Shown here: positions 1 through 60,920 of the stretch, one piece after another
Layout: each line of letters starts with the position of its first letter
Numbering within the stretch: position 1 is the stretch's first letter
Origin: a virus
Taxonomy: Duplodnaviria; Heunggongvirae; Uroviricota; Caudoviricetes
Virus record (IMG/VR): IMGVR_UViG_2744054872_000005
Reading direction: 5' to 3' (one strand)
Length of the DNA: 60,920 nucleotides
Position numbers and translations under genes: made by a program
The notes under the pieces: generated by a model
The model's database searches: none
What the model was told of the DNA's origin: nothing
Seen by the model: the letters and a program-made list of their open reading frames with translations, nothing else

Positions 1-1284
1 TTACAGACTTCTGGAAGGTTGCACAGCTCTTACAACACGCGGTTGATCTTCCGCAGCGTCTTCCAGCGCACTTAAATCACGGTCTTTCACTTCTGGCATT
101 TTCAGCGCAGAGATTAAACCAATCACTGAATATGCCATGATCATAATGGCGATCGGATACCAGGATTCCGTCATGGTGCAGAAAATACCCGCCAGGATAG
201 GACCAAAACCGGAAGCGATAAGACCACCAATTTCTTTAGAAATGGCCATCCGGGTAAAGCGGTTTTTACAGCCGAACATTTCTGCCATGGTAATGTTTTC
301 CAGAGCAAATAATCCCAGCACCGCACAGTTATGAATCACAATCAGTGCAACCATAATGGTGCTCGGGGCATAGCTTTTATCTACAATGATAGAAAGCATT
401 GGCCATGCCAGCACAATCGCGGAGGTATTCATAATAATATACGGGATCCGGCGACCAATTTTATCGGATAACCAACCAAGGAACGGAATGGTCATAAAGC
501 CGAGAATCGAACTAATCATCAATGCATCTGTTGGAATTGCTTTGTTAAACAATAACGTCTGCACTAAATAGCCTGCAAGGAAAGTCTGAATTAACCCGGA
601 GTTACCCGCCTGACCAAAACGCAGCCCTGTTGCCAGCCAGAAGGATTTGCTCTGGAACATGCTACCAGCAGGTGCAGGTTTTGCTGTGGGTTGGTTGCTG
701 TCATTAACCTTCTCAAAGACCGGGCTTTCTTTCAGATTCATACGTAACCAGATAGCAAAGACCATCACGACAACGCTCGCCAGGAACGGTATACGCCATC
801 CCCACGCCAGCAGTTCCTCTTTACTGAGAATGAAGAACATAAAGGCCCAGATTGCCGTTGCGCTCAAGGTTCCGCAGTTAGTTCCCATAGCTACAAATGA
901 GGAGATAATTCCGCGCTTACCTTTTGGTGCATATTCCGCCAGCATCGTACCGGCACCGGAAATTTCCGCACCTGCACCCAACCCCTGAATAATACGCAGC
1001 GTCACCAGCAAGATGGGGGCAAAAACACCAATCTGTGCATAGGTCGGTAACACACCAATTAAGGTGGTACAGATCCCCATCATGGTGATGGTAATAAAGA
1101 GCACTTTTTTACGCCCTATTCTGTCGCCCATTTTGCCGAAAATAAATGCTCCGACAATACGCGCCACATAACCTGCACCGTAGGTTCCCATTGCCAAAAT
1201 TAACGCCATTGCCGTTGATGATTCAGGAAAAAATATTTCATGAAACACTAACGCTGCGCCGAGCGAATATAACTGGAAATCCAT
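1..1284 (-). CDS. MFS-superfamily metabolite:H+ symporter (MHS family, YdfJ-like), complete 427 aa
   Basis: Complete ORF with stop at 1-3; multi-TM hydrophobic profile; MHS-type motif GDRIGRKKVLFITI. Resemblance to E. coli YdfJ is from recall, not searched. Confidence 0.75.
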   Translation of the reverse strand: MDFQLYSLGAALVFHEIFFPESSTAMALILAMGTYGAGYVARIVGAFIFGKMGDRIGRKKVLFITITMMGICTTLIGVLPTYAQIGVFAPILLVTLRIIQGLGAGAEISGAGTMLAEYAPKGKRGIISSFVAMGTNCGTLSATAIWAFMFFILSKEELLAWGWRIPFLASVVVMVFAIWLRMNLKESPVFEKVNDSNQPTAKPAPAGSMFQSKSFWLATGLRFGQAGNSGLIQTFLAGYLVQTLLFNKAIPTDALMISSILGFMTIPFLGWLSDKIGRRIPYIIMNTSAIVLAWPMLSIIVDKSYAPSTIMVALIVIHNCAVLGLFALENITMAEMFGCKNRFTRMAISKEIGGLIASGFGPILAGIFCTMTESWYPIAIMIMAYSVIGLISALKMPEVKDRDLSALEDAAEDQPRVVRAVQPSRSL

Positions 1285-2000
1285 AATTCACAGATGTTTT
1301 TTCTCATTCTGTGGTTTCCTTGGCGCTTTCTAGGTTTTTTCAGATAGTTACATTTTTTCAAAAGCATCCTGAGTTCGATCTTACTATCTATCTGTGGCCT
1401 ATTTCTGTCCCATATATGCCCCAAAAAACACCCCAACAGATAAGCAATCTTTTCATGGTGTTACGCGTAAAAACAATAACGACTTGAAATTATTCAATAC
1501 ACTCTCGAAAGTGCATCAGCCAACCGCAGAACGTTATTGCATACAACGTTTCTGCGGCATATCACGAAACGATTACTTAATGACTGGGACTTCAGACCAC
1601 TCAATATCCGGTACAATTATGTATCAACGCAGTTTAACAACACCCTATATTTAATCCAGAGTGCGAGCAACGTTGTCCCTTTCTCTTTTGCACTCTTAAA
1701 ATATACGATTACTTAAGTGAAGATGCTTGACGAATCGCCAAATAAAACATCTTCATCAGCATAAAAATCCATATATGATTGAAAATTTAGTCATTAATAC
1801 CATTCATATCTGAATACTAACCTAATACGCTTACTAACCGTGAGAAATCTTTTTTTTCGACTTAATCACTCGAAATAAACTTTCACTCAATTGAAAACAA
1901 TTAGCTACAATTATCATTGCAATATCAAATCAAACATAACAACTTGCATAAATTCTCATGGGATACAGCATCAGTTGTGCCAAACACATAAGGAATTGAA

Positions 2001-2198
2001 ATGGACGGAGAAAGCTTTAACTTTGATGACAATGATATTGAATTTATTGCTTCAATGTATGCATCATGTAAATTATCAGGAAGTATCGCCCCCATAATGC
2101 ATATAATGGTTAGCATTCCAAAAAATAAGAAAAAACAATTCTACGAACGAGTTGAGCATTATTGTAGTTTATATTCCAATAAAAACCCACCTTCTTAA
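2001..2198 (+). CDS. hypothetical small protein (65 aa) in AT-rich spacer
   Basis: ATG preceded by AAGGAA about 8 nt upstream; no recognisable domain; AT-rich context so could be spurious. Confidence 0.25.
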   Translation: MDGESFNFDDNDIEFIASMYASCKLSGSIAPIMHIMVSIPKNKKKQFYERVEHYCSLYSNKNPPS

Positions 2199-2902
2199 AT
2201 TCGCTGCATTCTAGTGGATTCCATTAAGAAAACAATGACATACACTCAAACACATCTTTTTTATCAACAGTGAATTTCAGTTCGGCCAGTTTTTACCAGC
2301 TATTATAAAAATAGCACCCATATAAAGTTTTCACCCCACAGGTACAGCTGGCCATTCGATAACCGCACTAAGGAAGTGCCAACACGACATCAGCAAGACC
2401 CGATATTTCTTCCATGCCGCCAGCAACGATGTTAAGGTTAAATTAATTATAAAAAAATATATTATAATTCCATCTTCGCATTAAATTTTAACCTTTAATC
2501 TCCACACGGAACAAGTTGCATAGGTGACTATATTAAGAAAACTTATAACCACCAAAAAGATTTGCTTTGCAAGCAAAAACAGTGACCATTGACTCTAAGA
2601 AAATTCCGATCTATTGTTAGTGTCATCAAAGTTACTTAACAGTATTCCGAAATGAAAATACAAAGCAAGCTAATTGTCTTATTAAACATTATCATTGCAT
2701 TTATATTATTTGAGCTTTTAGCTCAAAAATTTGGTTTGAGTACATTATTTTAAAGCAAGATAAACAATATCGGGCACTCTAGTTTTTATAATTAACAATT
2801 AAACGCCCATAAAATGTTATTTACTTTTCTTCGCTATTGTCATATCTTAATATAGTGGCTTACGCCACTCTACTTTCATCATATTTTGTACGTTTATGTA
2901 CT

Positions 2903-2932
2903 CGCCATGAAGCTCTTTCATGGCGATTTTTT
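2903..2932 (+). terminator. candidate rho-independent terminator
   Basis: Inverted repeat cgccatgaa / ttcatggcg followed by attttttatt. Confidence 0.3.
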
Positions 2933-3018
2933 ATTCTTAATCCAAGAACATACTCCCTACCTATAGAAAAATCACTTTTTGAACAAAAGAATAACGTATT
3001 TAGGTAATCATTACGAAT

Positions 3019-3600
3019 TTACCCTATAGGTGCTACTGGCCATTCAATATCCGGTGCAGTTGTTGTATTAACACGGTTCAGCAACACCCGATACTTCTTC
3101 CAGGCTTCCAGCAACGAGATTTCTTCCTCCGTTGCAATTTCCAGATCTGCAGCATCCTGAAGCGGCGCAATATGCTCACTGGCTACCTGCATCAGGTTGT
3201 TTTTTGTTTCTTCCGCCTCCCGGATCCGGAACAGTTTTTCTGCTTCCGTATCCTTCACCCAGGCTGTGCCGTTCCACTTCTGATATTCCCCTTCCGGCGA
3301 TAACCAGGTGACATTTTCCGGTAACGAGCCAAGTTCAGAAATAAATAACGCGTCGCCGGAAGCCACGTCATAGACGGTTTTTCCCCGATGATCTTCAACG
3401 AGATGCCACGATGCCTCATCACTGTTGAAAACAGCCACAAAGCCAGCCGGAATATCTGGCGGTGCAATATCGGTACTGTTTGCTGGCAGACCTGTATGAG
3501 GCGGAATATATGCGTCACCTTCACCAATAAATTCATTAGTTCCGGCCAGCAGATTATAAATTTTTATGGTCCGTGGTTGTTCACTCATTCTGAATGCCAT
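3019..3600 (-). CDS. tfa: tail fibre assembly protein Tfa
   Basis: 193 aa, near-identical by recall to lambda Tfa; start overlaps stf stop (TAATG). Confidence 0.9.
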
Positions 3601-6600
3601 TATGCAAGCCTCACAATATAGTTAAATGCGATGTTTTTGACGGTGTTTTCCGCGTTACCAGCAGCGTTAACGGTGATGGTGTGTCCATGTGAACCAATCG
3701 CAACGGAGTGCGTATGAGCACCAATACCGACAGTATGCGCGTGTGCACCTGCAGATGCTGCTGTGCCGGACAGTGAGTGGCTATGATTACCATCTGTACT
3801 GGTATTAGCTAACCACCCCGTAGACATACCTACTGAGCCTTGTACACCCCAGGTATTTTGACCTGAGCTTGTATAACCATATTGATAAGTATCTTTAAAA
3901 ACACTGGGGTTAAATCGACGGCCATCTCTATGGCTGTGATTACCAGCTGCATTCGTGCTGCCACTTAAACTATGGGTATGCGCACCAGTGTTATTCGTGG
4001 ATTTAGTGCCGTAATCAAACGACGATGTGGTTTTCGTCCCCAAATCCGTACTGGATGCGCTGGCGCTGTGGGTATGCGATTTAATGCCGTCCTGTTCCTG
4101 AGACAATACGGCCCGACCACTGGTAGGTTTGCCCTTAATCGTCCAGCCACGCATATCAGGGATCACGCCTGACGGATAAGCCGCTGCAAGTTTCGGGTAT
4201 GCAGATTTGTCAAAAGTCTGCCCCTGCATCAGGGCATAGCCAGACGGAACGTTATCTGATGGCCACGGGATTGGTGCACCGACTGGATAAAACTCTGCAG
4301 GAGGATGAGCCGAGGTGTAAAGCTGCGCCCACGGCGACCAGTTTGCGTCGGTCGTATCCCGTCGTGAACGAATAAATGCCGGAGCATGAGCACCGCTTGT
4401 ACCACTCCAGCCGATGAGTAACTCACCTTCGCCAACGGCTGTCATCCCTTTCAGGTGAATGATATTTCCATACGCTGTTGGATATCCGTTGTTATACACC
4501 TCGTATAACTCAAGACCTGTTGCCCCCTGCGTATTGTCTGTCAGCGCGGTTACCCGACCTTTTGAAGACAGATTAACTGATGATACTGCTGTTCCACCTG
4601 ACGGTAACGCCCCGATCTCTGATGCCGTTGGCTTATTTCTGGAGTTATAGTCCCTTCGCCAGCCAGGTGAATAATCTGTTCCGTGATTAATATAGGTAAA
4701 CTGGGCGTTAGTTGTTCCACCACCAGTGGAGGTGGTCGGTGTGGTAATGCGGATCGTCATCGCTGACTTTATCCCCATTACTTCAATGACAGCTCCGGCG
4801 AGATGAATATTACCGCAGTCAGTATCAGTAATGATTTTATTATTGCCATAAGACCAGGAACCCTTGCACATCCAGTAGGGATGGTTAAATGCTCCCTGAG
4901 AATCCAGCCACTCGATAAACTGTGCAGTCGTCCAGTTTCCTGTTATTGTGCTTACTGACCCACCAAAGGCACGGCAGGCACCAATATTTTTCGTAAAGGT
5001 GCCTTTGCCAGGGATATCCGCACCGTTCTGATCTTTCTGCAGACGTTTCTCAGCATTGTCATAGGCTGTTTTTACTGCCTTTGGTGTCGCGGCAAGCGTT
5101 TCAGACGTGCTGTTGGTCGCGCTGCTTAGCTGGATTATCCCTTTCTGTGCTGTCGTTGCATCCTGTGCGGTGTATTTCCCGTTAGCCAGGTCATACGCGG
5201 CCTTAACGGCTTTTGGTGTTGCCGCCAGTGACTCGGAAGTGCTGTTAGTCGCACTACTGAGCTGTACTATCCCCTTTTTCGTCGTGCTCGCATCCTCAAG
5301 CGCCACAGCGGATGCAATATCCTCTGCCCGTTTTGCTGCTGTCTCGGCGCGCGTTGCTGCGGATTCTGCCGTACTCTTGCTCTGTGCTGCCGCCGTCGCA
5401 CTGCCAGCAGCCTCTGTTGCCTTCGTGGATGCCGTCGTGGCGCTGCCCTTCGCTGCTGACGCTTGTCTGGTCGCCTCATCTTTTGAAGCAGACGCCGATG
5501 AGGCCGATGACGCCGCCGAACTGGCGGACGATGCGGCAGCCGTTTTTGAGGATTCTGCGCTGGTTTCCGACGCTTTCGCGTTCGTTTCGGATGTCTTCGC
5601 TGCGGAAGCTGACCTCGCTGCTGCGCTGGCCTGTTCAGTGGCTTCGCCAGCCTTCGTTGTGGCTGTTGAAGCGGATGATGCGGCGCTTTCTGCCGATTTT
5701 CCGGCGGCGATGGCACTGGCTGAGGCCTGCCCGGCACTTGTTGACGCGGCACTGGCAGACGACGCAGCCGCTGTTTTTGAGCCTGCCGCAGCTGAGGCGC
5801 TCTGTCCCGCTGCCGTCTCAGAAGACCTGGCGTTCGTCTCGGACGTTTTTGCCGCCTTCGCGGAATTTGCTGCCGCCGTTGCCGAGGAAGCTGCGCTACT
5901 GGCGCTCGAGGATGCGTTCGTTTCTGATGATTTTGCCGCCTCTTTTGAAGCCGACGCATCCCGGGCTGAGGTGGCAGCTTCTGACGCTTTCGTAGTCGCG
6001 GTGGATGCAGAAGTGGCTGCTGATTGTTGTGACGCTGCAGCATTCGTTTCTGACGTTTTCGCGGCACCGGCACTGGTAGCTGCCGCGCTTTTTGAGGACT
6101 CTGCAGCGGCAGCACTTTTTTCCGCTTCAGTGGCCTTTGTTGATGCCGTTCCTGCGCTGGAAGACGCTGACTGAGCCGACGAAGCGGCCTGTCCGGCTGA
6201 CGTGCTGGCTGCGCGTGCTGAGCCTGCAGCATCAGTCGCATGGGTTGCCGCCTCACGGGCAGATGTGCCGGCATCGCCGGCTGACTTCTTCGCGGCTGCC
6301 GTGTTCTGTGCCACCGCGGACGCGTTACGCGCCACCTCTTCCACCATCAGTTCAAAACGGCGCAGAGCCTCCGGACGGGCATCATCCTCCGTCATGGCAC
6401 CGAGAAAATCATTCAGCGTACCGGGTCGGGAATCTTCATACACGGTGATGGTCCCGGCATGTGACGGCGGGAATCCTTCCACCAACAGAATAACGCTGTA
6501 CTGACCGTACTCAACGTCCATGCTGTAACGCCCGGCTTCATCCGGATTTTCTGAGGCCAGCGTGTTCACCACCACCGCGGTGCTGTTACGTTTTGCTTTC

Positions 6601-6677
6601 AGCTGGATTGTGCAGTTCTGTACTGGTTTTCCTGTGCCGTCTTTCAGTACACCTGAAATCTTTACTGCCATATTCAC
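3600..6677 (-). CDS. stf: side tail fibre protein Stf (1025 aa) with long Ala/Ser-rich repeat region and His-rich C-terminal tip
   Basis: Lambda/Rac Stf-like N-terminus, extended A/S/T-rich repeats, C-terminal HxH-rich receptor-binding region; position between lom and tfa. Confidence 0.9.
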
Positions 6678-6682
6678 CCCAC

Positions 6683-6709
6683 AAAAAAGCCCGCCTGAAC
6701 CGGCGGGCT
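6683..6709 (-). terminator. rho-independent terminator downstream of lom
   Basis: GC hairpin agcccgcc/ggcgggct with a T-run on the minus strand. Confidence 0.6.
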
Positions 6710-6735
6710 GTCATAACACTGTGTTACCTGGCTAA

Positions 6736-7335
6736 TCAGAATTTATAGCCAACACCCACGATGAACCCGTCAGTGCGCCAGCCGCCACTGCCGGAGCCTT
6801 CATAAGCGACATCAACGGCCACGGATTCGGTCGGGTTAAACTGCACCCCAGCTCCCCACGCCAGAGAGGTGTTACTGTGGCGAGCGTCATCACTTCCGGT
6901 CAGCACGTCGTGCGTTTTCCCCTTGCTGTCAGTTACGCGGAGATAATCCCCGGAGAAGGTCGAAACACGGCTGTAAGCCACACCCGCTACCGCATAAGCA
7001 CTGAACCATTCATTCACGCGTACAGATGGCCCCGCCATCACGCTGAACCAGCGGTTACGCACTGAATCTTCATGCCAGCGGGTATCGCTGTAACGGGTAA
7101 TCTGGCGATTCTTGTCTCCTGCATAGCTGAATGACGTCACCATCCCCAGTGTGTCCGTAAACTCATAACGGTATTTCACGTTAATCCCGTTCAGATCGTC
7201 GCTGCCGGGAACGTTGGTCCGGGCATGAAGATACCCCGCGCTCAGCGTGGACTGATGTTCAGACGCCCATGCAGGCGCACCGGATACAGCCAGACAAATG
7301 GCTGCGGACAAAATGGCGGCATAAAGTTTACGCAT
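6736..7335 (-). CDS. lom: outer membrane protein Lom (Ail/Lom family)
   Basis: 199 aa with signal peptide, C-terminal GYKF, high similarity to lambda Lom by recall. Confidence 0.9.
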
Positions 7336-7359
7336 AATTACCTCTCGCTTTTCTGCAAT

Positions 7360-7384
7360 AAAAAAGGCACCATTTCTGGTGCCC
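7360..7384 (-). terminator. rho-independent terminator downstream of J
   Basis: Hairpin ggcacc/ggtgcc followed by a T-run on the minus strand. Confidence 0.55.
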
Positions 7385-7404
7385 TTATATGGGTTATAAC
7401 AATT

Positions 7405-10400
7405 TCAACGAATACTGATGCCGGAAGCAGCTTTTTTGGTCACAATCACCGTACAGTCGGTGATATTGCCTGCCCCCTGATTGCCTTTCTGGAAAATCTT
7501 AAACTCCAGAGTGACGCTTCCCCTGCCACTCGGCATATCAATAACCGCACTGTAACTACCGGGAATGGCCCCTTTAGTTTCTCTGGACGCGATTAATACG
7601 CCGTTTTTGCGAACTTCAAAACCATAACCCGTGTATCGCGTGCCTCCGGGGTTATTTCCGCTCCCCGGATCGTCATACGCTATACCGTTAAAAATAATGG
7701 GCGGAATAATAATCTGGCGGTCAAAGTTATGATCATCGCTGATGGTGACTGTAACCGTACCGTCTGGTGTTTCCGTGTTACCCCACGTACCGACTTTTTT
7801 CGGGAAGGCTTTTGATACAGCTTTAACGAAATCCCCTCTGACCTGGGTCGCCTCCAGCATGCCCTTAATCGTACAGTTCTGGTTAATCGTGACATTGTTG
7901 AGCGTTCCTGAGTTCGCATTCACACTGCCACTGATATCCGCATTTTTAGCGGTCAGCTTTCCGTCTGATGTCAGGGAAAATACCGGAGGACTGCCACCGC
8001 TGGTAATGGTGGGTGCCGTCAGGCGTTTCAGGAACACGTCGTTCATGAATATCTGGTTGCCCTGCGCCACAAACATCGGCGTTTCATTCCCGTTTGCCGG
8101 GTCAATAAACGCGATACGGTTAGCGGCAACCAGAAACTGACTCAGTTTGCCTTCCTCCGTGTCCTCCATACTGAGGCCAATACCCGCGACATAATGTTTG
8201 CCGTCTTCGGTCTGCTCAATTTTGACGCCCCACATGGCATTCCATTTATCGTTGGCGTCTTTCCACTCTTTCGAAAACTCCTCCAGTCTGCTGGCGTTAT
8301 CCTCCGTCAGCTCGACTTTTTCCAGCAGCTTCTTGCCAAGATGGGATTCGGTTATCTGGCCTTTGAAAAAATCCAGGTAACCTTCCGCATCATCGCTCGC
8401 CCGACCGACGGCCTCCACAAATGCCGATTTGCCGACGGTGTTCACACTGCGGATATAAAAGTAATAATCATGGCCCGGTTTGATATTGATACTGGCGGCT
8501 ATCCAGTACAGCGCCGTACCAAGATAGCGGGCTGTGGTTTCAACCTGCCTGATATCCGCAATCCGCTTTTCCGAGAACCAGAACTCAAACTGTACCGTCG
8601 GGTCATAAACGGCAAGATGCGGCGTGGCGGTTATCTGAAAATAGCCCGGCGTCAGCTCAATCCTCGACGGTGCTGCCGGTGCGGCAATCCGGAACGATAC
8701 CGACGCCGGATCGCCCTGCTGCCCCCACGCATTTACCGCCCGGACTGTCAGCCTGTAGTTCCCCAGCGCCAGTTGCGTGAAGCGGTATGTGGTTTCCGTC
8801 GTCCGGGCCGTGCTGACCAGCCGCTCACTGCCGTCATCCGCTGTTACGGTCAGACGGAGCAGGAAGCTCACGCCCTTCACCACCTTCGGCGTGTCCCAGC
8901 GCGCCAGCACCTGATATTCCCCGCTGCCTGCGGTGACTTCGGCGGTCAGGTGCTGCACCGCTGGCGGCGTGACACCATTCACCGTGCCGCTCTGGTCGCC
9001 GTCAAAGTGCGCCCCGTTATCCACGATGGCTTCTTTTTCCGGTACATGCTGCACGGCAGTGATGGCATACGTGCCGTCATCGTTCTCACGGATACTCACA
9101 CAGCGGAACAGGCGCTGGCGCAGCGTCGGCAGCTTAAGCCCCCACACGCTGTATTCAGCAACACCGTCAGGAACCCGGCTAACTTTTACCTTCACGCCGT
9201 CGGTGACGGACTGGACCTCCACGCTGACCGGATTGCCACTTCCGTCAACCAGGCTTATTAGCGTGGTACCGGAGGATGGCAGCGTGATTTCACGGTCGAG
9301 CGTCAGCGTCCGGGTCTGGCTGTTCACAGCTAGCACGCGCCCGCCGATGCTGATCCCCGCATAGTCATCATCGCAGATTTCAATAACATCACCCGGCACA
9401 TGGCGAAGCCCTTCGGCACCCACGCTGAAATCCACGGTCTGCGTCTCCAGCAGCTCCGTTTTAATCAGCCACAGCCCGGCGCGGTGTGCCTGCCCCCGTC
9501 TGGTACAGCCAAAGGCATCCATCTTCGTAACATTACGACCGTAACGGGCAATGGCCTGCGTATCTTCAACAAGCTCTGTCGCCGTCTCCCAGCCGTTGTT
9601 CGGGTCAATCCAGTTCACCTCAACGGCATTATGGCGGTCCTTCAGGGCGCTGAAGCTGTAGCGGAACGGCGCGCCATCATCCGGCATCACCACATTACTG
9701 CGGTTATAGGTCCACACCTTATCTGATGGTCGGTCCTGCACGAACGTCAGCGTCTGCCCGTTCCATACCGGCATACAGCGCATCGCCGAGCAGAAATCAC
9801 TGAGCACATCCCACGCCTTGCGCTGTGTGGTCAGGTACGCATTACAGGTGATGCGCGGCTCCGTGCCGCCAAAGCCGTCCGGCACTGACTGGTCGCAGTA
9901 CTGGCCGATGACATACAGCGCCCATTTATCCACATCCGCCGCACCAAGACGTTTCCCCATGCCGTAGCGCGGATGGGTCAGCATATCCCACAGACACCAG
10001 GCCATGTTGTTGCTGTATGCCGGTTTAAACGTTCCGTCCCAGATACCGCTGTATTGCCGCGTCTGCGGGTTATAATTCGACGGCACCTGCAGAATACGCC
10101 CGCGCAGATGATAATTACGGCTCACCTGCTGGCTGCCGAACTGCTCCGAGTCCACCTGCACGCCGATCAGTGCCGTGTTCGGGTAGCACTGTTTCACATC
10201 GATAATTTCGGTGTATGACGACCAGAGCGTTTTGTTCTGCAGCTGGTCTGTGGTGCTGTCCGGCGTCATCCTGCGCATCCGGATACTGAACGGGCGCGGC
10301 GGCAGGTTATCCACCACCACCGAGGCCAGATACTGTGAAGTGGTTTTACCCTTAATGGTGATGTCTTTTTCCGTCACCCAGCCACCGTTACGTTGTATCT

Positions 10401-10818
10401 GAACCAGCAGGCGGACTTCCGACGGATTCCGGTCACCCTTTGAGGTGGTTTCCACCAGTGCCTGCACGCCGAAAGTAAAACGCAGACGGTCAATGTTTGC
10501 CGACGTGATGGTCCGGGTGATCGGCGTGTCATATTTCACTTCTGTACCGAGCACCGTCTCGGAGCCGGAGGATTCAAATCCCTCCGGCGGTGTCTGCTCC
10601 TGCTCACCGGCCCGGAACACCACCGTGACGCCGGATATATTGGTATTCCCCTCACTGTCCAGCACCGGCGTACTGTTCAGCAGCACGCTTTTTAATCCAT
10701 CCACCGGACCTTCAACCGGCCCTTCGCTGATGGCATCGATCACACTCAGCAGCTGCGTGGACTTCAGGTTGTCCTTCGCTTCGCGCGGGGTATGCCCCTT
10801 ACTGCTGCCTTTACCCAT
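7405..10818 (-). CDS. J: host specificity protein J (central tail fibre)
   Basis: 1137 aa, collinear with lambda gpJ; position between I and lom. Confidence 0.95.
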
Positions 10819-10878
10819 TCCTCACGCTCCATAAACGATAAAACCGCCCGGAGGCGGTTTCACATAAAACATTTTGCA

Positions 10879-11550
10879 TCAGCGACCAATCACCACAACC
10901 TGACCACCATCCCCTTCGTCTGCCGTGCTGATCTCCTGAGAAACCACGCGTGACCCCACGCGCATTTCACCGTACAGAACCGGCAGAACATTGCCCTGGG
11001 CAACCATGTTATCCAGGGAGGAGAAATAGGTGTTCTGTTTTCCGTTATCTGTACTTGCTGCCGTGGGCGTCCTGGCTTTCGGTGCCAGCATCTGCGCCAC
11101 ACCACCGAGCACCATACTGGCACCGAGAGAAAACAGGATGCCGGTCATACCACCGGCCACAATGGCTGCCCCCCATGCTGTAAGGGTGGCTCCGGCGGTA
11201 AAGAATGATCCGGCAATGGCGGCTGCTCCCAGGACAATCTGGAATACACCACCTGACTTGGCCCCGGCGACTCTGGGAACAATATGAATCACAGCGCCAT
11301 CAGGCAGAGTCTCATGTAACTGCGCCGTTAATCCGGACGTGCTGACATCCTGCCCGGCAATCCGTACCTGATACCAGCCGTCGCTCAGTTTCTGACGAAA
11401 CGCCGGGAGCTGTGTGGCCAGCGCCCGAATGGCTTCAGCCCCCGTTTTCACACGAAGGTCGATGCGGCGGCCAAATCGTTGTAAATCCCCGTAAAGGCAG
11501 ATGCGCGCCATGCCCGGTGACGCCAGAGGGAGTGTGTGCGTCGCTGCCAT
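10879..11550 (-). CDS. I: tail assembly protein I
   Basis: 223 aa, near-identical to lambda gpI by recall. Confidence 0.95.
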   Translation of the reverse strand: MAATHTLPLASPGMARICLYGDLQRFGRRIDLRVKTGAEAIRALATQLPAFRQKLSDGWYQVRIAGQDVSTSGLTAQLHETLPDGAVIHIVPRVAGAKSGGVFQIVLGAAAIAGSFFTAGATLTAWGAAIVAGGMTGILFSLGASMVLGGVAQMLAPKARTPTAASTDNGKQNTYFSSLDNMVAQGNVLPVLYGEMRVGSRVVSQEISTADEGDGGQVVVIGR

Positions 11551-12191
11551 TTGTCGGTATACCTCTCTCGTTTGCTCAGTTGTTCAGGAATATGGTGCAG
11601 CAGCTCGCCATCACCACAGTAAATGGCGGCATGATTCGGCACCGATGAACCAAAACAGCACAGCAGCACATCGCCCGGTTGTGCCGCTGACAACGGCACC
11701 TGATACAGCCCTGTGGCCTCCAGATTATCCAGATAGAGATTCTGACCGTGACGCCACCAGTCATCCTCGCGATGAAAATCCGGCATCTCAATCCCCGCCA
11801 GATGATAAGCATCCCGGAACAGCGTGTAACAGTCCGTCACCCCGTGTTCAAAGCGCCGCCCGGTGAGATGCGGCACACAGCGGAACTTATGAATCGTCCC
11901 CCGGCAGACCAGCCACCACGGCAAATCACTCTGCACCTGCAGCCGCCGGTCAGCCTCACTCAGCCAGGGCAGACCACCGGGGTGGCTGTGGACCAGCGCC
12001 ACAATCTCACCCTGCATTTCTGCCTGCAGCCAGTCTTCCGGCGACATACGGAAATACGCCTCCGGCTCACCGGAGATATTCACGCAGGGAAAATATCTTT
12101 CCCCCTCCGGCGTGCTTACCACGAAGCCGCACGACTCCGCTGGCGCACATCGCCGGGCGTGCGCCAGAATCGCTGATTCTGTCTGTGTCAT
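11448..12191 (-). CDS. K: tail tip assembly protein K (JAMM/MPN plus NlpC/P60-like)
   Basis: HSHP JAMM motif; overlaps I as in lambda; alternative shorter start at 12047 would give 199 aa. Confidence 0.85.
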   Translation of the reverse strand: MTQTESAILAHARRCAPAESCGFVVSTPEGERYFPCVNISGEPEAYFRMSPEDWLQAEMQGEIVALVHSHPGGLPWLSEADRRLQVQSDLPWWLVCRGTIHKFRCVPHLTGRRFEHGVTDCYTLFRDAYHLAGIEMPDFHREDDWWRHGQNLYLDNLEATGLYQVPLSAAQPGDVLLCCFGSSVPNHAAIYCGDGELLHHIPEQLSKRERYTDKWQRRTHSLWRHRAWRASAFTGIYNDLAAASTFV

Positions 12192-12196
12192 GGGAT

Positions 12197-12895
12197 TTAC
12201 TGCGAAAGTTTGTTAATGGAAAGGAAGCCGCCAAAGTTGCCGACGTTATTGCGGAACTTACAACCGCTCAGGCATTTGCTGCATTTATCCTTCGTGATAT
12301 CGGACGTCGGCTGGTCATATTCATCCGCGACCGCCGGACCGTTATAACCGCACTCATCACCGCGATAGGTCCAGGTGCAGGTATTAGCCAGCATGATACG
12401 TCCCGGAAAAACGGCACCATCCGTTTCAGTCGGCGTGGACAGTACAAAGGAGGCACTGACCGCGCTCAATTCGCTGCACTGCTCGATGCGCCAGCGGCTA
12501 ATCACCTCCTGCTCCGGATCGGCGTCGCTGTTTCCGTTGACGAAGTTCACCGCATCCAGAAAACGGGCATAAACCTTACGCCTGACCACCGTTCCGCCGA
12601 CCAGACTCTGCAGATCTTCCGCCATCCCGGTGACCATGCCATACAGGTTAGAAACCGTCAGCGTGGGGCGCGTACTGGTGCCTTTGCCATTCAGTTCGAA
12701 ACCACTCCCCTGAATGGGATACGCCTGATACTGTCGCCCCTGCCAGGTGACCGGCTCACCTTTTTCGTTCTGCTCATTACAGAAAAAATAACGTTCTCCA
12801 CCGACCTCTGTCAGGTCGATTTCCCATAGCACCACGCTGGCCGACTGCTCCGCACGGGTGCATTCATTCAGTGTTTCCTGCCGGATATCCTGCAT
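12197..12895 (-). CDS. L: minor tail protein L
   Basis: 232 aa, lambda gpL-like with Cys-rich C-terminus. Confidence 0.95.
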   Translation of the reverse strand: MQDIRQETLNECTRAEQSASVVLWEIDLTEVGGERYFFCNEQNEKGEPVTWQGRQYQAYPIQGSGFELNGKGTSTRPTLTVSNLYGMVTGMAEDLQSLVGGTVVRRKVYARFLDAVNFVNGNSDADPEQEVISRWRIEQCSELSAVSASFVLSTPTETDGAVFPGRIMLANTCTWTYRGDECGYNGPAVADEYDQPTSDITKDKCSKCLSGCKFRNNVGNFGGFLSINKLSQ

Positions 12896-13224
12896 CAGTT
12901 CACCACCTGTTCAAACTCTGCGCTGAACTCAACACGCAGCATACTGACCCGCGACGACCATTTTGCGCAGGTCACCTTTATCTGCCGCCACTCATAAGGC
13001 GGTGTCCACAGAAAGGCTTTCCAGCCCCCGTGCTCTTCCAGAAACGACTCCAGTACCGTGGCCTCCTCACGGGGGACAGAAAGCGTCACGCTGTACGTTT
13101 TCAGGTTGGCATTCAGCCCGGCAGGCGCTCGCTGGGAATAGCCATCACCAAAGCGCACCTTTCTTACAGAAGGGGCCGAAGCCACATCCATACCGGGTTT
13201 CACTTTCCAGCGGAAGGTTTTCAT
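12895..13224 (-). CDS. M: minor tail protein M
   Basis: 109 aa, lambda gpM-like. Confidence 0.95.
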   Translation of the reverse strand: MKTFRWKVKPGMDVASAPSVRKVRFGDGYSQRAPAGLNANLKTYSVTLSVPREEATVLESFLEEHGGWKAFLWTPPYEWRQIKVTCAKWSSRVSMLRVEFSAEFEQVVN

Positions 13225-15782
13225 CGTCCACCTCCGGAGAACAGGCCACCATCACGCATCTGTGTCTGAATTTCATCACGGGCACCCTTGCGGGCCATGT
13301 CATACACCGTCTTCAGAGCAGCCGGACCTATCTGCCCGTTCGTGCCGTCGTTGTTAATCACCACATGGTTATTCTGCTCAAACGTCCCGGACGCCTGCGA
13401 CCGGCTGTCAGCCAGACTGCCCGGTGTACCGACATAACCACCGGTGGCATAGCCGCGCATCAGCCGGTAGAGATTCCCCACGCCAATCCGGCTGGTTGCC
13501 TCCTTCGTGAAGACAAATTCACCACGGTGAACAATCCCCGCTGGCTCATATTTGCCGCCGGTTCCCGTAAATCCCCCGGTCGCAAAATGGAATTTCGCAG
13601 CAGCTGCCTGAATGGCTGTACCGCCTGACGCTGATGCGCCGCCACCAACAGCCCCGCCAATGGCGCTGCCGATACTCCCGACAATCCCCACCATTGCCTG
13701 CTTAAGCAGAATTTCTGTCATCATGGACAGCACGGAACGGGTAAAGCTGCGCCAGTTCTGCTCACTGCCGGTCAGCATCGCCGCCATATTCTGTGCAATA
13801 CCATCAAAGGTCTGCGTGGCTGCACTTTTAACCTGCGACATACTGTCCGTGGCGCTCTCTTCCCACTCACTCCAGCCGGACTTCAGGCCTGCCATCCAGC
13901 TCCCGCGAAGCTGGTCTTCAGCCGCCCAGGTCTTTTTCTGCTCTGACATGACGTTATTCAGCGCCAGCGGATTATCGCCATACTGTTCCTTCAGGCGCTG
14001 TTCTGTGGCTTCCCGTTCTGCCTGCCGGTCAGTCAGCCCCCGGCTTTTCGCATCAATGGCGGCCCGTTTTGCCCGTTGCTGCTGTGCGAATTTATCCGCC
14101 TGCTGCGCCAGCGCGTTCAGGCGCTCCTGATACGTAACCTTGTCGCCAAGTGCAGCCAGCTGGCGTTTGTACTCCAGCGTATCATCTTTATGCGCCAGCA
14201 GGGATTTCTCCTGTGCAGACAGCTGGCGACGTTGCGCCGCCTCCTCCAGTACCGCGAACTGACTCTCCGCCTTCCACAAATCCCGGCGCTGCTGGCTGAT
14301 TTTCTCATTTGCTCCGGCATGCTTCTCCAGCGTCCGGAGTTCAGCCTGAAGCGTCAGCAGGGCAGCATGAGCACTGTCTTCCTGACGATCGCCCGCAGAC
14401 ACCTTCACGCCGGACTGTTTCGGCTTTTTCAGCGTCGCTTCATAATCCTTTTTCGCCGCCGCCATCAGCGTGTTGTAATCTGCCTGCAGGATTTTCCCGT
14501 CTTTCAGTGCCTTATTCAGTTCCTCCTGACGGGCGGTATATTTCTCCAGCGGTGTCTGCAGGCGTTCGTAAGCCTTCTGTGCCTCTTCGGTATATTTCAG
14601 CCGTGACGCTTCGGTATCGCTCTGCTGCTGCGCATTTTTGTCCTGTTGACTCTGCTGCTCAGCCTTCTTTCGGGCGGCTTCAAGCGCAAGACGGGCCTTT
14701 TCACGATCATCCCAGTAACGCGCCCGCGCTTCATCGTTAACAAAATAATCATCCTTGCGCAGATTCCAGATGTCGTCTGCTTTCTTAAACGCAGCCTCTG
14801 CCTTAATCAACATCTCCTGCGCGGTATCAGGACGACCAATATCCAGCACCGCATCCCACATGGATTTGAATGCCCGCGCTGTCCTGTCTGCCCAGGTCTC
14901 CAGCGTGCCCATGTTCTCTTTCAGGCGGCGGGTCTGGTCATCAAACCCTTTCGTTGCGGCCTCGTTCGCCGCCTGCAATGCCCCGGCTTCATCGCCGGAA
15001 CGCTGCAACTGAGCAACATACGCAATCTGCTCCGCCGTCACGTTATGGAACTGACGTGCCATCGCTGTCAGTCCCGACGTCGGGTCTGTGGTCAGCTTCC
15101 CGAAGGCTTCAGCGACCTTGTCCACCTCCACGCCGGATGCAGAGGAGAAACGCGCCACACTCTGGCTGATCGCCTCAAACTGCTCACCACCACGCACACC
15201 GGCATTCACCAGCGCCGTCAGTGACTCGCTGGTCTGGTTAAACGTCAGCCCTGCCGCCTGCCCGGCTCTGGACAGGACCAGCATACGATCTGCCGTCAGT
15301 CCCGCCTGATTGCCGGAAAGGACCAGCGTTTTGTTGAAATCGGACAGGGTTGAGTTGCCCTGATACCAGGCATACGCCAGCGCACCGGTCGCCACCGCCA
15401 GCGAGGTGGCCCCCACCATCGGCAGGGTGATCGCACCGGCAAGCCCCCTGAACATGGGGATCATCCCGCCGAAGGAGTCCTTAACCTGACCCCCCTGTTG
15501 CAGCAGGATCAGCCACGGACTCTGCCCGCCTGCAAGCTGCGTGGCCACGTCGGTGAACTGCGCAGGCAGCATACGCATGGCGGCTTTATACTGCCCGACG
15601 GAAATCCCCGCTTTCTGTGCAGCCAGCGCCTGCCGGCTCATCGACTGTTCAACGACTGCCGCTGTTTTTTTCGCATCACTTTCCGTACCGGAAAAATGAC
15701 GCCTGACTCTGGCCATCTGCTCGTCAAATCTGGCCGCATCCAGACTTAAATCAACGACCAGATCGCCTACCGGTTCAGCCAT
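13221..15782 (-). CDS. H: tail tape measure protein H
   Basis: 853 aa, same length as lambda gpH, coiled-coil rich. Confidence 0.95.
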   Translation of the reverse strand: MAEPVGDLVVDLSLDAARFDEQMARVRRHFSGTESDAKKTAAVVEQSMSRQALAAQKAGISVGQYKAAMRMLPAQFTDVATQLAGGQSPWLILLQQGGQVKDSFGGMIPMFRGLAGAITLPMVGATSLAVATGALAYAWYQGNSTLSDFNKTLVLSGNQAGLTADRMLVLSRAGQAAGLTFNQTSESLTALVNAGVRGGEQFEAISQSVARFSSASGVEVDKVAEAFGKLTTDPTSGLTAMARQFHNVTAEQIAYVAQLQRSGDEAGALQAANEAATKGFDDQTRRLKENMGTLETWADRTARAFKSMWDAVLDIGRPDTAQEMLIKAEAAFKKADDIWNLRKDDYFVNDEARARYWDDREKARLALEAARKKAEQQSQQDKNAQQQSDTEASRLKYTEEAQKAYERLQTPLEKYTARQEELNKALKDGKILQADYNTLMAAAKKDYEATLKKPKQSGVKVSAGDRQEDSAHAALLTLQAELRTLEKHAGANEKISQQRRDLWKAESQFAVLEEAAQRRQLSAQEKSLLAHKDDTLEYKRQLAALGDKVTYQERLNALAQQADKFAQQQRAKRAAIDAKSRGLTDRQAEREATEQRLKEQYGDNPLALNNVMSEQKKTWAAEDQLRGSWMAGLKSGWSEWEESATDSMSQVKSAATQTFDGIAQNMAAMLTGSEQNWRSFTRSVLSMMTEILLKQAMVGIVGSIGSAIGGAVGGGASASGGTAIQAAAAKFHFATGGFTGTGGKYEPAGIVHRGEFVFTKEATSRIGVGNLYRLMRGYATGGYVGTPGSLADSRSQASGTFEQNNHVVINNDGTNGQIGPAALKTVYDMARKGARDEIQTQMRDGGLFSGGGR

Positions 15783-16209
15783 ACCGGACTCCTCCTGCGA
15801 TCCCTTCTGATACTGTCATCAGCATTACATCATCCTCCGTCATGTCCGCCACATCCGGGGAAGCGGGGATAACTTCATTCCCGTCCGGGCCAAAACGAAC
15901 GCCTCCGGCAAGCCCTGCCGCTTTCTGCATCAGCACATCATCTTCAGGCTCTTCGTCAGCCTCACGCCGGTTCAGCAGACTGAAATCCAGCGGATGCATA
16001 TCCGGATCGCTGAAAAACAGGCTGAGCACGGTGTACGTCAGCCCGGAAAAGTGCATATCCAGCAGAACATCATGAAAATAATGGGTACTGTAAAAGCGGT
16101 GCCAGTCGGCATACTCCGTGGATGACATCCCGGCAAGCATGGCACGCCAGTCGGGTCGCCCCATCTCGCGCGCCAGTTTCAGGGCAAAAGTCAGCTCACC
16201 GTCGAACAC
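15775..16209 (-). CDS. T: tail assembly chaperone T segment (expressed as G-T fusion by -1 frameshift)
   Basis: 144 aa ORF overlapping the 3' end of G in the -1 frame, as in lambda. Confidence 0.9.
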   Translation of the reverse strand: MFDGELTFALKLAREMGRPDWRAMLAGMSSTEYADWHRFYSTHYFHDVLLDMHFSGLTYTVLSLFFSDPDMHPLDFSLLNRREADEEPEDDVLMQKAAGLAGGVRFGPDGNEVIPASPDVADMTEDDVMLMTVSEGIAGGVRYG

Positions 16210-16613
16210 TTTCCCGCAGAAACAGGCTCTGCAGGCCCGGCGTCCTCTGCCTGTTCAGGGGCATCATTCACCACAAACTCATACATACCGGACAGCCGGT
16301 ACACCACGTTTTCAGCATGAGAAATTGCCTCTGTAGGCCAGGTGGTAAGCACTTCCTGCTCAATCTGTTTAACGGCTTCATTCATGGAAGGCTGCTTTGT
16401 CTTCTGCGGATGGTTATGCCACAGGGACATCGCTACCACAAAAGCACCGGTTCTGATGGCGTCTTCCACAGTAAACTTCCGGTTGCTGTCTGACTCCGCC
16501 TGTTCTGCCTGCCGTTTCATCAGGGCGAGATGCTCAATGCGCTGCAGGGCTGACAGTTCAGAAAGCGTGACGGTCACACCGTTATGTTCAAATGATTCGG
16601 TTTTCAGGAACAT
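16191..16613 (-). CDS. G: tail assembly chaperone G
   Basis: 140 aa, lambda gpG-like. Confidence 0.95.
   Translation of the reverse strand: MFLKTESFEHNGVTVTLSELSALQRIEHLALMKRQAEQAESDSNRKFTVEDAIRTGAFVVAMSLWHNHPQKTKQPSMNEAVKQIEQEVLTTWPTEAISHAENVVYRLSGMYEFVVNDAPEQAEDAGPAEPVSAGKCSTVS
16209..16215 (-). promoter_or_regulatory. programmed -1 ribosomal frameshift slippery heptamer GGGAAAG (G to G-T)
   Basis: Plus-strand ctttccc is the reverse complement of GGGAAAG, at the G/T overlap. Confidence 0.8.
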
Positions 16614-16628
16614 CGCTGACTCTCCGGA

Positions 16629-17369
16629 TTAACTGGCGGTGACGGTAATTTCTGCAACCGCAGCAAACTCACCATTACCGGATACAACCGGAATGTTGAC
16701 CTTGCCTGCAGCAACGCCGTTCACGGTGATGGTCATACCACTGACCGACACGGTGGCTTTTGTTTTATCCGCAGACACCGCACGAAAGCTCTTGTCGGTT
16801 ACGCCCTCCGGCTGGAAGGCCACGGTCAGCGTGGTGCTCTGCCCTTTCACCACCGAGGTGCTGGCAGGCGTCACGGTCATGCCGGTTGCCGCTGTTACCG
16901 TGCTGCGATCTTCTGCCATCGACGGACGTCCCACATTGGTGACTTTCACCGTGCGGGTGATCACTTCCTTCGCCGTCACCGCCTTACCGATACTGCTGAC
17001 CCAGCCACGGAACACATCGACCGTGCCGTTCGGGAAGCGGATTTTATAGGCACGGGTATCGCCTTCATTAAACCACGCCAGCAGCGCCTGCTGCCCCTGC
17101 TCTCCGGGTATCCACGCCAGCGTGAAGCTGGTATCTCCGGCAGATTTCTGCCCCTGCCCGGTCGCAGTCCAGTCTGCATCTTCATCATCGAGATAGCTGT
17201 CGTCATAGGACTCAGCGGTCAGTTCGCCGGGCGTCAGGTCTTTAACTTTTGCCAGACGCGACCAGTCAACGTCTGAAAGCGGATTCGCATAAGGGTCACC
17301 GCTCCCCTTATAAACCCACAGGGTGGTCCCGGCACCTTTCACCGGCATTGTAGGATTTGGTACAGGCAT
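16629..17369 (-). CDS. V: major tail protein V
   Basis: Lambda gpV-like from [12 protein letters not shown]; the listed ORF has a 10-codon upstream extension. Confidence 0.95.
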
Positions 17370-17376
17370 AGCGTCC

Positions 17377-17772
17377 TCACATTTCATAGGTAATGACATA
17401 AGTCAGATCGGCTGAACTCCACAGGCCCGCATCATCGTCGCGCCGGTAGTCATAGCCGCTGGCCACCATACTGGTGATCAAATCTGACAGTGCCGGGATA
17501 TCGCTCATCACCGGATAAATCCGGGACTCCATCCACGCATCCAGCTCTGAATCCGGCACCTGAGCAGGCAGGAAAACTTCGATATGCAGCTCCGCCTGCC
17601 AGGTATCGCTGTCCAGCTCTTCGCCCGTGTATTCAGCGCCGGTGAGATAAACGGCAACTGCCGGAAAATCCGCCTCATCAAAAACAGCGGGGCGACCATC
17701 AAAAAACGTCGCCCCGGTGTCATGCTTCTCCAGTGCATCCAGTACGGCTGCACGGAGTTCAGTATGTTTCAT
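17377..17772 (-). CDS. U: tail terminator protein U
   Basis: 131 aa, lambda gpU-like. Confidence 0.95.
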
Positions 17773-18347
17773 CGCTTTATTACCATCCTCAGTTGATGCT
17801 GCAGCGCATAGCCCAGCTCTTTCGGAAGACGTTCACGCCGTATCCGCTCAATATTTTGTTTAAACGCCGTGGTCAGCGGCACCGCCATCGGGATTTTCAC
17901 CACATCAATGGGGTAACGGTTTTTCCCGGCCACACGCTGCATGACATGCCACCGGCCATTTTTCAGTTGCTGAATAAACGCGCCGGGAATACGACGGTTA
18001 CCCACCACAAGCACGCTGCCGCCACCTTTCAGGGATGAACGCTGCCCCTTTTTACGACGCCTGCGGCGCGAAAGGACAACCCGCGCATTACCCAGCTTGA
18101 TTACGGGCAAATCCCCCCGGTTAACTTTGATTCTGGCCTGCGGATTTTTGACCGTGGCCCTTTTCAGCCTGGCCCTTTCCTTTACCAGTTTCCGGCGTAC
18201 CTTTGTCTCACGGGCAACCTGTGACGCCGACTGCGATATCGCGGATGAAGCAACGCGGTTAATGGCCATTGCGGCGGCACCAGGCACCGCCGTTTTGCTG
18301 ATACGGCTGAGGTTTTCAATGGCCTGCTCAAGACCTTTTATGGCCAT
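17769..18347 (-). CDS. Z: tail completion protein Z
   Basis: 192 aa, lambda gpZ-like. Confidence 0.95.
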   Translation of the reverse strand: MAIKGLEQAIENLSRISKTAVPGAAAMAINRVASSAISQSASQVARETKVRRKLVKERARLKRATVKNPQARIKVNRGDLPVIKLGNARVVLSRRRRRKKGQRSSLKGGGSVLVVGNRRIPGAFIQQLKNGRWHVMQRVAGKNRYPIDVVKIPMAVPLTTAFKQNIERIRRERLPKELGYALQHQLRMVIKR

Positions 18348-18358
18348 ACATCCCCCTT

Positions 18359-18712
18359 TCAGCGGCGACGGTTAACGGCAGGCGGTACGCCCCGCCCAAG
18401 CCAGAGATGACAGCTTCCACCATCATCCGGCGAAACCCGGTCTATCCAGAAGTTTTCCTCACCGATGGTCAGCGTGTCTCCACGCCGCAGCTGCCGCACA
18501 TCATCAGTCCGGACAAACAGGGACGGGCTGGAGCCTTCAACGCGCACGCCCTGTCCGGCATAGCTGATATTTTCAGGGTCATCAAAAACACCACGTATTA
18601 CTGCGCCGGACTGCTCACCGGATGTCATGGTGGCTGACGTTCCCATGTACCCGCGTATCGTTTCATCGGCGCGAACAATGGCAGCATCGAACAGGTTATC
18701 GAAATCAGCCAC
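18359..18712 (-). CDS. FII: head-tail joining protein FII
   Basis: 117 aa, lambda gpFII-like. Confidence 0.95.
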   Translation of the reverse strand: MADFDNLFDAAIVRADETIRGYMGTSATMTSGEQSGAVIRGVFDDPENISYAGQGVRVEGSSPSLFVRTDDVRQLRRGDTLTIGEENFWIDRVSPDDGGSCHLWLGRGVPPAVNRRR

Positions 18713-18723
18713 AGCGCCTCCCG

Positions 18724-19119
18724 TTATTGCATTCTGGCCAGGCCGCGCTCTGTCATTTCAGCTGCCACACCGGCAGAGACACGGAACGCCGTTCCCGGCA
18801 GCACAAATGCCACAGCCTCATCCCGCGTGGCGTGAAGTGCATCAGTATGCAGCGTCACCAGTGCCACAACCGTGACCAGATCAGCCGTATCAGTCACGGT
18901 ATCCGGCTGCGCTGATACAACCTCATTTTCATGTCCGGTCAGCGCATTTTCCGGGCTGACAGATGTGTCCTGACCAGCAGCGTCATCCGTGTCATCAAGC
19001 TCCTCTTCCAGCTCTGCCACACGGAGTGCCAGTTCTTCTTTCGTCCCCGTCAGGCTGACATCACGGTTCAGTTGCTCACCCAGCACCTGAAGACGGGCAA
19101 TCAGTTCATCTTTCGTCAT
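18724..19119 (-). CDS. FI: DNA packaging protein FI
   Basis: Lambda gpFI-like from MTKDELIARLQ; start at internal Met of the listed ORF. Confidence 0.9.
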   Translation of the reverse strand: MTKDELIARLQVLGEQLNRDVSLTGTKEELALRVAELEEELDDTDDAAGQDTSVSPENALTGHENEVVSAQPDTVTDTADLVTVVALVTLHTDALHATRDEAVAFVLPGTAFRVSAGVAAEMTERGLARMQ

Positions 19120-19160
19120 GGACTCCTCCACAGAGAGAAAATGGCCCCGAAGGGCCATGA

Positions 19161-20186
19161 TTACGCCAGTTGTACGGACACGAACGCATCAGGGTCAGCC
19201 AGCAGCATCAGCGGTGCTGACTGAATCATGGTGAACTCACGCGCCGGATCGCCGGTAGTCACCCAGTTTTTCGGGTAGCGGGCAGAGGCGTTAATACCTT
19301 CGCGCTGTGCGTCCGCATCCTGAATGCAGCCATAGGTGCGCAGACCGCGTGCCTGAGTGTTCCCCAGCACCATCGTGTTGTCCGGCAGGAAGTTCTTTTT
19401 GACGTCGTTTTCCACGTACTGTCCGGAATACACGACGATCGCCGTATCGCCATACATCCCCTTATAGGACACCGCTTCGCCCAGGTCTTTTACCGCTGTC
19501 TCCAGCTCGGAATTAGAGCCGCGACGGGTATCCAGCTTCTCCTTGACGGCTTTGAAGGAACGGAACAGCGCCCAGCCTTTCGGATCAAACACGATGATAT
19601 TCACCACACCGCTGGCGTTCAGCGCGTAGGCTTCGATATCGTCGGTCGGGTCATACGTGGACTTGTCACGCTTGCTCCACTCCGTACCGCCGGACTGCGT
19701 GATGTTGTTCGCCACACTGCGGCCCATATCCACTTCAACCGGATCGAAGGCTTCACCGGTCATGGTATATTTGCCCTTAAGCACGGCAGAAACGGCCTGC
19801 ATCTCTTCGACCTGAGCAATGGCCAGCTCTTCGTCTCGCATGTTCTGCAGGATGATGCGACGGCGGCGGTAAGCCGGGTCCGCCAGATTCTGTGGATCTT
19901 CATCCGGCAGGCGACGCAGGGTCATCTGCGGATTCACCTCATGCTTCGGCTTGACATATCCCGGTGTAAATTCAGAGGTGGAGCCGCCACGGGAGCGGAT
20001 AACCTCACCGGAAACAATCGGCGAAACGTACAGCGCCATGTTTACCAGTCCCGGAATTTGTGAGAGATAGACTTTCTCCGTGGTGAAGGGATAGCTCTCA
20101 CGGAAAAAGAGACGCAGAAACAGCGGATCAAACTTAAATTTCTTCTCATTTGCCGCCAGCAGCTGGGCGGTTGTGTACATCGACAT
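19161..20186 (-). CDS. E: major capsid protein E
   Basis: Near-identical to lambda gpE from MSMYTTAQLLAANE. Confidence 0.97.
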   Translation of the reverse strand: MSMYTTAQLLAANEKKFKFDPLFLRLFFRESYPFTTEKVYLSQIPGLVNMALYVSPIVSGEVIRSRGGSTSEFTPGYVKPKHEVNPQMTLRRLPDEDPQNLADPAYRRRRIILQNMRDEELAIAQVEEMQAVSAVLKGKYTMTGEAFDPVEVDMGRSVANNITQSGGTEWSKRDKSTYDPTDDIEAYALNASGVVNIIVFDPKGWALFRSFKAVKEKLDTRRGSNSELETAVKDLGEAVSYKGMYGDTAIVVYSGQYVENDVKKNFLPDNTMVLGNTQARGLRTYGCIQDADAQREGINASARYPKNWVTTGDPAREFTMIQSAPLMLLADPDAFVSVQLA

Positions 20187-20241
20187 AAAAAAATCCCGTA
20201 AAAAAAGCCGCACAGGCGGCCTTTAGTGATGAAGGGTAAGG

Positions 20242-20574
20242 TTAAACGATGCTGATTGCCGTTCCGGCAAACGCGGTCCGTTTTTTCGTCTCGTCGCTGG
20301 CAGCCTCCGGCCAGAGCACATCCTCATAACGGAACGTGCCGGACTTGTAGAACGTCAGCGTGGTGCTGGTCTGGTCAGCAGCAACCGCCAGAATGCCAAC
20401 GGCAGCACCGTCGGTGGTGCCATCCCACACAACCAGCTTACGGGTGGAGGTGTCCAGCATCAGCGGGGTCATTGCAGGCGCTTTCGCACTCAATCCGCCG
20501 GGCGCGGTTGCCGTATGTGCCGGGTCACTGTTGCCCAGCGGCTGGTAATGGGTAAAGGTTTCTTTGCTCGTCAT
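20242..20574 (-). CDS. D: head decoration protein D
   Basis: Near-identical to lambda gpD from [12 protein letters not shown]. Confidence 0.97.
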
Positions 20575-20583
20575 AAACATCCC

Positions 20584-21903
20584 TTACACTGGTGTGTTCA
20601 GCAAATCGTTAACGGCATCAGATGACGGGTTACCTGCAGCCAGCGGTGCCGGTGCCCCCTGCATCAGACGATCCAGCGCAGTGTCACTGCGCGCCTGTGC
20701 ACTCTGTGGTGCAGCTGCCAGAATGCGGCGGGCCGTTTCCACGGTCATACCGGGGGGTTCGGCCAGCACGCGTGCCTGTTCTTCGCGTCCGTGAGCCTCC
20801 TCACAGTTGAGGATCCCCATAATGCGGCTGTTTTCTGCCGCAACCGCTGCGGTGATCTGCGCGTTCACATCCGGCTGCGCCGCGCTGGCGTTTTTGCCCT
20901 CCGTCGCTTGCACCACGCCAGTAACGTCAGCCTGCGAAGCAGTGGCTGAAACAGTTGTTGATTGAGTCTCTTTGGTCATTCGCCCTCCTGAGAGACGGGA
21001 TTTACGTGTATCCAGTGCATCACGCATGACGGTGATCGCATCGGTACTGTTAACAAGTTCATCAGCCAGTCCGGCATCAATGGCCTCCTGACCGCTGTAC
21101 ACTGCAGCCTCGGTATCCAGCACAGCCTGCACGGACAGGCCGGTATATGCCGATACCTTCTGTGCAAACATCCGGCGAGTTGCATCCATCCGGGACTGCA
21201 GTGTTTCCCGGACATCATCCGGTAGATGGCTGTAGGGGTTGCCATCCACCTTATGGCTGCCGCTGTAAATCAGCGTGATTTCCACGCCCTGTTTCTCCAG
21301 CGCAGCGCCGTAATTACTGTGAGCCATCATGACGCCGATGGAGCCTGTCCGGGCGGTCTGCGTGACCAGACGCCGGGAGGCGGCACTGGCAAGCAGCTGA
21401 CCTGCACTGCAGTTCATGTCGTTGGCCAGCGCCCATACCGGTTTTATGTCACGCACACGGGCGATGATGTCAGCGCAGTCAAATGCCCCCGCCACCATCC
21501 CGCCGGGCGTGTCCATATCGAGCAGAATGCCGTCCACCATCGGATCGCTGGCAGCCTGTTGCAGACGGGCGATAATGCCGTTGTAACCGGTCATCCCCGA
21601 ATGCGGCTGCAGCGCCCGCGTCCGGTTGACCAGCGTGCCGGAAACCGGCAGCACGGCGATGCCGTTCATGACCTGATAACTGCGGGCCTGTCGTGGTCCG
21701 TCATCATCACCGGATAACGCCAGCGTCGCGGGTGTCTCCGGGGCAGTCAGGCTGTCACCGGACACCGCATCTGTCAGGCGGCTGATCCCAAGCTGGCCTG
21801 CTAGCGCACAAAAGAAAACCCGCGCATAGGCGGGTTCAAGCATCAGCGGCTCATTAAAGGCCATGCTGGCAATATGCGGGAGATTACGCAGCTCTGCTGT
21901 CAC
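20584..21903 (-). CDS. C: capsid assembly protease C (with nested scaffold Nu3)
   Basis: 439 codons from a GTG start (VTAELRNLPHIASMAFNE); 20-nt overlap with the end of B as in lambda. Confidence 0.9.
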   Translation of the reverse strand: MTAELRNLPHIASMAFNEPLMLEPAYARVFFCALAGQLGISRLTDAVSGDSLTAPETPATLALSGDDDGPRQARSYQVMNGIAVLPVSGTLVNRTRALQPHSGMTGYNGIIARLQQAASDPMVDGILLDMDTPGGMVAGAFDCADIIARVRDIKPVWALANDMNCSAGQLLASAASRRLVTQTARTGSIGVMMAHSNYGAALEKQGVEITLIYSGSHKVDGNPYSHLPDDVRETLQSRMDATRRMFAQKVSAYTGLSVQAVLDTEAAVYSGQEAIDAGLADELVNSTDAITVMRDALDTRKSRLSGGRMTKETQSTTVSATASQADVTGVVQATEGKNASAAQPDVNAQITAAVAAENSRIMGILNCEEAHGREEQARVLAEPPGMTVETARRILAAAPQSAQARSDTALDRLMQGAPAPLAAGNPSSDAVNDLLNTPV

Positions 21904-22663
21904 TCTTCTCCTCCTCTGTTGATTGTCGCAGCCCGGATTCAAATGCCGCAGCCGCCCAGGCTGGCGGTTTAAGACCGGCTGCGCGGCGCTCCATCGTTTC
22001 ACGGACCTGCTGGGCAAAAATTTCCTGATAGTCGTCGCCGCGTTTTGCGCACTCTTTCTCATAGGTGCTCAGTCCGGCTTCTATCAGCATCACCGCTTCC
22101 TGTACTTCTTTCAGACCATCGATGGCCATACGACCGGAGCCTATCCAGTCACAGTTCCCCCAGGCACTGCGGGCTTCCTGAAAACTGAAGCGTGCTTTTG
22201 AAGGTAACGTCACCACGCGGCGAGCGATGGCCTCTTCCAGCCAGCACAGAAACATCTGGCTCGCCTGACGGGATGCGACGAATTTTCGCCGCCCCATAAA
22301 GTACGCCCACGACTCGTTCGCACTGGCCCGTGCCGTGGAGTAGCTCATCTGGGCGTAATTCCGGGAAAGCTGCTCATACGAGACACCCAGCCCGGCAGCG
22401 ATATACCGCAACAGTGACTGCTCAAACACGGAGTAGCCGTTATCCGTGTCCTGAGCCGTCTGCAGGTTCAGTGAGTCCCCCGGCATCAGGTGCGGCACTT
22501 TTGCGCCTCCCAGACGGACCGGTGCTGCGGCGTAATACGCGGCAATTTCACCAATCCAGCCGGTCAGCTTGTCCCGCTGCTCCTTACTGTTCGCGCCCAG
22601 AATAAAATCCATCGCTGACTGCGTATCCAGCTCACTCTCAATGGTGGCGGCATACATCGCCTT
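21884..22663 (-). pseudogene. B: portal protein B, 3' fragment (about residues 292-533), separated from its 5' part by the island
   Basis: Encodes ...KAMYAATIESELD... through the lambda gpB C-terminus; upstream of codon K the sequence is unrelated island DNA. Confidence 0.9.
22656..22663. repeat. left copy of 8-bp direct repeat ATCGCCTT (island attL core or target duplication)
   Basis: Identical octamer at 33480-33487; removing the island and one copy rebuilds an uninterrupted gpB reading frame ...SAIVKAMYAAT.... Confidence 0.85.
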
Positions 22664-22736
22664 TATGAAAAGACAGGAAAAAATAAAATTTAAAAACAGT
22701 ACATTACGAATGCTCAGACCTATCGTTTAAAGGAGT

Positions 22737-22758
22737 CGCAATACACACTGCAATACAC
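22737..22758 (+). repeat. two direct copies of GCAATACAC (candidate integrase arm-type sites, attL side)
   Basis: tcGCAATACACacTGCAATACACg; same motif three times at 33298-33350. Confidence 0.6.
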
Positions 22759-23694
22759 GATTATTTATAAGATGAGCGGCATCCGTCATAAAGCTGGTGG
22801 ATGCTTTTTCTATGCATATATGCACAGTTTTAGTGGGCGTTAATGTCGATATAGGGATCCCCATATCGAGATTGGATACCTGGCTTTTTTCCGGTTAACC
22901 TTTAATCAGGCTGGTGGGCTTTACCTGTTTTGTATGAGTGGTCATCATGACCATGTCATAACAAAAACCCCATATTCGTGGTTTTTCTGTGTCGGGGCTA
23001 TTCTGCTGTTGCCGTGCTGGTGGATATTCTCCGGTATGCGACTCCCCATATCGGCATCAGGCCCACCAGCGTGAAGCGTTTTTCATTTTTCGCGGGTATA
23101 AAAAATCGATGGGGCTGGCAGTCCGGAAGACGTCAGGTCACAGGGATTTGACCCGCCCCTCCCTGTGCATGAGCACAATAAGTAACCGAAGGCGGAATTC
23201 CGCCCTCGGTACTCACATATGAGAAACGATATTTCTTCCACAGATACCCTTTATTTGGGTATCGCGAGTAAGCCCCAAAATCTGGGTGTTACTCTTACTA
23301 CCCAAACTACGGGTAGTTTCCGTAGTTTCATGGTCGAGTTGCAGATCTGCAACTCACCCACCCGCCAACCCATTTTTGGGCCGTCGGGAATATCAACAAG
23401 TTAGCACAGAAATAACTCAGGCAGATACAAAACTCAACTTTGAGCTTTGCTTATTATTCAGTTGGTTAACATCCCTCAAAACTGAGGACTGTACCCAAAG
23501 CTATTTTTATAGCTCCGGCCTCAGCCGTTGGCTGTTCCCGAAAATATCAGTCAGTTACGTTAACCGCTAATTTCTGCCTTTGGTGTGAATACTGTCGCTT
23601 TAACCTACGGTAATTGTTCTGCCTCGGTGCGTGTCACCGCCGTAACCGCGCCAGTAAACCCCACAGATTCGTGGTTTTCCTGAATATCAGGAAT

Positions 23695-23979
23695 CTACCG
23701 CCGCAACCGTTCCGGTTTCTTCCACTGGTAAGTATTTTTCGCGCTCTCCCTCCGTTGTTGAGAACGGCGACGGTATGCCAGCAACTCAAGGACTCTGATC
23801 CGTATGTCGCGCATATCCACGCCGTTAAGCTCGATACCGTCACGGCGCATCATCTCAGCCACCACACGCGCGTAATTTTCGGCTATCACGCTGTCCGGCT
23901 GCGTGGCCTCCTGTTTGCTTGATGGTTGTTTGATTCCGGTAACGCGGCGGATTAATCCCAGCAATTCAGATTCTGTCAT
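23695..23979 (-). CDS. hypothetical protein (94 aa), last gene of island, 11 nt downstream of the TerS-like gene
   Basis: Charged, helical-looking ORF tightly coupled to the TerS-like gene; no recognisable domain. Confidence 0.45.
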   Translation of the reverse strand: MTESELLGLIRRVTGIKQPSSKQEATQPDSVIAENYARVVAEMMRRDGIELNGVDMRDIRIRVLELLAYRRRSQQRRESAKNTYQWKKPERLRR

Positions 23980-23990
23980 AGTGCGCTACG

Positions 23991-24542
23991 TTACTTGTCT
24001 TTATTCGGCTGCAACTTATCCGGCACATTTCCGGTAGTTTCCATCAGGTAATCAGCCAGTATCTGCGGGAGGTTGTCGTCAACTCCGGCACTGGCATTAC
24101 AGGCTTTAGCCACTTCCTTTTTAAGTCCATCCAGCATAGCCGGAGTCATCTGTGGGAAGCGCCTTTGCATGGTAAGCGGCAGGCTGTCCATGATAGATGA
24201 AATCTGACTCGCCAGTTTGGAAAGAACATACATACAAAACTCTGTATCAATAACGTCGCCGCGTTCGCGCTCGTTTTTAAGCTCCTGCGCTTCTGCCTGT
24301 GCTGTCAGTAATCTGATCCTGACGCGTAAAAGTTCATCGTCATCAATATCGCCCGTTTCGTTTGTAATCTGGCTAATTGCATTGTTAACCCGATTATCTA
24401 TTACACTGGCAACATCATAGAATGCCTCACGGCCCTTACGCTCGACGGGAATCACTCCCCACTTATCAAACGCAGTGGCGCTTACACGGCAACTTTTTGC
24501 CATGTTTTTTTTGTTCATCAGGTGCAATTTCATTGATACCAC
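23991..24542 (-). CDS. small terminase subunit homologue (lambda Nu1-like) encoded by the island
   Basis: 183 aa; C-terminal region aligns by eye with lambda Nu1 (e.g. LTAQAEAQELKNERERGDVIDTEFCMYVLSKLASQISSIMDSLPLTMQRRFP vs LTRAQADAQELKNARDSAEVVETAFCTFVLSRIAGEIASILDGIPLSVQRRFP); N-terminal wHTH region is divergent. Confidence 0.8.
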   Translation of the reverse strand: MVSMKLHLMNKKNMAKSCRVSATAFDKWGVIPVERKGREAFYDVASVIDNRVNNAISQITNETGDIDDDELLRVRIRLLTAQAEAQELKNERERGDVIDTEFCMYVLSKLASQISSIMDSLPLTMQRRFPQMTPAMLDGLKKEVAKACNASAGVDDNLPQILADYLMETTGNVPDKLQPNKDK

Positions 24543-24644
24543 AACTTAATTACTGTTTCAGGTTGGTGTATTGATTGTATTTTTCTCTTCTTATTCATAG
24601 AGATAGAGCGAACAACAAAACCACCACCAGCACCCGAAAAAGGC

Positions 24645-24710
24645 TCATAAATAGCGAAAACCCGCGAGGTCGCCGCCCCGTAACCTGTCGGATCGCCGGA
24701 AAGGACCCGC
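24645..24710 (-). other. island cos site: 66-bp exact copy of helper cosN and flanking sequence (cosN GGGCGGCGACCT at 24667-24678, minus strand)
   Basis: Identical to 37110-37175; sequence toward the island TerS gene (cosB side) is unrelated to the helper cosB. Confidence 0.85.
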
Positions 24711-24734
24711 CAGCCAGAACGGGCCCTAATTTCA

Positions 24735-25118
24735 TCAACCAATCAACTTATAGCGACCATCCCGTGCATTGCGACGTACACGCTCAATCTTGAGGCATAG
24801 CGCCGCACCTGGCTTTTTTGGGACAGGTACGCGGCAATATTCAGAAGCGCGAGGAATATTATTTATCCAGTCGATCACTTCACTTAAATACCAGGCCTTA
24901 CGCCCTTCCGTAACCTGCACTCGCTCCGGGAACTCTCCACTAGCCTCAAGGTTTAGCAGTGTACGCCGACTCAGGGTTGTAATTTCCATCACCTGATTCA
25001 TATCAACAAGGCGCTCGCTTAAACACATTTTGTCAGCGATAGCTTTTAATTCCTCTACAGCTGGATTCGGGTACATCATTTCGGCAATTGGCTTAAGGTC
25101 ATTGTAATCATTCTGCAT
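24735..25118 (-). CDS. AlpA-family HTH protein (second copy, 127 aa) in the island morphogenesis module
   Basis: C-terminal MEITTLSRRTLLNLEASGEFPERVQVTEGRKAWYLSEVIDWI resembles the AlpA/phage regulatory HTH. Confidence 0.55.
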   Translation of the reverse strand: MQNDYNDLKPIAEMMYPNPAVEELKAIADKMCLSERLVDMNQVMEITTLSRRTLLNLEASGEFPERVQVTEGRKAWYLSEVIDWINNIPRASEYCRVPVPKKPGAALCLKIERVRRNARDGRYKLIG

Positions 25119-25129
25119 TGTATCCCCCT

Positions 25130-25459
25130 TTACACACGAGCCAGCGGCTGAACAGAAATACCTGAGCCAACAAACGCTGCAACCTTTACTGACAGTTCTT
25201 TAACAGACTCAGGCCAGTTCAGAGCATCAACATTTAAGACACCTGTCTTATAGACCTGAGCCTGTGTTTTTTTCGCGGTGTCGATTTGTACAGCGGAAAC
25301 ATAAACCGCTTTACCTACGCTCGAACCATCCCATACCACCAGTGCACCATGCATCAGTGGCGTAAATGCAGGAATTACCCCTTTATTAGCTGAAAATATC
25401 CCCAACGTAGTAACCAGTGCTTCAGTGCCAGCCATGAGTTCAGTGTAATGAGTAGCCAT
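25130..25459 (-). CDS. head decoration protein homologue (lambda gpD-like), island-encoded
   Basis: 109 aa; shares TPLM, VWDG and C-terminal AF.G..IS motifs with gpD. Confidence 0.7.
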   Translation of the reverse strand: MATHYTELMAGTEALVTTLGIFSANKGVIPAFTPLMHGALVVWDGSSVGKAVYVSAVQIDTAKKTQAQVYKTGVLNVDALNWPESVKELSVKVAAFVGSGISVQPLARV

Positions 25460-25468
25460 TGCTCCCCC

Positions 25469-26515
25469 TTAACCAATGCGAACGGTAACAAAACGATTGA
25501 TGCGGGCCGGTATTGGCTGTGGTGCAGAGTGCGTTTGTACGTACTCAATAGCCGGATCTCCAGGCACAATGTAGTTTTTCGGTGCGAGTTCGGCTTTAGT
25601 CAGCCCCATTCGGATTAGCTCCGGATCCTGAATACCGCCATAAGCGACAATCCCCTGAAGAGCCGTATTGCCAAGCACCATCAAATCAGGATCAAGGAAA
25701 TGTTTTTCAGTTCCGTCCTCGTCGGTATAACGCCCGCTGTATACAACAATCGCAACATCGCCCATATACCCTTTAAAACTCACCGAATCACCAAGGTCTT
25801 TAAGGGCCGTTTCCAGTTCGGAATTAGAACCACGGCGGGTATCCAGAGCCTCTTTTATCGCTCTGAATGAACGGTATTTCTTCCATACATTACCGCCCAT
25901 AATGATGATATTAGTGACGCCCTCACTAAATTCTGCGTAGCTCTCAATATCATCATTTGGATCAAAAGTTTCTTTATCCTTACCTGACCACTCAGCACCG
26001 CCAGACTGAGTGATGATATTTTGTGGTTTAATATTCCAGTCCAGTTCATAACGTTCAATACCATCGCCTTCAATGATATTTTTCCCCGTTGTGATTGCCT
26101 GAACAGCAAGCCATTCAATACGTGCACGTATAGCTTTAGCCTGATTTACAATCGCCTGTTTAACTTTAATATTACGCGCCCCAAAAGCATTGTATTGTTC
26201 AGGTGATACACCAGCAGGGCGCACAGCTAACTTATTTGGATCAATGCTGCTTTTCGGTTTCATATAGCCAGGGCGAATTGTTTTTGATTCGTATCCCTCA
26301 TCTCGTGAAACTTTACTGCCCACCATAGGAGAGCAAAACGCCGCGATCGGGATATTTGGATCGTCGATCGTATCAAGAATAATGTCTCTCGATTCAAACA
26401 TTACCGAGCGAGTGAAAAACAAACTGGTAAACAACGCATTTAATTTTTTTTGCACATCTTCAGCATTAGCCACCTGCACAAGCTGTGTAGGCGAATATAA
26501 ATCAACCATACTCAT
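25469..26515 (-). CDS. major capsid protein homologue (lambda gpE-like), island-encoded
   Basis: Clear collinear similarity to gpE (TQSGGAEWSGKDKETFDPNDDIESYA, ...AIKEALDTRRGSNSELETALKDLGDSVSFKGYMGDVAIVVYSG); start chosen at MSMVDLYSPTQL with AAGAGG RBS. Confidence 0.85.
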   Translation of the reverse strand: MSMVDLYSPTQLVQVANAEDVQKKLNALFTSLFFTRSVMFESRDIILDTIDDPNIPIAAFCSPMVGSKVSRDEGYESKTIRPGYMKPKSSIDPNKLAVRPAGVSPEQYNAFGARNIKVKQAIVNQAKAIRARIEWLAVQAITTGKNIIEGDGIERYELDWNIKPQNIITQSGGAEWSGKDKETFDPNDDIESYAEFSEGVTNIIIMGGNVWKKYRSFRAIKEALDTRRGSNSELETALKDLGDSVSFKGYMGDVAIVVYSGRYTDEDGTEKHFLDPDLMVLGNTALQGIVAYGGIQDPELIRMGLTKAELAPKNYIVPGDPAIEYVQTHSAPQPIPARINRFVTVRIG

Positions 26516-26726
26516 CCTCTTTACATTCATTACAAATAATTGTGAATATATTCTATTACCGATGTCTGCTATGCGAATACATGCAACCAAGTGCAATGTT
26601 GTATAAAATCTGCCGTGACAACTTCAGTGCTGATAATTCGTGTTAATGTATTTACTTCCTTTGGTCGGGATTTATGTAGCATGCCGGAAAATCTATTTTC
26701 TTCCGGCATTTTTTTATTTGCAGAAT

Positions 26727-27149
26727 TTAAAACGGTATATTATCGCCGTACGGATCATCATTCCCCGACTGTTGTTTTGCCCTGTTCAGTGCGTCAGTAG
26801 CCTGGCCCTGTTGACCTTTTTTGCCGCCCGGTCGCGCCGTTCTGGCACTGATTACACTGTCTGCGATAACCTGCCAGCACTGCCGCGTTTCGCCGTTCTG
26901 GCCTGTCCACTGGCTTACCTGCATGTTACCCGCCACGCTCACCAGTTCGCCTTTGTGGTGTTTTGCCAGTGCGTCGGCCTGTCTGCCAAACGCCAGGACG
27001 GATAACCACATCGTCGCCGTTCCGTCATCTGCCTGGCTGCACGGAAGTGGGACCGCCATACTCGCCATCGTCATTTGTGTACCCTTGCTGGTGGTCTTTA
27101 ACTGCGGGTCAGCCACCAGCCGCCCGTAAGCCGCTATCTGTGCTGTCAT
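26727..27149 (-). CDS. ssb: single-stranded DNA-binding protein (SSB-like)
   Basis: OB-fold-like N-terminus, Gly/Gln-rich linker and acidic C-terminal tail ending DNIPF (compare SSB DDDIPF). Confidence 0.55.
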   Translation of the reverse strand: MTAQIAAYGRLVADPQLKTTSKGTQMTMASMAVPLPCSQADDGTATMWLSVLAFGRQADALAKHHKGELVSVAGNMQVSQWTGQNGETRQCWQVIADSVISARTARPGGKKGQQGQATDALNRAKQQSGNDDPYGDNIPF

Positions 27150-27391
27150 GCTGTCTGCTCTCCGGTTTTAACGTTGATGGTTGTCACCTGTTCCGCTTCG
27201 GCAATCTCCCGTTCTGTCAGCGTGGCAAAGTTTGCAGCTGCCGTTGTCATGAATGCGCTAATCAGTTCGGGATGTGCTTTCGCATATCCTTCCCCGGCGT
27301 TGCGGTCGATGATTTTTATCGACACCCTTAACCAGTGTTCCGTCAAATCAAGGGCGTGCGATTGTGATTTTTTTGTGTGCTTCGCTGTCAT
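27146..27391 (-). CDS. hypothetical protein (81 aa)
   Basis: ORF between the iteron region and ssb with overlapping stop/start. Confidence 0.4.
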   Translation of the reverse strand: MTAKHTKKSQSHALDLTEHWLRVSIKIIDRNAGEGYAKAHPELISAFMTTAAANFATLTEREIAEAEQVTTINVKTGEQTA

Positions 27392-27442
27392 AGGCTTTAT
27401 CTCACAGCAGTAAATTAAAATTTTTGCGTTTTAACCCTTCAC

Positions 27443-27664
27443 CTGTTCACCTTTTGATATTTTATCTTTTAATTCATAATGTTAAGGGGTGAACAGTTTC
27501 ACAAAAACTATTCACCAACTGTTCACCACTGTTCACCCTTGAAGCTCAATAAACAATCAAAAAGGTGAACAGTGAATAGTTTGGTGAACAGTTCATAAAT
27601 AACTGTTCACCCTATAACATACTGATACAAAAGATATTTATGACAGGGTGAACAGTGGTGAACA
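27443..27664. repeat. iteron cluster: at least 9 copies of GGTGAACAG / CTGTTCACC in both orientations (candidate island replication origin)
   Basis: Copies at about 27443, 27488, 27519, 27529, 27564, 27584, 27603, 27647 and 27656 in an AT-rich stretch just 3' of the primase gene. Confidence 0.75.
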
Positions 27665-27678
27665 GTTATTCCATAAGT

Positions 27679-29511
27679 TTAATTTTTGCTATCGTCATTA
27701 GTGACCGATACACATGATGGCATCCAGTCTTCTGATTCCTCCGTCAGTGTCACGTTTGAACGCAAACCGTGCTTCGTTTTCCGTTTCATATACTCCCTGC
27801 CATATTCCGCCATTGCCCCCGGCATATCTTTACCGAAGCGCGTCAGTGTTACAGGTTTACCAAACCCATGTGCCCTCATATAAGCCAGATAGGCATGATA
27901 GAGATACCTGCGTGGGCTGAATGGCACAATTTCAGCATTACCCACTAACAGGCCATCACACATTACCGACGCCATGAGATAGCCGCAGAAGTCCACCAGC
28001 GAATCCCCCTCTCGCTTTATCGCCAGTGCTTCTTCAGATTTCTGCTGCTCATATAACAGGCGTCTGGCTTCGTCCTGGTCAGCAAACCGTGTAAGCAGAT
28101 GGCGAATCACTACCGCCAGCTCACCTTCTATTTTTTCCGCCAGCATTGGATCGCGTTCGTTCTCCGGTACAACTTCCGAAAAATTGAATATCACCCGACG
28201 ACGTGAGATCCCCCCGCTGCGGTCACTGAATGACATGGCGTTATTGTTAACCGCCAGCACTACTGCCGGAATACGCGTTGAGTAGGGGGCTTTGTGTTTC
28301 GGGTCAATTGCCACCTTGTCACCGCCTGTAATAGCCTTAATCCCTGCCCCATCACCAGCGTAGCGGGTCATATCCGGCATGATAATCAGCGAAAAGCCAA
28401 CCACTAACGCGCGTTCCCTTGCATCTTCCAGCGCCTTCATGCTTGCCGATACTGTGTTGGCCTTACCCGCCAGCATGGTGCAAATCTCCGCCATCACGCT
28501 TTTACCACTTCCCCCTGGACCTGTTACCTCAATGAATAACTGCCAGTCGTACCGGTTCGCCAGCACCATGAATAATGCAGCCAGTACGCGATCCGCCTTG
28601 CGGTCATTCTCAGCCACCGAACGGCGTAACCACTTCCAGAAATTCGGCGCATGTGTTGCCAGCGTTTCCCCCTCTGCTGGTGGGCTGAAAGGTAATTCAC
28701 TGGCAATTAACAACCAGTCGTTTTTGTTATGCTCCCGAAAATTACCTGTTCTGGTATCAAATACCCCGTTACTGAATCCAATCAGGTTACGGGCTGTATT
28801 CCCCATAACAGGCAAACTTAACTTCATGGTATCGACCGCCGATTTAATGGCGTTCTGCGAATAGCTGATCTCCGCATCAATGAAAATCTGCGCCATAGCT
28901 CGCTGTAATTCTTTATCCTGTACTGGCTCCCATACAACGCCGTTGTAATGGTGAACAGTGTCAGAGTCAGCATGAATCGCCAGTTCACCGCCATAATGTG
29001 CCAGGAGAACTTCGCCGCGTTGACTTGCTCCCATCTGGTTAAGCGCCAGTGATGAAGCGTTATCGTCTTTTACCCGCTCTTTTTTCTTTACAGGCAGTTC
29101 AACTACCTTTTTCTTTTCCGCCTGCTCTGCCCGTTCACGTTCCAGATATTCGCGCCAGTTCTCCCGTTTCTGGCTGTGCATTCCTTCAGGATAATAATCA
29201 GCATCCCTGACACCTGCCGCTGCCAGTTTCTGCCCGATGGTATTAACAAGCCCCGGACGCAATAACCCCGCCTGATAGAGACGCACGCGATAGCGTCCGT
29301 CCGGTACGATTTGCAGGTTGTCCAGTTCGGCAAGTTGTTGCTCTCCAAGCCAGACAGGTGGCACGTTATCGCCAGCCAGTCGCCCGTCCTGTTCCTGCCA
29401 CTGATTCGCATGTGCCCACGCATCACTACCCGCAAAAATGATGACTTCCGTCATTTTGTCACGCGGCTGGTATTTTAAATTTGGCGCTTTTTTCATTTCT
29501 GCTCTCTCCAC
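27679..29511 (-). CDS. primase/replication initiation protein (P4 alpha or PICI Pri-Rep-like) with P-loop NTPase domain
   Basis: 610 aa; Walker A GPGGSGKS; placement next to int-alpA and directly upstream of the iterons. Confidence 0.75.
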   Translation of the reverse strand: MERAEMKKAPNLKYQPRDKMTEVIIFAGSDAWAHANQWQEQDGRLAGDNVPPVWLGEQQLAELDNLQIVPDGRYRVRLYQAGLLRPGLVNTIGQKLAAAGVRDADYYPEGMHSQKRENWREYLERERAEQAEKKKVVELPVKKKERVKDDNASSLALNQMGASQRGEVLLAHYGGELAIHADSDTVHHYNGVVWEPVQDKELQRAMAQIFIDAEISYSQNAIKSAVDTMKLSLPVMGNTARNLIGFSNGVFDTRTGNFREHNKNDWLLIASELPFSPPAEGETLATHAPNFWKWLRRSVAENDRKADRVLAALFMVLANRYDWQLFIEVTGPGGSGKSVMAEICTMLAGKANTVSASMKALEDARERALVVGFSLIIMPDMTRYAGDGAGIKAITGGDKVAIDPKHKAPYSTRIPAVVLAVNNNAMSFSDRSGGISRRRVIFNFSEVVPENERDPMLAEKIEGELAVVIRHLLTRFADQDEARRLLYEQQKSEEALAIKREGDSLVDFCGYLMASVMCDGLLVGNAEIVPFSPRRYLYHAYLAYMRAHGFGKPVTLTRFGKDMPGAMAEYGREYMKRKTKHGLRSNVTLTEESEDWMPSCVSVTNDDSKN

Positions 29512-29792
29512 GCGGCAATCATATTTTTCAGTTCCTGTAGTTTTTTATCCACATCCACACGTGACACATGGTTATTTCTGGAAGTCGGGATTTTCCGCCG
29601 GAATCTGCAAATAAAGATCTCCACGTTCAGCGAACTAAGAAATGAATAGCCATCACGGATAAAATACACACGGTCAAACATCAGTTCTTTTACCGTTACT
29701 CTGTTACCGTTCTTATCCAGATAAATAGCGCCGGGGATAATTTGGGGGTGTGCATAACCGCTGGCAGTCAAGCCAGATAAATACGTTCTCAT
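29493..29792 (-). CDS. hypothetical protein (99 aa)
   Basis: Overlaps primase start by 19 nt; no recognisable domain. Confidence 0.45.
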   Translation of the reverse strand: MRTYLSGLTASGYAHPQIIPGAIYLDKNGNRVTVKELMFDRVYFIRDGYSFLSSLNVEIFICRFRRKIPTSRNNHVSRVDVDKKLQELKNMIAAWREQK

Positions 29793-29798
29793 GATTAT

Positions 29799-30119
29799 TT
29801 ATCCCCGATTTGAATCAGTATTCGCTTTCTTTATAGCATTTAATGCATCTGTGGCATTTTCAATGGTGCACCGTAACGAAATATCAAAATGTCCAAGCAT
29901 TGCCAGTAACAAACCGATATTACCCATATCAATGCGCATGGCCTTTTCGTCATATTCCTCATTTTCTGACGCATGCCACATCAGGCTACCAATTGACGCA
30001 ACAGCCATTGATATATTGTCAGTAGCCCCATCCGCAGCGGAATAAACCTTTTTAGCAATATCATGCTCACAGTTAAAATGCGGATTAATCAGGTACTGGT
30101 AATTTGACATATCAGGCAT
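29799..30119 (-). CDS. hypothetical protein (about 106 aa from MPDMSNYQ)
   Basis: Internal ATG at 30119 has AGGGGG 8 nt upstream; the listed ORF extends upstream to 30236 through the operator region. Confidence 0.4.
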   Translation of the reverse strand: MPDMSNYQYLINPHFNCEHDIAKKVYSAADGATDNISMAVASIGSLMWHASENEEYDEKAMRIDMGNIGLLLAMLGHFDISLRCTIENATDALNAIKKANTDSNRG

Positions 30120-30404
30120 GGCACACCCCCTGGCGAATACGGGCGGCGAATACAGCAACACAACCGGACGGGCAGCGGTTACGCGCTTCACGTTCCGTCC
30201 AGGCGGTGACGTGGATGATTTGAGATTCTCCGGCACTCAGTGCCAGAAAACGCCACACAAAGGCCGTTTGTGTGTGTACAAGGTGTGGGGTATGCTGTCT
30301 TACAGCCATAATCGTTACTCCAGTTAACGGTTTGGTTAGAAGCCCCGTTACTGCTCCAACAGTGCGGGGCTTCGTCGTTTCAATTGCTGAATTGCATGTA
30401 TCAG

Positions 30405-30475
30405 CCCTTGTGGTATTCAGATTACATTTTGGTGAATACCATTTCAAGTCTTTTTTGGTATTCACTTTTGTATTA
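30405..30475. promoter_or_regulatory. divergent promoter/operator region with three GGTATTCA / TGAATACC repeats
   Basis: tggtattcag, tggtgaatacc and tggtattcac between the divergent replication operon and the DUF3950-like gene. Confidence 0.55.
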
Positions 30476-30508
30476 CACTGCATCCCGTTATTAATCGGAG
30501 GTGCAAAC

Positions 30509-30814
30509 ATGTCCACGAGTTCTGTTAACAATAAATCACAGCAACTGAATGCCAGATTTCCACATGAAGTAGTGAGTGGCATTGAGGCATCCCTACAGCC
30601 AGGGGAAACTAAAGCGAATTTTATAGTTACGGCTGTACGCGGTGAGATCGCCAGCCGCCAAGCAGAAGGCAGCGGAGAAAATCCCCTTGTGTCGTCACTG
30701 GATGCCCTGGCTAAGGTCGAACAAATCGGCATCAAAGCCGCCGAGGAGATCGGGCAACTCATCACCGTCGCGCGTGAAGAACTCCAGCGACGCAAGGTCA
30801 AAGAGCATGAATAG
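30509..30814 (+). CDS. DUF3950/YlcI-like putative DNA-binding protein (101 aa), candidate island regulator
   Basis: GGAGGTG RBS; N-terminus MSTSSVNNKSQQLNARFPHEVVSGIEASLQPGETKANF aligns with the helper YlcI MSTKNRTRRTTTRNIRFPNPMIEQINIALDQKGSGNF. Confidence 0.55.
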   Translation: MSTSSVNNKSQQLNARFPHEVVSGIEASLQPGETKANFIVTAVRGEIASRQAEGSGENPLVSSLDALAKVEQIGIKAAEEIGQLITVAREELQRRKVKEHE

Positions 30815-30871
30815 CCAATATCAGCGCCATAGTTTGAGGAACGCAGGCGCATTGCTTTACAGGACAGCACC

Positions 30872-31051
30872 ATGAGCGACACAGAATCAACCAAAACACC
30901 ATCACCAACTCGTAAGAGACGACGCAAAAATATAGCGCATGAACATGAATCAGAAAGATTCGCACCTTGTTCGTTTGCTCTTGAGAAATTCCTTAAAGAG
31001 CACAGGAAAAAGCTCTCGTTGCAAACCTTGGAACGAACCAAATCTGACTGA
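30872..31051 (+). CDS. hypothetical small basic protein (59 aa)
   Basis: ORF downstream of the DUF3950-like gene, followed by two terminator hairpins; below the 60-aa cut-off of the ORF track. Confidence 0.3.
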   Translation: MSDTESTKTPSPTRKRRRKNIAHEHESERFAPCSFALEKFLKEHRKKLSLQTLERTKSD

Positions 31052-31118
31052 TCACATTGCCCACCAGCCGCAAATGTGGCATTGTTGGTGATGCGTTCAA
31101 GTTTAGTGTGTATCCATT

Positions 31119-31148
31119 GGCGACCGCCCCCGGTCGCCTTTGTTTTGT
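31119..31148 (+). terminator. rho-independent terminator (first of two)
   Basis: ggcgaccg-ccccc-ggtcgcc followed by tttgttttg. Confidence 0.6.
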
Positions 31149-31724
31149 CACTGAATGCGGTTACCAAAGTAAAACTCAGGCTGATATTCACGTATCAGCC
31201 TTTTTTCTTCTTCCTCCAGCTCACGCTTTTTGCGCTTACATGCCTGTAGCTCCCTCCCCTTCTCGCTGGCACTTATTTGATATTGCTCTTTACGGCGGGA
31301 AAAATCCTGTAATGCACCCCACGGGATACCATAAGCCCCCGTTTTTCTGATACCTGGTATCACATTTCTGAATACCCAGTTACTGAAACGATGGGCGAAC
31401 GTGCCAGGAGTAACAGCTTTCCGACTTCTGGCGATTAGTTTGTAGAACCCTGACTCGCATACCGTTCGCATTGTTTGATTTCCACCTGGGGTGGGTATTA
31501 CACTCCCCCTTTTCATCATCATCGAGACGGCGTAACGCAACCTTGTGATCAACAATTTCCAGCGCAGCGCACACGTCAACGGCAACAAACCACGGATCGC
31601 CGTTCACATACACCACGCGAACGCTCACACCATCAAAGCGCAGAACGACCAGATCACGAATATCACAGAATTTTTTCACTGGACGAGCGTACCCCTTGCC
31701 CGTCACGGCAATATTTTTATTCAT
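31148..31724 (-). pseudogene. Bro-N domain (antirepressor-like) gene interrupted by a +1 frameshift in a G5/C5 run
   Basis: ORFs 31380-31724 and 31148-31588 together read ...PWFVAVDVCAALE...DDDEKG // SVIPTPGGNQTMRTVCESGFYKLI...NVIPGIRKTGAY; frame change at ccccc 31504-31508. Confidence 0.65.
31178..31207 (+). terminator. rho-independent terminator (second of two)
   Basis: aggctgata-ttcacg-tatcagcct followed by ttttttt. Confidence 0.6.
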
Positions 31725-31778
31725 CGCGTTTTACCCTATAGACAAAAACCCCTCGTGATGAGGGGCGTTATTTACTGG

Positions 31779-32036
31779 TTATTGCTGTGTTGTTTTTCCA
31801 GGTTTCCATCCAGGATGCCACTCACCACGGATCCATGCCTGAACCTCTGAAAGTCGATACCCTGCAGCACGTTCACCGATCTTGATACGTCGCGGGAATT
31901 TACCTGCCTGCTCCATTTTCCAGCGTGTTGAGTTTGCCAGCGTGGTAAGTGCTATGCACTCTTTTTCACGAATGAACCGATCAATGTCCTTCATTGTGCG
32001 CAAATCGTTTTCATCAACAAGAGAATAAATTGCCAT
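31779..32036 (-). CDS. alpA: AlpA-family transcriptional regulator/excisionase
   Basis: 85 aa HTH ...GKFPRRIKIGERAAGYRLSEVQAWI; immediately downstream of int. Confidence 0.8.
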   Translation of the reverse strand: MAIYSLVDENDLRTMKDIDRFIREKECIALTTLANSTRWKMEQAGKFPRRIKIGERAAGYRLSEVQAWIRGEWHPGWKPGKTTQQ

Positions 32037-32037
32037 A

Positions 32038-33279
32038 TCACACCACCTCTTTATTAAGCTCGATAACGTTGTTGTTAAATCCTGCTATCGTATTAAGGTA
32101 ATTAACCCACATATTAAGCACCTCAAGTTTTTTCTTTATATGCCTGCTTTTATTGTAAACACCAGCAACCCCTTTCACTTTATGACCTAAAAGAAGTTCG
32201 ACAATATAAGGATCCGCCCCCATATCATTAAGCGTAGTGGAAAATGTGCGCCTGAAATCATGTATGCACCACAAGCCATTAGTATCATGACCAAGACGCC
32301 TGCATATTCTGTTTGCAGCCCCTGTTATTGTCGCCCTTTGCAAAGCACAACCGACAACATAACCGCGATTTTTTGTTTCTGCGTAAAGATTAACGATCCA
32401 TTGTTTTATTCCGTCAGGAACAGGCCTTACTATAGCCTCCTTGTTTTTGCTGTGCTCTTTTGGGACTGTCCATACCCAGTTTTTTAAATCCCATTCGTCC
32501 CAGGTGGATAGCCTCGCCTCCTGCTGTCGGCAACCAAACACCAGGCAGATAACCATTATTCTTCGGTTATATATTGATGACAGAGTTAGCAAATTATTAC
32601 CGTAAGCATAAGACCATACATCAGCGGTTTCATTGATATTAAGAACGCGATCCCTTATACCGGATGAGCGCCCGACATAACTTACGTTAATATCTCCAAA
32701 GGGATCGCACGCGATGTATTGCCTGACGCGACAAAAACGCAACGCCTGTTTGATATCAAGAAAAATTGCACCAGACATAACAGGCGCATTTTTTTTGATC
32801 CTGTCAAAGACGGTAAGCCATGTGTGTAATTTGCACTGTTCTATAGCCATATCACCGATATAGGGGAAGATATGCTTTTCAAATCGTTTTATTAAATATT
32901 CATGCTCTTTTCTGGCTGTTGTGGCGTGATTATCGTACCAGTAAAACAGCGCATCCCTTACGGTCACTGGTTGCATGGTTTTTTCGGCAGCAAGTTTTAT
33001 TTGCCTGCGTGGGTCCAGATTTTCAGCCAGCCATTCACGGCACTGATCACGCATGCGCCTGGCTGTTGCAAGAGACATATCAGGATAGCGCCCAAGTGTA
33101 AGCCATACCGGAGGGGATTCCCTGCCACCAAGACGATAGTAAAAAACAAAGCTGATCCCCCCAACCATGCTTACACGCACAGACAACCCGCGCCCATCCG
33201 CTATTGTTTTTTGTTTGTCCTGCCGTTTTCCGACAAGACTCTTTAACAGTTTGTCACTGAGTTTGTTTTCAATAGCCAT
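32038..33279 (-). CDS. int: tyrosine integrase (P4-type)
   Basis: 413 aa; N-terminal arm-binding-type domain and C-terminal catalytic region (HDFRRTF...LLGHK...Y); adjacent to the island right junction. Confidence 0.9.
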   Translation of the reverse strand: MAIENKLSDKLLKSLVGKRQDKQKTIADGRGLSVRVSMVGGISFVFYYRLGGRESPPVWLTLGRYPDMSLATARRMRDQCREWLAENLDPRRQIKLAAEKTMQPVTVRDALFYWYDNHATTARKEHEYLIKRFEKHIFPYIGDMAIEQCKLHTWLTVFDRIKKNAPVMSGAIFLDIKQALRFCRVRQYIACDPFGDINVSYVGRSSGIRDRVLNINETADVWSYAYGNNLLTLSSIYNRRIMVICLVFGCRQQEARLSTWDEWDLKNWVWTVPKEHSKNKEAIVRPVPDGIKQWIVNLYAETKNRGYVVGCALQRATITGAANRICRRLGHDTNGLWCIHDFRRTFSTTLNDMGADPYIVELLLGHKVKGVAGVYNKSRHIKKKLEVLNMWVNYLNTIAGFNNNVIELNKEVV

Positions 33280-33297
33280 TAAAAGCCCTCAAGAGAT

Positions 33298-33350
33298 TTG
33301 CAATACACACCCATCCCGATCGCCAATTTGCAATACACATTGCAATACAC
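33298..33350 (+). repeat. three direct copies of TGCAATACAC (candidate arm-type sites, int side)
   Basis: tTGCAATACACac ... tTGCAATACACat-TGCAATACACaa, between int and the junction. Confidence 0.6.
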
Positions 33351-33479
33351 AAAACCGCGAAAAACTGGAAGAGTGATGAACGGTCATCAAAAGTATGGAA
33401 AACGACATTCCAGACGCAGCAAGGGTTTCAGTGGAGTTGGCGAACGATGCGGGCAACTACGGTGAGATGATAGACATAA

Positions 33480-36408
<2,929 letters not shown>

Positions 36409-36434
<26 letters not shown>

Positions 36435-36954
36435 TCAGCAACCCCGGTATCAGTTCATCCAGCGCGGCTGCTTTGTTCATGGCTTTGATGATATCCCGTT
36501 TCAGGAAATCAACATGTCGGTTTTCCAGTTCCGGAAAACGCCGCTGCACCGACAGGGGGATCCCGTCGAGAATACTGGCAATTTCACCTGCGATCCGCGA
36601 CAGCACGAAAGTACAGAATGCGGTTTCCACCACTTCAGCGGAGTCTCTGGCATTTTTTAGCTCCTGTGCGTCGGCCTGCGCACGCGTAAGTCGATGGCGT
36701 TCGTACTCAATAGTCCCTGGCTGGAGATCTGTCTCGCTGGCCTGCAGCAGTTCTTCAACTTCCCGGCGCAGCTTTTCGTTCTCAATTTCAGCATCCCTTT
36801 CGGCATACCATTTTATGACGGCGGCAGAATCATAAAGCACCTCATTACCCTTGCCACCGCCTCGCAGAACGGGCATTCCCTGCTCCTGCCAGTTCTGAAT
36901 GGTACGGATGCTCGCGCCGAAAATGTCAGCCAGCTGCTTTTTGTTGACTTCCAT
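36409..36954 (-). CDS. Nu1: terminase small subunit Nu1
   Basis: 181 aa, MEVNKKQLADIFGASIRTIQNWQEQGMPV... as lambda Nu1. Confidence 0.97.
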
Positions 36955-37109
36955 TGTTCATTCCACGGACAAAAACAGAGAAAGGAAACGACAGAGGCCA
37001 AAAAACCCGTTTTCAGCATCTGTCGTTTCCTTTCTTTTCAGGTGGTGTTTTAAATAAAAACATTAAGTTACGGCGAAGAAGAACGGAAACGCCTTAAACC
37101 GGAAAATTT

Positions 37110-37175
37110 TCATAAATAGCGAAAACCCGCGAGGTCGCCGCCCCGTAACCTGTCGGATCGCCGGAAAGGACCCGC
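37110..37175 (-). other. helper prophage cos region (cosN GGGCGGCGACCT at 37132-37143, minus strand), cosB toward Nu1
   Basis: Matches the lambda cohesive-end sequence and flanks by recall; 178 nt upstream of Nu1. Confidence 0.9.
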
Positions 37176-37342
37176 AAAATGATAATAATTATCATCTACA
37201 TGTCACAACGTGCATCTACGCCATCAAACCACGTCAAATAATCAATTATGACGCAGGTATCGTATTAATTGATCTGCATCAACTTAACGTAAAAACAACT
37301 TCAGACAATACAAATCAGTGACACTGAATACAGGGCAACCTC

Positions 37343-37537
37343 ATGTCAACGAAGAACAGAACCCGCAGAACAACAACCCGCAACATCCGCTTTCCTAACC
37401 CAATGATTGAACAAATTAACATCGCTCTTGATCAAAAAGGGTCTGGGAATTTCTCAGCCTGGGTCATTGAAGCCTGCCGTCGGAGACTAACGTCAGAAAA
37501 GAGAGCATATACATCAATCCAAAGTGATGATGAATAA
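37343..37537 (+). CDS. ylcI: DUF3950 family protein (YlcI-like)
   Basis: 64 aa MSTKNRTRRTTTRNIRFPNPMIEQINIALDQKGSGNFSAWVIEACRRRL, as in DLP12/lambdoid ylcI by recall. Confidence 0.7.
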   Translation: MSTKNRTRRTTTRNIRFPNPMIEQINIALDQKGSGNFSAWVIEACRRRLTSEKRAYTSIQSDDE

Positions 37538-37899
37538 ACATCCCGGTTTCTTCCACCATCGCACCGGAAAAGCAACTATGAGGGTAACCCTGCGTCTGTC
37601 AGCACAGTAAAACCCGGTGTGCATCGTTTTTGATTATTCCCGCACACTCACGCAGAAGGAATTCCCCGTCGGGCTACGGTCATGGTTCATGCGGGAATAC
37701 GGCGACGATACAGCGCAGCTAAAAGGGTAATAGACAGAAAGAGCGGTTTATTTCATTCCACAGGATTCTGAGTGTCCCCAACTTCCTCCAATAGTCTGAG
37801 CGTACACCTATATAGTTTTAATTTTCATCAATCCATTTAACTATCGTTTAATTGTTGTCACATAGGATTCCGCCGTTTTTAACAATGCAGGATAATAAG

Positions 37900-38193
37900 A
37901 TGAAAAAAATGTTGTTTTCTGCCGCTCTGGCAATGCTTATTACAGGATGTGCTCAACAGACGTTTACTGTTGGAAACAAACCGACAGCAGTAACACCAAA
38001 GGAAACCATCACCCATCACTTCTTCGTTTCGGGAATTGGACAGGAGAAAACTGTTGATGCAGCCAAAATTTGTGGCGGCGCAGAAAATGTTGTTAAAACA
38101 GAAACCCAGCAAACATTCGTAAATGGATTGCTCGGTTTTATTACTTTAGGCATTTATACTCCGCTGGAAGCGCGTGTGTATTGCTCACAATAA
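37900..38193 (+). CDS. bor: Bor lipoprotein (serum-resistance associated)
   Basis: MKKMLFSAALAMLITGCAQQ lipoprotein signal; lambda Bor-like; opposite strand to Rz as in lambda. Confidence 0.9.
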   Translation: MKKMLFSAALAMLITGCAQQTFTVGNKPTAVTPKETITHHFFVSGIGQEKTVDAAKICGGAENVVKTETQQTFVNGLLGFITLGIYTPLEARVYCSQ

Positions 38194-38224
38194 TTGCATG
38201 AGTTGCCCATCGATATGGGCAGCT

Positions 38225-38686
38225 CTATCTGCACTGCTCATTAATATACTTCTGGGTTCCTTCCAGTTGTTTTTGCATAGTGATCAGCCTCTCTCTGAGG
38301 GTGAAATAATCCCGTTCAGCGGTGTCTGCCAGTCGGGGGGAGGCTGCATTATCCACGCCGGAGGCGGTGGTGGCTTCACGCACTGACTGACAGACTGCTT
38401 TGATGTGCAACCGACGACGACCAGCGGCAACATCATCACGCAGAGCATCATTTTCAGCTTTCGCATTAGCTAACTCCTTCGTGTATTTTTCATCCAGTGC
38501 AGCAACATCACGCTGGCGCATCTGCATGTCAGTAATTGCCGCGTTCGCCAGCTTCAGTTCTCTGGCATTTTTGTCGCGCTGGGCTTTGTAGGTAATGGCG
38601 TTATCACGGTAATGATTAACAGCCCATGACAGGCAGACGATGATGCAGATAACCAGAGCGGAGATAATCGCGGTTACTCTGTTCAT
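38225..38686 (-). CDS. Rz: i-spanin Rz
   Basis: Near-identical to lambda Rz from [18 protein letters not shown]. Confidence 0.95.
38284..38466 (-). CDS. Rz1: o-spanin Rz1 (embedded in Rz, +1 frame)
   Basis: [24 protein letters not shown]...[29 protein letters not shown], lambda Rz1-like lipoprotein. Confidence 0.95.
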
Positions 38687-39180
38687 TGCTGACCCCACAA
38701 ACAGATTTCACGCTCAATCTCACGACGAGTCATGAGACCTTTCCATTGCTTACCGCCAGCATATGTCCAGCGACGTAGCTGATCACATGCGCCTTTGATA
38801 TCGCCCTGGTTTATTTTGCGAAGAAGCGTCGATGTTCTGAAATTGCCAGCGCCCACGTTGTAAACGAACGAGTAAAGAGCGCCGCGCGTTGTTTCCGGTA
38901 TATCAACTTTGATGTACGGGTTAATTTGTCTGGCGACCGTGGCAAGGTCTTTATTCAGGAGGGCTTTGCATTCTGCTTTGGTATACGTTTTACCGAGCAT
39001 GATGTCTTTTCCTGTATGCCCGTGACATACAGTCCATACACCAACAATATCTTTGTATGGTATGTAGCTGACACCTTCCAGACCATCGTTACCACTTGGG
39101 CCAGTAATTAACACTGATGCTATAGCAATTGCTCCGCCACCAATAGCAGCAGCAACGGCTTTTCGTAATGATGGAGGCAT
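38683..39180 (-). CDS. R: SAR endolysin (phage 21 R-type lysozyme)
   Basis: 165 aa with N-terminal Gly/Ala-rich SAR domain; matches phage 21/DLP12 lysozyme by recall. Confidence 0.9.
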
Positions 39181-39395
39181 TATTCACCTCTCGCAGCCTT
39201 GCGCTTATCTTCTTTAATCTTGAAATAAAGGTTTGTCAGGTACGTCAGCAGGCCAAATACCAGGCTACCCAGCACACCTATTGCTGCCCACTGTGAGGGC
39301 GTGACTTTATCGAGCAGCTGTAAAAACCAGTAGCCAGCACTGCCTGCGGAGGTGCCGTAGGCAATGCCTGTTGAAATTTTGTCCATGGATTTCAT
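39180..39395 (-). CDS. S: pinholin S (phage 21 S-type, dual start)
   Basis: [26 protein letters not shown]... two TMDs; the listed ORF is longer upstream. Confidence 0.85.
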
Positions 39396-39496
39396 AGCCT
39401 CACCTCCGCACGGAACGGATGGCATAGTTATTATGTGTAGGCTTTCAGACACATCAATCAGAGCCTTAATTGATATATATGCTGGAGACGATGCAA

Positions 39497-39521
39497 TATA
39501 AAAAGCTCGCCATAGCGAGCT
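39497..39521 (-). terminator. rho-independent terminator between the lipoprotein moron and S
   Basis: agctcgc-cata-gcgagct followed by a T-run on the minus strand. Confidence 0.5.
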
Positions 39522-39646
39522 AATAAAATGTATTTCTCTGATATTATGTTTATTTGTATTAGCTCAGACTTGACATCACAGGTTTCGTATATAGAACATC
39601 ATCAAATCTGTCAGTTTGCTATGAATGAGATATAGTAATTGAAGAG

Positions 39647-40042
39647 CTAACCTCGCATGTCAAAGCCAGATTTCTGAAAATCTCTGTAGACTTCCGGATT
39701 GTTGAAGGCCGGAAATTTGGCTTTATGAGCTGCGGACTTTATCGCTTCGCAATAGGCTTTATCACCGTTACTGGTAGATATTTTTAACGCCGTGCCATCC
39801 TGAGAGAATTCCATATGCAACCTGCATTTTTTCCCTTTCCAGTTATGCGGCTCATCAAGTTTGGCATTAATTGCAGCTCTGATTCCCCGCGCTTGCGCCC
39901 CCCATTCATCCTGATCATCCCAGCGTCCTGAACTGCAACTACCTGTAGCAGTAGTTTTGTGGCAATCTGAAGGGTGTAAAGGTGTGCATCCCGCAACAAA
40001 ACCGACCCAAAAAGTCAACATAACGATTTTCTTTAATCCCAC
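39647..40042 (-). CDS. lipoprotein with TolA C-terminal (domain III)-like domain, paralogue 1
   Basis: Lipobox VAGC; C-terminal region resembles TolA domain III (KKCRLHMEFSQDGTALKISTSNGDKAYCEAIKSA...PEVYRDF). Confidence 0.6.
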   Translation of the reverse strand: MGLKKIVMLTFWVGFVAGCTPLHPSDCHKTTATGSCSSGRWDDQDEWGAQARGIRAAINAKLDEPHNWKGKKCRLHMEFSQDGTALKISTSNGDKAYCEAIKSAAHKAKFPAFNNPEVYRDFQKSGFDMRG

Positions 40043-40192
40043 TTCTTGCTCCTCAATCCATTAAAATCTCAGCAATAGTAGTTGTTACGTCCGCCACTGG
40101 CTCAGAGCTGACTATCCGCTAAATTTAGCTCAGTGCCGTAGCTGTGTCAGAACAAACCTAAGCCGAAACCGTTTATTACAAAACAATAAATA

Positions 40193-40621
40193 TCAGGGTT
40201 TAAAATCCAGCACCCCATTTTGAAATACTTTATATACTTCCGGCGAAGGGGGGGCAGGTATATCAGCATTCTTTATCGCATTCATCGCTTCACGACATAA
40301 ATCGAGGTCTCCACTTTCTCTTTTAACCTCCAGTAGAAGGCCATTCGGGGCCATATGCATTCTCAGTGTACACTCTTTTCCTGAATACTTACTCGCATCC
40401 CCGAACTGTTTTTCGATGGCGCTCTTGATTTGATGGGCATACAGACGGATATTCTCACTAACATCAGAAGTACGTTCAGATGAACTCACATACTGTGTCT
40501 CTATTGCTTTATCGGAGTAATATGATGTACGGTCATGATAATTTGTCGATACAGCATCAGTGCACCCGATAATAATCCCACTAATAATCAACGTAAGAAT
40601 TGATGCGCTACGAAAACCCAT
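40193..40621 (-). CDS. lipoprotein with TolA C-terminal (domain III)-like domain, paralogue 2
   Basis: Lipobox IIGC; YAHQIKSAIEKQFGDASKYSGKECTLRMHMAPNGLLLEVKRESGDLDLCREAMNAIKNADIPAPPSPEVYKVFQNGVLDFKP closely matches recalled E. coli TolA C-terminus. Confidence 0.7.
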   Translation of the reverse strand: MGFRSASILTLIISGIIIGCTDAVSTNYHDRTSYYSDKAIETQYVSSSERTSDVSENIRLYAHQIKSAIEKQFGDASKYSGKECTLRMHMAPNGLLLEVKRESGDLDLCREAMNAIKNADIPAPPSPEVYKVFQNGVLDFKP

Positions 40622-41154
40622 TTTTCCTCACATATGTCATATAGTAAAGGATTATATATACCGTTGTTTTGGACGCTCAAACAGCGAATCAGATCAAATA
40701 AAACGCACATTTGTTAACATTTACACAAAGTCTGCGTGGGATATTCTGAAAGAATATCCATAATGTGGAGAGAATCTATTGAAGTGCATGGTGCCGGGTG
40801 CCTCCCGGTGAATTCAGTACCAGCACCTGAATCCGCGATTATCCCATATACCTACTCGCTGATTGCCCCTCCGCACAGGGGGATTCACCATGCCAGTTTC
40901 TTTTAACAAACTCCCCGCAAACCAGAGAACAGTCAACCGCCTGAATTGTGAAGTATTTAAAAATTTCTCCCGCTAACTGATACCCGGCTAACAGTCTGGC
41001 GTTTTCTTTTTCAGCAACGGGAAAGCAACAACCACCACACCCGCCACCAGCACACCGTCAGCCAGCACTGACATTATCCGGCTGCTGCAATGCCATTCAC
41101 AAAAACAGTAAGCAATCACTTTTTACCGTAACAGGTGATAATCCAGATATGTAT

Positions 41155-41508
41155 CTACCCCAGATGAGTAATCCGAAGTTCATCCATACCACAGGTCCTG
41201 GCTATTCTGTTGTACTCCTGAACAAGAGCAAATAATTCTGAATTAGCAACCATGAACTCATCGCAAACCCTCTGTATAGCATCACTATTCAGAAGAATAA
41301 CGTCTCTTCCCGAAAGACGATCAGGAGTACAGAACAAAACTGTCAAACGGCTGAAGGCCTTTGCTCGTGCTGCATTGACTATATCAATACGCTGCCTAAG
41401 GATGAAACACCCCGACGCCTCATCAATATTCACTCTACCCACACCATATGAATGATAAATATTTAATGCTGAAAAAACCATTAGACCGTATAACAAACAC
41501 TCAATCAA
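41155..41508 (-). CDS. hypothetical protein (117 aa) in moron slot
   Basis: ORF between the tRNAs and the lipoprotein genes; no recognisable domain. Confidence 0.35.
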   Translation of the reverse strand: MIECLLYGLMVFSALNIYHSYGVGRVNIDEASGCFILRQRIDIVNAARAKAFSRLTVLFCTPDRLSGRDVILLNSDAIQRVCDEFMVANSELFALVQEYNRIARTCGMDELRITHLG

Positions 41509-41618
41509 TACTTAACAGAACTTTTATTTTTGACAAACATATAATATTTTCAACAATATCCTGAGCCAGGTATATTCCAGTATAAGGCTCTGCCGGAAGG
41601 AATCTGGAAGAATGAATA

Positions 41619-41695
41619 TGGCGCGCTGTACTGGATTCGAACCAGTAACCGATTGCTTAGAAGGCAATTGCTCTGTCCGGCTGAGCTAACAACGC
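41619..41695 (-). tRNA. tRNA-Arg (anticodon UCU)
   Basis: 77 nt; clover-leaf drawn by hand: acceptor GCGTTGT/ACAGCGC, anticodon loop CTTCTAA, T-loop GGTTCGAATCC, 3' GCCA. Confidence 0.8.
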
Positions 41696-41800
41696 TGAAT
41701 ACCGATAATGGACCGCTATCGGGGACCCGCCCCCCCCCCGCACCAACAACCCTGTTATCGTGTCGTCTGCTCTTCCTGATAAGCTCATGGCGGTTTGTGA

Positions 41801-41876
41801 TGGTGGCCCTTGCTGGATTTGAACCAGCGACCTGGCGATTATGAGTCGCTCGCTCTCACCACTGAGCTAAAGGGCC
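41801..41876 (-). tRNA. tRNA-Ile2 (anticodon CAU, ileX/ileZ-like)
   Basis: 76 nt GGCCCTTTAGCTCAGTGGTGAGAGCGAGCGACTCATAATCGCCAGGTCGCTGGTTCAAATCCAGCAAGGGCCACCA; close to recalled E. coli ileX. Confidence 0.8.
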
Positions 41877-41912
41877 GGGAGCAGAATAATAACGGTCCGT
41901 AATTAATTCCGC

Positions 41913-41940
41913 AATAAAAAACCCGCTCGGCGGCGGGTTG
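41913..41940 (-). terminator. candidate tR' terminator downstream of Q
   Basis: GC-rich hairpin acccgc...gcgggt followed by a T-run on the minus strand, about 80 nt past the Q stop. Confidence 0.5.
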
Positions 41941-42019
41941 TAGAAACTCTTCTAACGTCAGGCATAAAAAGCCCATCGTTATGATGAATTTACCACAGAT
42001 TTCGGAAAAATCAACCTTG

Positions 42020-42841
42020 TTACCTAGTTACCTTTTTTAACTGCCGCTCAGCCCATCCTTCTTCAATATCAAACCGGGTCACCAGCGCATCATAGAATTT
42101 CTTAACTGTTTTTTCCCATGACGCGCGTGTTATCTGGTTTGTCACCTCGCATATAGCATTAAATGCCTCCGTTGATGGTAGTCTTTCATAGCCACGACCA
42201 CCACAACGCTGGCAGTCTCTGATAACAGGCATACCACGTTTTACCGACTCTTCACGGTGAATGGCGACACCACGCCCACGGCAATCCTTACAGGCGGTGG
42301 AAACCTCACCCTTTCCGCCACACTCCGGACAGGCAACTTTTACCACCTCCCTGACTTTTTTCCATTCTTCCCAGTAAGACGGATACACACCTTTCGTACA
42401 CTTTGCCCATACCGGCGGCTTACCATCCGGATACTGGACCTTGTTTGTAAAAACTACGCTTTCAATAAATTTTTCCCCATAGCAACAAGGGCACTGCTTT
42501 TTACTCGCTGCGCTGCGGGCATAATCCTCAAAAGCGTACGAAGCCATAATGCGCATCACTACCGGTTTTATTTCTGCCGGAAGTTTTCTCAACGCCGCCA
42601 CACGATCGCACCGACTGAGTGCATAATCTGCCAGTAATTCTGTTGCCCGCGCCCTGTCATTCATACTGATGCCCATTTTCCCCAGGAACGCAGAAAACCC
42701 CATCTCAGCCCGATTCTGTGTCATGCCCTGCGCGGCCATCACATCAGTGATACTCAGCGCATCTTTTGACGTTGAGGCCGATGCATCGGTCAGGCAAGGG
42801 GATTTTGGGGAGTAGTATTTCGGTAAATCTTCCAGTTTCAT
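42020..42841 (-). CDS. antitermination protein Q (Qin QuuQ-like, zinc-binding)
   Basis: 273 aa with several CxxC pairs; position upstream of tRNAs and lysis genes; resembles Qin-type Q by recall. Confidence 0.65.
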   Translation of the reverse strand: MKLEDLPKYYSPKSPCLTDASASTSKDALSITDVMAAQGMTQNRAEMGFSAFLGKMGISMNDRARATELLADYALSRCDRVAALRKLPAEIKPVVMRIMASYAFEDYARSAASKKQCPCCYGEKFIESVVFTNKVQYPDGKPPVWAKCTKGVYPSYWEEWKKVREVVKVACPECGGKGEVSTACKDCRGRGVAIHREESVKRGMPVIRDCQRCGGRGYERLPSTEAFNAICEVTNQITRASWEKTVKKFYDALVTRFDIEEGWAERQLKKVTR

Positions 42842-43215
42842 TTTTTGACCTGCTCTTCATGCATTATGGGGTAAATCTTCACCCCCAGACGTCCACCAGA
42901 TACTGGCTGACCACGAACGATATTGATTTCATCAAACTGCTCATCGTCCATTAACACTCCCGCATGCGTCAGCGCATCCAGCGGTGCTTTCAGGATATTG
43001 TCCAGGTCGCGACGACGCTTATCCGGTGGCTCTGCAATCACCTTTATCGCCAGCCTTCCGGACAGGCTTAATTTCAGCCGCTGCTGGCGAACAATAAGCG
43101 CCACAGCCCGGCGATAACGCTTTCCCTCCTCCGAGATAAAATATGTGCTGCCACGGCGTCGCCAGTAAGTGTTCACCGTCGGCGGGTAAGGTAAAACCAA
43201 ATCTATGAGCATCAC
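42838..43215 (-). CDS. rusA: Holliday junction resolvase RusA
   Basis: 125 aa with RusA motif DKRRRDLDN. Confidence 0.85.
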   Translation of the reverse strand: MMLIDLVLPYPPTVNTYWRRRGSTYFISEEGKRYRRAVALIVRQQRLKLSLSGRLAIKVIAEPPDKRRRDLDNILKAPLDALTHAGVLMDDEQFDEINIVRGQPVSGGRLGVKIYPIMHEEQVKK

Positions 43216-43224
43216 TCACCTCTT

Positions 43225-44274
43225 TTACCCAAGCACGCCAGTTGCAAAGGCGTGATCAAGAAAACGAAAAATTAAATCAACCTGAGAACCATGCTTTTCT
43301 TCGAACGCCAGAGGATCCGCATGAAGCTCGTTGTGATGCTCCCGACACAGCGGTAGCGTGAAAATATCGTGAGATTTTGTCCCCATTCCGCCCTGACCAT
43401 GACCAATCAGGTGATGGGGATCGTCGGCTGGCTTACCACAATACGCACACGGCTGTGTCTTCACCCAGCGTGTGTATTTCTCGTTAACCCAGCGGCGACG
43501 TTTAGGTCGTTTCATGAAAGATTCCGGAGACTCAGGATCAACGGCAATGCTGACCACCGTCTTTTCCTGTGGTGGGTTCTGTTGCTGGTGGGCGTGAGGC
43601 AGCGGCGCAAGATTTTTTGTGCGCTGTTTCAGTATGCTGGTGGCGGTCTGCTCTCCCGGTACGATGTCGCTTTCACGGTACATTGAGCGGATTTTTTCCG
43701 CACGCAACCCCAGCGAACGACGTAATACCGCTTCCGGTAGCGCGTCCGCCACCTGATTGCGGACCGCCCACCAGGATAATTCAGCCAGCGATAATTCCCG
43801 CTCCTGTGTGCCATTCATTGCGTGACGAATGACGTCAATCATCCATGCTGACAAGTTTTGGTGAGCAAGTTGCTCAAGTGATTCGGAGGTCTGGTCACGC
43901 AACTGGTTGTCGCAGTGCCAGCACAACACCATTGCGCCGGTACCATAACGGTGAATGACGGTTTCGCTGTGATGATAATCGCCGTGTGGCCACTGGCAGG
44001 ATTTAATATGGCGCAACAGCCAGTCAGACAATGCACCAGCACCACCAGCAGCACGAATCACCCGTGCGTTACTGAAAAACGGCAGCAATGTTTTGTCTTC
44101 CACCAGCGGCTGGCGAACGGCAGGAACGCCCCCGGACGGCAGATTACGCATGCTTTTCGGTTCCGGCTCCACCAGTACCCGGGTATTGTGGAATACCGGC
44201 ATGGATTCACGGCCCGGCTTAACGATCACCAGCCCGAGTTCCGGTACCAGAACAGGTCGAAGTAATACTCGCAC
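43225..44274 (-). CDS. DUF968 family prophage protein (YdfU-like)
   Basis: 349 aa; C-terminal HNH-like Cys/His motifs; Qin order ydfU-rem-hokD. Confidence 0.65.
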   Translation of the reverse strand: MRVLLRPVLVPELGLVIVKPGRESMPVFHNTRVLVEPEPKSMRNLPSGGVPAVRQPLVEDKTLLPFFSNARVIRAAGGAGALSDWLLRHIKSCQWPHGDYHHSETVIHRYGTGAMVLCWHCDNQLRDQTSESLEQLAHQNLSAWMIDVIRHAMNGTQERELSLAELSWWAVRNQVADALPEAVLRRSLGLRAEKIRSMYRESDIVPGEQTATSILKQRTKNLAPLPHAHQQQNPPQEKTVVSIAVDPESPESFMKRPKRRRWVNEKYTRWVKTQPCAYCGKPADDPHHLIGHGQGGMGTKSHDIFTLPLCREHHNELHADPLAFEEKHGSQVDLIFRFLDHAFATGVLG

Positions 44275-44275
44275 G

Positions 44276-44683
44276 TTACCTCCAGATGCGTTGCTGGAAT
44301 GTGCGGGACGGACGCGGTGATCGTTCGGAGTAAGGAAGCCTGACGGAGATTATCCAGTGACGATAATCGAGGCTGAGGGCTTTCTTAATCTCGTATCCGT
44401 GTCTGCGGTAGCACTGAATTAGCCACTCGGCCTGTTCTTCAGTGCATGGGGGATGCTGGAACCAGTCAGATTTGAAAGTGCGGGAACGCCGCCCGTGCCT
44501 GCTGGCAAAGACGACAGAATCATCAGAATTGTGTAATTTGGTATCGTGCGCCATCGGTTGTCTCTGCTGGCGCAGCAGGTGCCAGTTGTTCAGGCTGGCG
44601 TGCGAATTGTAAACCAGAATGCCAGGAAAAAACAAAACCCGCCGAAGCGGGTTACGTGCGGGTGCGTTGAGGATGCCTGACAC
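44276..44683 (-). CDS. hypothetical prophage protein (rem-like position)
   Basis: ORF between DUF968 and hok; true start may be internal (MAHDTKLH). Confidence 0.4.
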   Translation of the reverse strand: MSGILNAPARNPLRRVLFFPGILVYNSHASLNNWHLLRQQRQPMAHDTKLHNSDDSVVFASRHGRRSRTFKSDWFQHPPCTEEQAEWLIQCYRRHGYEIKKALSLDYRHWIISVRLPYSERSPRPSRTFQQRIWR

Positions 44684-44721
44684 ATCAGAGGTGGCGAGGG
44701 ATTTCTCCCTCGCCGGGTCTC

Positions 44722-44877
44722 TTACTCCTCAGGTTCGTAAACTGTGAAGACAGCGACCTCCGTCTGGCCGGTTCGGATTCGTACCTCGCAGAGGTCTTTC
44801 CTCGTTACCAGTGCCGTCACTATGACGGTTAAACAGATGACGATCAGGGCGATTAACATCGCCTTTTGCTGCTTCAT
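44722..44877 (-). CDS. hokD: Hok/Gef family type I toxin (with overlapping mok frame extending to 44934)
   Basis: MKQQKAMLIALIVICLTVIVTALVTRKDLCEVRIRTGQTEVAVFTVYEPEE is essentially HokD/RelF by recall. Confidence 0.9.
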   Translation of the reverse strand: MKQQKAMLIALIVICLTVIVTALVTRKDLCEVRIRTGQTEVAVFTVYEPEE

Positions 44878-45597
44878 AGCCTGCTTCTCCTTGCCTTTCG
44901 GCACGTAAGAGGCTAACCTAGATTTGCCGTTCATAGATTGAGCCTCAGATTAATGTTAAGCGTCTTGCAGGACGCGTAATGTTAACTGGGGCTTTTCTCT
45001 ATCTGCCTTTGGTGTTCATGCCTGAGGCAGATAGCCTCAAGCACCCGCAGCAATTCTACTTAACTCCCGTCACCTCGCCAATATAAAATCAATCAGAAAG
45101 GCGATCCATAAGAACAACAGCAAGACAATAAATTGCCATTACAGCCGCAATAGCTAGCGCACATTTGAGAACCAGCACGACAACCTCCTGTATTGGACGT
45201 ACACCAGTTCTGATAAATATGAGGCTGTCTCATCATTGATTCAATATAACTATTGGGTATAGTTTCTGTGATTTTGTTCTGTAGAAATGGAACACAACAA
45301 CCAGTCACCACCAGCACTTCTTTAAATACGCCAAGTCCGACGCAAGCTAACCTTCTAGTCCGCTTTGAGCGAGGAGCGGACCAAACCCGGCCAACTGACT
45401 CTTAAAGGGGCCGCAGGAATTTTTCGTCTGAACTTTCGAAGCTCCTCTCCCTGAAGACAGAAAACTTCTGTGTGCTGTGGGAATATTGAATCTTTGCATT
45501 AGATATAAATAATTTTATCCCGCCTGAAGTTTACATTATTTTATTTATCTGTTTTTCTAAATCAGACTGCACTCCTTACTTAAATCAGGAGCCAGTC

Positions 45598-46797
45598 ATG
45601 CCATTTGTTATTTATGTGTTTACTATCAGTGCCTTTGCGCTCGGACTCGCGGAATTTGTCCCCATTGGGCTGACAGACGTTATGGCTCAGGGGTTGTGTG
45701 TGGGTGTGGAGCAGACCGGGGCAGCGGTTACAACCTATGCACTGGGGGCAACGTTCGCGGCACCCGTACTGTCTGCGCTGACAGCAAGCTGGAGCCGGAA
45801 AAATGTAATGCTTACAACTGCCGTTGTGTTTACTGCCGGTAGTCTGGCGGCCGCGTTTGCAGCCACATTACCTCAGCTCCTGTTAGCGCGGTTCATTGCT
45901 GGTCTGGGACACGGCCTGTTTCTGGCTGCGGCATCCAGTACCGCAGCTCGTCTTGCTGGACCGGGTAAAGCAGGCAGAGCGGTGGCTGTGGTATTTGGTG
46001 GCTTTACTCTGGCGATGGCAATCGGCGTACCGCTGAGTACATGGTTGGGGGGGGTGGTCTCATGGCGTCCAGTTCTCGGCGCTATTGCCGCTTTTGGCGC
46101 GTTCGGATTCCTTGGACTGTTGTTCGGTATGAAAGATCCCGTACGCAGCGTGCCCGGTGAACATAGTGACTCAGCAATGCAGAATATCGGCATGCTGTTT
46201 AACCGTAAGTTGCTGGCCGGCGCGCTGGTTACGGTGCTGGCGTATGCAGGCTCGTTTACGGCTTACACCTTTATCGCACCTATTCTGACGCAGGTGACAG
46301 GGGTTACCGGAGCAACGGTGAGTCTGTTTATGCTGGTTTACGGTATTACAGCTGCGGTAGGTAATATTCTTGGTGGGAAACTTACCGACAGCATGGGGGT
46401 TAATCGTGCCAATATACTCATCATTAGCGGCATTGTTGTTGTCGTGCTTGGTATGTGGCTGCTGTCATCCTCACCGGTGAGCATGGGCATTCTGGTTGCG
46501 CTGCTGGGTATGGTGACATTTGCCGCAGTGCCGGCACTGCAGGCCCGTCTGATTGGTGTCGCTGAGCAACATGCTCCTCATGCGCATGGTGTTGCTGCCG
46601 GCCTGAATATTGCGGGCTTCAACTCAGGTATAGCGCTGGGATCAGTACTGGGCAGCATTACTATAAGCCACGCCGGTATCGTGTATACCGGTATCAGCGG
46701 TGCGATTGTTTCTCTGCTCGGCCTGCTGTTGCTGCTTGCACAAATCCGTCGCAGCCACAGTCGTAAATTTCAACAGGTTAAAATCGTAGGCCAGTAA
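45598..46797 (+). CDS. MFS transporter (399 aa)
   Basis: 12-TM-type hydrophobic protein with MFS-like loop motifs. Confidence 0.7.
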   Translation: MPFVIYVFTISAFALGLAEFVPIGLTDVMAQGLCVGVEQTGAAVTTYALGATFAAPVLSALTASWSRKNVMLTTAVVFTAGSLAAAFAATLPQLLLARFIAGLGHGLFLAAASSTAARLAGPGKAGRAVAVVFGGFTLAMAIGVPLSTWLGGVVSWRPVLGAIAAFGAFGFLGLLFGMKDPVRSVPGEHSDSAMQNIGMLFNRKLLAGALVTVLAYAGSFTAYTFIAPILTQVTGVTGATVSLFMLVYGITAAVGNILGGKLTDSMGVNRANILIISGIVVVVLGMWLLSSSPVSMGILVALLGMVTFAAVPALQARLIGVAEQHAPHAHGVAAGLNIAGFNSGIALGSVLGSITISHAGIVYTGISGAIVSLLGLLLLLAQIRRSHSRKFQQVKIVGQ

Positions 46798-46808
46798 AGG
46801 GAGGTTAT

Positions 46809-47501
46809 ATGCTTACCCGTGAAAATATGCTTAATGGCACATTTGTCAGGGTGCATGAAGCGCTGCTCCCGGCGAATATGCTCTGGGACGCTGAAAAAAT
46901 ACGCGCATCAATGAACTCTACTCTGGAGGAGCGCCCGACGGGTGCTCCTTTCTGGATATTTGCCTACGGGTCATTGATGTGGAATCCCGTGCTGGCAATT
47001 GAAGAAATGCAACGGGCCCGTCTGAAAGGATGGCAGCGCAGTTTCTGCATTCGTTTGATATCCGGACGAGCGACTCCTGATGTCCCCGGCAGGATGTTAT
47101 CGCTCGACGAAGGTGGAATTACCGAAGGTATTGCGTTCAGACTGCCGGAATCGACTCTTATTAATGAGCTGGAAATTGTCTGGACGCGCGAGATGATAAC
47201 CGGTCTTTACCGTCCGGTCTGGGCAGACGTTTCGCTAGGAAACGGTGAGGAAATTCAGGCGCTGGCTTTCGTATCAGACAGACTGCATCCGCATTATGAA
47301 CAGGACAATCTTACAGCGACCGTAGCATTGAGCATCGCATCTGCCCGTGGAGACATTGGCACGAATGCAGATTATGTATGGAAACTGCAGGCCACTCTGG
47401 GTGCGTTGGGAATACGGGATGATTACGTGAGTGAACTGGCCCTTGCTCTGCATGAGGCTCCCTGTAACGATAAACTTCATCAGCGAGGCGCTTCACTATG
47501 A
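46809..47501 (+). CDS. ChaC-family gamma-glutamylcyclotransferase-like protein
   Basis: FAYGSLMWNP motif and collinear similarity to recalled E. coli ChaC. Confidence 0.7.
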   Translation: MLTRENMLNGTFVRVHEALLPANMLWDAEKIRASMNSTLEERPTGAPFWIFAYGSLMWNPVLAIEEMQRARLKGWQRSFCIRLISGRATPDVPGRMLSLDEGGITEGIAFRLPESTLINELEIVWTREMITGLYRPVWADVSLGNGEEIQALAFVSDRLHPHYEQDNLTATVALSIASARGDIGTNADYVWKLQATLGALGIRDDYVSELALALHEAPCNDKLHQRGASL

Positions 47502-48379
47502 GCCATCTGAGCCATCTGCGAACGTTTCTTGAGGCCTATCGCTCTGGCTCCTTTTCAAAGGCGGCAGAACTACTGGGCATCACTCAGCCCGCGGCGTCAC
47601 AGCATATCCAGTCTCTTGAGACTCTGGTTGGTAAGCGTCTGTTTATCAGGCAGGCCAGAGGCGTGACGGCAACCGAAGCTGCGGATGAGCTTGCCCGCTC
47701 AGTTTCACCCTTCATTGATGGTCTGGAAGAAAAGCTGTCCTCTTTCCGGTCAGGCTCTGTACACGGGGGAACAATTAATCTGGCAGGACCGCCAGATTTT
47801 ATTCATTCCCGGCTTGGGACAGTAATGGCTCCACTAATGAAGGAGGGGTATCGCCTACGCTTTCATACCGGCAATAAGCAACGTATTTATTCCCTTTTGC
47901 ATGACGGGAGCGCCGATCTCGCTGTTACCGCATCTATGCCTGATGACCGTCTGTACGGCTATGCACATCTACTGACTGAACGCATGCTCCTTGTTCATGC
48001 TCCCGCCATGTCAGAGATCATCGGATCAGAACCTGGTGCTGAAACGCTTGCCTCATTACCGCTGATTGCTTATGACGAAGAGTTGCCACTGATTAGAGCG
48101 CTCTGGGCCTCCATGTTTCAGAGAGCCCCTGAGATGCAGGCTACATTCACCATTCCGGATTTACGTATTATCCGCGACTTGGTCTGTGACGGCCACGGGT
48201 GGACAGTGCTGCCGGATTATCACTGTGACAATGACCTGAAAAGTGGTCGCCTGATTTCAGTGACACCTGCAGACCTCGCTCCGACTAATCATCTTTATCT
48301 GGTCTGGAACAAAAGGACGGCTAATAACAGCCGAACCGCCTATGTTCGGGATTACATTCTTAAAACGTTTCCGCGTTGA
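47498..48379 (+). CDS. LysR-family transcriptional regulator
   Basis: N-terminal HTH (AAELLGITQPAASQHIQSLE) plus LysR substrate-binding domain length. Confidence 0.85.
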   Translation: MSHLSHLRTFLEAYRSGSFSKAAELLGITQPAASQHIQSLETLVGKRLFIRQARGVTATEAADELARSVSPFIDGLEEKLSSFRSGSVHGGTINLAGPPDFIHSRLGTVMAPLMKEGYRLRFHTGNKQRIYSLLHDGSADLAVTASMPDDRLYGYAHLLTERMLLVHAPAMSEIIGSEPGAETLASLPLIAYDEELPLIRALWASMFQRAPEMQATFTIPDLRIIRDLVCDGHGWTVLPDYHCDNDLKSGRLISVTPADLAPTNHLYLVWNKRTANNSRTAYVRDYILKTFPR

Positions 48380-48509
48380 TGTTTGAAACGGATGATTGGC
48401 GATGCGTATCATAAGTTACGTATGTCCGCTTCTGGCACAAAGCAGACGCCCACTCTCACGCGAATGCTTTGCCCTTGACTTGCCAACAACCGTATCGCTT
48501 GCTCCGCAA

Positions 48510-49802
48510 CTATGGTTTTTTATTAGAACCTTCGCCACTAAATAAATTATAATAAATTGATTTTATTAGATATCTGTCAGAATCTATATGGTCAGCACGA
48601 GTAGCATGCTCTAATGTTTCAAATGCTAGGGTTTGTGCGGCTTCAGCAAAAATTCCAGGCCAACCCTTACTCAGCATCGACAGTCCTTTAAGTACCCTTA
48701 TCTGAATTTCCCTCATACTGGCACCATCGCGCGCAACAGGTGAGAAAAAGTCTTCAAGTAGATCGTTATTCTGAAGTGGTGCAACATGTACAGAAGGATA
48801 TTTCACTTCTATTTCATCAGATTTATTCTGCGCGTAAGCGGAAAGTATACGTACACCTCTGCCAATGACATCAATGGCGGTTCCAGGATCGTTCACTGCG
48901 GGGGAAAGGGCTCGGCAGGCTATTTCGGCCATGACGCTAAGACAAAATCGGGGGTCCTGAGCAAATGAACGTACATCCGAGACAATAATCGTCTCAAGTA
49001 AATCGGTGCTGATTGATGACTCCTGGCCCTGACTCAGGTACAAAACTGGCGTGGACGGATGTATGAAACTGCCCGGCTGCGCCACGAGGTATACATGACG
49101 GGGATCATTGGTCAGCAGCTTGCTGAGTTTCACCATATCAACATATTCAACATAGCCAATCTTTTTCGGATAAACTGCAACCGTTCCTTTCGGCTGTTCA
49201 TTGTTCTCAAGCCAAGGATATCCGCCGAGACAGGGATTTCTTGCTCTCGCAATAAATGTTTCGATGGCCGCCTGTTCTACTTTTGCCGTTGTCTCACCAA
49301 CCCTCCCCAGAGAGGTCAAATGCTGTATCCAGCGAAGCAATGTGATGAGGATTAAGGCAATGACAACCAGTGTTACAATGAATAAAATGACTCTCCCCCT
49401 TTCTCCATAAGCTCCCATATTGAGGGCAATAATCCCTACCAGACTGAAGAGAAAAGAACCGATGAAGGTGGCCAGTACATTTTGTGTGGTGACGTCTTCA
49501 ACAACTAAACGAGTAGCTCTGGGAGTCACATTAGTAGTGGCTGAACCGTAGGCTGTGACCATGATGCTCAGCGAAAATGTGGTCACTGCCAGCATACTCG
49601 ATGCCAGTATGTTCAGAATGTTATCGACTGCTTCCGCACCAACCTTCACGGAAACCGACTCAGGTATCATTGATTTAAAAAGAATTGATAAAAGGGCCGT
49701 TATTATTGCGACAATTGCGAATAACGTTGCCCTGAACCATAGTTTTTTAAATGTCTGCTTCAGCATCCATTTCCAGCGTGAAATCATTCTGCATTCCCTC
49801 AT
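48510..49802 (-). CDS. DUF2254-like membrane protein
   Basis: 430 aa with N-terminal TM segments; family assignment by recall only. Confidence 0.5.
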   Translation of the reverse strand: MRECRMISRWKWMLKQTFKKLWFRATLFAIVAIITALLSILFKSMIPESVSVKVGAEAVDNILNILASSMLAVTTFSLSIMVTAYGSATTNVTPRATRLVVEDVTTQNVLATFIGSFLFSLVGIIALNMGAYGERGRVILFIVTLVVIALILITLLRWIQHLTSLGRVGETTAKVEQAAIETFIARARNPCLGGYPWLENNEQPKGTVAVYPKKIGYVEYVDMVKLSKLLTNDPRHVYLVAQPGSFIHPSTPVLYLSQGQESSISTDLLETIIVSDVRSFAQDPRFCLSVMAEIACRALSPAVNDPGTAIDVIGRGVRILSAYAQNKSDEIEVKYPSVHVAPLQNNDLLEDFFSPVARDGASMREIQIRVLKGLSMLSKGWPGIFAEAAQTLAFETLEHATRADHIDSDRYLIKSIYYNLFSGEGSNKKP

Positions 49803-49850
49803 ATTGCAGCCGGGATAAATAAATGCCGCCTCTGTGGCGGCATGTTGCTG

Positions 49851-51854
49851 TTAACGAACCAGATGCAGGAAGTGCAGGTGTTTTTCGTACTGGTCCAGTA
49901 TGTCATTAATCAGCTGTTCCTGATTCCAGCCCATTACATCATAATTTTGGCCGCCCTCTTTGAGATAGACTTCAGCGCGATAATATCGATGTTGTTCACT
50001 CTGCTGCTCATCATTATCCAGCGCAGCGAGCGCGAAGGTCGGTGAGTTATACCCGCGAAGCCTCACTTCATATATATAATTCAGCTCGTTGCCCAAATCG
50101 ACTTCAAGGCGAATACGATCCTCGGCGGCGTCACTGATGTGGCTTATCGTTCCCTGCTTGTTAAGTTCCTCCTGAACCAGCGTCATGGCGGGTTGGATAA
50201 TGTCGTCCATAAAACGTTTCACAAGAGAGCGCTTCGGCAAATACGCGATATTGCGTAACCTTCTCTGCCAGGGAATTGGGTTACGTGCAGCCGTAGGAGC
50301 AATAGTCGCCATGCTAAGGCTTTCACGCTTGGTCAAATCCCGACGCAGGGCTTTTAACAGTCCGTATATGGATATTAATAAGATAACTGAGAAGGGCAAT
50401 GCACTCGCTATCGTTACGGTTTGCAACGCACTCAGCCCCCCTGCGATCAGCAGGGCAATAGCAACAACGCCCATGAGCGATGCCCAGAAAATTCGCTGCC
50501 AGACGGGCGTGTTTGCCACCCCACCTGATGCCAGAGTATCCACAACCATTGCCCCCGAATCAGCAGACGTTACAAAGAAGACGATGACCATCGCCATTGC
50601 AATGAATGACAGCACGGAAGAGAACGGGAAATGCTCCAGGAAATTAAACAGGGCAAGCGCAACATCCTGCTGAACGGTATTGGCGAGGTCAGTGGCGCCC
50701 TGGTTCATGATGAGATAGATGGCGCTGTTTCCAAACACCGTCATCCACATGAGCGTAAAGCCGGCGGGAACAAACAACACGCCAGTCACGAACTCACGAA
50801 TTGTCCTGCCGCGGGAAACGCGTGCAATGAACATACCTACAAACGGCGACCATGAAAGCCACCATCCCCAGTATAATAATGTCCAGCCCCCCAGCCAGTT
50901 GCTCGACTTGGGTTCATACGCGTAAAGGTTGAACGTTTTACTCACCAGTTCCGACAGATAACCACCCGTATTTTCCACAAATGACTTCAGCAGAAGCACA
51001 GTGGGACCCAGGCACAAGACCAGCGCCAGGAGCAACACCGCCAGGCCCAGATTAAGCTCAGACAGGATGCGTATTCCCTTGTCCAGGCCGGACACCACCG
51101 AAATCGTCGCTAACCCCGTGATGACCACGATCAAAATGACCTGTACCGTTTCATTGATGGGCACGCCGAAAAGATGGTTCAAACCGGCATTCACCTGCAA
51201 TACACCGTAACCCAGTGATGTTGCAACGCCAAAGACAGTGCCTATCACGGCGAAGATATCAACCGCGTGGCCTATAGGCCCGTAAATGCGATCGCCGATA
51301 ATGGGATAGAGCGCAGAACGCAGCGTTAAAGGCAGACCGTGACGGTAACTGAAAAAGGCCAGAATCAGCGCCACGATGGCATAAATTGCCCATGCGTGCA
51401 GACCCCAGTGGAAGAACGTCAGGCGCATGGCTTCCTTCGCTGCCGCAACGGTCTCTGGAGTGCCGACAGGTGGCGAAAGATAATGCATCACAGGTTCGGC
51501 AACGCCAAAGAACATCAGGCCGATCCCCATCCCTGCCGAAAAAAGCATCGCGAACCAGGAGTGGTAGCTGAAATCAGGCTGCGCATGGTCTGGGCCCAGC
51601 TTTATATCACCGTAACGTGAGAGTCCAAGGAACGTGACGCTCAGTAAAATCAGGGCCACAGCAAGTATGTAGAACCAGCTGGCATTCGTGAAGATTTGTT
51701 GCTGAAGTAGTTTAAAATTTTTGTCGGCGACATCCGGGAATACGGCGGCAAAGGCGACAAGAAGGAAAATTAGCAAAGCAGATGTAAAGAATACCGCTTT
51801 GTTAATCTGGCTTGTAGACTTCTTTGGGGTTGTATCATTTTCACTCATAATCAT
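49851..51854 (-). CDS. BCCT-family transporter (BetT-like, 667 aa)
   Basis: Multi-TM N-terminal two thirds with BCCT-like motifs and long cytoplasmic C-terminal extension. Confidence 0.7.
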   Translation of the reverse strand: MIMSENDTTPKKSTSQINKAVFFTSALLIFLLVAFAAVFPDVADKNFKLLQQQIFTNASWFYILAVALILLSVTFLGLSRYGDIKLGPDHAQPDFSYHSWFAMLFSAGMGIGLMFFGVAEPVMHYLSPPVGTPETVAAAKEAMRLTFFHWGLHAWAIYAIVALILAFFSYRHGLPLTLRSALYPIIGDRIYGPIGHAVDIFAVIGTVFGVATSLGYGVLQVNAGLNHLFGVPINETVQVILIVVITGLATISVVSGLDKGIRILSELNLGLAVLLLALVLCLGPTVLLLKSFVENTGGYLSELVSKTFNLYAYEPKSSNWLGGWTLLYWGWWLSWSPFVGMFIARVSRGRTIREFVTGVLFVPAGFTLMWMTVFGNSAIYLIMNQGATDLANTVQQDVALALFNFLEHFPFSSVLSFIAMAMVIVFFVTSADSGAMVVDTLASGGVANTPVWQRIFWASLMGVVAIALLIAGGLSALQTVTIASALPFSVILLISIYGLLKALRRDLTKRESLSMATIAPTAARNPIPWQRRLRNIAYLPKRSLVKRFMDDIIQPAMTLVQEELNKQGTISHISDAAEDRIRLEVDLGNELNYIYEVRLRGYNSPTFALAALDNDEQQSEQHRYYRAEVYLKEGGQNYDVMGWNQEQLINDILDQYEKHLHFLHLVR

Positions 51855-52188
51855 TTATTCCATTAATTAAATCCGCACTGGATAGAAGGTACTACCTCTC
51901 ACAGAGTAGCAAAGTTCAACTGGCTATGCGGGGTTAATCGGAATGCATGGTGGAATGAGTGCCGATACAAATCATCCTATATTCTAAGGAGTTTTAAGTT
52001 ACTCAGCCTGCCAATTACTGGGGCATTTAATTTGTATGATCTGTATCAAAGCTGGGATATAAGTTAAGTGAAGTATATTAGGCACGAATTACCAGCGTCT
52101 GCTCTTGGCACAAAGCGGACAACCACGCTAGCTCTACCCTGTGCCACAAAATGTCAATTTGCATCTGAACTAATGCACTTTAATCTCG

Positions 52189-52611
52189 TCACTTCAATAA
52201 ATACCGAACATCCCCCTGATAAAACGACAATATGCGCTGCATAACTTCGCTCTTCCGGCACTCGCGACAGATTATGTTTAGGCGACTGTCGTAGCGACGT
52301 ATTTCTCCGTCAGGTAATGACCAGATAAGGTCCGGATCAACCACAACCGGTTTCTTCAGCTTTGCCCTCGATAATTTTTTGCGGGCATTTTGCCAGTCTT
52401 TACGAGCCTGTTCAGACGGGAATAACCCGTAGCCAGAATTGTATACATCGCCACTGGCAACCAGCTCTCTGGCCAGAACGCTCATCAGATATCTTGTTGC
52501 CCCAGTTTTAGCTTCCAGTTGTCGTAACGTCTCGCGCCCACTCTGGCGTACGAGTTCAAGAACCTGCCCTTTAATTTTTTCCCGCTCTTCTTGTGTAAAA
52601 ACTTTTGCCAC
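52189..52611 (-). CDS. hypothetical prophage protein (140 aa), downstream of replication gene
   Basis: ORF following the replication protein; charged, possibly DNA-binding. Confidence 0.45.
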   Translation of the reverse strand: MAKVFTQEEREKIKGQVLELVRQSGRETLRQLEAKTGATRYLMSVLARELVASGDVYNSGYGLFPSEQARKDWQNARKKLSRAKLKKPVVVDPDLIWSLPDGEIRRYDSRLNIICRECRKSEVMQRILSFYQGDVRYLLK

Positions 52612-52651
52612 AAGCCCTCCTGAAAATTACCTCATGACCAGAAATTAACAC

Positions 52652-53728
52652 TTACCCCCTGAAGCCCGGCGGAATTTCGTTATCCGGTTCAGAAATATGA
52701 TTCACACAACGCTGGTTGTTCGTGCCGCTTACCGGGAGCAACCAGGGGTTCTCAAAATTCCGGTCCGGTCCAAAAAACGTCGTCGCTCGCTGAACAAATT
52801 CCGTTCCCGTTTTCCCGGTAGCCGCCAAGTATCTTGCGTAACGCCTCACGCCATCCAGCATGGCCTCTGGTGGCACCCCCTCGCGTAATCTGGCCTTCCA
52901 GGCACTGAAAGCGGATTTCTTCGGGTTTGCCCCAGCACGCAACGGGTACTCCCGCCAGACCTGTTCGAACACATCCGGATAATCCACTCGTCCCACAGAC
53001 TGCCCGGTGTTTTCCGGGACTACCCGATCGGCTTCCCGCTGAATGGCGGAATCGGCTTCAGGCTGCTGCAGTTGGTGTGATTGCTCCGCCCTTGCGGTCA
53101 TCACCTGCTGCACAGCGCCCGAATCGGCTTTCAGCGCATACGCTGAATCGGCTTCCGGTGTCGTGCCTGCTGGCTGACCAAGATTGACGGTCTGAACATC
53201 CCCTGCCTGGTTCGTGGCGTTTTTTACGCCATGGACCATAGTGTTTTGATCTTCTTGATCTGTATCTTTATCTGTATCTTTATCTGTCGTGACTCGTCGT
53301 GACATGTGCGTGACATTTCGTGACGCGCCGTGACAATCGCCATTTTGTTCCCGCTTTCTTTCCCTCTCTCGCTGCGCCCTCTTGCGCTCTGCAGGAGATT
53401 TTGCGGTTTGCGAAATATTGCCGTTGTCCTCTTTAAGCACCTGGCGTTTTTCCCATCCAGTGATTAAATCACCATCAAGTACCCGCCCCTGCATCGTCTG
53501 CAAAATTGAATCAATTACCTCTTCTGTCACGTCGAGCGCACTTGCCAAATCTTCTGTCGTGACATCAATGTGACCTCGCGTGACATTTCGTGACGCGCTC
53601 ACCAGGAGGTGGATATACACTGCCATCACTGTTGCAATTGGCTGCCCTGACACCCTGGCAATTGTTCGCCACTTAGGGTCATTTGGCATGTCATGCCATA
53701 ATCTGAGCCAGGCGTTAGCCATACTCAC
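52652..53728 (-). CDS. phage replication initiation protein (O-like; YdaU/DUF1376-type) containing internal iterons
   Basis: 358 aa; direct repeats of CGTGAC in two clusters inside the gene (53288-53340, 53557-53600); downstream of ydaS-ydaT. Confidence 0.6.
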   Translation of the reverse strand: MSMANAWLRLWHDMPNDPKWRTIARVSGQPIATVMAVYIHLLVSASRNVTRGHIDVTTEDLASALDVTEEVIDSILQTMQGRVLDGDLITGWEKRQVLKEDNGNISQTAKSPAERKRAQRERERKREQNGDCHGASRNVTHMSRRVTTDKDTDKDTDQEDQNTMVHGVKNATNQAGDVQTVNLGQPAGTTPEADSAYALKADSGAVQQVMTARAEQSHQLQQPEADSAIQREADRVVPENTGQSVGRVDYPDVFEQVWREYPLRAGANPKKSAFSAWKARLREGVPPEAMLDGVRRYARYLAATGKTGTEFVQRATTFFGPDRNFENPWLLPVSGTNNQRCVNHISEPDNEIPPGFRG

Positions 53729-53793
53729 CTCTTTTGATACCGAATCTTTTTACTCACAAATTGCCGGAAGTGATCCGGTATGAATATTGCGAG

Positions 53794-54219
53794 TCAATGC
53801 ACAGCCACAATATTTCCTGCAGGGCCACCACGATTCATCTGGTTGAAACCAGCGATCGCCACTGCGACAAAATCATCAGCGTCTCTCACCAGTCGTTCCC
53901 GCGTCTCCACTAGTTCCCGAAAATAGGCTGAGCTATGGCTGCGCATTCGGGCCACCAGCAGAGGTGGCATTGCTTTTTCGATAGCTGGTAACAACGCCTG
54001 AATTTTTTCAACTGCATCAGGGGTGTCTTTCTCTACCCAGCGGAAAATTTTCTGGGTATTGCGAGCCAGGGCTTCCGGATGGCTGTCGTCATACAGTTCT
54101 GGGAACGTCATACCCAGTTCAAAATAAGCCCTGGTTATTTCAGCTGCCGGAACTTTTTCACCGTCCGGATGCGCCCAGGCATTCATCGCCATGCGGATGT
54201 GTTCATGCTTGATTTTCAT
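53794..54219 (-). CDS. ydaT: YdaT-like protein (CII-position regulator of Rac-type prophages)
   Basis: 141 aa starting MKIKHEHI; immediately downstream of the ydaS-like gene. Confidence 0.6.
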   Translation of the reverse strand: MKIKHEHIRMAMNAWAHPDGEKVPAAEITRAYFELGMTFPELYDDSHPEALARNTQKIFRWVEKDTPDAVEKIQALLPAIEKAMPPLLVARMRSHSSAYFRELVETRERLVRDADDFVAVAIAGFNQMNRGGPAGNIVAVH

Positions 54220-54484
54220 GAATCAAGCTCCTAGAAAGTGGTTGTGTTAACATTTTGGTATCTTCCAGCTCGGGCCAAATATTCATCCAATCAAAAGGCC
54301 TTAGTTGCTGACGTGTAACTTCACCATTACTGGCTCGCTCAATAAGGACACATAACGATGCCCCTAACACTTGACCTTTACTCAATGCCTTTCTTAGATA
54401 ACCGATGCTGGTACCACACTCGCATGCAAACATACGCTGTTCATCTGACGAAAGAGAATTGAGAAATATTCTTAATTCTTCCAT
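54203..54484 (-). CDS. ydaS: YdaS-like Cro-type HTH regulator
   Basis: 93 aa; divergent from the repressor gene with shared operator region. Confidence 0.6.
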   Translation of the reverse strand: MEELRIFLNSLSSDEQRMFACECGTSIGYLRKALSKGQVLGASLCVLIERASNGEVTRQQLRPFDWMNIWPELEDTKMLTQPLSRSLIHENQA

Positions 54485-54511
54485 AGCTACTCCTTAGTAA
54501 ACACAGCAAAG

Positions 54512-54555
54512 AATACCCACAGGTAAACAAAAGTCAATACCCACAGGTTGTTTAC
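54512..54555. promoter_or_regulatory. immunity-region operators: two direct AATACCCACAGGT repeats with flanking GTAAACAA/TTGTTTAC
   Basis: Located between the divergent racR-like and ydaS-like genes. Confidence 0.55.
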
Positions 54556-54584
54556 CTTGCAGTAATCGCATCTATTATTTACCT

Positions 54585-55004
54585 ATGGACAAATATGAAT
54601 TTAGACGACAGCAACTCATCAAAATTCGTGATGAGAAATGCGATGGTAAAGCGGTTAACGTGGCCAGAAAGATCGGGCGCGAGCCTTCTTATGTATCAAG
54701 AATGTTGTACCCAGAGGGGAAAAAGGGAAAAAAACGGATCGCTGATGATATGGTGGAGATTATCGAAGAGTCCTTTGGGTTACCCCGGGGATGGATGGAT
54801 GGTATCGTTTCATCATCAACGAACACAGCCTCCAGTTATGAAACAAGGGTTCTAACGCCACGACAACGTATTTTTTTAGATCTCTTAGACGAACTGCCAG
54901 AAAGTGAAGCGGATAACTTATTAAAAACTCTTGAAGAGAAAAAACAGTATTACAATATGATCTACGAAGAAATCCGTAAAAAGAAAGCACAAAACGCATC
55001 ATAG
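54585..55004 (+). CDS. racR: prophage repressor (RacR-like HTH)
   Basis: 139 aa with N-terminal HTH (NVARKIGREPSYVSRMLY); divergent from ydaS-ydaT. Confidence 0.6.
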   Translation: MDKYEFRRQQLIKIRDEKCDGKAVNVARKIGREPSYVSRMLYPEGKKGKKRIADDMVEIIEESFGLPRGWMDGIVSSSTNTASSYETRVLTPRQRIFLDLLDELPESEADNLLKTLEEKKQYYNMIYEEIRKKKAQNAS

Positions 55005-55269
55005 CTCACCAAACAACTAGTCACCAGTTAAGACACCGCAAAAAGTTACCCATGGGTATTTACTTTTTAAATACCTATGGGTAACCTTCTTTTCATACCA
55101 ACCCACCCCGCCCCACAGAATGCAGGGCAATACTTCGAGTTACCAGGCAGTGGTCAGGGGTTAAGTAGCCAGCCCGAGGCGTAAGAACATGACGGCAGGG
55201 TTCAACTTTAATAACTATGCAGCAGGTTTTTGTTCCGCTACCCCGGCGTTAAGGGGAAATGAGGTCAGC

Positions 55270-55425
55270 ATGGATACTATCGATCTTGGCAACAGCGAAT
55301 CTCTGGTATGTGGCGTGTTCCCCAACCAAGACGGTACGTTCACCGCGATGACGTATACCAAAAGCAAAACGTTTAAAACCGAAAATGGTGCCCGTCGCTG
55401 GCTGGAAAGAAACTCAGGTGAGTGA
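55270..55425 (+). CDS. ydaF: YdaF-like small protein (DUF1391)
   Basis: MDTIDLGNSESLVCGVFPNQDGTFTAMTYTKSKTFKTENGARRWLERNSGE matches Rac YdaF by recall; the listed ORF starts further upstream. Confidence 0.65.
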   Translation: MDTIDLGNSESLVCGVFPNQDGTFTAMTYTKSKTFKTENGARRWLERNSGE

Positions 55426-55426
55426 T

Positions 55427-55555
55427 ATGGATTTCGACACAATCATGGAAAAGGCTTACGAAGAATACTTCGAAGGTCTTGCCGAAGGCGAAGAAGCTCT
55501 CAGCTTCAACGAATTTAAACAGGCGCTTTCCAGTTCGGCAAAATCTAACGGCTGA
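55427..55555 (+). CDS. ydaG: YdaG-like small protein (42 aa)
   Basis: ORF MDFDTIMEKAYEEYFEGLAEGEEALSFNEFKQALSSSAKSNG directly after ydaF; below the ORF-track cut-off. Confidence 0.45.
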   Translation: MDFDTIMEKAYEEYFEGLAEGEEALSFNEFKQALSSSAKSNG

Positions 55556-55584
55556 TAAGCGAAACAGCACCGCGAGGAATCAGT

Positions 55585-55800
55585 ATGCAGAAACGAGAAC
55601 CCGTCATCATCGCGCCAGACTATACCGATGATGAACTTTATGAGTGGATGCACCAGAAAATTAATGCAGCGCAGGATCTGAAATGGGCCAATGAAGCTAG
55701 GGCTAAGCAGGCTGAAAATCTGTCCGCTCTGGAGCAGGATATCACCAATCTGGAAAAAGCAGCAGCATTAAGCATTGCCAGAATGATTACAGGTTGGTAA
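55585..55800 (+). CDS. RacC-like small prophage protein
   Basis: 71 aa with GAGGA RBS; position as in the Rac early-left operon. Confidence 0.45.
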   Translation: MQKREPVIIAPDYTDDELYEWMHQKINAAQDLKWANEARAKQAENLSALEQDITNLEKAAALSIARMITGW

Positions 55801-56339
55801 TAAAGGAGTTCTCCACGGGTGAGGTGGAGTGCGTGTGCCGGACACGGGTGAGCATCCGGCACTGACAGTTTACTGAAAGGATATTTCCCTGAAAAGTCAG
55901 ACCATAACGCGAAAGCGCACGGCGAGGTAGCTGGTTCATAGATAGCCTGTCGTTAAATTTTCGTCGACCGTGCGCTTCCGGTTGTGGCAATCCGCGAAAT
56001 GGCGCGGCGGTAAGTATGGCGGGGTTATTCCTTCCCCCGTTGAGGACACCGGGTTGTCAGGTTGACCATACGCTTAAGTGACAACCCCGCTGCAACGCCC
56101 TCTGTTATCAATTTTCTGGTGACGTTTGGCGGTATCAGTTTTACTCCGTGACTGCTCTGCCGCCCTTTTTAAAGTGAATTTTGTGATGTGGTGAATGCGG
56201 CTGAGCGCACGCGGAACAGTTAAAACCAAAAACAGTGTTATGGGTGGATTCTCTGTATCCGGCGTTAATTGTTAACTGGTTAACGTCACCTGGAGGCACC
56301 AGGCACCGCATCACAAAATTCATTGTTGAGGACGCGATA

Positions 56340-56528
56340 ATGAAAACGTTATTACCAAACGTTAATACGTCTGAAGGTTGTTTTGAAATTGGTGTCACTA
56401 TCAGTAACCCAGTATTTACTGAAGATGCCATTAACAAGAGAAAACAAGAACGGGAGCTATTAAATAAAATATGCATTGTTTCAATGCTGGCTCGTTTACG
56501 TCTGATGCCAAAAAGATGTGCACAATGA
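56340..56528 (+). CDS. hypothetical early-left-operon protein (about 62 aa)
   Basis: Internal ATG with GAGGA RBS in ORF 56235-56528. Confidence 0.3.
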   Translation: MKTLLPNVNTSEGCFEIGVTISNPVFTEDAINKRKQERELLNKICIVSMLARLRLMPKRCAQ

Positions 56529-56716
56529 ATTCAGCATTTGCGCTTGTTCTGACAGTTTTTCTTGTTTCCGGAGAGCCAGTTGATATTGCAGTCAGTGTTC
56601 ACAGGACAATGCAGGAGTGTATGACTGCAGCAACCGAACAGAAAATTCCCGGTAACTGTTACCCGGTCGATAAAGTTATTCACCAGGATAATATCGAAAT
56701 CCCGGCAGGTCTTTAA
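56516..56716 (+). CDS. hypothetical small protein with N-terminal signal-peptide-like segment (kil/sieB position)
   Basis: MCTMNSAFALVLTVFLVSGEP...; immediately upstream of the recE-like gene. Confidence 0.3.
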   Translation: MCTMNSAFALVLTVFLVSGEPVDIAVSVHRTMQECMTAATEQKIPGNCYPVDKVIHQDNIEIPAGL

Positions 56717-56809
56717 AACAGTTCCGTAATAAATATCCGGTTTCATTCTTATATGCCAGCAATGGCAGGGATTTATTCATCCTTAAATCTGTCATGAGGT
56801 TAAAATAAA

Positions 56810-59281
56810 ATGAGTAAAGTCTTTATTTGCGCCGCTATTCCTGACGAACTGGCAACAAGGGAAGAAGGCGCTGTGGCTGTAGCCACAGCCATTGAAGCTG
56901 GCGACGAACGCCGTGCTCGAGCAAAATTTCACTGGCAATTCCTGGAACATTATCCGGCTGCTCAGGACTGCGCTTATAAATTTATTGTCTGCGAGGATAA
57001 ACCTGGCATACCCCGCCCAGCCCTCGATTCATGGGATGCTGAATATATGCAGGAAAACCGCTGGGATGAGGATTCTGCTTCTTTTGTTCCGGTTGAGACT
57101 GAATCCGATCCGATGAACGTCACTTTTGACAAGCTGGCCCCTGAAGTACAGAACGCTGTCATGGTTAAGTTCGACACATGTGAAAACATCACCGTTGATA
57201 TGATTATTAGCGCGCAGGAATTGTTGCAGGAAGACATGGCAACATTCGACGGACATATCGTTGAAGCGTTGATGAAAATGCCAGAAGTTAACGCCATGTA
57301 TCCGGAGCTTAAGTTGCACGCCATTGGGTGGGTTAAGCATAAATGTATTCCTAGTGCTAAATGGCCCGAAATTCAGGCAGAGATGCGCATCTGGAAAAAA
57401 CGTCGCGAAGGTGAACGCAAGGAAACCGGAAAATACACGTCTGTTGTTGATCTCGCCCGCGCCAGAACCAATCAACAGTACACTGAAAATTCAACAGGAA
57501 AAATCTGCCCGGTCATTGCTGCCATTCATCGCGAATACAAGCAGACATGGAAAACACTGGATGACGAACTGGCCTACGCTCTCTGGCCTGGTGATGTGGG
57601 TGCCGGAAACATTGACGGCAGCATCCATCGCTGGGCAAAAAAAGAAGTTATCGACAACGACCGCGAAGACTGGAAGCGTATCTCGGCATCAATGCGCAAA
57701 CAGCCTGATGCCCTTCGCTACGACCGCCAAACTATTTTTGGCCTTGTCCGTGAGCGTCCGATCGACATTCACAAAGATCCCGTAGCACTGAACAAATATA
57801 TCTGCGAATACCTGACGACAAAGGGCGCGTTTGAGAATGAAGAAACAGACCTGGGCACTGTTGATGTTCTCCAGTCATCAGAAACACAAACTGATGCAGT
57901 GGAAACTGAGGTATCTGATATCCCAAAAAATGAAACCGCGCCGGAAGCTGAACCATCTGTAGAGCGTGAGGGGCCGTTCTATTTCCTCTTCGCAGATAAG
58001 GACGGAGAAAAATACGGTCGCGCAAACAAACTTTCTGGTCTGGATAAGGCACTGGCTGCTGGCGCCACTGAAATCACAAAAGAAGAATATTTTGCCCGAA
58101 AAAATGGCACATACACGGGCTTACCGCAAAATGTAGATACCGCTGAAGATTCAGAACAACCAGAGCCGATAAAAGTTACCGCTGACGAAGTAAACAAAAT
58201 TATGCAGGCAGCCAATATCAGCCAGCCTGACGCCGATAAGTTGCTTGCTGCATCACGTGGTGAATTTGTTGAAGGGATTAGTGACCCGAATGATCCGAAA
58301 TGGGTTAAGGGGATCCAGACCCGCGATTCTGTGAACCAGAACCAGCATGAATCGGAACGGAACTACCAAAAAGCGGAACAAAACAGTCCAAATGCGTTAC
58401 AAAACGAGCCAGAAACGAAACAGCCTGAACCAGTGGCGCAACAGGAAGTGGAAAAAGCCTGCACCGCTTGCGGTCAGACCGGCGGCGGCAACTGCCCTGA
58501 TTGTGGCGCGGTGATGGGCGACGCAACATACCAAGAAACATTCGATGAAGAGTATCAGGTTGAAGTTCAGGAAGATGATCCGGAGGAAATGGAAGGCGCT
58601 GAACATCCACACAAGGAGAACACTGGCGGCAATCAGCATCACAATAGCGATAATGAAACTGGCGAGACGGCAGATCACCCAATTAAGGTGAACGGTCATC
58701 ACGAAATCACATCCACCAGCAGGACGTGTGACCATCTAATGATCGACCTTGAAACCATGGGAAAAAATCCTGATGCCCCGATCATCTCAATAGGTGCAAT
58801 ATTTTTCGATCCGCAAACCGGAGATATGGGACCGGAATTTAGTAAGACTATCGATCTGGAAACTGCTGGCGGAGTCATTGATCGGGACACCATTAAATGG
58901 TGGCTTAAGCAATCACGCGAAGCGCAATCTGCCATTATGACCGATGAAATCCCGTTAGATGATGCACTGTTACAATTGCGGGAATTTATCGACGAAAACT
59001 CCGGTGAATTTTTTGTTCATGTCTGGGGAAATGGAGCCAACTTCGACAACACGATTTTGCGCCGTTCATACGAACGGCAGGGGATCCCCTGCCCGTGGCG
59101 TTACTACAACGATCGCGATGTACGCACAATCGTTGAGCTGGGGAAAGCCATAGACTTCGATGCCAGAACGGCTATTCCATTCGAAGGTGAGCGCCATAAT
59201 GCACTTGATGACGCCCGTTACCAGGCAAAATACGTTTCAGTTATCTGGCAAAAACTGATCCCGAGTCAGGCTGATTCTTAA
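56810..59281 (+). CDS. exodeoxyribonuclease VIII-like protein (RecE family region plus C-terminal DEDD-type 3'-5' exonuclease-like domain)
   Basis: 823 aa; segment DADKLLAASRGEFVEGISDPNDPKWVKGIQTRD recalled from Rac RecE; C-terminus has DLETMG...HNALDDA exonuclease-like motifs; sits upstream of xis-int. Confidence 0.5.
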   Translation: MSKVFICAAIPDELATREEGAVAVATAIEAGDERRARAKFHWQFLEHYPAAQDCAYKFIVCEDKPGIPRPALDSWDAEYMQENRWDEDSASFVPVETESDPMNVTFDKLAPEVQNAVMVKFDTCENITVDMIISAQELLQEDMATFDGHIVEALMKMPEVNAMYPELKLHAIGWVKHKCIPSAKWPEIQAEMRIWKKRREGERKETGKYTSVVDLARARTNQQYTENSTGKICPVIAAIHREYKQTWKTLDDELAYALWPGDVGAGNIDGSIHRWAKKEVIDNDREDWKRISASMRKQPDALRYDRQTIFGLVRERPIDIHKDPVALNKYICEYLTTKGAFENEETDLGTVDVLQSSETQTDAVETEVSDIPKNETAPEAEPSVEREGPFYFLFADKDGEKYGRANKLSGLDKALAAGATEITKEEYFARKNGTYTGLPQNVDTAEDSEQPEPIKVTADEVNKIMQAANISQPDADKLLAASRGEFVEGISDPNDPKWVKGIQTRDSVNQNQHESERNYQKAEQNSPNALQNEPETKQPEPVAQQEVEKACTACGQTGGGNCPDCGAVMGDATYQETFDEEYQVEVQEDDPEEMEGAEHPHKENTGGNQHHNSDNETGETADHPIKVNGHHEITSTSRTCDHLMIDLETMGKNPDAPIISIGAIFFDPQTGDMGPEFSKTIDLETAGGVIDRDTIKWWLKQSREAQSAIMTDEIPLDDALLQLREFIDENSGEFFVHVWGNGANFDNTILRRSYERQGIPCPWRYYNDRDVRTIVELGKAIDFDARTAIPFEGERHNALDDARYQAKYVSVIWQKLIPSQADS

Positions 59282-59353
59282 TGTTCAACTGTCGCCGGTT
59301 GTGACTGGTATTCTGCAACCGGCGCTCGTCTAATGTAAGAGATAAAGAAATCG

Positions 59354-59605
59354 ATGAGCGAAGTAATCATGATTGTCTCTCCCGGCAAATGGGTATCCGA
59401 AGAGCAGTTAATTGCGCTGAAAGGAATAAAAAAAGGTACGTTAAAAAAGGCCCGGGAAAAATCGTTTATGGAAGGAAGGGAATATAAGCATGTCGCTCAT
59501 GACGGTATGCCATGGGATAACAGCCCATGCTTTTACAACCTGGAAGAAATTGATCGCTGGATTGAGCGCCAGGCATCAGCAAGACCAAGACGTCATCTTA
59601 CTTGA
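59354..59605 (+). CDS. xis: excisionase (Xis, YdaQ-like)
   Basis: 83 aa, directly upstream of int. Confidence 0.6.
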   Translation: MSEVIMIVSPGKWVSEEQLIALKGIKKGTLKKAREKSFMEGREYKHVAHDGMPWDNSPCFYNLEEIDRWIERQASARPRRHLT

Positions 59606-59624
59606 CTAAAAGCCACACTAACTA

Positions 59625-60920
59625 ATGAGAGAAGTTGAAATGAAATATCCGACAGGCGTGGAAAACCATGGAGGGAAATTACGTATCTGGTTTGTTTATA
59701 AAGGCGTAAGAGTCAGGGAAAACCTGGGGGTTCCTGACACAGCAAAAAACAGGCGCGTTGCAGGCGAGCTACGCGCCTCTGTTTGTTACGCAATAAAAAC
59801 TGGTGTTTTCGACTATGCAAAACAGTTTCCCTCCTCACGCAATCTGGAAAAATTTGGTGAGACCCGACAAGATTTAACCATAAAAGAACTGGCTGAAAAA
59901 TTTCTGGCACTGAAAGAAACTGAAGTCGCAAAAACATCACTCAACACATACCGTGCCGTCATCAAAAATATCCTGAGCATAATCGGTGAAAAAAATCTTG
60001 CCTCATCGATTAATAAAGAAAAATTACTGGAGGTTCGTAAAGAGCTACTGACTGGATACCAGATCCCCAAAAGTAACTATATTGTTACACAACCAGGAAG
60101 ATCGGCTGTAACTGTAAATAATTACATGACAAATCTTAACGCCGTGTTCCAGTTTGGTGTTGATAACGGTTACCTGGCAGATAACCCGTTTAAGGGGATC
60201 TCGCCATTAAAGGAATCAAGAACCATTCCGGATCCTCTTTCGCGGGAGGAATTCATCCGTCTTATCGATGCGTGCAGAAATCAGCAAGCCAAAAATTTAT
60301 GGTGTGTTTCTGTTTATACTGGCGTTCGCCCTGGTGAGCTGTGTGCACTTGGATGGGAGGACATAGATCTGAAAAATGGAACAATGATGATCAGGAGAAA
60401 TTTAGCAAAAGACCGTTTCACGGTACCAAAAACACAGGCGGGAACCAATCGGGTCATTCATCTTATTAAGCCAGCAATCGACGCTCTCCGGAGTCAGATG
60501 ACATTAACGAGACTGAGCAAAGAGCATATCATTGATGTTCACCTCAGAGAGTATGGCAGAACAGAAAAACATAAATGCACCTTTGTTTTTCAACCTGAAG
60601 TGTCAGCGAGAGTAAAAAATTATGGTGACCATTTTACCGTTGACTCAATAAGGCAGATGTGGGACGCAGCGATAAAACGTGCCGGACTCCGCCATCGAAA
60701 ATCATATCAGTCGAGACATACTTATGCCTGCTGGTCGCTGACAGCTGGTGCTAACCCGGCATTTATAGCAAACCAGATGGGCCATGCAGATGCGCAAATG
60801 GTATTTCAGGTATACGGAAAATGGATGTCTGAAAACAATAATGCACAGGTAGCTTTGTTAAATACACAGTTAAGCGAGTTTGCCCCAACCATGCCCCATA
60901 ACGAAGCAATGAAAAATTAA
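59625..60920 (+). CDS. int: tyrosine integrase of the host prophage (complete, stop at window end)
   Basis: 431 aa; C-terminal catalytic residues (R...HxxR...Y), e.g. RHTYACWSLTAGANPAFIANQMGHADAQMVFQVYGKW. Confidence 0.85.
   Translation: MREVEMKYPTGVENHGGKLRIWFVYKGVRVRENLGVPDTAKNRRVAGELRASVCYAIKTGVFDYAKQFPSSRNLEKFGETRQDLTIKELAEKFLALKETEVAKTSLNTYRAVIKNILSIIGEKNLASSINKEKLLEVRKELLTGYQIPKSNYIVTQPGRSAVTVNNYMTNLNAVFQFGVDNGYLADNPFKGISPLKESRTIPDPLSREEFIRLIDACRNQQAKNLWCVSVYTGVRPGELCALGWEDIDLKNGTMMIRRNLAKDRFTVPKTQAGTNRVIHLIKPAIDALRSQMTLTRLSKEHIIDVHLREYGRTEKHKCTFVFQPEVSARVKNYGDHFTVDSIRQMWDAAIKRAGLRHRKSYQSRHTYACWSLTAGANPAFIANQMGHADAQMVFQVYGKWMSENNNAQVALLNTQLSEFAPTMPHNEAMKN

Follow-up and report, generated by a model that had tools for sequence, protein, structure and literature searches.

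The ylcI-like gene located at positions 30509 to 30814 (plus strand) of the window, that is, of the whole 60,920-bp stretch of DNA analysed here, codes for a 101-aa protein that is probably a sequence-specific repressor of the Arc/Mnt-like ribbon-helix-helix (RHH) type, silencing the replication operon of a phage satellite and regulating its own expression. A preliminary description of this DNA had proposed for the region a master repressor with a set of operators, comparable to Stl. The core of that idea and the Stl-like placement were supported on comparative grounds, by a conserved operator scaffold and by the co-variation of operators and protein, but the family had to be corrected, the predicted fold being RHH and not helix-turn-helix. 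The layout is that of a master repressor: ylcI is divergent from the replication module (the icd-like/primase operon), and the operators lie over promoters. Four rival explanations were weighed, and even taken together they are unlikely.

The window corresponds to a lambda-like prophage with its late genes on the minus strand (Nu1, 36954-36409; A, 36434-34509; and W). Its portal gene is present in two pieces: an N-terminal one at 34309-33428, matching positions 3-242 of the Pfam Phage_portal_2 profile, and a C-terminal one at 22657-21884, matching positions 238-354. An island of about 10.8 kb sits between these halves and contains, in this order, int, alpA, a frameshifted Bro-N gene, the ylcI/operator region, an icd-like gene, a 106-aa ORF, a DUF4222 gene, genes for a D5-type primase and SSB, homologues of capsid E and head-decoration genes, an AlpA-like gene and, at its end, its own cos and a Nu1-like gene. 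Since the portal gene is split and int, alpA, and a D5-type primase gene lie between its halves, the island is a helper-embedded PICI (HE-PICI) inside the helper portal gene; its position is the integration site B:Phage_portal_2:241, already published for HE-PICIs (PMC10111431). The icd-like gene (30112-30309, minus strand; 65 aa; NF033153, 64.6 bits) is the first one of the operon placed under the operators, and its 3' end overlaps the next gene, whose ATG is at 30119. The 127-aa AlpA-like gene adjoining the island cos matched an AlpA-family structure only, and not Rpp. In a megablast search of complete E. coli genomes, a 1.1-kb query region from the window matched E. coli SCEC020022 at 100%.

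The start codon of ylcI is preceded by a GGAGG Shine-Dalgarno sequence (30497-30501), 7 nt 5' of the ATG. The likeness noticed earlier between the N-terminus of its product and that of a YlcI-like protein of the helper prophage was corroborated by BLASTP, which aligned the first 51 residues with 27% identity (pairwise E=6e-4), and by profile searches, in which both proteins scored above the cut-off of NCBIfam NF041551 (YlcI_YnfO_N; 56.8 bits for the island protein and 33.1 bits for the helper protein, with a cut-off of 30) and both matched phrog_949 (2.2e-19 and 1.6e-34, respectively). An identical gene in RefSeq is annotated as coding for a YlcI/YnfO family protein. The proposed DUF3950 membership did not stand for the island protein, which gave no match to Pfam PF13132 at E<=0.1, whereas the helper protein matched this model (30 residues; gathering score of 25 bits) with 5.5e-20 and 71.4 bits. 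At the level of sequence, it is by NCBIfam and PHROG, not by Pfam DUF3950, that the island protein is placed in the family.

The fold had been regarded as a DUF3950 fold of unknown function; it is now predicted to be RHH, with an N-terminal strand and two helices forming a domain at about residues 11-52. All structure models were of single chains. The full-length model contained helices at residues 19-28, 35-52, and 59-100, and fold searches with it were uninformative, returning coiled coils only. For a natural homologue of 58 aa, the model obtained was confident (pLDDT 83.8). Comparison with Arc by hhalign (P=9e-4, probability 22% over 22 residues) aligned QLNARFPHEVV of the island protein with QFNLRWPREVL, covering the strand and the first helix; comparison with Mnt gave a probability of 1.5%. 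Pfam contained no RHH family match for the island protein, and sequence and profile searches of the PDB returned no significant match and no RHH protein. In RHH proteins, paired N-terminal strands read the DNA major groove, which fits residues 11-17 of YlcI as the variable segment that defines its classes (see below). The helix at residues 59-100 is probably a coiled coil for oligomerisation; it is absent from natural short forms of 58-60 aa (EcCICFT073, L004, and P0097).

The opposite strand carries a stop-free frame of 359 codons (30112-31191, minus strand) that lies antisense to a downstream ORF (orf59) and to ylcI, continues over the entire intergenic region, and terminates as icd. The intergenic region (about 195 nt) is free of stops in the icd frame in 14 out of 20 loci, and the other two minus-strand frames contain 1-8 stops each across it, typically 4-8; over ylcI, one antisense frame is always open. 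This raises the question of whether the ylcI ORF might be a by-product, the real product being a long minus-strand Bro/Eta-Icd fusion protein. The length of the frame and its being open in most loci speak for such a protein, as does the annotation by gene callers, in L020 and L021, of minus-strand ORFs of 428-495 aa with a Bro-N domain. However, the ylcI frame is under protein selection: amino acid identity was higher in the sense than in the antisense frame in 66 out of 66 pairs, and conservative replacements were found in the sense frame only. Moreover, the sense family also occurs in phages, and the antisense frame of the helper copy extends over only 47 aa (37432-37575), with none complete. 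The Shine-Dalgarno sequence before ylcI is strong, and the antisense translation is of low complexity, rich in Ser, Cys, and Leu. The two readings do not exclude each other either, for the frame may stay open merely for translation. On this balance, the by-product explanation is extremely improbable.

The putative operators were identified as copies of the repeat TGGTATTCA/TGAATACCA. The three copies reported previously were found to be exactly the ones present in the 60,920-bp window, where about 0.5 would be expected, and all of them lie within 54 bp. Operator O1 (30411-30419, plus strand) abuts the -10 element of the leftward promoter and covers its inferred start site, O2 (30433-30441, minus strand) lies within the 17-bp spacer of the same promoter, and O3 (30456-30464, plus strand) lies in the spacer region of the rightward ylcI promoter; each of them reads TGGTATTCA on the indicated strand. 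A fourth position, O4 (about 30478-30486), is degenerate in the window island and intact in its relatives. The inferred leftward promoter of the icd-like/primase operon (30419-30447, minus strand) consists of a -35 element TTGAAA (30447-30442), a 17-bp spacer, and a -10 element TAATCT (30424-30419). It is weaker than those of its relatives, with eight of 12 consensus matches, and was not called by the promoter scan; in L001 (TTGACA-17-TAAAGT) and L002 (TTGACG-17-TAACAT), the homologous sites were the sole promoter-like hits of the scan. The inferred -10 element of the rightward ylcI promoter (30474-30479, plus strand), deduced from the locus alignment, is TACACT here and TATACT or TATAAT in relatives. 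The scan did not report this promoter, and its -35 element is weak, T-rich, and not convincing.

Based on this arrangement, we infer that YlcI dimers, probably joined into higher oligomers through the C-terminal helix, would bind to the TGGTATTCA sites, which are about 22 bp (two helical turns) apart and alternate in orientation. Since O2 lies in its spacer and O1 at its -10 element and start site, the leftward promoter would be shut by the bound protein, and the replication operon (icd-like gene, DUF4222 gene, primase, and SSB) would be repressed. The location of O3, and of O4 in the relatives, over the promoter of ylcI itself would result in autoregulation. Further GAATAC elements (30135 and 30148), considered earlier as half-sites, had to be removed from the operator set, since they lie inside the icd-like coding sequence, where they encode a conserved VFAARIR motif, and recur unchanged in islands with quite different operators. 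From their sequence context, they are a coding by-product.

Parts of the 1.1-kb region were detected by megablast in 1,444 of the 5,426 complete E. coli genomes, and the matches were repeatedly annotated as a YlcI/YnfO gene beside an Icd-like gene. About 19 further control regions plus that of EcCICFT073 were compared, coming from E. coli, Enterobacter, Yersinia, Photorhabdus, Xenorhabdus, Phytobacter, and a metagenome. When aligned on the ylcI start codon, all collected loci revealed a single scaffold, with four sites at about -98, -76, -54, and -31 from the ATG, a spacing of about 22 bp and mostly alternating orientations. Its first half is formed by O1, the complement of a TAAnnT -10 element, and O2 within a 17-bp spacer; the complement of a TTGAC/A -35 element, CTTT, and O3 follow in the middle; and the last part comprises TTGTGTAT directly followed by ACT (a TATACT-type -10 element), O4, and the Shine-Dalgarno sequence. 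Of the 19 loci arranged in this way, 17 had the scaffold conserved; the other two did not match the anchor pattern of the script, but they showed the same layout. In the RefSeq record of EcCICFT073, int, alpA, icd, and primase share one strand, and a 59-aa YlcI/YnfO gene (C_RS30120) and a 57-aa ORF lie on the other. The gene was located between alpA and icd in all the PICIs examined.

While the scaffold is constant, the operator core varies in about a dozen classes that track residues 11-17 of YlcI. Proteins with QQ[LI]NAR in this segment (QLNARFP at residues 11-17 of the window protein) are associated with the core TGAAT[AC][CG]CA in the window, Yersinia, Phytobacter, and a metagenome; QLTTVRV with TGAAACACAC in E. 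coli and in five Photorhabdus/Xenorhabdus species; QSLTARI with TGTAAG[CA] in E. coli and Enterobacter soli; and QALKARV with GGTGTGGCCCAC in EcCICFT073. KQISIRI, QMTTVRI, QMTTLRV, QQIGARF, QVKNVRI, and QMKNIRF have a core of their own each. The mean number of cross-matching sites was 2.98 for pairs of loci with strands at most one residue apart, against 0.38 for other pairs. Members of the QLTTVRV class have invariant operators, separated by DNA that is variable.

A possible alternative was that the repeats are bound by some other factor (AlpA, Icd/Ash, Bro, or the primase, with the repeats as iterons) and that YlcI has an unrelated role. In its favor, repeats near replication genes can be iterons, and AlpA is a known activator of PICIs. 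However, Icd is 88-97% identical among L001, L002, L003, L004, and CFT073, yet these islands carry five operator classes; the window island and that of Yersinia L021 share operators at an Icd identity of 34%; and L001 and L002 have an identical AlpA-like protein (WP_001206975.1) and different operators. Between the window and L001, icd differs as well as the operators. As far as these comparisons go, the operator class follows the N-terminal strand of YlcI and is independent of Icd and AlpA. In addition, the sites overlap promoter hexamers, and in these islands the replication origin is reportedly located 3' of the replication genes (PMC6092414). Binding by another factor is thus quite improbable. 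Since operators and N-terminal codons lie within about 150 bp, they may recombine as a single module, and such linkage could account for part of the co-variation with YlcI. Not all the loci are independent, and the argument for YlcI is based on about a dozen independent classes and on the fact that the swapped block (30150-30640) holds no other plausible DNA-binding determinant. With YlcI as the repressor, residues 11-17 would set the specificity, and the family would have split into about a dozen pairs of repressor and operator, comparable to the immunity types of phages.

ylcI had been described as the only plus-strand gene of the island, which turned out not to be the case: a conserved, basic 59-aa ORF, orf59 (30872-31051, plus strand; phrog_21027, 5e-15), lies between ylcI and the terminators and is co-transcribed with ylcI. 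Its homologue in EcCICFT073 is C_RS30800. The two plus-strand terminators noted after ylcI were recovered at 31119-31138 and 31178-31201, each with a T tail, but they lie beyond orf59; in the terminator scan, these two intrinsic terminators (31119-31211) end the ylcI-orf59 transcript. As an alternative, ylcI and orf59 might form an addiction module or a toxin-antitoxin pair of type II, in which an RHH antitoxin autoregulates through the repeats and the vicinity of the replication genes is incidental. Nevertheless, two of the sites belong to the opposite promoter, that of icd and primase, one falling within its spacer and one at its start; natural short forms of YlcI (58-60 aa) are devoid of a C-terminal toxin-binding part; and 57 nt separate ylcI from orf59. 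Besides, orf59 is swapped for unrelated ORFs in some loci (L016), is unannotated in L001 and L003, and showed no match in Pfam, NCBIfam, or PADLOC. No recognisable toxin family was found next to ylcI, and PADLOC returned no match. Therefore, a toxin-antitoxin module appears improbable.

A conserved GC-rich hairpin with a T-rich tail is located at 30339-30381 (stem 30339-30373; plus strand), antisense to the icd leader. In 19 out of 20 distinct loci the plus-strand version is the more stable one (mean ddG, -6.4 kcal/mol); it commonly contains G-U pairs (1-4 per locus), whereas the minus-strand version rarely does (none in 15 out of 20). From this strand stability and G-U pair bias, the hairpin is most likely an intrinsic terminator working in plus-strand RNA. 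A -10-like element, TATGCT, is present at 30291-30296, and both N-terminal families of icd have TATGCT or TATGAT immediately to the left of the icd start. This element and the terminator suggest a cis-antisense RNA of about 75-80 nt against icd. Orf59, the stop-free antisense frame, and this plus-strand terminator before the operators had been overlooked in the preliminary description.

The helper prophage carries its own ylcI gene (37343-37537, plus strand; 64 aa), which is situated 200 bp from the helper cosN (37132-37143) and is divergent from Nu1. The same YlcI-cos arrangement is found in many lambdoid phages, such as 434, and 167 phage records matched the helper stretch. Regulatory cross-talk between helper and island had been suggested from this paralogy, and no support for it was found. 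The recognition strands differ, TRNIRFP in the helper versus QLNARFP in the island, and the 9-mer of the island operators is absent from the helper. The region upstream of the helper ylcI lacks the four-site scaffold, its best match (seven of nine positions, TGAATACAG) being at chance level, and contains other inverted repeats at 37179-37195 and 37241-37273.

The proximity of the helper gene to cosN in so many phages, together with the assignment of the helper and island proteins to the same phrog_949, would be compatible with a packaging or cos role for the family, the island copy redirecting or modulating the terminase in an Rpp-like manner. Against this, the island cosN (24667-24678) is 5.8 kb away from ylcI and has its own Nu1-like gene, and the gene keeps its position between alpA and icd in all the PICIs examined. 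Furthermore, Rpp has a TerS-like DNA-binding domain, whereas YlcI is predicted to be RHH, and YlcI showed no sequence match to solved structures, although the structures of Rpp have been reported as solved. A cos-related role is consequently very improbable. Rpp itself was considered as an identity for the island protein and was excluded by the missing PDB match, the predicted RHH fold, and the distance of 5.8 kb to the island cos.

With YlcI as a repressor, and judging from its predicted fold, the closest mechanistic relatives would be Mnt and Arc of P22 and the omega repressor, and not Stl, which has a helix-turn-helix domain. In the immI region of P22, repressor gene and controlled operon are transcribed divergently, with operators over both promoters, and a short antisense RNA, sar, covers the ribosome binding site of a gene in the controlled operon; the plus-strand terminator at 30339-30381 may mirror this arrangement. 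The predicted helix 59-100 of YlcI resembles in position the tetramerisation helix of Mnt, whose C-terminal coiled-coil tetramerisation domain corresponds to PDB 1qey. On the other hand, Mnt and Arc show no significant overall sequence similarity to YlcI. In P22, there is one operator of 17-21 bp per protein, there are two repressor genes, and the operon encodes an antirepressor; the satellite has four sites at 22-bp spacing, a single repressor gene, and an operon for an icd-like protein and replication proteins. Omega (pSM19035, inc18) binds contiguous heptads instead of sites of 9-11 bp that are 22 bp apart; it is a regulator of plasmid copy number and partition, without a C-terminal coiled coil.

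Stl of SaPIs and Rpr of Gram-positive PICIs share position and logic with YlcI, being divergent repressors that keep the island silent until the helper acts (PMC6092414). They are inactivated in a way unlike classical phage repressors, being relieved on binding a helper protein; in the islands with YlcI, relief through AlpA or late read-through would be more likely. As for the YlcI proteins of phages, YlcI (DLP12) and YnfO (Qin), of DUF3950, share the homologous N-terminal domain (NF041551, phrog_949), but they are of about 60-64 aa and lie beside cos, while the island protein has an additional helix of 50 residues and its gene is accompanied by a four-operator scaffold, which is missing from the helper copy.

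In satellite P4 (PLL-vis-eta; PLE-CI RNA-kil-alpha), the immunity region occupies the same place, between the alpA/vis homologue and the operon of kil (or icd-like gene) and primase. P4 has a long frame, eta, that extends over both its early promoter and its immunity determinant before terminating as kil; when eta is translated, late transcripts can read through (bioRxiv 10.1101/2022.07.18.500453). The stop-free frame of the islands with YlcI (359 codons in the window; 14 out of 20 loci) matches eta in this respect. P4 immunity is due to CI RNA, which causes termination, whereas the satellite has a gene for a protein repressor antisense inside the frame; a search of Rfam gave no match to CI/C4/isrK-type RNA, nor to any other RNA family, at E<=1 in the region 22000-38000.

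As to derepression, about which we are less certain, the route we infer starts with transcription of int and alpA being made terminator-resistant by AlpA or, as an alternative in this embedded island, with helper late transcription entering through the portal gene. An intrinsic terminator was detected by the terminator scan directly 3' of alpA (alpA, 31779-32036; terminator, 31748-31766; both on the minus strand). This location would suit a terminator-bypass role of AlpA, by analogy with the AlpA of P. aeruginosa, which has been shown to have such a role (PMC7969949 and PMC9371919). The read-through would run antisense across orf59, ylcI, and the operators into the replication operon, and the stop-free frame would let ribosomes follow it, as for eta in P4. 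In this way, the replication genes would be expressed regardless of the repressor, and transcription of ylcI would be interfered with.

In the founding paper on Gram-negative PICIs, transcription was described as running in one direction. All non-hypothetical genes of HE-PICIs were likewise reported as unidirectional (PMC10111431), and a 2026 survey lists a "YlcI/YnfO, prophage-associated protein" in two cf-PICIs, without comment. In the literature searched, subscription journals lying outside it, no paper was found that assigns a repressor role to DUF3950/YlcI/YnfO or to an RHH protein of PICIs. The published work on EcCICFT073 reports no phenotype pointing to a repressor, and the gene was apparently not considered there. 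Switches made of an RHH repressor and its operators are already known; here one would occupy a place where the searched literature names no repressor. A broader proposal, which we put forward tentatively, is that YlcI/YnfO proteins would be the missing immunity repressors of Gram-negative PICIs, including EcCICFT073, with about a dozen or more interchangeable specificities; that ylcI would be encoded antisense in a deliberately stop-free, Eta-like frame; that translated, helper-triggered read-through from alpA or late transcription would flip the switch; that the cis-antisense RNA ending at 30381 would also silence icd; and that this would be the first function for the DUF3950/YlcI/YnfO genes of K-12.

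A repressor/operator module of this kind would add a layer of control to these satellites. It is present in EcCICFT073 (C_RS30120), and it could explain why replication is silent without a helper. Together with the open frame and the antisense terminator, it points to several regulatory layers packed in 700 bp. The matched repressor/operator classes suggest immunity-like incompatibility groups among satellites, and they would offer orthogonal small repressor parts. Finally, DNA binding by an RHH domain is a testable function for YlcI/YnfO/DUF3950 proteins, including the products of two uncharacterised E. coli K-12 genes, and it would extend to the conserved gene that lambdoid phages such as 434 carry beside cos.

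The entire island (window 22657-33428) is a helper-embedded PICI that splits portal gene B of the lambda-like prophage near position 241 of the Pfam Phage_portal_2 model, and the two portal halves lie on either side of it (21884-22657 and 33428-34309). This integration site has been described before (PMC10111431). The island carries its own cos on the minus strand (24620-24740; cosN 24667-24678), flanked by genes for a Nu1-like small terminase (23991-24542) and a 127-aa AlpA-like protein (24735-25118). It shares an identical cosQ and cosN with the helper (37132-37143 region), but the two sequences diverge directly past 'ctatttatga', so that the cosB sites differ.

Within the divergent control region, the segment 30291-30381 (plus strand) carries a -10-like TATGCT followed by a conserved hairpin that ends in a T-rich tail. 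This hairpin was stable on the plus strand in 19 of 20 loci, G-U pairs being common on that strand and rare on the minus strand. The segment is a candidate source of an RNA of about 75-80 nt, antisense to the ribosome-binding site and start codon of the icd-like gene; no match to it was found in Rfam. A stop-free frame of 359 codons was also detected on the minus strand (30112-31191). It passes antisense through orf59 and ylcI, crosses the promoters and operators, and terminates as the icd-like gene, an arrangement similar to that of eta/kil in satellite P4. Its translation is of low complexity, and the frame is kept open in 14 of the 20 loci (the window, L001, L003-L005, L008, L010-L013, L020, L021, L023, and EcCICFT073).

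Downstream of ylcI lies the conserved orf59 (30872-31051, plus strand), encoding a basic 59-aa protein of phrog_21027 that had no match in Pfam, NCBIfam, or PADLOC. The Bro-N gene on the minus strand is split into two overlapping frames (31148-31724); the break is located near a G-run at about 31505, and the split gene is likely a frameshift pseudogene or the result of a sequencing error. Right behind the alpA stop codon there is a strong intrinsic terminator (31748-31766, minus strand), consistent with AlpA working via terminator bypass.

The stretch upstream of the helper ylcI, between cosN and the gene (37144-37342, plus strand), contains two elements that may be the sites of helper YlcI itself: the 17-bp palindrome ATGATAATAATTATCAT at 37179-37195 and an inverted repeat of 13 bp (37241-37253 / 37261-37273). 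Phage 434 is among the 167 phage records that contain this same cos-adjacent ylcI gene.

In EcCICFT073 (L025; NC_004431.1 1380242-1381052), the YlcI/YnfO (C_RS30120), 57-aa (C_RS30800, counterpart of orf59), and Icd-like (C_RS30125) genes bear out-of-series locus tags, which suggests that they come from a later re-annotation. Their later addition may be the reason why this island was called unidirectional. Finally, at the position that ylcI occupies in other PICIs, the E. coli PICI L003 (NZ_CP072802.1) has a gene for a phage-type (DUF3950-like) YlcI of 60 aa, and the four-site operator scaffold is replaced by two copies of a 12-bp palindrome, TGGTACGTACCA (L003:1800-1862). Because of this combination, L003 is a link between the phage and island YlcI subfamilies.

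Follow-up and report, generated by a model that had tools for sequence, protein, structure and literature searches.

Two lipoproteins encoded by a lambdoid E. coli prophage, referred to here as P1 and P2, carry domain III of the cell envelope protein TolA (TolAIII), on which colicins and filamentous phages dock for entry, and chance is excluded as an explanation for the match. Both genes are prophage cargo genes (morons), and their products might serve as outer-membrane-tethered, motor-less decoys that would render the host tolerant to Tol-dependent bacteriocins and filamentous phages; judged from sequence and predicted structure, we regard this reading as about equally likely to be right or wrong. 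The genes are located on the minus strand of the window, i.e., the whole stretch of 60,920 nucleotides of viral DNA that was analyzed (IMG/VR record IMGVR_UViG_2744054872_000005). They lie outside of the tolQRA-tolB-pal cluster in a prophage at ydfJ, between the genes for the Q antiterminator and the holin. The two open reading frames, for which a first-pass annotation of this DNA had given the interval 39647-40621, were confirmed to the base.

P1 is encoded by an ATG-start open reading frame of 142 codons (40193-40621, minus strand), and its product is composed of a signal peptide, a disordered linker and TolAIII according to reading frame, Pfam match and AlphaFold model. The signal peptide (40562-40621, minus strand; MGFRSASILTLIISGIIIGC) was assigned by reading of the sequence and carries the lipobox IIGC with Cys20 and a Thr at position +2. 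The N-terminus, MGFR..IIGC-TD, contains a charged n-region, a hydrophobic h-region and the lipobox with no Asp at +2, and G19, C20, and T21 are invariant in an alignment of P1-family variants. Residues 21-49 are disordered in the AlphaFold model (pLDDT < 50), followed by the TolAIII domain covering residues 52-142 (40196-40468, minus strand; AlphaFold and alignment), which ends with the beta-3 strand LDFKP. P1 matches the Pfam family TolA_C (PF06519) with an E-value of 3.6e-23 and 82 bits (gathering score 25 bits), and in a phmmer comparison with solved E. coli TolAIII chains its residues 56-142 align without gaps to TolA 335-421 (E = 2e-27), 51 of 87 residues being identical (59%). The AlphaFold model, in which the domain has an alpha/beta topology and pLDDT values of 77-92 per 10-residue block, superimposes on 2X9A_B with a TM score of 0.84 and an rmsd of 2.1 Å. 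Both cysteines of the disulfide pair (TolA C363, C388) are present, the C-terminal LDFKP is identical to TolA 417-421, and Y340, I344, I348, and F419 are conserved as well. At the colicin A site P1 reads LLEVKR compared with LLDIKP in TolA, and K379 and K396 are retained. The peptide strings that had been cited for the resemblance to TolA are all present in P1.

The P2 gene (131 aa; 39647-40042, minus strand) starts with GTG, 6 nt downstream of a GAGGAG motif, and encodes a signal peptide, a linker with a Cys-x8-Cys motif and TolAIII, again as judged from reading frame, Pfam and AlphaFold. Its signal peptide as read from the sequence (39986-40042, minus strand; MGLKKIVMLTFWVGFVAGC) contains the lipobox VAGC with Cys19 and a Thr at +2, and the N-terminus MGLKK..VAGC-TP has the same succession of charged n-region, hydrophobic h-region and lipobox with no Asp at +2. 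PGAP places the start later, at Met8, by which the charged n-region is lost; plasmid orthologues of P2 share the longer N-terminus (MGVKKIV...VAGC). The TolAIII domain comprises residues 46-131 (39650-39907, minus strand; AlphaFold and alignment) with FDMRG at its end. It is more diverged than in P1, with 1.3e-14 and 54.6 bits against PF06519 (gathering score 25 bits), E = 5e-9 in the phmmer comparison with the solved E. coli chains, and 27 of 87 residues identical to TolA (31%). The model fits 3QDP with a TM score of 0.91 and an rmsd of 1.2 Å at a domain pLDDT above 90. Both disulfide cysteines are present, and the FDMRG end retains D418 and beta-forming residues, whereas E, S, and H stand in place of the contact lysines for colicin A. 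[quoted passage not shown]

Compared with TolA, both proteins are strongly reduced. Domain I is replaced by a lipoprotein signal peptide of 19-20 residues that is predicted to be cleaved, and the long helical domain II is absent, leaving 142 and 131 aa versus approximately 400 aa for TolA. NCBIfam TolA models are matched at model positions ~265-387 only. For PRK09510 the scores of P1 (106 bits) and P2 (54 bits) are both below the cut-off of 213, while for TIGR02794 P1 scores above (75.1) and P2 below (47.2) the cut-off of 59.45. The latter score of P1 may explain why PGAP calls it 'cell envelope integrity protein TolA', an over-annotation; whatever the function of the proteins, this name misleads on lipoproteins of 142 aa and can confuse gene counts and the reading of transcriptomes. 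Because of the Thr at +2 (+2 rule), P1 and P2 are probably sorted to the outer membrane and tethered to its inner face rather than being free in the periplasm. Neither of them has a match in PADLOC.

P1 and P2 are 29% identical (E = 2e-18) and fall into the same PHROG, phrog_5772, which is labeled 'unknown function'. Their earlier description as tandem paralogues applies in the wide sense of this homology. A local, tandem duplication is not their origin; the genes were acquired separately, since P2 has its nearest relatives on plasmids, and other lambdoid prophages, with different Q types, carry P1 variants but no P2. A recent capture of E. coli tolA was also considered as the source of P1 and rejected, since blastn (word size 11) missed tolA and the identity at the amino acid level reaches only the 59% given above.

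The order of genes agrees with the first-pass annotation, which had put the pair between the tRNAs and Q on one side and the lysis genes on the other. The gene for Q (42020-42841, minus strand; Pfam Antiterm 2.9e-54) is followed by a tR'-like terminator found by a terminator scan (41920-41939), two tRNAs detected by ARAGORN (41801-41876 and 41619-41695), P1, P2, and, from 39452 downwards, a lysis cassette (38225-39452, minus strand) of P21-type holin (Phage_holin_2_1 1.8e-35), lysozyme (Phage_lysozyme 1.3e-45) and Rz/Rz1, named essD, rrrD, and rzpD by PGAP. Directly upstream of P1 lies a gene for an sRNA of the STnc100 family (40732-40922, minus strand), matching Rfam RF02076 over its full length with 114 bits (gathering score 47) and E = 1.6e-25. 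A consensus scan revealed a candidate sigma-70-like promoter between this gene and P1 (40651-40680, minus strand; TTGAGC, 18 nt, TATAAT; 10 of 12 matches), which is conserved in an 88%-identical module of other prophages with TGTAAT as -10 element. Between P2 and the holin, scanning and folding identified an intrinsic-terminator hairpin, AGCUCGC-UAUG-GCGAGCU, with a U run (39504-39521, minus strand), which is seen in the MFE fold and in the centroid fold alike. The candidate promoter, the two genes and the terminator form a unit that is present in some and absent from other related phages, as is typical for morons, and the same prophage also encodes Iss/Bor and Lom. The sRNA gene travels with P1 within one DNA block, which is shared with prophage L097 over window positions 40954-40192 with homology ending at the gene borders; in L097 three copies of the sRNA gene surround P1. 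An attempted link to the EHEC anti-sRNAs AgvB and AsxR was unsupported, as the paper describing these does not name STnc100. A search for LexA boxes near the promoters of P1 and P2 found none and hence gave no sign of direct SOS control. As both genes are also part of the Q-dependent late transcript and the promoter is a consensus match only, their main expression could take place during lytic growth.

Of 5426 complete E. coli genomes, 774 have the pair of P1 and P2 and 898 have intact copies; phage mEp460 has the pair as well. A scan of viral contigs for related loci returned near-identical copies of the same prophage only. In prophage L096 a P1 variant is followed by genes for a nanS-p-type esterase (DUF1737 + SASA), DUF1378, DUF826 and a holin. 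In Stx2 phages these genes come after stxAB, so that the variant appears to occupy the stx position. Both P1 and P2 are under purifying selection: dN/dS is 0.12-0.26 for the P1 domain and 0.11 for P2 versus its plasmid copy, and over the TolAIII domains it ranges from 0.09 to 0.26 at dS up to 0.5, while the P1 linker is far less constrained (0.5-0.77). Over its final 60 residues, P2 shows no difference between the prophage and the plasmid copy despite a dS of 0.4.

The closest relatives of P2, with 87-88% amino acid identity, are encoded behind the relaxase gene nikB on IncB/O/K/Z-type plasmids, and 604 PLSDB records of MPF_I conjugative plasmids (IncI complex) have an orthologue directly 3' of nikB. 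The P2-like gene of pO157 was initially taken for part of an F leading region; this was rejected, as it follows a truncated IncI-type nikB and belongs to a remnant of the IncI complex. The classic IncI1 plasmid R64 has no P2-like gene and nikB abuts trbC there, so that plasmids with an I-pilus do not carry the gene as a rule. Cloacin-like ColRNAI plasmids of Klebsiella encode a TolAIII lipoprotein (LTAC lipobox, APLDFRP C-terminus) in an operon with a TonB_C protein carrying a signal peptide, one member of the P2 subfamily adjoins a CvaA/CvaB-type microcin exporter, and TonB_C is fused to TolA_C in three lipoprotein clusters (P0051, P0099, P0142). For P0099, the fusion gene sits in a lambdoid prophage's nin region, which is upstream of Q and distant from the lysis genes; the family is therefore not tied to lysis. 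TonB and TolA have different physiological jobs and both are import hubs that are parasitised by bacteriocins and phages. The wider family comprises 635 clusters (50% identity, E <= 0.001), genuine full-length TolA included; 94 of the best 150 of these clusters are short, and at least 56 of the 94 short representatives have a lipobox. Over dozens of clusters, the lipobox, the cysteines and the C-terminal strand are conserved. Residence of the family on elements that are exposed to bacteriocin and phage threats counts for the decoy reading. Against it stand the absence of the gene from R64 and the fact that filamentous phages are a threat only to cells with conjugative pili. The TonB_C links, the bacteriocin and conjugative plasmids and the prophage site away from lysis together strengthen the decoy reading over a modulation of Tol-Pal, both of which the first-pass annotation had put forward as plausible. 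Family members also exist in ordinary chromosomal neighborhoods, where two clusters have one conserved locus in common, flanked by clcB and an osmoprotectant ABC transporter; this points to a possible housekeeping role in the envelope and counts against the decoy reading. We further consider, as a tentative proposal to which we give somewhat less than an even chance, that P1 and P2 represent a large and so far overlooked class of mobile-element defence, in which outer-membrane-tethered TolAIII/TonB_C decoys, alone, paired or fused, are traded as cassettes and abort Tol/Ton-dependent import. In the literature, a 'TolA' gene on a cloacin-like plasmid is mentioned in passing (PMC10269471) and a phage TolA gene is called an 'AMG', likewise in passing (PMC10520572); a full-text literature search yielded no paper on the function of TolAIII lipoproteins encoded by phages or plasmids.

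Binding to TolAIII is documented for g3p, for the colicins A, N, E1, and K, and for TolB, whose known hub it is (PMC4339652, PMC7391070). The beta-3 strand is the common site of g3p-N1, colicin N and TolB, and binding there is abolished by D418P or K420P (PMC4339652), while the colicin A site is formed by L375-P380 together with K368, K379, and K396 (PMC3365938). Expressed in the lysogen and located at the outer membrane, as we infer, P1 and P2 would act as stand-alone TolAIII docking heads on flexible linkers of ~25-35 residues, placed where group A bacteriocins pass their translocation domains through porins or TolC and at the point of arrival of the N1 domain of filamentous phage g3p. There they could capture the TolA-binding epitope by beta-strand addition ahead of the inner-membrane-anchored TolA, a ligand binding that is predicted from conservation of the interface. 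As they have neither membrane anchor nor domain II they would not be coupled to the TolQR motor, and consequently whatever docks on them would not be pulled into the cell. The predicted outcome is a lysogen protected from Tol-dependent bacteriocins and filamentous phages. P1 would mimic the beta-3 site (g3p, colicin N, TolB) and the greater part of the colicin A site on beta-2, and the two proteins probably cover different ligands, given that P2 has retained the fold with a C-terminus of the beta-3 type and has lost the colicin A lysines. The lack of colicin A contact residues in P2 also counts against the decoy reading. Taking affinities of TolAIII of ~1 µM for the invaders and ~40 µM for TolB, modest levels of decoy could trap invaders without a collapse of Tol-Pal.

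The action of a TolAIII domain set free from its motor has reportedly been observed: Levengood-Freyermuth et al. are reported to have shown in 1993 (J Bacteriol 175:222) that wild-type cells exporting TolAIII into their periplasm become tolerant to colicins E1, E2, E3, and A. Colicin D tolerance was reportedly not obtained, and the cells are said to have become leaky. Engineered periplasmic TolAIII of this kind, a signal sequence fused to TolAIII, is attributed to Wan and Baneyx (1998) as well. A decoy would thus come at a cost, since free periplasmic TolAIII makes cells leaky. Furthermore, as beta-3 is also the TolB site, P1 and P2 could primarily disturb Tol-Pal.

Such a disturbance is the core of the view that both genes are late-gene helpers of lysis and release, which we consider unlikely. 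TolAIII lipoproteins expressed from pR' under control of Q would titrate the N-terminus of TolB off TolA and switch off Tol-Pal, and the loosened outer membrane would allow faster lysis, more vesicle shedding or periplasmic release. The genes indeed lie in the late operon immediately before the holin, and the E. coli P1-family copies examined are all located between Q and holin; moreover, beta-3 is the best conserved surface element (PMC4339652), and rbp-TolAIII is used on purpose to render cells leaky (PMC6195910). However, the slot between Q and holin is a general cargo hot spot, with genes for a cold-shock protein and gnsB adjoining the lysis genes in mEp460, and position therefore says little. 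The family also occurs on non-lytic conjugative plasmids after nikB, on ColRNAI plasmids and at chromosomal loci, the fusion in the nin region lies upstream of Q, and a pairing with TonB_C would be senseless for loosening the outer membrane. In addition, the unit of P1 and P2 has its own promoter-like site and terminator, and the phage already possesses a complete set of holin, endolysin and spanin.

An action on the lysogen instead, with tethered TolAIII tuning the TolB-Pal cycle as a fitness or virulence moron like Bor/Iss and Lom, for example in vesiculation, detergent or serum tolerance, or Pal capture at the division site, is rather improbable. While the role of TolAIII as TolB hub (PMC7391070), the presence of Iss/Bor and Lom on the same prophage and the conserved clcB/osmoprotectant ABC locus, which suggests a role in cell physiology, are consistent with it, such a modulator would leave the links to TonB_C, bacteriocin plasmids and the microcin exporter unexplained. 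No force could be exerted without TolQR coupling. Free TolAIII in the 1993 study reportedly failed to complement a tolA null and harmed envelope integrity.

There is a small chance that the target is a different Tol-using invader, such as tailed phages, contact-dependent or type VI toxins, or tailocins, the protection from colicins and Ff being incidental or absent. The anatomy would be the same as for the decoy reading, the large diversity of the family (635 clusters, with 94 of the best 150 being short) is consistent with an arms race, and the surface of P2 departs from that of TolA where colicin A binds; yet the documented ligands of TolAIII are those named above. No other TolA/TolB-using invader of this sort is known for E. 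coli. That P1 and P2 are functionless, decaying fragments of a captured tolA is hardly credible, as the frameshifted or truncated alleles (P0010, P0031, P0036) and the plain name TolA, which PGAP gives to P1 without further distinction, are outweighed by the constraint on the domains, which contradicts this reading, by the identical end of P2 in prophage and plasmid, by the elements conserved over dozens of clusters and by the number of genomes with intact copies.

If the decoy reading is true, about one sixth of complete E. coli genomes would carry an unnoticed determinant of tolerance to Tol-dependent colicins and filamentous phages, and hundreds of IncI-complex plasmids and the Klebsiella bacteriocin plasmids would do likewise. 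This would bear on bacteriocin warfare in the gut and therapeutic colicins or klebicins, on phage display and the biology of Ff in wild strains, and on the question how prophages and plasmids pay their way, and it would add periplasmic co-receptor mimicry to the mechanisms known to block entry.

Among the closest known systems is TolA itself. E. coli TolAIII (~325-421; 1TOL, 1S62, 2X9A, 3QDP/3QDR) has the alpha/beta fold, with a three-stranded sheet packed on helices, and the disulfide cysteines in common with P1 and P2, and its beta-3 strand LDFKP, to which g3p, colicin N and TolB attach by beta-strand addition, forms the end of P1 as well. However, TolA is coupled to TolQR by an inner-membrane anchor, has domain II and is encoded in the tol-pal operon, whereas P1 and P2 have a lipoprotein signal peptide and a short linker and are encoded on a prophage, P2 having drifted down to 31% identity with loss of the colicin A lysines. 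Engineered periplasmic TolAIII is, like P1 and P2, a motor-less TolAIII and a direct experimental model for their possible action, with reported tolerance to group A colicins; it is soluble and heavily overproduced, in contrast to the natural, diverged and predicted lipid-anchored P1 and P2 with presumably low expression from their own promoter. The TolAIII lipoproteins of plasmids (IncB/O/K/Z after nikB; Klebsiella ColRNAI with TonB_C) have the architecture of P1 and P2 on other replicons and with other neighbors. Llp of T5 and Cor of phi80, N15, and HK022 are superinfection-exclusion lipoproteins that inactivate FhuA. Like the predicted P1 and P2 they are small, phage-encoded lipoproteins of the outer membrane, and they stop phages and colicins using the same route, but they have no kinship to P1 and P2 in sequence or fold and plug a receptor, while P1 and P2 are proposed to be periplasmic co-receptor decoys. 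Finally, Ff g3p occupies TolA in infected cells, which leads to tolerance to group A colicins and to exclusion of superinfecting phage. The interface between TolAIII and ligand is the same as proposed for P1 and P2, and the two would be mirror images: g3p saturates the TolA of the host, whereas P1 and P2 would saturate the TolA-binding epitope of the invader.

The prophage genes P1 (40193-40621, minus strand, 142 amino acids) and P2 (39647-40042, minus strand, 131 amino acids) encode motor-less TolA domain III (TolAIII) heads with a lipoprotein export signal, and they represent a selectively conserved prophage and plasmid cargo that is repeatedly coupled to a TonB head. Both N-termini, MGFRSASILTLIISGIIIGC-TD in P1 and MGLKKIVMLTFWVGFVAGC-TP in P2, are textbook lipoprotein signal peptides, and the Gly, Cys and Thr of the lipobox are invariant across the P1 family alignment. 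The C-terminal domains score 82 bits (P1) and 54.6 bits (P2) with Pfam TolA_C (PF06519, cut-off 25). Among PDB sequences, P1 residues 56-142 align without gaps to Escherichia coli TolA 335-421, through the C-terminal LDFKP (E ~1e-27), and P2 matches TolA at E ~5e-9. The AlphaFold model of P1, confident at residues 52-142 and disordered at 1-49, superposes on TolAIII of 2X9A with a TM of 0.84 and an rmsd of 2.1 A, and that of P2, with pLDDT >90 at residues 50-130, superposes on 3QDP with a TM of 0.91 and an rmsd of 1.2 A. The two lipoproteins reported in the first-pass annotation and their likeness to TolA-III are hence borne out by profile, sequence and structure comparison. From the lipidated Cys, preceded by Gly, the P2 subfamily carries the motif C-x-P-[LI]-x-P-x2-C-x-K-x6-C (subfamily alignment A3; P2 residues 19-36, window 39986-39935 region), which probably makes a small disulfide-closed loop within the tether and which the P1 subfamily lacks.

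The TolA domain itself is known and the genes are annotated automatically. PGAP, the automatic annotation of the matching E. coli genome region, gives P1 the product name 'cell envelope integrity protein TolA'; a TIGR02794 score above the threshold (75 bits, cut-off 59) may be the reason, while the PRK09510 score is below its cut-off (106 vs. 213). What defines bona fide TolA is missing from P1: it lacks a membrane anchor and domain II, and its gene lies outside a tol operon. PADLOC contains no model for proteins of this type, and no functional study of such phage or plasmid TolAIII lipoproteins was found in the literature. P2 is read from a GTG with GAGGAG 6 nt upstream, and this start and Shine-Dalgarno sequence agree with the MGVKK start of the plasmid orthologues; PGAP starts P2 at Met8 (375 nt), dropping the Lys-Lys n-region of the signal peptide, and in the plasmid copies extends the ORF upstream instead (143 aa).

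The prophage is lambdoid, lies at ydfJ, the Qin site, and contains int/xis, dicB, ydfABCD, lambda-like head and tail genes, Lom and Iss/Bor. On the minus strand the order is Q (42020-42841), a tR'-like terminator (41920-41939), two tRNAs, orf117, DUF3927, an STnc100 sRNA, P1, P2, a terminator, holin, lysozyme and Rz/Rz1, which agrees with the slot between tRNAs/Q and lysis genes described previously. The P1+P2 unit is embedded in the Q-dependent late transcript and appears, from its sequence signals, to have the promoter-genes-terminator layout of a classical moron, because a sigma-70-like site (TTGAGC, 18 nt, TATAAT) ~30 nt upstream of the P1 start is kept in an 88%-identical module of other prophages and a clean terminator hairpin (39504-39521, minus strand) separates P2 from the holin gene. 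A site scan of the surrounding sequence found no LexA box near P1 and P2. Directly upstream of P1 lies the STnc100-family sRNA (40732-40922, minus strand; Rfam RF02076 full length, 114 bits, gathering score 47, E = 1.6e-25), where the PGAP annotation has a partial pseudo-CDS running the other way (window 40763-40903). In another prophage (L097) three STnc100 copies, at 6704-6877, 7599-7803 and 7854-8061, flank a P1 variant, and the DNA block common to both prophages consists of sRNA, promoter and P1.

Further upstream, the 43-residue DUF3927 ORF (40988-41119, minus strand) matches phrog_1470 (7.8e-13), whose label 'TciB-like inhibition of cell division or resistance to colicin' is based on phage P1 gene naming and not on tested function. 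The 117-residue orf117 (41155-41508, minus strand, TTG start) matches the full profile of phrog_2873 (unknown function; 6e-70) and has no PGAP annotation in the identical genome region. The tRNA at 41801-41876 (minus strand), called tRNA-Met (anticodon CAT) by ARAGORN and tRNA-Ile by PGAP, probably belongs to the lysidine-type Ile2 tRNAs; with tRNA-Arg(TCT) it resembles the tRNA genes downstream of Q in Stx phages. Between replication region and hokD, the prophage also holds ~6 kb of non-phage cargo (window ~45598-51848) with genes for a BCCT transporter, a DUF2254 protein, a LysR regulator, a gamma-glutamylcyclotransferase and an MFS transporter.

The P1+P2 block occurs at >=99% identity in 774 of 5426 complete E. 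coli genomes, and the whole P1 family in 898 of them. Among 50,697 phage records the block is found only in mEp460_ev081, in the window's order Q, DUF3927, P1, P2, holin. P1 variants of 90% and 65% identity occupy the same Q-to-holin slot in other lambdoid prophages with different Q types and without P2; one has downstream of it a nanS-p-type esterase gene, the kind that comes after stxAB in Stx2 phages. The closest relatives of P2 (87-88% amino acid identity) are encoded on 604 plasmids, after the relaxase gene nikB of MPF_I conjugative plasmids typed IncK2/Z or IncI1/B/O, at the nikB-trbC junction and often with resistance cargo (L006/L007 6965-7396). In the classic IncI1 plasmid R64 nikB abuts trbC with no TolAIII gene (L106 17391-22418), and on pO157 the P2-like gene persists as a remnant. 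The DNA homology between prophage and plasmids is limited to the P2 ORF and 30 nt, and therefore the tandem reflects two separate acquisitions. Of the tandem paralogues proposed earlier, the kinship stands (common fold, 29% identity, both in phrog_5772, label 'unknown function') and an origin by duplication does not. In the mEp460 record, the 216-nt holin gene adjoining P2 is labelled 'Phage tail fiber protein' (L104 3181-3396); a comparable error could explain why a prophage 'tail fiber' gene is equated with TolA in one publication (PMC11125564).

The family extends well beyond this slot. When 1.84 billion cluster representatives were searched with a profile, 635 clusters matched at E <= 0.001, 252 of them at E <= 1e-10, counts that take in genuine full-length TolA proteins; among the best 150 clusters, 94 are <=175 aa long, and at least 56 of those 94 have a lipobox. 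The named members, from Erwinia, Kosakonia, Klebsiella and Scandinavium, are all called 'TolA' automatically. Cloacin-like ColRNAI plasmids of Klebsiella encode a TolAIII lipoprotein (LTAC lipobox, C-terminus APLDFRP); the next gene overlaps it (stop/start) and encodes a protein that has both a signal peptide and a TonB C-terminal domain (PF03544, 8.9e-11; L002 4908-5641). In three separate clusters (P0051, P0099 and P0142) TonB_C and TolA_C are fused in single lipoproteins, and of these P0099 (L108 8001-8630) is encoded by a lambdoid prophage within its nin region, before Q and distant from the lysis genes. A P2-subfamily gene adjoins a CvaA/CvaB-type microcin exporter, and on IncF Klebsiella plasmids a member is paired with a thioredoxin-fold gene. 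Two clusters that are >50% different are found at one chromosomal locus near the ynfE region, flanked by clcB and an osmoprotectant ABC transporter (L092 8001-8408 and L101 8001-8408, one from Scandinavium and the other from a metagenome contig), which suggests a vertically inherited chromosomal member; another adjoins dinI near icd in Kosakonia. Proteins, fold and distribution are solidly established.

The last strand of TolAIII (A415-K420) is the site at which g3p-N1, colicin N and the TolB N-terminus bind via beta-strand addition, with affinities of ~1 uM for colicin N and g3p and ~40 uM for TolB, and D418P or K420P in TolA abolishes binding and causes a full tol phenotype (PMC4339652). The opposite edge, L375-P380, is the one bound by colicin A, which makes cation-pi contacts with K368, K379 and K396 (PMC3365938). 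P1 keeps L417-P421 exactly as well as Y340, I344, I348 and F419, and at the colicin A site reads LLEVKR vs. LLDIKP in TolA, with K379 and K396 kept and K368 replaced by His. The C-terminus of P2 is FDMRG, and its residues at the three lysine positions are Glu, Ser and His. A C-terminal [hydrophobic]-D-F-[K/R] recurs throughout the short lipoproteins of the family.

The best reading of P1 and P2, to which we give an even chance, is an outer-membrane decoy against Tol-dependent bacteriocins and filamentous phages. Thr at +2 would direct the proteins to the outer membrane and their own promoter would allow expression in the lysogen; as group A bacteriocins and the g3p of filamentous phages arrive, the proteins may capture the epitopes with which these bind TolA, and import would stall because the decoy has no connection to TolQR. 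The strongest argument is the TonB link, since TolA and TonB have different cellular jobs, yet are exactly the two hubs exploited by colicins and phages. In 1993, Levengood-Freyermuth et al. reportedly found that TolAIII exported to the periplasm confers tolerance to colicins E1, E2, E3 and A, not D, and renders cells leaky. TolAIII has also been used to make cells leaky (PMC6195910). This precedent, like the gene position, would suit a late-infection role in which the proteins shut down Tol-Pal and so help lysis or release, but plasmid, nin-region and chromosomal members and the TonB partner fit it poorly, and we regard it as unlikely. An envelope modulator acting in the lysogen, which would agree with the chromosomal members but sits badly with the bacteriocin and TonB associations, is slightly less probable still, and protection against another Tol-using invader is a little less likely again. 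That the genes are decaying fragments is extremely improbable and contradicted by dN/dS values in the TolAIII domain of 0.12-0.26 (P1) and 0.09 (P2) at dS 0.2-0.5; both genes are under purifying selection, with the P1 linker (0.5-0.77) far less constrained than the domain. The protective function of an outer-membrane decoy is a well-motivated hypothesis; if true, it would join the entry exclusion and bacteriocin tolerance conferred by mobile elements, here by mimicry of a periplasmic co-receptor.

Follow-up and report, generated by a model that had tools for sequence, protein, structure and literature searches.

The window analysed here (the whole stretch of 60,920 nucleotides) carries five genes of chromosomal type between phage genes, which raises two questions: is this block cargo of a prophage or chromosome caught between two prophage remnants, and what are the similar palindromes at its edges and center? 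An earlier reading, made from the sequence alone, had listed MFS, ChaC-like, LysR, DUF2254 and BCCT genes, and the Pfam assignments give the same content, listed here with the flanking backbone genes:

44722..45046, minus strand: the toxin gene hokD with the antisense RNA sok, conserved backbone on the downstream side of the hotspot
45598-46797, plus strand: MFS transporter (MFS_1)
46809-47501, plus strand: ChaC-like gamma-glutamylcyclotransferase
47498-48379, plus strand: LysR regulator
48510-49802, minus strand: DUF2254 membrane protein
49851-51854, minus strand: BCCT transporter
52189..52611, minus strand: DUF977 (YdaW-like) gene (Pfam PF06163), conserved backbone upstream of the hotspot

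A prophage cargo block

Rfam places sok at 44872-45046, hokD is annotated in identical genomes, and on the right flank a replisome-organizer gene comes after the DUF977 gene. At least 600 relatives of the DUF977 gene occur in IMG/VR, and ∼70% of E. coli genomes have the DUF977-hok region. At 99.97-100% identity, the window corresponds to a single prophage in E. coli GZEC065, whose bounds are a truncated ydfJ and int/rspB. The sequence-only reading had thought prophage cargo possible, and this holds: the block belongs, as accessory cargo, to a single lambdoid prophage at the Qin site, between ydfJ' and rspB. Strain M10 carries the five-gene block too, again between DUF977 and hokD, but in a prophage that sits elsewhere in the chromosome (at ttcA), indicating that the block travels with the phage. 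Unrelated cargo lies between the same flanks in the free phages Tritos and Evi and in other prophages.

The opposite reading, ordinary chromosome between two remnants with palindromes that are chance or terminator hairpins, can draw on the chromosomal type of the genes, on the chromosomal occurrence of the MFS-ChaC-LysR trio in Enterobacter sp. BIGb0383, and on a GC content (0.45-0.57) similar to that of the surroundings. It is refuted by the phage gene order, which runs unbroken around the block from tail genes to int in a single prophage, by the M10 copy, which shows the block in the same place within prophages that occupy two chromosomal sites, and by the other cargo at that position in free phages; the palindromes, moreover, exceed chance 18-fold and do not resemble terminators. 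We regard this reading as extremely improbable.

The size proposed for the collinear prophage, about 47 kb, is roughly right, and only roughly because a 10.8 kb satellite-like element is also present and splits the portal gene. Two recombinases were seen in the window region, namely the integrase of the prophage (Pfam Arm-DNA-bind_2 and Phage_integrase) and, by annotation only, that of the satellite.

A conserved asymmetric 24-bp site

Direct reading of the window sequence places three palindromes at 45358, 48424 and 52097. A pattern scan tolerating ≤2 mismatches gave 4 matches against 0.22 expected, a count reached in 0 of 100 shuffles; the fourth match (40089-40112) is weaker. The scan thus bears out the three similar imperfect palindromes noticed earlier, and the sequence said to be common to the copies at 48424-48447 and 52097-52120 is indeed there (TGGCACAAAGC). 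All three palindromes are versions of a single 24-bp site, conserved and asymmetric, GTCYGCT-n-TGWGCSA-nn-AGCRGAC, laid out as a 7-bp arm, one free base, the 7-bp core TGWGCSA, two free bases and a second 7-bp arm. Facing the hotspot are a P site on the DUF977 side, with core TGTGCCA, and an inverted D site on the hok side, with core TGAGCGA, and the five-gene block is two accessory cassettes in tandem, joined by the middle P site:

45358..45381, plus strand: distal boundary site D (hok side), GTCCGCTTTGAGCGAGGAGCGGAC, exact 7-10-7 palindrome, GTCCGCT-T-TGAGCGA-GG-AGCGGAC
45382..48423, plus strand: cassette 1, cluster K2 (MFS, ChaC, LysR; from Pfam and cassette clustering), 3060 bp between cores
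48424..48447, minus strand: internal P site between the two cassettes, GTCCGCTTCTGGCACAAAGCAGAC, 1 mismatch, GTCTGCT-T-TGTGCCA-GA-AGCGGAC
48448..52096, minus strand: cassette 2, cluster K0 (DUF2254, BCCT; from Pfam), 3667 bp
52097..52120, minus strand: proximal boundary site P (DUF977 side), GTCTGCTCTTGGCACAAAGCGGAC, 1 mismatch, GTCCGCT-T-TGTGCCA-AG-AGCAGAC

The asymmetric core is strictly conserved across >40 different flanking contexts. A covariation test of the arms found 12 compensated positions (12.2 in shuffles) and 207 broken ones. This lack of compensatory covariation indicates that the arms act as sequence-specific half-sites and not as a selected hairpin; base-pair covariation in the arm comparison lends no support to a hairpin function. 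Some cargo-side arms are hardly recognisable (e.g. AATATAGTC, TGAACTGAT). No Rfam family matches the sites. Terminators, one of the options raised by the sequence-only reading, are not supported: the three sites are absent from the 14 terminator-like hits in 45000-52400, and the bases 3' of the three stems (CAAACCC, GCCCACT, AACCACG) form no T-tract. Neither a sigma-70-like hexamer pair nor a terminator was found at the sites.

Cargo turnover and the switch point

Between the two inverted sites, the 80 DUF977 loci in viral contigs hold at least 16 cargo configurations or lengths (1032-6763 bp); the full set of 151 cassettes forms 71 clusters, and as many as 4 cargo types lie between identical 265-bp flanks. 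The outer half of P is constant in all DUF977 loci while its inner half changes with the cargo, and the outer half of D is constant beside differing inner halves and cargo (L002-L005, ∼50 IMG/VR loci). Thus, in the window, the phage (outer) and cargo (inner) halves are GTCCGCTTTGAGCGA and GGAGCGGAC for the D site at 45358-45381 and GTCCGCTTTGTGCCA and AGAGCAGAC for the P site at 52097-52120; the internal P site at 48424-48447 takes its left half from cassette 2 and its right half from cassette 1. Cargo homology breaks inside the sites. "Recombination scars", another of the options raised earlier, comes closest to this, although the sites are better described as conserved boundary sites at which the homology breaks. 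In the QueH cargo variant the end does not fall at the D site, and the loci examined included neither an empty hotspot nor a lone unoccupied site.

A linkage test on 195 distinct site instances locates the switch more precisely. Positions 1-8 are invariant in 10 of the 14 upstream contexts with at least 2 partners (the other 4 showing mostly rare variants), and positions 16-24 are variable in all 14; in the reverse test, positions 16-24 are invariant in 8 of 11 downstream contexts. These results show that cargo is exchanged by recombination with a switch point inside the 7-bp core, so that the outer arm and the core stay with the phage while "nn" and the inner arm travel with the cargo. Because many junctions are inherited and not independent, the core-limited switch rests on about ten informative cassette/backbone combinations.

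Four cassette clusters (K0, K1, K7, K10) are found in different backbones, each ending in cores, and the same holds for loci L008 and L373. The same cassettes, half-sites included, are shared by unrelated backbones, namely Qin/Rac-like siphoviruses, P2-like myoviruses, an e14-like prophage and a chromosomal variable region, and arrays of them are linked by an internal P site or by a D-18 bp-P doublet. Cassette 2 has 20 copies among the fetched loci, in 2 backbones and with 5 different downstream neighbors; the left half that follows this BCCT cassette in other loci, GTCTGCTTTGTGCCA, is joined to five different right halves and neighbors. In the e14-like context (L008) it is 99.7% identical and ends exactly in the sites, and ∼2,400 E. 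coli genomes have a 94% paralogue in an island that is flanked by IS elements and contains a degenerate P site. Cassette 1 recurs in another genome (L373) at 89.6% nucleotide identity, bounded by D-type and P-type sites and with other neighbors; its closest chromosomal copy (Enterobacter sp. BIGb0383, L371; 87% identity) is without sites.

The same sites at the P2 Z/fun hotspot

In P2 (AF063097), GTCCACTCTGTGCCAAAAGCGGAC at 15335-15358 and TTCCGCTTCTCGCTCAAAGGAAAC at 17432-17455 bracket fun(Z). Phage vB_EcoM-12474III has P and D sites around a SMEK-domain gene in the Z/fun hotspot, and ∼13 P2-type loci of IMG/VR carry the same pair around other cargo. Like Z/fun-type boundaries, the present sites have differing cargo between constant outer half-sites, and cassette K1 is common to the P2-type and DUF977-type hotspots. 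The P2 case was probably described by Nilsson et al. (2004). Open-access papers that cite that study make no mention of inverted repeats or hairpins. Z/fun, the variable locus of P2-like phages between the tail genes G and FI, is called a hotspot by Rousset 2022 (PMC9122126) and in the iLund4u preprint (10.1101/2024.10.15.618418). The present locus differs in belonging to a lambdoid prophage, where it lies between DUF977 and hokD, and in carrying two cassettes of metabolic/transport genes.

Copy number and the wider repeat family

A P-like 30-mer is present in 3716 of 5426 E. coli genomes, at a median of 1 and a maximum of 6 places per genome, and all E. coli copies (1-6 per genome) lie in prophage hotspots. 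Complete phage genomes have 2-3 sites each, and the whole window and whole phage genomes yield hotspot copies only. The palindrome is therefore not a common genome-wide REP in E. coli, and REP/BIME elements, which would require hundreds of copies, are rejected there.

The 24-mer also recurs in Alpha- and Betaproteobacteria, there as clusters of a multi-copy, BIME-like intergenic repeat. In MAGs of Pseudolabrys, Xanthobacteraceae, Hyphomicrobiales and Nitrosomonadaceae the arms are extended to ATGTCCGCT/AGCGGACAT, and tandem clusters stand between ordinary chromosomal genes, with 0.36 sites per kb in the loci fetched. Klebsiella spallanzanii and other Enterobacterales have D-18 bp-P doublets between ordinary genes as well. 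The alpha- and betaproteobacterial clusters suggest different or additional biology.

These clusters, the doublets between ordinary genes and the hairpin that a doublet can form (-28.2 kcal/mol, z = -3.9, folding as one long hairpin) speak for a REP/REPIN-like origin, a likeness already proposed by the sequence-only reading. An HUH (RAYT-type) transposase would then maintain the palindrome family in other Proteobacteria, cargo would come repeat-flanked from donor chromosomes, and the repeats would serve in the phage as mRNA-end or insulator hairpins. However, the sites are non-repetitive in E. coli, the arms give no evidence of selection on pairing since compensatory covariation is lacking, the chromosomal trio of L371 has no such repeats, and the 1029 ORFs lying no more than 2.5 kb from 141 genomic sites gave no HUH plus Y (Y1) motif. 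A structural role alone also leaves the core-confined homology breaks unaccounted for, and we consider this origin improbable.

A possible exchange mechanism

Taken together, the results are explained best, and with somewhat better than even probability, by a core-limited cassette exchange of the site-specific type between P and D sites. The sites have inverted arms, an asymmetric 7-bp core and a linkage switch within that core, much like the core sites of tyrosine recombinases, in which inverted binding arms enclose an asymmetric overlap of 6-8 bp where the strands are exchanged. From this anatomy (two conserved inverted half-sites, the asymmetric core, no selection for base pairing), the 24-bp site may be the core site of a conservative tyrosine-type site-specific recombinase. 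The P and D cores differ at two positions, so P and D should not recombine with each other; if only P x P and D x D recombine, the outcome would be double-site cassette exchange, or tandem addition at P. An origin of both inner arms of a cassette from one palindromic site on a circle is not supported (4 co-varying against 85 other positions; shuffles, 3.6).

No recombinase was linked to the sites: no gene family recurs beside 120 genomic sites, no recombinase flanks the fetched cassette arrays, and P2-like and lambdoid phages have no recombinase gene in common. Further points against the exchange reading are the lack of any empty hotspot or unoccupied site, the hardly recognisable cargo-side arms, the modest number of informative junctions, the alpha- and betaproteobacterial repeat clusters and the QueH variant. 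The absence of a dedicated recombinase beside the sites favors a different account, in which the sites are short conserved linkers with a primary role that is regulatory or none, and cargo is swapped through short homology by general or phage recombination (RecA, RecET/Red-type annealing) or by template switching at replication forks. PeSL motifs, conserved and flanking variable ORFs in modular shuffling, are a precedent (PMC2839356, PMC4122927). These lambdoid phages encode an exonuclease VIII-type protein, as annotated in Tritos (its 823-aa homologue in the window has only an exonuclease domain in Pfam), and cargo-side arms are sometimes degenerate. On the other hand, the switch is confined to the 7-bp core though each arm offers equally long identity, strict core conservation in >40 contexts is not something that short-homology recombination requires, and P2 uses the same sites. 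To our knowledge P2 does not encode an annealing recombinase. We judge the linker account rather unlikely.

Within the preferred reading of core-limited exchange, a broader scheme can be put forward tentatively, as a possibility well short of even. The sites would be the recombination sites of an unrecognised integrase-less (or trans-acting) cassette-exchange system, with an inverted heterospecific P/D pair, core-limited exchange and attC-like D-18 bp-P doublets, that moves accessory and defence genes between P2-like, Qin/Rac-like and e14-like phages and chromosomal variable regions and whose sites are related to a pan-proteobacterial repeat family.

Implications

Newly found anti-phage and accessory genes come mainly from hotspots in phages and prophages. 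For the fast turnover of cargo at fixed positions, the preprint by Rousset et al. (10.1101/2021.01.21.427644) only speculates on cos ends. The 24-bp site marks exact exchange points, is common to two classical, unrelated hotspots (P2 Z/fun and DUF977-hok), and supplies a simple sequence rule for delimiting prophage cargo cassettes. For annotation, the block is settled as prophage cargo, and it shows a route by which ordinary transporter/regulator operons become phage-borne. If true, an integrase-less or trans-acting exchange system would be a concrete mechanism for the rapid turnover left open by Rousset et al., and the shared site makes the question of turnover experimentally testable.

Comparison with known systems

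The PeSL of T4-like phages are stem-loop motifs that flank variable ORFs in plastic regions, for which modular shuffling has been proposed (PMC2839356, PMC4122927). Like the 24-bp sites, they are short conserved motifs beside variable cargo, but they are composite promoter-terminators in direct orientation and are thought to use homologous recombination, whereas the 24-bp sites have no promoter or terminator signature and form an inverted pair with different cores and core-confined exchange.

Integrons likewise have promoter-less-looking cargo bounded by imperfect palindromes and arranged in cassette arrays, and the D-18 bp-P doublet resembles attC in joining two inverted simple sites around a variable center as one foldable hairpin. 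However, the R''/R' boxes (RYYYAAC/GTTRRRY) are absent, the arms being GTCYGCT / AGCRGAC; no recombinase flanks the fetched arrays, those seen in the window region being assigned to the prophage and the satellite; and the cassette boundary falls in the center of the 24-bp site, not at one end as in attC, with cargo in both orientations.

Heterospecific lox/FRT sites, as used in recombinase-mediated cassette exchange, and the pdif modules of Acinetobacter plasmids also consist of two inverted sites with arms around an asymmetric core. In tyrosine-recombinase systems, a core difference between two copies blocks cross-recombination and permits exchange of like with like. The arms here are only 7-9 bp, and we know of no similarity between the 24-bp sites and dif/XerCD arms or lox/FRT.

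The sfx sites of shufflons (Rci, IncI plasmids) have the 7-bp core GTGCCAA (PMC4176322), which is identical, in many P sites, to the P core taken together with the base after it (e.g. GTGCCAAG at 52097-52120), and they too are asymmetric, with one arm well and the other poorly conserved. In contrast to sfx, the 24-bp sites lack the conserved right arm TCCGGTACGTGG (TCCGGTNNGTGG) and have AGCRGAC(ATT) instead, the rci gene is absent, and Rci only inverts; the identity of the 7-mer may be due to chance.

Finally, REP/BIME and REPIN elements share with these sites the short imperfect palindromes, single or in inverted doublets with a short spacer, and the clustered intergenic occurrence of the 24-mer in other Proteobacteria adds to the likeness. 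The REP consensus has a GTAG foot, which the 24-bp site lacks. E. coli REP elements differ from it in sequence and number hundreds of copies, against 1-6 here.

Cassette-boundary sites in the gene block

The gene block at 45358-52120 is delimited and divided by three 24-bp palindromes, which, as far as sequence can tell, are conserved cassette-boundary (putatively recombination) sites; members of the same family flank the Z/fun hotspot of phage P2. Pfam searches confirm the five genes that the sequence-only reading had named: an MFS transporter, a ChaC-like enzyme, a LysR regulator, a DUF2254 protein and a BCCT transporter. The palindromes also lie where that reading put them: 45358-45381 is an exact GTCCGCT-N10-AGCGGAC, and 48424-48447 and 52097-52120, with one arm mismatch each, have TGGCACAAAGC in common. 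With up to 2 mismatches allowed, a scan picks out 4 copies in the window, where chance would give 0.22; none of 100 shuffles reaches that count.

45358-45381, left site: D (distal, inverted, on the hok side)
48424-48447, middle site: internal P
52097-52120, right site: P (proximal, on the DUF977 side)
40089-40112, minus strand: fourth, weaker relative, GTCAGCT-C-TGAGCCA-GT-GGCGGAC, with a core intermediate between P and D

For 80 IMG/VR loci that carry a DUF977 gene, the sequence was read along that gene. In this direction P is GTCCGCTTTGTGCCA-nnAGCGGAC and D is GTCCGCTnn-TCGCTCAAAGCGGAC. Once D is reverse-complemented to match P, the two form one asymmetric site, arm-n-TGWGCSA-nn-arm, differing at two core positions (TGTGCCA in P, TGAGCGA in D). 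The core adjoins the outer (phage) arm, and 'nn' and the inner arm, often followed by ATT, lie on the cargo side. The internal P links the BCCT-DUF2254 cassette (cluster K0) with the LysR-ChaC-MFS cassette (cluster K2), and at other loci a D-(15-18 bp)-P doublet also serves as the linker in arrays, with up to three cassettes in locus L113. At L009 (15260-15310), the core of one D site is expanded to a tandem run, CTCTTCGCTCTTCGCTCTTCGCTC..., with unit TTCGCTC.

The weaker site at 40089-40112 falls in the stretch from Q to the lysis genes, with a TolA-like ORF on either side; lambdoid phages classically carry cargo there too. Copies of it are also present in L001, L024, L032 and L062, and no partner site was found for it.

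The block is cargo of one prophage

E. coli GZEC065 matches the window at 99.97-100% identity, and its region is a single lambdoid prophage, running from a truncated ydfJ to xis-int adjoining rspB. The order is truncated ydfJ, tail, head, lysis, Q, rusA, DUF968, hokD, the block, DUF977, replisome organizer, ydaT-like, repressors, dicB/DicF, exonuclease, xis-int and rspB. In strain M10 the five-gene block (99.8% identity) occupies the same hokD/DUF977 interval of a prophage at another chromosomal site, ttcA. The whole block is present in 296 of 5426 complete E. coli genomes, and unrelated cargo occupies matching flanks in Tritos and Evi, which are free phages, and in other prophages: a 445-aa protein; an acetyltransferase with a regulator; SIR2, NTP pyrophosphatase, adenosine deaminase and TetR; or two hypothetical proteins. 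Together, the one-prophage context, the M10 copy at ttcA and the unrelated cargo in the same flanks indicate that the block is prophage cargo, as had been suggested, and refute the reading of it as chromosome between two prophage remnants.

A 10.8 kb satellite-like element (about 22,670-33,475) interrupts the portal gene of this prophage, leaving fragments at 21884-22666 and about 33475-34308. Besides a tyrosine integrase (about 32037-33278), it has genes for a DNA primase, an Icd-like protein and an SSB, together with major capsid and head-decoration genes of its own and a small terminase, and it contains a 13-bp deletion relative to GZEC065 at about 25,350. Further typical lambdoid cargo of the same prophage, at about 37,899-38,192 and 41,600-41,880, comprises iss (Bor-like serum-survival lipoprotein) beside the lysis genes and, downstream of Q, tRNA genes for Arg and Ile. 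The same group includes the STnc100 sRNA at 40732-40922 and DicF at 56114-56165.

The switch point lies in the core

In all compared phages the cargo starts and ends at the same two palindromes, and homology stops within them; the 80 DUF977 loci hold at least 16 cargo lengths between constant outer halves. We analyzed linkage in 195 distinct (flank, site, flank) instances. Site positions 1-8 track the upstream DNA, being invariant in 10 of the 14 upstream contexts with more than one partner (the remaining 4 show mostly rare variants there), while positions 16-24 vary with the partner in every one of the 14. Testing in the other direction gives the mirror image, with 8 of 11 downstream contexts invariant. 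Thus the switch is confined to the 7-bp core.

In the main rival explanation, recombination through short homologies swaps cargo at conserved 'linker' motifs, the model put forward for the PeSLs of T4-like phages (PMC2839356, PMC4122927). Flank-haplotype analysis, which does not distinguish exchange at the site from exchange in the flank, indicates that exchange is frequent. The identity stretch of each arm is as long as that of the core, yet the switch falls in the core, and recombination at linkers leaves both this core-limited switch and the conserved asymmetric core unexplained. Our preferred reading is core-limited cassette exchange, probably of a site-specific type.

Because many junctions are inherited, the informative cases are those in which a cassette recurs across backbones. 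K0 occurs in the DUF977 backbone and in an e14-like prophage (L008), with five different downstream neighbours; K1 occurs in the DUF977 and P2-type backbones; K7 and K10 are further examples; and K2 has a second site-bounded copy, 89.6% identical, in a different genomic neighbourhood (L373). An empty site was sought as outer halves of P and D separated by 0-30 bp; the matches were due to chance and lacked the arms, and the shortest E. coli cargo is a 290-bp deletion remnant. 'End modules' conserved in cassettes beyond the half-sites were dropped as a candidate, the ends being common to few cassette pairs only.

A common cargo variant encoding QueH (epoxyqueuosine reductase) begins at a variant P site with core GCGTCA and has no D-site end; the replacement extends past D towards hokD (E. 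coli MS20654, L246, 1557-2400; also H37-H67). In K-12 Qin (L370, from the K-12 derivative J53), a P-type site lies within the annotated ydfV ORF, beside relBE-hokD, and a D-like site follows flxA (5002-5025 and 5993-6016), so ydfV-flxA resembles a cassette that is bounded by sites and inverted.

The P2 Z/fun hotspot

Among viral contigs, the second commonest context of P sites is the G-FI interval of P2-like phages. In P2 itself, P follows gene G by 60 bp and D precedes the pF promoter, with fun(Z) between them; in vB_EcoM-12474III both sites flank a SMEK-domain gene, and R18C has a P site. The G-FI interval bracketed by P and D is the classical Z/fun variable locus, the subject, reportedly and by its title, of a paper by Nilsson et al. 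(2004). The open-access papers citing that work do not mention repeats, and a text search for the site sequences in an open-literature collection returned no relevant paper.

Origin of the cargo

Enterobacter sp. BIGb0383 has the MFS-ChaC-LysR trio as an ordinary operon of its chromosome; identity is 87% over the stretch that starts 115 bp before the MFS gene and ends at the LysR stop. With regard to capture from a donor chromosome via resident repeats, this nearest chromosomal copy has no sites, whereas the L373 copy has them. About 2,400 E. coli genomes (for example AR435, L006, 6001-9529; also L007) carry a 94%-identical paralogue of the DUF2254-BCCT pair, located in an IS-flanked (IS3) island beside lpxM/virK/capU and retaining a degenerate P site, GTTTGCTTTTGGCACAAAGCATAC. 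This paralogue is also carried on a 57-kb plasmid between IS1 copies.

Distribution and alternative roles of the sites

The palindromes had been proposed as REP-like elements, terminators or recombination scars. For E. coli, REP does not fit: 3716 of 5426 genomes have a P-like 30-mer, with a median of 1 place per genome and never more than 6, and whole phage genomes and the window hold hotspot copies only. In a one-genome-per-species scan, the matches listed include many Enterobacterales and also Alpha- and Betaproteobacteria MAGs (Pseudolabrys, Xanthobacteraceae, Hyphomicrobiales, Nitrosomonadaceae), in which the 24-mer has arms ATGTCCGCT/AGCGGACAT and loops TTGGCACAA, TTGGGGGTG or TTGACCCAA. 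There it forms BIME-like head-to-tail clusters of 2-3 units, with linkers of about 21 nt, between ordinary genes (L248-L367; for example L265 660-840, L333, L356, L316). Thus the 'REP-like' proposal holds for the wider family and fails for E. coli. Sites and doublets also occur between ordinary accessory genes in Klebsiella spallanzanii and Phytobacter.

Nor are the sites terminators, and Rfam has no family matching sites or doublets. Selection for a hairpin, in RNA or single-stranded DNA, is not supported: folding energies of the stems are a modest -9 to -14 kcal/mol, and compensatory change within sites is lacking (12 compensated against 207 broken positions; 12.2 in shuffles). Since deviations in one arm are uncompensated in the other, the arms behave as two sequence-specific half-sites. 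A sigma-54 promoter (TGGCAC) was discarded as well, the -12 element being absent at the right spacing.

Mechanism and known systems

The anatomy of the sites fits the core site of a conservative site-specific recombinase, and also double-site cassette exchange. Inverted 7-bp arms enclose the conserved asymmetric 7-bp core, within which the switch falls, and the two ends are inverted and different in core; like would recombine with like and the ends would not recombine with each other. Internal P sites would permit tandem addition, and a circular BCCT-DUF2254 cassette, if formed, would carry the junction GTCTGCTTTGTGCCAAGAGCAGAC.

Among 1029 clustered ORFs near 141 genomic sites there is no recurrent family that could be a linked recombinase, and no HUH/Y1 motif; the most frequent family, an ABC-type binding protein, reaches at most 14 of 120 loci. 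The BCCT cassette, with inner arms AGCAGAC/GTCTGCT, and L033 suggested that integration of a circular cassette with one perfect palindrome had left hybrid sites in the middle and on the right. As a general rule this is rejected, inner arms failing to co-vary over 71 cassette clusters (4 vs 85 positions; 3.6 with shuffled partners).

To our knowledge, dif/XerCD, Tn3 res and gix/hix sites bear no convincing similarity to the 24-bp sites. The sfx sites of the Rci shufflon have a conserved arm that P and D lack, but their core, GTGCCAA, matches the P core plus one base, a likeness that we offer as a lead only (PMC4176322).
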